Notes: generated by a model not told the origin, from the letters alone. A stretch of 20,000 nt of DNA from an uncultured virus (IMG/VR IMGVR_UViG_3300028195_000003) (IMGVR_UViG_3300028195_000003); one strand, 5' to 3'. Positions 1 through 20,000 are shown, counted from the first letter of the stretch. Made by a program: numbers and translations.

Positions 1-804
1 GCCCCAGGCCACCTGGAACGCGCCCTCTGGCACGTCGAAGATCGTCGCTGCGGGCGCGATCGGGTTGTTGAGCACCTGCGGCAGATAGAGGCTCTGGTCA
101 CCAGCCTGCACGCCGGAGATCTCCCAGGCCCACTCGATCCTGTCAATCCCCGGGTTCTGTGACTGGATGATCTCGACACGCACCACCGAGTAACCATCGA
201 GCAAGAACGACCCGGTGAACCCGCCACCGACGAAGAACTCACGGCTGGTCTCCGCTCCGCCGCCTGCTCCAGCGGTGATCCTCAGCTGGATGGAGCTTGT
301 CCCGTTTCCGGACGTGTCCGGGCAACGAATCATCAGGAACGGTCGCTCTGGGGTCGGGCGGATCGTCATGCTCCCCTGCTGAAGCCTGCCAGACTGCCAC
401 CTGTTCTTTTCGGCCCTGGCGAGCTCTTCGGAATACCCTGGCCCACGAACACCACCATCTGTGAAGCCAGCCTGACCCCTGGCGTCCCACGGCTGCCTGT
501 CATGTCCTGTCAGGCGACCGTAGGTCCCCATCTGGGTCGTGCGCCAACCTCTGACGTCAGGGGCCCTGTACAGCGCGTCCGATCCGACACGGACACCGGC
601 AGAGAGCGTGCGCTGAGTAGCGAGCCTATGCGCCTCTGCTGCCGCTCTTGCTGCGTACGGATCAGCGAGCCTGCGACCGACCTGGGCATACTGCTGCGCC
701 AGATCCTCGCTCGGGTCCGTCACCTGACCGCTGGCCCTGAGCGCGAGCTGCTCACGGCTCGAAAAGTCACGATGAACCCTTGGATATCGTCTGTCGGATC
801 CCAT
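1..804 (-). CDS. Paralog 3 of the tandem beta-rich family (partial; 3' end beyond window edge)
   Basis: Not in the ORF track; translated by hand. The ATG at 804 overlaps the TGA of the upstream gene (TGATG). The frame stays open to base 1: MGSDRRYPRVHRDFSSREQLALRASGQV...DPYAARAA...VRGWRTTQMGT...QPWDARGQAGF...NRWQSGRL...FLLDGY...WAWEISGVQAGDQSLYLPQV...VPEGAFQVAWG. It is colinear with 804-1889 and 1899-2924. Confidence 0.93.
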   Translation of the reverse strand, partial: MGSDRRYPRVHRDFSSREQLALRASGQVTDPSEDLAQQYAQVGRRLADPYAARAAAEAHRLATQRTLSAGVRVGSDALYRAPDVRGWRTTQMGTYGRLTGHDRQPWDARGQAGFTDGGVRGPGYSEELARAEKNRWQSGRLQQGSMTIRPTPERPFLMIRCPDTSGNGTSSIQLRITAGAGGGAETSREFFVGGGFTGSFLLDGYSVVRVEIIQSQNPGIDRIEWAWEISGVQAGDQSLYLPQVLNNPIAPAATIFDVPEGAFQVAWG

Positions 805-1889
805 CAGATCGAACGAAGCCTCCACAGAACCGAGACCTGGGCAGCGTTGTTGAGCTGGTACTGCGACCCCATCGTCGGGAAGTTGATGAACACACCGGGG
901 GCGCCTGGCGCCAAGAAGTCCGCTCCGTTGACGGGGTTGAGCCACGACAGGGTCGCCGGAGCGTCGCCCCAGACCACCTCGAAGGCTCCCTCGGGGACGT
1001 CGTAGACGGTCATGACGCCACCAGGAGTCAGCACCTGAGGAAGATAGAGGCTCTGATCACCGGCCTGCACGCCGGAGACCTCCCAGGCCCACTCGATCCT
1101 GTCGACGCCTGGGTTCTGGACCTGCAGCAGCTGAACCTTGACGGTCTGGTATCCGTCGAGCAAGAACGCCGCCGTGAAACCACCGCCAAGGAAGAACTCC
1201 CTGCTGAACTCAGCGCCACCAGGAGATCCTGCGGTGAGCCTGATGCTGACCGAGCTGGTCCCGTCGCCAGCGGTGTCCGGGCAGCGGATCATCAAGTACG
1301 GACGCTCTTGGCTCGGGTACAGGGTCATCGTGCCCTGCTCGAGCCTTCCAGACTGCCAGCGGTTGCGTTCGGCTCGATGAAGCTCTTCGGCGAACCCAGG
1401 CGGCCTGGCTCCTGTCTCGAGGAACCCAGCCTGCTGACGAGCGTCCCAGGGCTGACTGTCATAGCCGGGCATCGTCCCCACCGTCCCCATCTGCGTCGTA
1501 CGCCAGCCACGCACGCTCGCCGCAGGATAGGCGGGCCCGTCCGATCTCACGTCCATCCCCGCATGCAGGGTCCTGTAGCGACTGGCCTCGATGGCCTCCG
1601 CTGCCGCTCTGGCCGCATACGGATCGACGATCCTGCGCCCAACCTGCTCATACTCGGTGTACTGGTCCTCGCTCGAGTCCATCACCTGGCCGCTGGACCG
1701 AAGCGACAGCTGAGCCTGGCTGGTGAAGCTGCGCTGAACCGTCGCGCCGCGATCGACGCCTTGCCCGGGCTGAGGCTGGCCACGCTGGACCCCTTGCCTG
1801 GACTCCCTCTGCCGACCGCTCTGGCGGTTCTTGCCGCCACGCCTGGTCGTTGCCGCCATCGTCCCGGAGTATCGGTCCATGTAGCCCAT
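804..1889 (-). CDS. Paralog 2 of the tandem family (361 aa): basic disordered N-terminus, beta-rich C-terminal half; putative structural protein
   Basis: ORF with RBS TAGGAG upstream of ATG. Shares many identical blocks with both neighbours. Function is inferred only. Confidence 0.9.
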   Translation of the reverse strand: MGYMDRYSGTMAATTRRGGKNRQSGRQRESRQGVQRGQPQPGQGVDRGATVQRSFTSQAQLSLRSSGQVMDSSEDQYTEYEQVGRRIVDPYAARAAAEAIEASRYRTLHAGMDVRSDGPAYPAASVRGWRTTQMGTVGTMPGYDSQPWDARQQAGFLETGARPPGFAEELHRAERNRWQSGRLEQGTMTLYPSQERPYLMIRCPDTAGDGTSSVSIRLTAGSPGGAEFSREFFLGGGFTAAFLLDGYQTVKVQLLQVQNPGVDRIEWAWEVSGVQAGDQSLYLPQVLTPGGVMTVYDVPEGAFEVVWGDAPATLSWLNPVNGADFLAPGAPGVFINFPTMGSQYQLNNAAQVSVLWRLRSI

Positions 1890-1898
1890 GATGATCTC

Positions 1899-2924
1899 CT
1901 AAATGGGTCTGATGAACCACATAACGGTCACCGTGTTGTTCATCGCGAACTGCGAGCCCTGAACGGGGTACCGAATCCAAGGAATGGAGGCAACGGCGAC
2001 CATGTCGACGCCGATCAGCGGGTTGATCCACCTGATACCGCCCGCAGCAGCAGTGCTCGTTGGTGACACGCTCCACACCACGTCGTAGGCCCCCTCCGGT
2101 ACGTTGAAGATCTGATCATTGACATTGTCACCGACGTAGGTCTGGGCGAAGTACAGCTGCTGATCACCAGCCTGAAGCCCCGTGACCTCCCAAGCCCACT
2201 GCAGCACGTCTGTCAGGTTGGTCTTGGAGAGAATCTCCACACGGACGGTCTGGTACCCGTCCAACAAGAAGCTGGCGGTGTAACCGCCACCAAGGAAGAA
2301 GGTGCGCTGGGTCTCTGCGCCACCAGGAGATCCGGCCGTCAAGCGGACGATGAGCTCGCTGTTCCCGTTGTTCGGAAAAGCGCGCAGGCTCAGGTATGGA
2401 CGCTCCGCAGACGGATGCAGGGTCATGCTCTCCGTCGCCAGACCTGCCCCAAGGGTTCCAGACTGCCAGCGGTTCTTCTCCGCCCTGTCGAGCTCTTCGA
2501 CGAACCCGGGGGCCCGAGAACCCGTCTCGAGGAAGCCCGCCTGCTGACGAGCATCCCAGGGCTGCCGATCGTAGCCTGTCAGCTGACCGGATGTTCCCAT
2601 CTGGGTCATGCGCCAGCCGCGCACACTCGGAGCCGGGTAGACCGTAGCGTCCGATCGGACGTCCATACCGGCATGAACAGTCCTGTACTTGGCAGCCCTC
2701 ATCGACTCCTCTGCGGCCCGTGCCGCATAGGGATCGAAGATGCGCCGCCCAACCTGGCGGAACTCCCTCTCCAGATCCTCGTTGGCGTCCACCACCTGGC
2801 CGCTCTCCCTGAGTGCCAGCTGCTCTTGACTGGTGAAGTCGCGCTGGACCTGCGGACTACGCGGACCCTTGGTCTTGGATGGATAGGGCTGCCAGCCGCC
2901 AGCGCTCGTGCGTCTCCTGCTCAT
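1899..2924 (-). CDS. Paralog 1 of the tandem family (341 aa); putative structural protein
   Basis: ORF with RBS ACAGGAGG; paralogous to the two downstream genes. Confidence 0.9.
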   Translation of the reverse strand: MSRRRTSAGGWQPYPSKTKGPRSPQVQRDFTSQEQLALRESGQVVDANEDLEREFRQVGRRIFDPYAARAAEESMRAAKYRTVHAGMDVRSDATVYPAPSVRGWRMTQMGTSGQLTGYDRQPWDARQQAGFLETGSRAPGFVEELDRAEKNRWQSGTLGAGLATESMTLHPSAERPYLSLRAFPNNGNSELIVRLTAGSPGGAETQRTFFLGGGYTASFLLDGYQTVRVEILSKTNLTDVLQWAWEVTGLQAGDQQLYFAQTYVGDNVNDQIFNVPEGAYDVVWSVSPTSTAAAGGIRWINPLIGVDMVAVASIPWIRYPVQGSQFAMNNTVTVMWFIRPI

Positions 2925-3001
2925 GCTGCAGCCTCCTGTCCTGGAATGGCCGGCTCATCGTGTTCACCAGTGACATCGACAAGGCGTGACCTCGTCTTCA
3001 T
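2921..3001 (-). CDS. Possible 26-aa coupling peptide (MKTRSRLVDVTGEHDEPAIPGQEAAA)
   Basis: Fills the gap exactly: ATG 1 nt after the previous TAG, and its TGA overlaps the next ATG (ATGA). No homology recognised. Confidence 0.3.
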   Translation of the reverse strand: MKTRSRLVDVTGEHDEPAIPGQEAAA

Positions 3002-3002
3002 C

Positions 3003-3329
3003 CTACCTGGACAACGCGACAGCAGCCACTCCCAGGCCGGCCAGGACGATGGCCGTGAGGTTGTCGCCCTTGAACCACAGCCCCTCGGCCCCGACACCGA
3101 CCTCGACGGAGTCGTCGTTGTAGCCCTCGGCACCGAAGGCGGGCTTCGTTCCCCGGAAGCCGGTGCTCCCGGACCTGGGCTCCATCAGACGCTCGTCGGT
3201 GGAGTCCATGTTGGGAACGAGCCCATAGGGCCTGGTCTGGTAGAGGTAGCCAAACTCATCGTCGGCCTCGAAGGGTGCGAGTCCTTCGAACCCTTCACCG
3301 CAGCCGCAGCAGCTCTTGTCACGCGCCAT
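3003..3329 (-). CDS. Small protein (108 aa) with C-terminal membrane anchor
   Basis: RBS GCAGGAGG. N-terminal CCGCG. Hydrophobic C-terminus LTAIVLAGLGVAAVALSR. Confidence 0.8.
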   Translation of the reverse strand: MARDKSCCGCGEGFEGLAPFEADDEFGYLYQTRPYGLVPNMDSTDERLMEPRSGSTGFRGTKPAFGAEGYNDDSVEVGVGAEGLWFKGDNLTAIVLAGLGVAAVALSR

Positions 3330-3331
3330 GT

Positions 3332-3628
3332 CTACCTCCTGCGGCGGCGCTTCTTTCCGCCCGCCGGCGAGATTTTCTTCAGGTCTTTCATCTTGAAGTG
3401 TCGTACAACAGCATAGCTGCTACCGAAGACCGCGCCAAGCAGCGCGGCCGTCATGAGCAGCTCCCCGGTCTGCACCCGGGCCCGCTCACCACGCTCTACT
3501 TCGAGCTGGTGAGCGAGTACCTCGACCGCTTCACGGGACGTCAGGTCTCGCAGCTGTGCCTCCCGGCCCCGGGAGGTTCCCATGACCGGCGCCCTGTGGG
3601 CTCCAGGTGCCGGTCGCTGCGAACTCAT
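3332..3628 (-). CDS. Small membrane protein (98 aa) with basic tail
   Basis: RBS-like CGGAG. Hydrophobic segment LLMTAALLGAVFGSSYAVV. Ends GGKKRRRRR. Tightly packed in the operon. Confidence 0.75.
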   Translation of the reverse strand: MSSQRPAPGAHRAPVMGTSRGREAQLRDLTSREAVEVLAHQLEVERGERARVQTGELLMTAALLGAVFGSSYAVVRHFKMKDLKKISPAGGKKRRRRR

Positions 3629-3655
3629 GAATGCTCCGTGTTCGGCGCCCTCCGG

Positions 3656-4972
3656 CTACCTGCCCTTCAGCAGGGCCACGATGGTCATGGCAGCCGAGCC
3701 GACCCCGATGATGGCGGGGACGGTGGGCAGCTTCCAGCCTTCGGCCGCGGGGGGCGCGATGGCGTCCGGCGCGTACTCCTGGGCGGGAGGCGCGTCGAAG
3801 GGGCCCATGCCTCCCTCTGCGGGGAGCGTGGCGGGGGCCGGGGCGGGGGCGGTGGTGAAGCGGTCGTTGACATAGAACAGACCACTGTTCCAGCCCTCGG
3901 TGATGGCTTCGGCCAGACCGTCGTAGGCGTCGATGAACTCCACCATGGAGAACGTCGCGCTCCTGATCTGATCCGCGGTCCAGCTCTGGGCCGCCTGCAG
4001 GTAGCCATCCGCCGTCTCGCCGATGACGGCACGGATGATGCCATCGAACCAGTCATCGGGCTCGGGCGCGGCGATCTCGGAGACCTGACGACCCACGACA
4101 GCCAGTGCGCCGGCGATGGAGTTCCGCAGGCAGTAGAGGTAGGCCGTCGCGTTGATCGCCTGCTCGTTGCTGGCAGGGTTGAAGCCCTGGACAGCGTCGA
4201 CGAAGTCGCTCGACATGGCCTTGATCATCTCCAGAGAGTTCTTCTTGGAGGCGGCCCAGGCCACAGCCAGCTTGGCTACGGTACCAGGGGTGCTGAAGAT
4301 ATCGACGAGCTGGTCGTCGATCCTGTCGAAGATCTCCGAAGCGGCACGGAGGCTGTCGTCGCCCTCACCGGGCAGCATCGCCGAGTACATGGCGACGCGG
4401 ATCATGGCGCGCTGGTCCTTGGGACCCTTGCTGTCCCACGAGGCGAACTTCGGCTGCGAGATGAGCTTGCGGAGGATGTCCTTGACCTCGCCCTCTGGGC
4501 CGAGGATGCCCTGCCAGTCCGGCTGCAGCCACCCGGGGATGTAGAAGGCGTTGACGATGTCCGCCACCCGGTCCTCGTTCACACACATCTTGGTGTGACC
4601 GTCGCAGAACATGTTTTCCTGGTCCGTGATGTAAGCCGTGGGCGCGACGGAAGGGTCGTTGCCGTAGTCCTCGTAGGCCGCGGCCGGCATGGTGCCGTAC
4701 TCGTCGTCATCGTCGAGCATCTCGTCCAGCTCGTCCTCGTCTTCGTCCGGGTCGTAGCCCTCGGGGGTCTCGTCCTCGTCGAAGTCGTCGGAGTCGTCCT
4801 CGTAGTCGTCATCGTCGGTGTACTCTTCCTCGTCCTCGAGGACGTCGTCGTCCAGGTCACCGAAGATGTCATCGGTGTCGTGGAGACCGTACTCCTCCTC
4901 AGCAGTGAGGACTGGACTGTTCAGGGCCCCGTAGAGCTCCTCGGCCGTCAGGATGTTGTCTTGCAGAGCCAT
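3656..4972 (-). CDS. 438-aa protein: very acidic N-terminus, helical core, Pro/Ala linker, C-terminal membrane anchor
   Basis: Start moved to ATG 4972 (MALQDN...) because ACAGGAG lies just upstream. C-terminus LPTVPAIIGVGSAAMTIVALLKGR. Confidence 0.85.
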   Translation of the reverse strand: MALQDNILTAEELYGALNSPVLTAEEEYGLHDTDDIFGDLDDDVLEDEEEYTDDDDYEDDSDDFDEDETPEGYDPDEDEDELDEMLDDDDEYGTMPAAAYEDYGNDPSVAPTAYITDQENMFCDGHTKMCVNEDRVADIVNAFYIPGWLQPDWQGILGPEGEVKDILRKLISQPKFASWDSKGPKDQRAMIRVAMYSAMLPGEGDDSLRAASEIFDRIDDQLVDIFSTPGTVAKLAVAWAASKKNSLEMIKAMSSDFVDAVQGFNPASNEQAINATAYLYCLRNSIAGALAVVGRQVSEIAAPEPDDWFDGIIRAVIGETADGYLQAAQSWTADQIRSATFSMVEFIDAYDGLAEAITEGWNSGLFYVNDRFTTAPAPAPATLPAEGGMGPFDAPPAQEYAPDAIAPPAAEGWKLPTVPAIIGVGSAAMTIVALLKGR

Positions 4973-5079
4973 TCGGAATCTCCTGTCTCGTCGGTTCGAA
5001 GGCATGACCCGGTCCTTGCGGGCCCTTTCGCCTTGCAGCGTATCACGAGCTGGTGTGGAAGGAAAGAGAAGGTGGTTGT

Positions 5080-5122
5080 CACGGAAAGAAAGAAGAGGTT
5101 GGAGCGATCGGGAGGATCGCTC
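5080..5122 (-). terminator. Putative intrinsic terminator/attenuator
   Basis: 8-bp stem GAGCGATC/GATCGCTC (5102-5122) at the stop codon, followed on the minus strand by pyrimidine-rich CTCTTCTTTCTTTCC. Confidence 0.45.
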
Positions 5123-6524
5123 AGCTGAGGGACCTGGCCACCAGGCCTACGCCAGCGACCACAGCCAGCACACCCAGGCCCAGGCCTGCGCCCATCTTCA
5201 GGGACTCGCTGAAGGTGCCAGGGGGCTTACTGTCCTCGCCGTAGCGCTCGAGCTCGCTGTCGTGGTGACGGGGAGCGTAGGTGGGCACCGTGGAGTGGAT
5301 GGAGCCGTAGGAGTCAGAGCCACCGAGCATGGACTTGGCGCCCTTCACCGAGTGACTGGCCATGTCGAGCACCTTCTGGACACGGTGAGCATCCCTAGAC
5401 TCAGAACCTGCAACCGAGCTCGCCCTGTTGATCAGGTCGTCAGCCGCATTCAGCTTGTCCATCACCGTAGAACCAGAAGGACGGCCACCAGAGGCGATCA
5501 GCTCAGCCCGGTGCTCCATCATCTTGTTGATACGATCCAGCCTATCCGAGCTTGGACTCTTGGCCATCAAAGCCTCGATCCTGCTATCGAGCTGGTCCAA
5601 CGACAGAGCGCCGTAGCCAGCACGACCCTGTCCCGGGCGCCTGTCGGCACCGATGCTCGCCAGATAGCGCCTGGTCACGTCCAGGTCCCGGTGGGCATCC
5701 TGGAGATCCACCCTGAGGCGCTCCTTGTCCAACGACGTGAGAACGATCTCGCCCCTGATCTTCGTACCGATCTGGGACAGATCATGCTGGACGTTGGTGG
5801 CATAGTCCCAGGCGTCGAACTTGCTCGGACGGGCGGGAGGTGGGGAATACTCACCGCCGTAGCGAGGGGCATAGGTGGGGACGACGTCGGCGAAGCCACC
5901 GAACAGGTCGTCGTTCTCGCTGGGGAAACGAATGCGATCCCGCTGCTCGTAGGACCGTCGCAGGGCCTGGTTCTGCAGTTCGCTGGAGGGCTCGTCCAGC
6001 AGACGCTCGATCTCGTCGTCGATCTCGGCGATCCGCTGGTTCATGACGTTCTTGTCCGCAACGGCTTCCTGCCCCTTGCGGATATGGCGCGCCATGCGCC
6101 TGCCCAGACGGGGCAGACCGGGGGTCATGCTCTCGGAGGAGAAGGCGGGCTCGGCGGGTCCGATGTCACCGAAGATGTCCTCGGAGTCCAGCTCGAAGTC
6201 GTCGATGGCGCCGAAGATGCCTTCCTCGACCACCTGCTCGGAGATCTGCTCGGCCAGCTCTTCGATGTTGAGACCGGAACCGGGCATGATTCCGCTCTCC
6301 TCATCGTAGCCACCGGAGAGATCCTCGTAACCAGAACCCAAGCCGGACTCATAGGCCTCGGCCATGGGCGAGACGGACTGCTGGGGCCGCTGAGGGCGCT
6401 GAGGACGCTGAGGACGACGAGGGCGATTGCTGACCCTTAGCTTACGGATCGACTTTGCCAGAGATGGAGCTCCGGAACCGCCCCTTCTTGCTGTTACCGA
6501 TCCACCGTAGAAAGCATCACTCAT
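5121..6524 (-). CDS. 467-aa modular helical protein with C-terminal membrane anchor
   Basis: RBS ACAGGAG. Basic PQR repeats, acidic tract, coiled-coil-like segments, duplicated VPTYAPR. C-terminus GAGLGLGVLAVVAGVGLVARSLS. Confidence 0.88.
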   Translation of the reverse strand: MSDAFYGGSVTARRGGSGAPSLAKSIRKLRVSNRPRRPQRPQRPQRPQQSVSPMAEAYESGLGSGYEDLSGGYDEESGIMPGSGLNIEELAEQISEQVVEEGIFGAIDDFELDSEDIFGDIGPAEPAFSSESMTPGLPRLGRRMARHIRKGQEAVADKNVMNQRIAEIDDEIERLLDEPSSELQNQALRRSYEQRDRIRFPSENDDLFGGFADVVPTYAPRYGGEYSPPPARPSKFDAWDYATNVQHDLSQIGTKIRGEIVLTSLDKERLRVDLQDAHRDLDVTRRYLASIGADRRPGQGRAGYGALSLDQLDSRIEALMAKSPSSDRLDRINKMMEHRAELIASGGRPSGSTVMDKLNAADDLINRASSVAGSESRDAHRVQKVLDMASHSVKGAKSMLGGSDSYGSIHSTVPTYAPRHHDSELERYGEDSKPPGTFSESLKMGAGLGLGVLAVVAGVGLVARSLS

Positions 6525-6527
6525 GGT

Positions 6528-7997
6528 TCACTCCTGTCCTTCGAGATCGAGATCGAGATCCTGCAGATCTTCGAGATCATCGTAGTCTTCTTCTTCCTGC
6601 TCGTCCAGCTCGTCCAGCTCCTCATCCTGCTCGTCCAGCTCGTCCGCGGCCTCCACCAGGGCTGCCATGGACTCGAGCTCTCGCTCTTCCAGAGCTGACG
6701 CGATCATCTCCACCCTGGACAGCGGGACGATGGCTCCGACCACACAGGTGCGGTCCAGGGCGCCCATGGCTTCCTTCTCCTCGGGATCGTCACGACGTTC
6801 GGCGACCCACTCCTTGATGTCGCCGGTCTTCTCGGCCTTCCACTCACTGAATCGCTTGGACGCCTCTGGGAACTTACCCTTGAGGACAGGACCAGCGGCA
6901 GAAGATACCGCGGAGATGAGCAGCGGAAGGAAGATGGCACCGTACCGCACACAGCCCTTGTACTCGGGCAGATCGGTCTTGGGAACCAGGATGGAACCGT
7001 TCCCATCACAGACCAGGCAGCTCTTACCCGCGCCCTTGGTGATGGAGCCGTACTCGACACGACTGCACGACGGGCAGGGGACGGGATGCAGCGCACCATG
7101 GACCTCGTCCACGATCTTTCCGCTGCTGTACACGATGGGCTGTGCGCCGGGATCCCTGACCATCGAGGCGCCCTCTGCTGGATCGACAGCCAGTAGCGCA
7201 GAGCGTCCGGACTTCAGGGACCTGTCCACCGCCTTCTTGGCGGACCTCGACGGCTGACGGCCGATGAACCCATGGGGTGTGGTCACCGACGCAGAGAAGC
7301 GGCTCGAACCCTTCAAGCCTTCGAAACGATCCAGACCAGAGCCGAGCTCATCCTGCGCCGCCATCGCGCCCTCATGGGCTCCGATGTCGTCAGCAACGTA
7401 GACAGGGGGAGCCTGCATGGCGTCGGCCACGATCGCGTCATCTCCAGCTGCAGCCTCTGGATCGATACCCTCGCGTACCCCGGAACCGGCCCGGTAGGCC
7501 AGATCCTGGACACCAGCGCCCTGCTCGAGACCGGAAGCCCCGGACAGGGCCGGAACGACCACATGCTTTCCGAGCGCGAAGATGCCCTTGCCGATGGCGG
7601 AGAAGAGGCCGGAGTAAGCAGCCTCGGCCTCACGCTCCGAGACGCCCGCGAACTTCAGCGCGTCCGTCACGCCCTGCTTGTACCCCTCACCGTAGCCGTC
7701 ACTCTCGGACAGCTTACCGGCCCTGGCATCCCGGACCCGGTTCGCCATGGAAACGCGGCCGAACGAGGTGACGCCGAGGGAGGGTCCCTCGTCGTCTTCC
7801 GTTAGAACCTGCTCGATCTCGTCGATGATGGCGCTCTCGTCGTCATCGTCTTCGACATCGTCGTCGACATCGTCTTCGCGCCCGGTCCAGTCGATATCGT
7901 AATCTTCGACGATGGAAGCAAGGGTGTCCATAGGACCGCTCTCCTGCATCAGCTCATCGAGCGTCCAGCCCTCGAGATCGATCCTGTCGTCAGCCAT
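6528..7997 (-). CDS. 489-aa acidic protein with amphipathic helices and a CxxC...CxxCxGxG zinc finger
   Basis: Start moved to ATG 7997 (MADDRID...) given ACAGGAG 8 nt upstream. CPSC...CLVCDGNG at ~6996-7076. Acidic termini. Confidence 0.85.
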   Translation of the reverse strand: MADDRIDLEGWTLDELMQESGPMDTLASIVEDYDIDWTGREDDVDDDVEDDDDESAIIDEIEQVLTEDDEGPSLGVTSFGRVSMANRVRDARAGKLSESDGYGEGYKQGVTDALKFAGVSEREAEAAYSGLFSAIGKGIFALGKHVVVPALSGASGLEQGAGVQDLAYRAGSGVREGIDPEAAAGDDAIVADAMQAPPVYVADDIGAHEGAMAAQDELGSGLDRFEGLKGSSRFSASVTTPHGFIGRQPSRSAKKAVDRSLKSGRSALLAVDPAEGASMVRDPGAQPIVYSSGKIVDEVHGALHPVPCPSCSRVEYGSITKGAGKSCLVCDGNGSILVPKTDLPEYKGCVRYGAIFLPLLISAVSSAAGPVLKGKFPEASKRFSEWKAEKTGDIKEWVAERRDDPEEKEAMGALDRTCVVGAIVPLSRVEMIASALEERELESMAALVEAADELDEQDEELDELDEQEEEDYDDLEDLQDLDLDLEGQE

Positions 7998-8097
7998 GGG
8001 ACCCACTCCTGTTGGCAGGCGTCGGACCCGGAGATGAAGTCCTCGTGACCAACGCCGTACCTTTCATGTACTCGAACCGAAGAAGATGGAACCTGTA

Positions 8098-9441
8098 CTA
8101 CCCCTGCCAGGTGAACTTGTACTCACCGGACTTGGGGTGCTGATAGCGGCCCGTACCGAGGGCCTCACCAGCCCTGGCCACGGCCTTGGCCTGCTTCTGC
8201 TGCAGCCCGTGGATCTCCGCCATGACACTGTCGGCCTTTTCGATCTTGCCGCGCTGAAGCAGGCGCTTGTGACGCTGCTGCAGGTTGGCGATGCGGCGCT
8301 GAGTGTCCTTGCGCAGGAGCTTGAGAGGGGTCCTCGGCGCACGCTTGGCGTAGGGCACGAAGCTGCCGTCATGGCGGGAGCGGCCACGACGGAAGAGCTT
8401 GCGACGGCGCTCATCGTCATCGCCAGCCTGGCTGATGGTGCTCGAAGGCGACGGGAGGTCGTCCTCTTCTTCGTCGAGGTCGATCGCCGCCATAATGTCT
8501 TCAGCTGACAGACCAGGGCCACGATAGCCCAGAGCGAGCTCCTCCTCGGCGAAGAAGTCATCATCGGTCACGGGCTGGTACTCGTACCCGAACACCGCGT
8601 CGTTCACGATCTCGAGGATGTCGCCATCGTCCATCAGCAGGTCACCGCGGACAAGGATGTCCTCGACCGGGCCACGGAACTGGCTAGCGTCGATGGTCAT
8701 GGCACCGAACTGGGAGCCGGCCCAGCGGCCACCGCCCTGAAGCTGCCCACCGACCATGTGACCTCCACGGGGTCTCGGTCCGCCACGGCGCATCATCGCC
8801 TTGTGCTTCGCCGCGGGTCCGCGCATGGCAGGCTTGCGGCGAACCGCAGGACGGCCACGAGGGGGAAGACGGCGCTGTCGACGGGGACCGCGGTAGGGGA
8901 AGGCCGGGATGTAGCGACCCGTGGTCAGCACCCTGGTCACGCCGGTCAGGCCGGAGCCGGTCAGGATGGCCGCAGCGGCTTCCTCCGTCTCCTTGGTCTT
9001 GCCGAAGTCACGCGGATCGTCGATGTCACCGTCGGCGAAAGCCTCGATGGCCCTCATGCGCGCCGCCAGGTTCGGGGCGCTCTCCTCGATGTAGTCCATC
9101 GCGTCGAAGTTCTTGCTGTGGATCTTCTGGGTGCGATTCCAGATCTTCACCATGCGCTTGGCCTTCTTGCGCGCCTTGTCGATCTTCTCCGTCTCGGCCA
9201 GGCCGATGATCTTGCCGTAGAGCTTCTCCAGCTTGCGGATCTTGCGCTTGGTGCGGAACTTCGGGAAGAGGCCACCGTAGACCTCGTCGTCGGAACCGTC
9301 GAAGGCACCGTAGACGGGGGTGATGGCGCCATAGCCACAGCCACGGTAGGCCGAGGTGGGCAGCGGGCAATCCACGCCGGGGGTTCCGAAGCCCTTGGTC
9401 GGGCCGTGGGGACTGTTGTATACGTCGTTCTGACCGTACAT
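8098..9441 (-). CDS. 447-aa protein with alternating basic and acidic blocks; putative nucleic-acid-binding core protein
   Basis: RBS ACAGGAG. K/R-rich tracts (RGPRRQRRLPPRGRPAVRRKP) alternate with D/E-rich tracts. Confidence 0.85.
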   Translation of the reverse strand: MYGQNDVYNSPHGPTKGFGTPGVDCPLPTSAYRGCGYGAITPVYGAFDGSDDEVYGGLFPKFRTKRKIRKLEKLYGKIIGLAETEKIDKARKKAKRMVKIWNRTQKIHSKNFDAMDYIEESAPNLAARMRAIEAFADGDIDDPRDFGKTKETEEAAAAILTGSGLTGVTRVLTTGRYIPAFPYRGPRRQRRLPPRGRPAVRRKPAMRGPAAKHKAMMRRGGPRPRGGHMVGGQLQGGGRWAGSQFGAMTIDASQFRGPVEDILVRGDLLMDDGDILEIVNDAVFGYEYQPVTDDDFFAEEELALGYRGPGLSAEDIMAAIDLDEEEDDLPSPSSTISQAGDDDERRRKLFRRGRSRHDGSFVPYAKRAPRTPLKLLRKDTQRRIANLQQRHKRLLQRGKIEKADSVMAEIHGLQQKQAKAVARAGEALGTGRYQHPKSGEYKFTWQG

Positions 9442-9512
9442 GTTCGCTCTCCTGTCCGTTCTGTTCCGAAGGTGTGATGCGGGAGGATTGTGCCCTGAGC
9501 GGGCGAAAAGAT

Positions 9513-11810
9513 CTACTCGTCGTCGCCCATGAACTCGCTGACACCGGCGAAGACCGCTTCGTCCATGTCGAACAGATCGTCACGATCGATGTACCCATAG
9601 TCATCCGGCAGGCCCGAAGCCATCGGCGCCGTCTGGGCGCCGGGCCCACTGGGGCGCTGGAAGCGCTGCGGGCCGTGGCGCTCTGGACGCTGCAGCTGCC
9701 CATCAGAGCCGCGGAGGAGGTTCTGGGTAGAGCGAGGACCGCGCTGGATACCTTGTCCCTGCCCCTGGCCCTGCTGACCGTGGCGCTGACCGGGACCCTG
9801 CTGGCCGAGACCACGCCGCTGACCGGGACCCTGCTGGCCCTGACCCTGCTGACCGCGGCGGAACTGGCCCCGCTGGCCGGGACCACGCCGCTGACCGGGA
9901 CCCTGCTGGCCCTGACCCTGCTGGGCACCACGCCTTGCCATGATGCGCTGGTAGGCGGGAGAGCCATTGGGCGGCCGATTCCCGGGCTTGCGGCGAGAGT
10001 TGGGACCGGGGCGCCTGCGACGACCCTGACCACCGCCCGTGGACGACGACACCTGCTGGGACGACGACATCTGAGACGACGAAGACCCTGGTGTGGCTCC
10101 TCCACGGAACCAGCGCAGCATCTCGCGAGCCTCGGAGCTGGGCTGCCAGCTGGAGTCCTTGCGCTCGAGCTTGGCCATGGTCCTCACGGCCTTGCCCATC
10201 ATGCGCTTGGCGATGTCCTCCTGACCCTTGTCCAGGTTCCTCTTGGCGTCCTCGATCAGCTGATCGAAAGCCGTGTCGGGAGTGAATACGCGGCTCAGGC
10301 CGCGACCAACCCTCACACCTCCGAGGATCTTGCCCTCGAACAGCTTGCCGTACTGGTCCTCATAGTAGTCACCCTGACCACCGTCATCGTAGCCCTGGTC
10401 GTACTCGTAGCTCTGATCGTAGCCGCCGTTCTCGGGCGGGCAGTCGACCTCGTAGCCTTCCTCGTCGACACAGATGACCTGCGGCTCGAGCTCCTGGGTG
10501 GAGACGTGCCGGATGATGACGTTCTGGCCACCACCAGACTGTGTCGAACCGCGAGAACCGCCACTGCGCTGCCCGGCACGCTGGGAGTGCTGCCTACGGC
10601 GGGAAGAGCTCTGCGAACGGGCCTCGGCCTTCCGGGTGCGCCTTCTGATGGTCCTGCGCTTGACCTGCGCCTTGTGGGCCTTCTTCGCTCTCTTCTTGGC
10701 GATCTTCCTGGCAATGCTGCCGGTCCCCAGATTGGTCCCCGTGGACGTGCTGCTGGAAGACCCAGAAGTCGAAGTCCGAGTCGTCTTCTGACGGCTCAAA
10801 ATCGCCTTCTTCTTGCCAGCCATCGCGCTCGACCGAGCCTGGGACGTCGCCTTCATCACGTTGAAGGCGCCGAACTCCTCCCCGAGCCCTTCATCAGCAG
10901 CCATCTCGTCCTCGTCCTCGATCGCCTCGGCGATCTCCGCGAGAAGGATGTCGTGTTCGGGATCGTCGAAGAGCCACTCGTTGACCAGAGGGCCGCTCAA
11001 GGTTCCGTAGTCTTCCATGTCATCCTCCAGGAGGTCGATGTCCTCCATGGCCAGGAGTTCTTCATCGAGATCTTCGTCACCGCCATCGATGGCGGGACCT
11101 GCCAGCGTGGGGAACAGACCATCGGCCACCATCTCCCCAACCAGCTTACCAGCGTCGTGCGCTGACGGGATGTCCACAGCCTCGCGGACACCCTCTCCGA
11201 TTGCGCGTGCGATGCTCGACACGCCACCGGCCCCAAGCCCGAGGCCTTCACCGAAGGCCCGGGTCACGTCTCCGATCTTTCCGTATTCTTCTTGCATGTC
11301 TTCCTTGCCTCTCAGTGCACCATACCCTTCTACATGGGTGGTTGGCATCCCCGCCTTCGCGGATGGGTCTCTCAGCTCGTATCCCTTCACCCCTGGCGCC
11401 ATCAAGGCACCAGGCCAGCGCTCAGACGCCTGACGTCCATAGCTGGAAGAACCGACCGGATCGGCCGTCACGACATGGAACAGGCCGTCCTTGGGCGAAT
11501 AGGCGAACGGGTGCGACTGCACCTTGTCCTTCACACGGCGCTCGGCAGCCAGCCAGCAGGCCAGATCCTCACAGTCCGAATGACTGACACCGTCACTATC
11601 GATCTCCTCGAGCATCTCCCGGATGGTCTTCCAATGCTCCTCTTCGTCCCGCTGTCGGTACTTGACCTCGCCCGAGGCGATGCGATCGTGCAGCGACGGC
11701 TCCAGCCACTGCGGGTTGTCGCGCAGCTGCTGGATGTCCATGGCGAGGAGACCATAGAGCAAGCCCTTGGCCTCCGTTCCGGTCACCTTGAAGGTAGGAT
11801 TGATCGCCAA
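9513..11810 (-). CDS. 765-aa protein: N-terminal transglutaminase-like (papain-fold) Cys-His-Asp domain plus long low-complexity acidic, basic and Q/G-rich tail
   Basis: TTG start with CAGGAG RBS. Motifs SDCEDLACWLAAE (Cys80), FHVVT (His112) and RDPSAKAGM (Asp148) fit transglutaminase-like catalytic order. Confidence 0.82.
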   Translation of the reverse strand: MAINPTFKVTGTEAKGLLYGLLAMDIQQLRDNPQWLEPSLHDRIASGEVKYRQRDEEEHWKTIREMLEEIDSDGVSHSDCEDLACWLAAERRVKDKVQSHPFAYSPKDGLFHVVTADPVGSSSYGRQASERWPGALMAPGVKGYELRDPSAKAGMPTTHVEGYGALRGKEDMQEEYGKIGDVTRAFGEGLGLGAGGVSSIARAIGEGVREAVDIPSAHDAGKLVGEMVADGLFPTLAGPAIDGGDEDLDEELLAMEDIDLLEDDMEDYGTLSGPLVNEWLFDDPEHDILLAEIAEAIEDEDEMAADEGLGEEFGAFNVMKATSQARSSAMAGKKKAILSRQKTTRTSTSGSSSSTSTGTNLGTGSIARKIAKKRAKKAHKAQVKRRTIRRRTRKAEARSQSSSRRRQHSQRAGQRSGGSRGSTQSGGGQNVIIRHVSTQELEPQVICVDEEGYEVDCPPENGGYDQSYEYDQGYDDGGQGDYYEDQYGKLFEGKILGGVRVGRGLSRVFTPDTAFDQLIEDAKRNLDKGQEDIAKRMMGKAVRTMAKLERKDSSWQPSSEAREMLRWFRGGATPGSSSSQMSSSQQVSSSTGGGQGRRRRPGPNSRRKPGNRPPNGSPAYQRIMARRGAQQGQGQQGPGQRRGPGQRGQFRRGQQGQGQQGPGQRRGLGQQGPGQRHGQQGQGQGQGIQRGPRSTQNLLRGSDGQLQRPERHGPQRFQRPSGPGAQTAPMASGLPDDYGYIDRDDLFDMDEAVFAGVSEFMGDDE
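9750..9925. repeat. Coding tandem repeats (QQGQG/QGPGQRRG)
   Basis: Exact 43-bp duplication at 9809-9851 and 9881-9923, plus partial copies. Confidence 0.9.
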
Positions 11811-11863
11811 GGCGAACTCCTGAAGTGCGGTCGATGAGACGGAAGACGTCGATGCCGTAGCAC

Positions 11864-11891
11864 CCGCGGAGCCCTCTACAGGGCTCCGCGG
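11864..11891. terminator. Perfect 12-bp stem-loop after the 406-aa gene
   Basis: CCGCGGAGCCCT-CTAC-AGGGCTCCGCGG. It has no U-tract, so it may be an mRNA-stabilising or processing hairpin rather than a terminator. Confidence 0.55.
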
Positions 11892-11901
11892 AGCTCACCT
11901 A

Positions 11902-13122
11902 CTACGTGAAGATGACCGTGCACTGGTCGCTCTGTGCGACCGCCATGCCCACTCCGACCGGGTGCGGGACACCCGCGCTCTCGGCGTGGACATAGACCGT
12001 GCTGGCACCGGCGCCGTTGTCGTTGATCTCGACGTTGACGAGGCCCGTTGCGTCGGTCCTCACCGCACAGCGGTTGGTGTTGTCACCCGCCACCATGGTA
12101 CCGACACCGCCACCCGAGATGCCGTTGAACTGCACCACACCGGCCAGGTCCACGTCACCCGCGTTGAGGGTGTCCGAGATGACCAGGACCAGGTTGTGGA
12201 TTCCGGCCAACGGAGCGCCCGAGGAGTCGGTGACCTGCACCACGATCGAAGCGTCTGCGGGAGCGACGGCCGTGGCATCGGGGATGTCGACCTTGGCGGA
12301 CAGCAGGGAGCTGTCCCCACCACCGCTGGCGGAAGGGGTCTCGAAGGCGGCCCAGTCTCCGGTGTCGTAGCCGATGAAGAAGGTGCCAGAGTAGTTGGTG
12401 GTGACACCGGCCATGCCGCCGTTGTCGTACATCTGGATACGGATCTGCGACATGCCGCCCAGATCGACGCACATCGATCCGCCCATACCCAGGATGTGGG
12501 GCTGAGCCGCAGCGGTGATGAAGACCGACTGGTTCAGATCGGCCCAGGTGGTCCCGCCATCGGCGGATCCCTGGATGCGGATGCCGAAGCGTGTGACACC
12601 GTCCAGAACGACCGTGGGGATGCTCCCCGCGATCGTCACCTGACGAACGCCCTTGGGACGCCCGAAGGCCGTGCTGTTCGTGACGACACCGCCACGGACG
12701 ACGGCGATCTGCTGGACGGCACCCTGGCCATCGTGCATCACGCCACCGACGCCCACGGCGAGGGTGTAGGTGTTGGGCCCGACCCCGGTGTCGACAGTCC
12801 GAACCCGGAGGTGGGTGTAGCGACCGACGCTGGCCCAGCCGCCGGAACCGAAGTTGATGACGTACTGGTCGGCGGCCGTGGTCATGTAGTCCGCGACGTC
12901 CATCTGGGCGACGGTGTACCAGTTCGTGCCGTCCACGGTCCCCTCGAGGACCATACCGACGATGCTACCGGCGACCGCACTGAGCACGCCGGTCACGGAG
13001 ACGAGGAACACACCGTTGGGACGGGCAATGGCTGCCGAGGTAGCGGCACCATTCGTCAGGTTCGTCGAGAGCAGCTGAACCTGAGTGTACCCGAAGGTGT
13101 TGGGGGAGTGAAGTGTCTGCAT
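11902..13122 (-). CDS. 406-aa all-beta protein: two tandem homologous beta-sandwich domains plus Ig-like C-terminal domain; candidate spike/vertex protein
   Basis: Start moved to ATG 13122 (MQTLHS...) with AAGAGGG upstream. Internal repeats LEGTVDGTNW / IQGSADGGTTW. VQVTDSSGAPLAG...TDATGLVNVEI resembles bacterial Ig-like (Big_1-type) domains. Confidence 0.82.
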   Translation of the reverse strand: MQTLHSPNTFGYTQVQLLSTNLTNGAATSAAIARPNGVFLVSVTGVLSAVAGSIVGMVLEGTVDGTNWYTVAQMDVADYMTTAADQYVINFGSGGWASVGRYTHLRVRTVDTGVGPNTYTLAVGVGGVMHDGQGAVQQIAVVRGGVVTNSTAFGRPKGVRQVTIAGSIPTVVLDGVTRFGIRIQGSADGGTTWADLNQSVFITAAAQPHILGMGGSMCVDLGGMSQIRIQMYDNGGMAGVTTNYSGTFFIGYDTGDWAAFETPSASGGGDSSLLSAKVDIPDATAVAPADASIVVQVTDSSGAPLAGIHNLVLVISDTLNAGDVDLAGVVQFNGISGGGVGTMVAGDNTNRCAVRTDATGLVNVEINDNGAGASTVYVHAESAGVPHPVGVGMAVAQSDQCTVIFT

Positions 13123-13165
13123 GGCTGTTTCCCTCTTACGGAAAAGTGTGGTCTGTTGAACGACA

Positions 13166-13197
13166 ACAGGGCCGGGGAGCAAGCTCCCCGACCCCGT
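13166..13197 (-). terminator. 14-bp GC-rich hairpin with CUUG tetraloop downstream of the candidate capsid gene
   Basis: Minus strand ACGGGGUCGGGGAG-CUUG-CUCCCCGGCCCUGU. Its two G-U pairs form only on the minus-strand RNA. Confidence 0.65.
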
Positions 13198-13248
13198 GAA
13201 CCCTGTGGTCGCTTATAGGCGAGGTCGGGGTCGCCGAAAGTTGGCGTC

Positions 13249-14046
13249 CTACCTTGCGTATGCGCCGGGGAGACCGGGACCGAAGGCGTCGTCACGGAGG
13301 ACTTCGCACACGACCGAGACCATGGCGTACACACCGACCGCGTTGAGGCCGGCACCCGTGGGTGCGCTGCAGGCCGCGGTGAGCAGGGCGGTGTTCGGGG
13401 CGATCAGGATGGGGTATGCGCGCAGCCCGGTGAACTGCTCCTTGTCGGTGTCGTAGTCGTCCATCAGGACCCAGTCCTCGACGAGGAACAGGTTGGGCGA
13501 ACCGCCGATGCGGAAGTCCTGCATCAGACCGAAGCTACCGCCGATGGCGGCCAGGGTCTGGGTGGTCAGACCCACGATGCGCAGCACGGCCCAGTTGATG
13601 CTCTGGGTGACCCAGGCCTGGTTGGCGCCGATGCCCGGCACGGCGGCCGCGGGGGTGAGCAGCTCGTGCATGGGGTTGGTCGCGCCAGCGACGACGAAGT
13701 TGATGGGGACCAGCCGACCGGAGCCCGGAGGGGCCACCGAGGACTGACGCAGGCCCTGCATGGCACCGTCGACGTTGTGGTCACGGATGACCTGGGGGCC
13801 GAACTCGTGCTCGACGACGTCCATGCCGCGGATACCACTGGAGGCGAGGCCACCAGCGACGCCGGGGATGGAAGCTGCGGCGAGGGCGGCGCCCTTCTTG
13901 GCGGCGCTCTTCGCGATCAGCGTGTCGCGGAGCTGCATGAGCTTGTTGATGCGGCTGAGGCGGAGACGAGTGGGCTTCTTCGCGATCAGGGTCTGGATGC
14001 GGGTGTTGAGCTTGTCGAGGGTGACGGCTCCGTAGCTCTCGGACAT
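13249..14046 (-). CDS. 265-aa protein: basic helical N-arm plus ~155-aa beta-rich domain; candidate (single jelly-roll-type) major capsid protein
   Basis: Strong RBS ACAGGAGG, second gene of the operon, followed by a strong hairpin. The CDS is secure; the capsid role is inference. Confidence 0.75.
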   Translation of the reverse strand: MSESYGAVTLDKLNTRIQTLIAKKPTRLRLSRINKLMQLRDTLIAKSAAKKGAALAAASIPGVAGGLASSGIRGMDVVEHEFGPQVIRDHNVDGAMQGLRQSSVAPPGSGRLVPINFVVAGATNPMHELLTPAAAVPGIGANQAWVTQSINWAVLRIVGLTTQTLAAIGGSFGLMQDFRIGGSPNLFLVEDWVLMDDYDTDKEQFTGLRAYPILIAPNTALLTAACSAPTGAGLNAVGVYAMVSVVCEVLRDDAFGPGLPGAYAR

Positions 14047-14142
14047 GATGTCCTCCTGTCCCGAGGGATGTTGTACTGAGAAGGGTTGAGTGACGTGTTG
14101 ACTTGTGTCAGGAATCGAAGGAAGGGACTGAACTAGGCCCTA

Positions 14143-14532
14143 CTAGCGGGCCCAGGCACCCTGCTTCACGCGGGAGGGCTGAGGCAGAGCGCCGTACTCG
14201 GCGTTCCAGTCGGGGAGCAGCTTGGCCTTGTCAGCCACGCCCGGGTTCTTGTCCTTGGCCAGCTTGTAGCGAACCAGCTCGGTGGAAGCGAGCGAGGCCA
14301 GCATGGCGACGGAACCGATCTGCAGGACGTTCTTGGCGTCCTTGTTCTTGACCCAGAAGGAGCCCAGGCCCATCAGCGCGCCACCGAGGAGGCGGACGTC
14401 GAGGATCAGGGAGTCGTCCTTGAGGGACATGCGGAGGCTCTGCTTGCCTTCCTTGGGCTTGCGAGCGGCGAGGTAGGAAAGGGCGCCAGCTCCTGCGATG
14501 GTGCCAGCGGCGCTCCAGGCGTCGAATGCCAT
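14143..14532 (-). CDS. Small membrane protein (129 aa, 2-3 hydrophobic helices); first gene of the operon
   Basis: RBS ACAGGAG. Hydrophobic segments WSAAGTIAGAGALSYLAA, VRLLGGALMGLGSFWV and VLQIGSVAMLASLAS. Tandem TAGTAG stop. Confidence 0.85.
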   Translation of the reverse strand: MAFDAWSAAGTIAGAGALSYLAARKPKEGKQSLRMSLKDDSLILDVRLLGGALMGLGSFWVKNKDAKNVLQIGSVAMLASLASTELVRYKLAKDKNPGVADKAKLLPDWNAEYGALPQPSRVKQGAWAR

Positions 14533-14617
14533 GGTTCATCTCCTGTGATGGGGAATGATGGGTGAAAAGTGGTTCGTCTGGTGCCGGCGGGGCCGACGAC
14601 GAAGCCGGTCATGGAGA

Positions 14618-14645
14618 AGTTTAGGCGATCCTCCCGAGAATGCAA
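14618..14645 (-). promoter_or_regulatory. Candidate sigma70-like promoter for the minus-strand operon
   Basis: TTGCAT-N16-TAAACT on the minus strand, ~85 nt upstream of the first ATG. Confidence 0.4.
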
Positions 14646-14738
14646 GTCGATCCTCGCGATCGGGCCGATCGTAAAGTTTTTTTCAAAAGATGTTTTTCAC
14701 TAAACGAAAGACCAGGTTCTACGGTCAGATAGACAACA

Positions 14739-14768
14739 TTGCACCAATAAACGTGGGTACGTTATACT
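14739..14768 (+). promoter_or_regulatory. Candidate sigma70-like promoter for the plus-strand cluster
   Basis: TTGCAC-N18-TATACT in the AT-rich intergenic region. A second candidate, TTGATC-N17-TATTTT, lies at 14867-14895. Confidence 0.45.
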
Positions 14769-14923
14769 CAAACAATACAGCTACAACCAACGCACGTGCC
14801 ACGAAAATGCCAGAGAAAAAAAATATCCACAAGCATAAACCGAACGAAGCTTTTCTCGGCCAGCACTTGATCTTCCTGCCATATGGGCATATTTTCAAAA
14901 CAGGAACAAAAAAAGGACACCAC

Positions 14924-15976
14924 ATGCAAGGAAGAGAGCTCGGAGAGACCAAGGCCGTCACCAGCGAAGGACGCCTGTGCTTCGACTGCGCCTACCCGGT
15001 GATGGACAAGAACGTCGCCGTGTGCCCCCGATGCCACTCACAGGATCTCGACGATCGCCGGTCCAGGCCCAAAAAGACGGAGCCGCGCTTCGCTCCAACA
15101 CTGCCGTTCCCGTGGCACACCATGCGCTTCGAGCTCGGTGGAACGGGGCTGATCTCTGGAGGGCCGGGGAGCGGCAAGACCACAAGCACCATGAAGATGG
15201 TCCCCACGAGGTTCTTGACCTCGGAACAACACCCCGAGAAGGTCGGCCAGCTCTTCTACCGCCTCTACCCCAACGGGACACCGCCCCTGATCTCTAGCGT
15301 CTCGAGCTGGGAACACCTCGCCGATGACCTGATCGGCCTGAACGAGGACGACCTGGTCATCGTCGACTCCATCAGCCAGCTGTCCGCGCCTCACATGTCC
15401 GGGAGGATCGTCGGAGAATGCATCCAGATGGTCCAGCAGAGCTCCGCGAGATGCTGGTTCATCGCGCAGTTCACCAAAGATGGAAGCATGCTCGGACCCA
15501 ACGAGCTGAACCACCTCGTGGACGCCGTCGCCAAAATCCCCGCCGACAACCTCGGGATGAGACGGCTCATCCTGGAGAAGAACCGCTTCGGGAAACTCAC
15601 CAGCACCTACTTCGCCATCGGCGACTCGGGTATCATCGAGCCACACTTCACCTACGCCTACAGCGTCGAAGGTCCCGCAGGCAACTACCGCCTCAACATG
15701 TACCCGATGAAGAGAGGTGCAGCCTTCGCGGGCATCTTCTCCAGCCTCGAAGAAGCCGGTGTCGGCCCCCTCGAGGGCTTCGCGTCCGCCGCGATCCCCT
15801 CCGGCATCTACCGAACCGGCTTCGCCGAACCCGACGACGCGAACATGAGACGACAGTTCGCAGAAGCCCACGGACTCGAGTGGCTCACACCACAGACCGC
15901 CATCGAATGGATCGCCGATCCGGAAACCGCACAGCAGCACCTCGTCGAGAGATCGGCACGGATGTTCGCAGCATAG
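14924..15976 (+). CDS. RadA/Sms-like RecA-superfamily ATPase (350 aa) with N-terminal C4 zinc finger, lacking the Lon-like C-terminal domain
   Basis: Start ATG 14924 with AAAGGA RBS. Motifs: CFDC...CPRC, Walker A GGPGSGKTT, Walker B LVIVDSISQL, FTKDGSMLGPNELNHLVDAV and the RadA signature KNRFG. Confidence 0.85.
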   Translation: MQGRELGETKAVTSEGRLCFDCAYPVMDKNVAVCPRCHSQDLDDRRSRPKKTEPRFAPTLPFPWHTMRFELGGTGLISGGPGSGKTTSTMKMVPTRFLTSEQHPEKVGQLFYRLYPNGTPPLISSVSSWEHLADDLIGLNEDDLVIVDSISQLSAPHMSGRIVGECIQMVQQSSARCWFIAQFTKDGSMLGPNELNHLVDAVAKIPADNLGMRRLILEKNRFGKLTSTYFAIGDSGIIEPHFTYAYSVEGPAGNYRLNMYPMKRGAAFAGIFSSLEEAGVGPLEGFASAAIPSGIYRTGFAEPDDANMRRQFAEAHGLEWLTPQTAIEWIADPETAQQHLVERSARMFAA

Positions 15977-15995
15977 ATACAAAAATGGAGCCACC

Positions 15996-17246
15996 ATGGG
16001 AAAGAGAAAGAGAAGATCGGACCTCGCAGCGAGGAGCTGGAGCTCCCTGCTCGACGACGAACGGATCGAGCTCGAACAGCGCTACTTCAAGGCGCTCTGC
16101 TCTATCGCCGTCAGCCAGACCAACCGCGCCAACATCGAAGCGGAACAGAACGCCCAAGAGCAACCGTACCCGACCCCTGAGTACGACGATCCAGAGGATC
16201 TCGTCAGAGACGTCAGTAACGGAAACGCACCCGAGTGGTGGCCCAAGAGGCTGGACAGGATGCGGCTCATGGTCAAGATCCGTGACCATGAACGCGCCGC
16301 GGAGACCTACGGGCCCCACGTCCACGATCCCAACACATCCGACCTCGGCACCAAGGCGTTCCGCGGAATCGTCATGATGCTCTGTGAGTCGGCCGGAGAC
16401 GACTTCTCCGGCCACATCGAGATCAAGATCCAGACCACGGCCGACAAAAGGCAGATCGGCGGATGGAAGGGCGAGGTCCAGGTCGGTGACTCACCCAGAG
16501 GCTCGAGAGGTGGCGCGTCGAGCTCCTATGCCGACGAGGAGCGCGAGGCCTGGAACGAGTACATGACCGACCAGATGCGGCAGAAAGACGCCGCGATGCT
16601 CCAGATGTTCGGACAGAGCTCACACGTCATCCACGCCTCCGCAGCGGCCCTGAACGCCACCCGTGGCGTCAACCTCGCTCCACCGTGGATGCAGGACGGG
16701 GAAGAGGGAGGATCTCCACTATGGATGCAGCTCGCAGGAGAGGCCGCCAAAATCGTCGGTGGTGTGCTCCTCAACCAGGGACAGGCCCCCACACCCGGCC
16801 ATATGGCCGGCCAACTGCTCCAGGCCCAGGTCCACCCCAGCCAGCCAGGCTACGGCCAGCAGCAGATGCAGCATCAGCCCCACCTGTTGACCATGGACCC
16901 TACCGGATCACCGCCAGAGACCCACGACCTGTCCATGGACGGTGACTACGACGGTGTCATGATCGAAGACGACTACCTGCTCTCAGACGAAGACGAAGAG
17001 CACGATTCCGAAGAGATCCTCGACGACGAGGAGGACAGCAGAGAGTACGAGGACGACGAAGAAGAAGAGAGCAGCGAGTATGATGACGAGCACGAAGACA
17101 GAGAACCGAAACGCAAGGGGAACCCGCTCGAGGGCATGAGCGCCGCGGACATCTCCAAACACCTTGGAGAATACATCGACAACCACGACAACCCCGACGA
17201 GATCAAACGGCTCGGAATCCAGCTCGCCTCCAAGCTGATGGGATAG
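15996..17246 (+). CDS. Hypothetical protein (416 aa), helical N-terminus, Q/P-rich linker, long acidic tract
   Basis: RBS GGAG; GC3-rich ORF in operon-like spacing after the ATPase. Confidence 0.85.
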   Translation: MGKRKRRSDLAARSWSSLLDDERIELEQRYFKALCSIAVSQTNRANIEAEQNAQEQPYPTPEYDDPEDLVRDVSNGNAPEWWPKRLDRMRLMVKIRDHERAAETYGPHVHDPNTSDLGTKAFRGIVMMLCESAGDDFSGHIEIKIQTTADKRQIGGWKGEVQVGDSPRGSRGGASSSYADEEREAWNEYMTDQMRQKDAAMLQMFGQSSHVIHASAAALNATRGVNLAPPWMQDGEEGGSPLWMQLAGEAAKIVGGVLLNQGQAPTPGHMAGQLLQAQVHPSQPGYGQQQMQHQPHLLTMDPTGSPPETHDLSMDGDYDGVMIEDDYLLSDEDEEHDSEEILDDEEDSREYEDDEEEESSEYDDEHEDREPKRKGNPLEGMSAADISKHLGEYIDNHDNPDEIKRLGIQLASKLMG

Positions 17247-17250
17247 AGAC

Positions 17251-17706
17251 GTGCCAGGAAAACACGGAATATCCACCGTACCAAGAGACCTCTTCGAGAT
17301 AGCGGGTCCCAGGAGCTGGCCAGACATGACCGCATACAAGGCGGTCGACAGGTTCATCCACCGCAGACCCGGAGCACACTACCTCCACGCCCGCAGGATG
17401 GTCGAAGAGGACGAAGACAGGCCCTACGACATCGTCAGGATCAGGGTGACGTTCAGCGCCATAACCGTAGAGTCGGACGGCAACAGAGCGAACCAGACCA
17501 TGGGATCGTTCACACACAGCGCGCTCGAAAGAGGTCTGGAGGAAGACGTCACCACCTTCAACGAGAACCTGAGAAGGTTCCTGAGGAGGAGCTTCCCAAG
17601 AGAGCCCGACTGCGAGATCATAATCGGCATGACCCTGTCCGACGCCAACGCCAGAGGAACGGGGAAGAAGAGATACCTCAAATACGCAAGCGAACCATGG
17701 ATCTGA
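17251..17706 (+). CDS. Hypothetical protein (151 aa)
   Basis: GTG start 4 nt after the previous stop; globular-looking composition. Confidence 0.7.
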   Translation: MPGKHGISTVPRDLFEIAGPRSWPDMTAYKAVDRFIHRRPGAHYLHARRMVEEDEDRPYDIVRIRVTFSAITVESDGNRANQTMGSFTHSALERGLEEDVTTFNENLRRFLRRSFPREPDCEIIIGMTLSDANARGTGKKRYLKYASEPWI

Positions 17707-17713
17707 CAACGAC

Positions 17714-18481
17714 ATGCGCAGAGACAACCCATTCACGATCACCGTAGGCACCAGCGGAGAGGTCCTCGTGCCACTCTGCTGCGCCAAGCGCAACACCGCG
17801 CCCATGCTCACCATCGGCCCGGACTACGAGACCCACAACTTCAGGGTCTTCGCCAAGATGCCGAGCAGATCCGACGCGGAGAGGCTCGCGGCACCTTTCG
17901 GGTATGACCGCGGCACCGTGACCTTCGACGTCCAGTGGCTGATGCTCTACGGTGAACTCCCCGCAGGGCTGACCGCCAAGTTCTACAGCGTCTCCGCCAA
18001 GGGTGTAAGCGGCAAGATCCAGAAGCACGACATGCACGCCTGGACGCACAACGACAAGACGGGGAACTACCCATCCGTCAAGATCGAGATCCCACTCCTG
18101 AGCCCCGGGGGCTGGATTAGCATCGAAGGCGTCTCCAGGTTCTACACCCCGAGAATCAGAGATAGAAAAAAGAACCTACTCCCCGTCTTCGCCCCCGTCC
18201 CCGCCGAGATGCCGAAGGTCGAGCAACACATCCTCGTACCACTCCAGCTCATCGCCAGGCTGCACCATCTGCCAACCATGAAGAACGAACCGAGAGTCCA
18301 GGTGGTCAGGGGGAGCCCCTTCGATCATGCCAGGCCTGCTCACTCGCCCCCAAGCGGCCCGGAGATCATGGGAGGAGAGCCCCCGCCAAGCCCCTTGAAC
18401 TCCTCGGGCTCCGACACGCCGACATCCGGAGCGTCACCGAGCCCGGACGCCATCCATAGCCGAAGAAGCCCTGAGAGCTGA
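17714..18481 (+). CDS. Hypothetical protein (255 aa)
   Basis: ATG 7 nt after the previous stop. Its P/S-rich tail overlaps the 3' end of the convergent hydrolase gene. Confidence 0.7.
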   Translation: MRRDNPFTITVGTSGEVLVPLCCAKRNTAPMLTIGPDYETHNFRVFAKMPSRSDAERLAAPFGYDRGTVTFDVQWLMLYGELPAGLTAKFYSVSAKGVSGKIQKHDMHAWTHNDKTGNYPSVKIEIPLLSPGGWISIEGVSRFYTPRIRDRKKNLLPVFAPVPAEMPKVEQHILVPLQLIARLHHLPTMKNEPRVQVVRGSPFDHARPAHSPPSGPEIMGGEPPPSPLNSSGSDTPTSGASPSPDAIHSRRSPES

Positions 18482-19812
18482 CGGATCGATCGACTCGCCG
18501 AGCTCTTCCCGTACTCCACCCTGGTCAACGTCGACGACGCCCTCCCAACCGACAAGAGGGTCTCCAGCCTCCCCTCCGACATCGCCCACCTGTCCAGCGC
18601 CATGCAGTAGGAGACGGCATCCGGGTCACCGTCAATGGCACTACCAACGCTGGCCCACAGGTAGGGGTCCGCACATGTCCAGCGCAACAGCCTCGCCCCG
18701 ATCTCCGGGTCGAGCCTCAACACGACCTCACCGCCTTGACCGGGGTGAATCGCTGGACCGTCGACGATGCCCGTACCTCCCCACAGGTGGGTGATCGCCA
18801 TCTTGACGAGCCGCGAGACGTTCCTCGACGCCCACATGTGATCCCGACCGATCAGATCGGTCGCATCGATCCCGTGGATATTCTGTAGCTTGACATGAAT
18901 CGGACCGAGGCCAGCGGCAGGGGTTTCATCGGAGGAAACCCCTCGCGGATAGATGTGCTTCAGCACCAGATCACGCCTCGAATAGACGTTGATGATCCGG
19001 CCCATGGACTCGGCACCGTCCCATGCCCCTGGACTGTCTCCGACGGCTGCCGAGATGAGAACAAGGTTCACCAGAGGGCTCGAGACCTCCTGACAGGCCT
19101 TCCATGCGATCAGCCCACCGAGGGAGAACCCGACCACGAGAACCCGACGTCCAGCGTCCGTCCAGCGACGGATCCACCTGGATAGGTACTTGGAAATACC
19201 CAGAGCAGACAGCCTGGACTTTGTCCAGCGAGCTCGCAGCTCTTCACCGACCTCGAGCAGGTGGCCGAGTGTCTTCGGGGCGTCACCCTCTGTCCACGGC
19301 AACAGCTGTGCGTCGTACCGAAGCACGAAGGTCGTATATCCTGTGATCTCACTAACGATTTCCCATCGAGAAGGCGGAGTCCGTGCCGACCCGAAGCCAG
19401 AGATACAGACCGCGATGTCCCTGGTGCCCTCCGCGAGCTCAACGAGCCCCTCGGTCCCGTCCTCGTTGACGTCGAAGACGATAGAGAGAGGGAGCTGTGA
19501 CGAAGGATCCTGCTCGCCCGGACCGCTCTCGTCCTCGTAGACCTCGGGATGGTGATCGTCGAGATCAACGAACCCGGAGCCGTAGACGTCTCTGTCCTGG
19601 GACTCAGTCAAGGGCGAGCTCCTATCAGCGGTGCTGCCGTAGCCTACCATGATGCCGCTGACCCCACCAGTATGTCCACCCGGGAGGATGTCAGACCCCT
19701 CTTCTGTGGATCGATCCTCACGATCGATCGGCTCACCACGGATTCCGGTGGAGCCTTCCTTCGCCCGTTCACCCTTCCCACTAGCGAGCGTCAGCCGAGA
19801 CTCAGTCGCCAT
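18340..19812 (-). CDS. Alpha/beta hydrolase (DUF726-like, putative lipase/esterase) with acidic disordered N-terminus
   Basis: AVCISGFGS oxyanion-type strand, nucleophile elbow VVGFSLGG, INVYSRRDLVLKHIY...AAGLGPI, and GRDHMW (candidate catalytic His). Start site uncertain. Confidence 0.8.
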   Translation of the reverse strand: MATESRLTLASGKGERAKEGSTGIRGEPIDREDRSTEEGSDILPGGHTGGVSGIMVGYGSTADRSSPLTESQDRDVYGSGFVDLDDHHPEVYEDESGPGEQDPSSQLPLSIVFDVNEDGTEGLVELAEGTRDIAVCISGFGSARTPPSRWEIVSEITGYTTFVLRYDAQLLPWTEGDAPKTLGHLLEVGEELRARWTKSRLSALGISKYLSRWIRRWTDAGRRVLVVGFSLGGLIAWKACQEVSSPLVNLVLISAAVGDSPGAWDGAESMGRIINVYSRRDLVLKHIYPRGVSSDETPAAGLGPIHVKLQNIHGIDATDLIGRDHMWASRNVSRLVKMAITHLWGGTGIVDGPAIHPGQGGEVVLRLDPEIGARLLRWTCADPYLWASVGSAIDGDPDAVSYCMALDRWAMSEGRLETLLSVGRASSTLTRVEYGKSSASRSIRQLSGLLRLWMASGLGDAPDVGVSEPEEFKGLGGGSPPMISGPLGGE

Positions 19813-19866
19813 CTTCCGCGACTTTTCCGCACACTACAACACCCAGGGTTCATGTATCCCATCAAC

Positions 19867-19990
19867 TTCCACCACCCCGCGCCACCACCAAGCATCGCCC
19901 TTTGTTCCACCCTTTGTTCCACCACCCCGCGCCACCACCAAGCATCACCCTCTGCATCACCCTCTGCATCACCCCCTGTGCCACCACCAA
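19867..19990. repeat. C-rich array of nested ~12-bp direct repeats
   Basis: 30-bp exact repeat at 19867-19896 and 19917-19946; CCCTTTGTTCCA x2 (19898-19921); GCATCACCC(T/C)CT x3 (19942-19977). Confidence 0.85.
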
Positions 19991-20000
19991 ATCCCCATCA

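What the first reader, a model, noticed from the sequence alone, without database searches (positions are those of the whole stretch)
3003..14532. Recurrent YG (and FG) motif punctuates unrelated operon proteins: a putative shared maturation-cleavage or docking code
Seen: about 27 YG dipeptides by hand count across eight operon proteins, often as acidic/Gly-Y-G-small-hydrophobic. Examples are AEYGAL, ESYGAV, EGYGAL, EEYGKI, EDYGTL, DQYGKL, CGYGAI, PVYGAF, EVYGGL, VEYGSI, VRYGAI, AGYGAL, DSYGSI, ELYGAL and DEYGTM, with variants EEFGAF, SQFGAM and GIFGAI. They sit near N-termini or where composition switches (acidic to basic, acidic to amphipathic), and they are nearly absent from the three tandem paralogs. 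Established: viral maturation proteases cut after Gly motifs (vaccinia I7 AG|X, ASFV GG|X, adenain (M/I/L)xGG|X). Inference: these are polyprotein-like precursors cut at YG|x, or the motif is a capsid-docking signal.
Basis: partly seen in the sequence, partly recalled or inferred. Interest (0 to 1): 0.9.

Follow-up and report, generated by a model that had tools for sequence, protein, structure and literature searches.

The report
Conserved Tyr/Phe-Gly tag in virion proteins
A gene cluster of an uncultured, probably tailless bacterial or archaeal virus marks the flexible parts of its particle proteins with a short, conserved acidic-Tyr/Phe-Gly tag and encodes a cysteine-protease-like enzyme beside them, which looks like a cut-site-plus-protease system for building the particle, though no cutting has been shown.

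Summary
The ten minus-strand proteins carry 27 YG, in eight of them, against about 11 expected (0 of 1000 shuffles reach 27). FG is also raised, the reverse G[YF] is not, and the three paralogs are poor in the motif.

It is not a quirk of this window. Relatives in 13 other metagenome loci show [YF]G 318 against 117 expected. In 37 representative homologs of the 765-aa protein it is 272 against 95. Replication-side proteins of the same elements show 31 against 40. Against the closest relative, 29 of 35 sites are kept, against 32% of other dipeptides.

The first 155 residues of the 765-aa protein fold as a transglutaminase-like enzyme with invariant Cys80, His112 and Asp148.

My best reading (0.42) is that [YF]G is the core of maturation-cleavage sites for this enzyme, which sits on a scaffold/core polyprotein. 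Docking without cutting (0.28) is not excluded.

This scan reported the same motif before on other DNA (e1-5801892). Cleavage is untested.

The parts
14143..14532 (-). g129, a 129-aa small hydrophobic protein. It has a conserved C-terminal [YF]GA[LM]P (YG at 14191-14196) followed by a tail ending ...AWAR.
   Evidence: Translation. In the alignment of 15 family members the C-terminal [YF]GA motif is present in about 10. Coordinates.
13249..14046 (-). g265, the probable capsid protein. It has an N-terminal ESYG (YG at 14029-14034), a helical hairpin, a beta-sandwich, and a C-terminal DDAFG (13279-13293) followed by PGLPGAYAR.
11902..13182 (-). g426, a beta-rich structural-type protein with no YG. 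The true start is possibly Met21.
   Evidence: Across 15 family members [YF]G is 40 against 45.7 expected.
9513..11810 (-). g765, an enzyme domain followed by a long acidic/basic/Gln-Gly-rich disordered region and a C-terminal acidic helix. It has 7 YG and 2 FG.
11346..11810 (-). Transglutaminase-fold cysteine enzyme domain (residues 1-155). Codons: Cys80 at 11571-11573, His112 at 11475-11477, Asp148 at 11367-11369.
   Evidence: These residues are invariant in 21 sequences. Model pLDDT 84, pTM 0.82. Fold matches. Among 109 small distant homologs Cys is kept in 107, and His in 82 of 85 aligned. 4 of 43 distant homologs scanned touch Pfam Transglut_core, one above its cut-off.
9516..9599 (-). 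The last [YF]G of g765 (9594-9599) plus the 26-residue acidic amphipathic C-terminal tail.
   Evidence: 29 of 37 representative homologs have a [YF]G 13-31 residues from the C-terminus, against 11.6 expected. The 13-31 range was chosen after seeing the data.
8098..9441 (-). g447, which starts MYGQ. It has an acidic N-terminal part with 5 YG and 4 FG, and strongly basic stretches.
   Evidence: The MYGQ start is shared by relatives in L010, L011 and L012. 8 of 9 sites are kept in L001.
6528..8006 (-). g492, with 3 YG and 1 FG. The true start is probably the ATG at codon 4, behind AACAGGAG.
5121..6524 (-). g467, a protein with a C-terminal membrane anchor, 5 YG and 3 FG. Residues 304-354 (5463-5615) copy the capsid protein's N-terminal YG-plus-hairpin.
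   Evidence: BLASTP of g265 residues 5-55 against g467 residues 304-354 gives 47% identity, E 9e-13, and the alignment starts at YG in both. Hydrophobic C-termini are conserved in relatives.
3656..5005 (-). g449, with an acidic N-terminal part holding repeated 'vLTAEEeYGaL' units (4820-4972) and a C-terminal membrane anchor. It has 4 YG and 1 FG.
3332..3628 (-). g98, a small protein with one hydrophobic segment and a basic tail. It has no YG and one FG.
3003..3329 (-). g108, a small protein with a C-terminal hydrophobic anchor, 1 YG and 2 FG.
1..2924 (-). Three tandem paralogs (1899-2924, 804-1889, and 1-945, which runs off the window). They are poor in [YF]G.
   Evidence: [YF]G is 1 against 7.7 in the window. 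In 10 family members it is 10 against 24.7; these sequences are related and not independent.

Best explanation
The operon is the particle (late) module of an uncultured virus of a prokaryote. It has a jelly-roll-type capsid protein and many proteins with C-terminal membrane anchors, which suggests a tailless virus with an internal membrane. [YF]-Gly is usually preceded by Asp or Glu two residues earlier and often followed by Ala and then Leu, Ile or Met. I read it as the core (P2-P1) of maturation-cleavage sites. The enzyme would be the transglutaminase-fold Cys80-His112-Asp148 domain at the N-terminus of the 765-aa protein. In this model the enzyme cuts itself free at the sites just after its own domain, at residues 163 and 176. 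It dices the acidic spacers away from the basic stretches, which probably bind DNA. It clips the short C-terminal docking helix, and it trims the ends of the capsid protein and of small membrane proteins. What is shown: the motif's excess, its specificity for Tyr and Phe, its conservation, the enzyme fold and the invariant triad. What is inferred: that the enzyme is a protease, that it acts on these sites, and that the bond cut lies after Gly.
For: 1. Excess. YG is 27 against 11, with 0 of 1000 shuffles reaching it.
2. The same excess on independent sequences. In 38 proteins of 13 other loci, YG is 129 against 48.5 and FG 189 against 68.9, while LG is 136 against 143.7 and WG 10 against 22.5. 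In 37 representative g765 homologs [YF]G is 272 against 94.9, with a shuffle maximum of 124. Of all 20 X-Gly pairs only Tyr (3.3x) and Phe (2.6x) stand out.
3. Controls from the same elements. Replication-side proteins have 31 against 39.6. The g426 family has 40 against 45.7, the capsid-protein body 35 against 65.2, and the paralog family 10 against 24.7.
4. Purifying selection on just the two residues. 29 of 35 sites are kept between the window and L001, against 816 of 2580 other dipeptides (Fisher p 8e-10). Identity peaks at 0.86 and 0.83 on Y/F and G, against 0.4-0.8 in the flanks.
6. Architecture. The enzyme is fused to the protein with the most YG sites in the window (7 YG, 9 [YF]G). Conserved sites follow its domain. 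29 of 37 homologs have a site 13-31 residues before the C-terminus, ahead of a conserved amphipathic helix.
7. The capsid protein carries the motif at both ends, in 50 of 59 and 59 of 59 homologs. The module it shares with g467 begins exactly at YG.
8. Precedent. Papain-like viral cysteine proteases cut after Gly. PRRSV nsp1beta cuts Trp-Tyr-Gly|Ala-Gly-Lys (passages of PMC10379836 and PMC12115618). Adenovirus AVP cuts capsid and core precursors at Gly-containing consensus sites (passages of PMC4246237).
Against: No experiment or proteome shows a cut.
- The g447 family begins Met-Tyr-Gly, where a cut would remove three residues.
- An invariant [YF]G (residues 124-125) lies inside the enzyme domain itself, between His112 and Asp148. 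Another (residues 19-20) lies in a confidently predicted helix.
- Some homologs carry up to 19 sites in 574 residues, a density that also fits multivalent binding.
- The capsid protein's C-terminal site is followed by Pro.
- The best fold matches (PeiP and PeiW) are cell-wall isopeptidases, and true transglutaminases score equally, so the enzyme need not be a maturation protease.
- The window's own domain hits no Pfam family.
- Sites show no general preference for protein ends and no charge switch.
Confidence: 0.42

Rival explanations
1. Docking tag without cleavage. [YF]G in an acidic context is a short linear motif present in many copies. It binds one folded partner, for example the inner face of the capsid lattice, the capsid protein's helical hairpin, or the enzyme-like domain used as a binding module. 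Through it, internal and membrane proteins are recruited and held in the particle.
For: The motif is repeated many times in disordered acidic stretches, for example the tandem 'LTAEEeYGaL' units of the g449 family, and reaches up to 19 sites per protein. Only two residues are sharply conserved, as in repeated binding motifs. It sits at the extreme N-terminus (MYG) of the g447 family. It lies at both ends of the capsid protein, and capsid termini often make lattice contacts (general knowledge). The capsid hairpin module reused in the membrane-anchored g467 starts at YG. Phage T4 uses short N-terminal capsid-targeting sequences (passage of PMC7411985).
Against: No partner has been identified. 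It does not explain why a conserved catalytic Cys-His-Asp enzyme is fused to the protein richest in the motif in the window. In T4 the targeting peptides are themselves cut off, so docking and cutting are not exclusive. The depletion of the motif in the bodies of folded particle proteins fits a harmful cut site somewhat better than a harmless binding motif.
Confidence: 0.28
2. Cohesive 'sticker' residues. Aromatic-Gly pairs spaced along acidic and basic disordered chains drive self-association with no specific receptor, giving a condensate or gel-like core or scaffold. This would resemble FG repeats of nucleoporins or [G/S]Y[G/S] repeats of FUS-type low-complexity domains (comparison recalled, not from a call).
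For: Sites are many, irregularly spaced and lie in low-complexity acidic or Gln/Gly-rich stretches next to strongly basic stretches of the same proteins. Tyr and Phe are interchangeable across lineages.
Against: Directionality is strict: [YF]G is 2.6-3.3x but G[YF] only 1.1-1.3x, and Trp-Gly is depleted at 0.34x. There is a context preference for Asp/Glu at -2 and Ala then Leu/Ile/Met after Gly. Single, positionally fixed sites occur at the ends of folded proteins. These features point to recognition by a defined pocket.
Confidence: 0.12
3. The enzyme domain is a particle-borne cell-wall peptidase used for entry or lysis, like the pseudomurein endoisopeptidases PeiP and PeiW. It has nothing to do with the motif, whose function (docking, secretion or a host-factor signal) would be separate.
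Confidence: 0.15
4. Chance or a by-product of composition or codon usage in a 64% G+C genome.
For: Tyr, Phe and Gly co-occur in some disordered regions. The extended motif was defined after looking at the data.
Against: 0 of 1000 shuffles reach the count, both whole-protein and within 20-residue blocks. The excess repeats in independent homologs. It is absent from the replication-side proteins of the same elements and from the reverse dipeptide. Sites are kept far better than their surroundings.
Confidence: 0.02

Closest known systems
Adenovirus protease AVP (adenain) and its Gly-containing consensus sites in capsid and core precursors
   Same: One virus-encoded cysteine protease cuts several unrelated particle and DNA-condensing core proteins at a short shared motif containing Gly, for example IVGL|G or a Met-Arg-Gly-Gly substrate (passages of PMC4246237). 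Here too the motif is shared by capsid, membrane and strongly basic proteins.
   Different: The fold differs (transglutaminase-like here). The core is aromatic-Gly, not Gly-Gly. The enzyme is fused to a substrate-like protein. The host is a prokaryote, judged from Shine-Dalgarno sites. Cleavage is unproven here.
PRRSV (arterivirus) nsp1beta papain-like cysteine protease
   Same: It cuts after Tyr-Gly before Ala: Trp-Tyr-Gly|Ala-Gly-Lys (passage of PMC10379836) and 383G|A384 in cis (passages of PMC12115618). This is the same dipeptide core and the same favoured next residue as [YF]G-A here.
   Different: It makes a single cis cut in an RNA-virus replicase polyprotein, not a code spread over a particle module. 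No homology was shown.
Herpesvirus assemblin-scaffold fusion, and phage protease-scaffold fusions (recalled, not from a call)
   Same: An N-terminal protease domain is fused to a scaffold protein whose short C-terminal tail binds the capsid protein and is clipped off at a site about 25 residues from the end. Here 29 of 37 homologs have a [YF]G 13-31 residues from the C-terminus, ahead of a conserved amphipathic helix.
   Different: Those are serine proteases of HK97-fold viruses. Here the enzyme is Cys-His-Asp, and the capsid protein has a jelly-roll-type domain.
Phage T4 gp21 / giant-phage prohead proteases and capsid targeting sequences
   Same: Short N-terminal peptides of about 10-20 residues target internal proteins to the prohead core and are then removed. 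Many head proteins share one cleavage motif (passages of PMC7411985).
   Different: Those are tailed phages with serine proteases. The T4 and giant-phage site motifs, recalled as ending in Glu, differ from [YF]G. No tail, portal or terminase genes are seen in this window.
LapG / BTLCP (bacterial transglutaminase-like cysteine proteinases, MEROPS C93)
   Same: A transglutaminase-fold Cys-His-Asp enzyme that is a true, site-specific protease, cutting at a two-residue di-alanine motif in LapA (passages of PMC10990149). It is among the fold matches.
   Different: The window's domain has no Pfam Peptidase_C93 match. The motif differs, and LapG has a cellular periplasmic role.
Pseudomurein endoisopeptidases PeiP and PeiW
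   Different: They cut a cell-wall isopeptide bond, not protein linkers. No sequence similarity was found.

Membership tests
Transglutaminase-like (papain-fold) cysteine enzyme superfamily | Core fold with the catalytic Cys at the start of a helix packed against a beta-sheet | tested here: met
Transglutaminase-like (papain-fold) cysteine enzyme superfamily | Cys, His and Asp in that order, conserved | tested here: met
   Cys80, His112 and Asp148 are invariant in 21 sequences. Cys is kept in 107 of 109 distant small homologs, and His in 82 of 85 aligned. Asp148 is not alignable in the distant set. Triad geometry in the model could not be inspected because no coordinates were available.
Transglutaminase-like (papain-fold) cysteine enzyme superfamily | Sequence match to Pfam Transglut_core (PF01841) | tested here: inconclusive
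   The window's domain and its 14 close relatives have no match even at E<=10. Among 43 distant homologs found with the family profile, 4 touch PF01841, and one (P0105, 24.2 bits) is above the 23-bit cut-off.
Transglutaminase-like (papain-fold) cysteine enzyme superfamily | Catalytic activity (peptidase, isopeptidase or transamidase) | not testable with these tools
   This needs purified protein.
BTLCP / LapG (Peptidase_C93) | Match to Pfam PF06035 | tested here: not met
   No hit for g765 or for the 15 aligned N-domains. One distant homolog (P0196) has a weak hit (E 0.0096, 16 bits against a 27-bit cut-off) in a different part of the protein.
Viral maturation protease plus shared cleavage motif (adenovirus-, poxvirus- or ASFV-type system) | One short motif over-represented in several unrelated particle proteins | tested here: met
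   with controls.
Viral maturation protease plus shared cleavage motif (adenovirus-, poxvirus- or ASFV-type system) | Motif positions conserved in homologs | tested here: met
   29 of 35 sites are kept against L001, versus 31.6% of other dipeptides. The capsid protein N-terminus keeps it in 50 of 59 homologs and the C-terminus in 59 of 59.
Viral maturation protease plus shared cleavage motif (adenovirus-, poxvirus- or ASFV-type system) | A protease encoded with the substrates | tested here: inconclusive
   An enzyme of a fold that includes proteases is encoded in the operon. Its substrate class is unknown.
Viral maturation protease plus shared cleavage motif (adenovirus-, poxvirus- or ASFV-type system) | Demonstrated cleavage at the motif (neo-N-termini) | not testable with these tools
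   No proteome or experiment is available.
Adenain (MEROPS C5) / Ulp1-like viral proteases | Adenain-type fold or sequence | tested here: inconclusive
   No adenain or Ulp1 chain appears among the rows shown. Absence from those lists does not exclude the family.
Jelly-roll capsid proteins (g265) | Eight-stranded beta-sandwich matching viral capsid jelly rolls | tested here: inconclusive
N-terminal capsid-targeting peptides (T4 CTS type) | Motif lies in the first 10-20 residues of packaged proteins | tested here: not met
   It holds for the capsid protein (50 of 59) and for the g447, g467 and g449 families. Over all 48 motif-rich proteins, however, the first site is within 15 residues in 12 against 12.7 expected.

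The most novel reading that the evidence does not exclude
A lineage of uncultured prokaryotic viruses with jelly-roll-type capsid proteins and an internal membrane matures its particles as adenovirus does. A transglutaminase-fold cysteine protease, carried as the N-terminal domain of a scaffold/core polyprotein, cuts at aromatic-Gly sites. This frees basic DNA-condensing peptides from acidic spacers, releases the docking helix, and trims the capsid and membrane proteins. It would be a new protease family and a new site code for virus maturation. Notes of this scan on other genomes suggest sister lineages use related Gly tags.
Probability: 0.38. Interest if true: 0.8.

Novelty: new variant of a known kind. 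Interest (0 to 1): 0.6.

Why it matters
If the tag marks cuts, it would be proteolytic maturation with a shared site code in a tailless prokaryotic virus. The enzyme fold is one I did not find reported for virus maturation. A full-text search for transglutaminase-like, cysteine protease, capsid, maturation and bacteriophage gave no such paper among the 15 rows I looked at of 125 hits. In a search for transglutaminase-like, tailless, membrane-containing, phage and jelly-roll, all 12 rows listed of 93 hits lacked the term 'transglutaminase-like'.

It would also link the assembly logic of bacterial or archaeal viruses to that of adenoviruses and large eukaryotic DNA viruses.

In practical terms, the two-residue code gives an immediate way to predict mature protein boundaries and packaged proteins in a virus group whose genes have no annotation at all (no Pfam, PHROG or NCBIfam match for any of the 13 operon proteins). 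If instead it is a docking tag, it is a compact, portable signal for loading proteins into a capsid.

Tried and rejected
- Whole-genome context: no genome is held for this window, and the records behind the loci are not held.
- Relatives were absent from IMG/VR, from 185,579 species genomes, and from deposited phage genomes by tblastn. The tblastn queries were g426 (E<=1e-3), the g765 N-domain and g265 (E<=1), and two small distant homologs.
- Pfam, PHROGs and NCBIfam gave nothing for any of the 13 operon proteins. A Pfam scan of the 15 aligned enzyme domains and a PDB profile search gave nothing relevant. PHROGs gave nothing for 42 distant enzyme homologs.
- The idea that sites mark charge or composition switches is rejected as a general rule.
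- The idea that sites cluster at protein ends in general is rejected. Only the g765 family's C-terminal site and the capsid protein's ends stand out.
- I tried to test whether gene splits in other lineages fall at [YF]G positions of the fused g765. The small proteins could not be aligned to g765.
- Flanking genes of related loci gave no virus hallmark: only a RadC-like domain among 16 proteins.
- No tRNA was found, and no promoter-like site in the divergent intergenic region.
I used position-by-position enrichment instead.

Full report
**What is in the window**

The window is 62-67% G+C over most of its length. On the minus strand it carries a tight array of genes:
- g129 (14143-14532), g265 (13249-14046), g426 (11902-13182), g765 (9513-11810)
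- g447 (8098-9441), g492 (6528-8006), g467 (5121-6524), g449 (3656-5005)
- g98 (3332-3628), g108 (3003-3329)
- three tandem paralogs (1899-2924, 804-1889 and 1-945)

A second module lies on the other side of a 157-base gap. It holds a RadA-like ATPase (PDB 5lkm E 1.5e-6, TIGR00416 E 2.7e-7), three unknown proteins, and a DUF726 alpha/beta-hydrolase.

Most operon genes are preceded by (A)CAGGAG 6-9 bases before the start codon, so the host translates like a bacterium or archaeon. None of the 13 operon proteins matches Pfam, PHROGs or NCBIfam.

**The observation**

YG occurs 27 times, in 8 of the 10 operon proteins, against 11.1 expected.

| Motif in the 10 operon proteins | Observed | Shuffle mean | Shuffles reaching it |
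|---|---|---|---|
| YG | 27 | 11.2 (whole protein), 12.8 (20-residue blocks) | 0 of 1000 in both |
| FG | 21 | 11.2 | 2 of 1000 |
| [YF]G | 48 | 22.4 | 0 of 1000 |
| G[YF] (reverse) | 26 | 22.0 | 208 of 1000 |

The paralogs have [YF]G 1 against 7.7. The five non-operon proteins have [YF]G 12 against 8.6 (127 of 1000). An acidic tail of the non-operon protein p416 has four Tyr, none followed by Gly.

**It is a family trait, not a local accident**

The 265-aa protein has 65 unnamed homologs in metagenomes, on contigs of up to 385 kb. It has none in IMG/VR, in 185,579 species genomes, or in deposited phages.

Twenty metagenome loci were fetched. The longer ones keep the same gene order on both sides of the divergent gap.

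- In 38 motif-bearing proteins from 13 loci other than the window and its close relative L001, YG is 129 against 48.5 and FG 189 against 68.9. LG is 136 against 143.7 and WG 10 against 22.5. Asp or Glu fills position -2 in 47% of sites, Ala follows Gly in 26%, and Leu, Ile or Met comes next in 32%.
- In the tails of 37 representative homologs of g765 (clustered at 50% identity), [YF]G is 272 against 94.9, with a maximum of 124 in 500 shuffles.
- Of all twenty X-Gly pairs only Tyr (3.3x) and Phe (2.6x) are raised.
- Controls from the same elements are flat or low. Replication-side proteins have 31 against 39.6. The g426 family has 40 against 45.7, the capsid-protein body 35 against 65.2, and the paralog family 10 against 24.7. 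Family members are related, so these last figures are not independent counts.

**Positional conservation**

Against L001, 29 of 35 [YF]G sites in g765, g447, g492, g467 and g449 are kept. Only 816 of 2580 other dipeptides are kept (Fisher p 8e-10). An aromatic residue before Gly is kept in 33 of 35 cases, against 62 of 111 otherwise. Identity peaks on exactly the two residues, at 0.86 and 0.83, with flanks at 0.4-0.8.

In the capsid-protein family, 50 of 59 members have [YF]G in the first 14 residues. All 59 have [DE]x[YF]G in the last 20. The g129 family keeps [YF]GA[LM]P near its C-terminus in about 10 of 15 members.

Sites are not generally near N-termini (12 of 48 against 12.7 expected). 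There is no general charge switch across them.

**The enzyme**

Residues 1-155 of g765 are the only part of that protein conserved across the family. His59, Asp79, Cys80, Glu81, Asp82, His112 and Asp148 are invariant in 21 sequences.

A profile of the domain finds 258 proteins among 1.84 billion representatives. About 36 are long proteins with the domain at the N-terminus. The rest are mostly small proteins of 120-320 residues. Four of 43 scanned touch Pfam Transglut_core, one above its cut-off. Cys80 is kept in 107 of 109, and His112 in 82 of 85 aligned.

So the domain is a transglutaminase-fold Cys-His(-Asp) enzyme under selection. Which bond it attacks cannot be read from the fold.

**Architecture that bears on mechanism**

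- Conserved [YF]G or F-x-G positions follow the enzyme domain directly. In the window they are at residues 163 and 176.
- In 29 of 37 homologs a [YF]G lies 13-31 residues from the C-terminus, against 11.6 expected. The range was chosen after seeing the data. It sits ahead of a conserved acidic amphipathic helix, for example ...DEAVFAGVSEFMG in the window.
- g765 and g447 also contain strongly basic Arg/Lys stretches and, in g765, Gln/Gly/Arg repeats.
- g467, g449, g108 and their relatives end in hydrophobic anchors.
- The capsid protein's first 50 residues, a helical hairpin in the model, recur inside the membrane-anchored g467. The two copies are 47% identical (E 9e-13), and the alignment starts at YG in both.

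**Reading**

I take the operon to be the particle module of an uncultured prokaryotic virus, probably tailless with an internal membrane.

The best-supported mechanism (0.42) is that [YF]G is the P2-P1 core of maturation cuts made by the g765 N-terminal enzyme. The layout recalls protease-scaffold fusions and adenovirus core processing. Precedents exist:
- A papain-like viral protease cuts Trp-Tyr-Gly|Ala (passages of PMC10379836 and PMC12115618).
- AVP cuts capsid and core precursors at Gly motifs (passages of PMC4246237).
- LapG shows that this fold can be a site-specific protease with a two-residue site (passages of PMC10990149).

Against this reading:
- There is no cleavage evidence.
- The g447 family starts with MYG.
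- An invariant [YF]G lies inside the enzyme domain.
- Site density is very high in some homologs.
- PeiP and PeiW, which are wall isopeptidases, are the top fold matches.

Docking without cutting (0.28) explains the multivalency and the terminal sites. It leaves the conserved catalytic residues unexplained. The two are not exclusive, because T4 targeting peptides dock first and are then removed (passage of PMC7411985). A receptor-less 'sticker' role (0.12) fits poorly with the strict direction and the exclusion of Trp. Chance is excluded for practical purposes.

**Earlier notes of this scan**

A look-up by sequence found one earlier report on another genome with the same [YF]G idea and the same provisional conclusion (e1-5801892). 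A word search found several more reports of Gly-[LFM]-Gly or DFG tags beside transglutaminase-like enzymes in other tailless viruses. These are unchecked AI notes. They gave me no evidence, only the lead to SSIP-1. I could not confirm that lead, because tblastn against deposited phages found nothing.

**Limits**

- Of the papers I saw only search listings and the quoted passages. No supplements were opened.
- The herpesvirus assemblin, FG-nucleoporin and FUS comparisons, the T4 and giant-phage site motifs, and the phage origin of PeiP and PeiW are recalled, not taken from a call.
- ORFs in the loci were called mechanically, so a few starts may be wrong.

Noticed in passing
window 14143-14200 (g129 C-terminus) and 13249-13293 (g265 C-terminus); relatives in L002-L019: Two unrelated proteins end with the same signature, [YF]G then 8-15 residues then G-A-[WY]-A-x-R...AEYGALPQPSRVKQGAWAR and ...DDAFGPGLPGAYAR. 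It is kept in most family members. This could be a second terminal signal, or a released C-terminal peptide.
   Followed up: partly
window 5463-5615 (g467 residues 304-354) against 13882-14034 (g265 residues 5-55): The capsid protein's N-terminal helical hairpin is duplicated inside a membrane-anchored protein. The copies are 47% identical, E 9e-13. The closest relative L001 lacks this segment in its g467 homolog.
   Followed up: partly
window 9759-9923: A 72-base tandem repeat (2.2 copies, 89% match) encodes the Gln/Gly/Arg-rich repeats of g765. Together with Lys-rich stretches this composition would also suit a transglutaminase substrate.
   Followed up: no
window 7995-8006 and 13120-13182: Start codons probably need moving. 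g492 most likely starts at the ATG of codon 4, behind AACAGGAG. g426 possibly starts at Met21.
   Followed up: partly
window 14690-15976 (+): A RadA/Sms-like protein with an N-terminal zinc ribbon and a RecA-type ATPase heads the divergent module. It is conserved at 41-69% identity in the related loci.
   Followed up: partly
window 18340-19812 (-): An alpha/beta-hydrolase matches DUF726 (E 3e-11), a family I recall as mainly eukaryotic. It is conserved next to the module in several loci.
   Followed up: no
window 15000-19000: There is a strong excess of A over T on the plus strand (AT skew up to 0.38), where the plus-strand genes lie.
   Followed up: no
window 19867-19990: A 50-base tandem repeat (2.5 copies) and a 12-base repeat lie at the right end of the window, in a Pro/His-rich open frame.
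   Followed up: no
P0064 (349 aa; relative of g265): One distant relative seems to carry the capsid-type domain twice, with LRDDAFGPG and GGSPNL motifs both repeated. This is what a step towards a double jelly roll would look like.
   Followed up: no
window 1-2924 (three paralogs): The paralogs are poor in [YF]G but rich in the reverse G[YF] (15 against 7.7, reached by 6 of 1000 shuffles). This is mostly from conserved GGGF/Y and DGY positions counted three times.
   Followed up: partly
L006 5846-6166, L010 10773-11168, L012 4549-4803: In some lineages a separate small gene follows the g765 homolog. Its product ends with the ...EDG[VI]xxGFxEF helix that forms the C-terminus of the fused protein elsewhere. 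This suggests gene fusion or fission within the family.
   Followed up: partly
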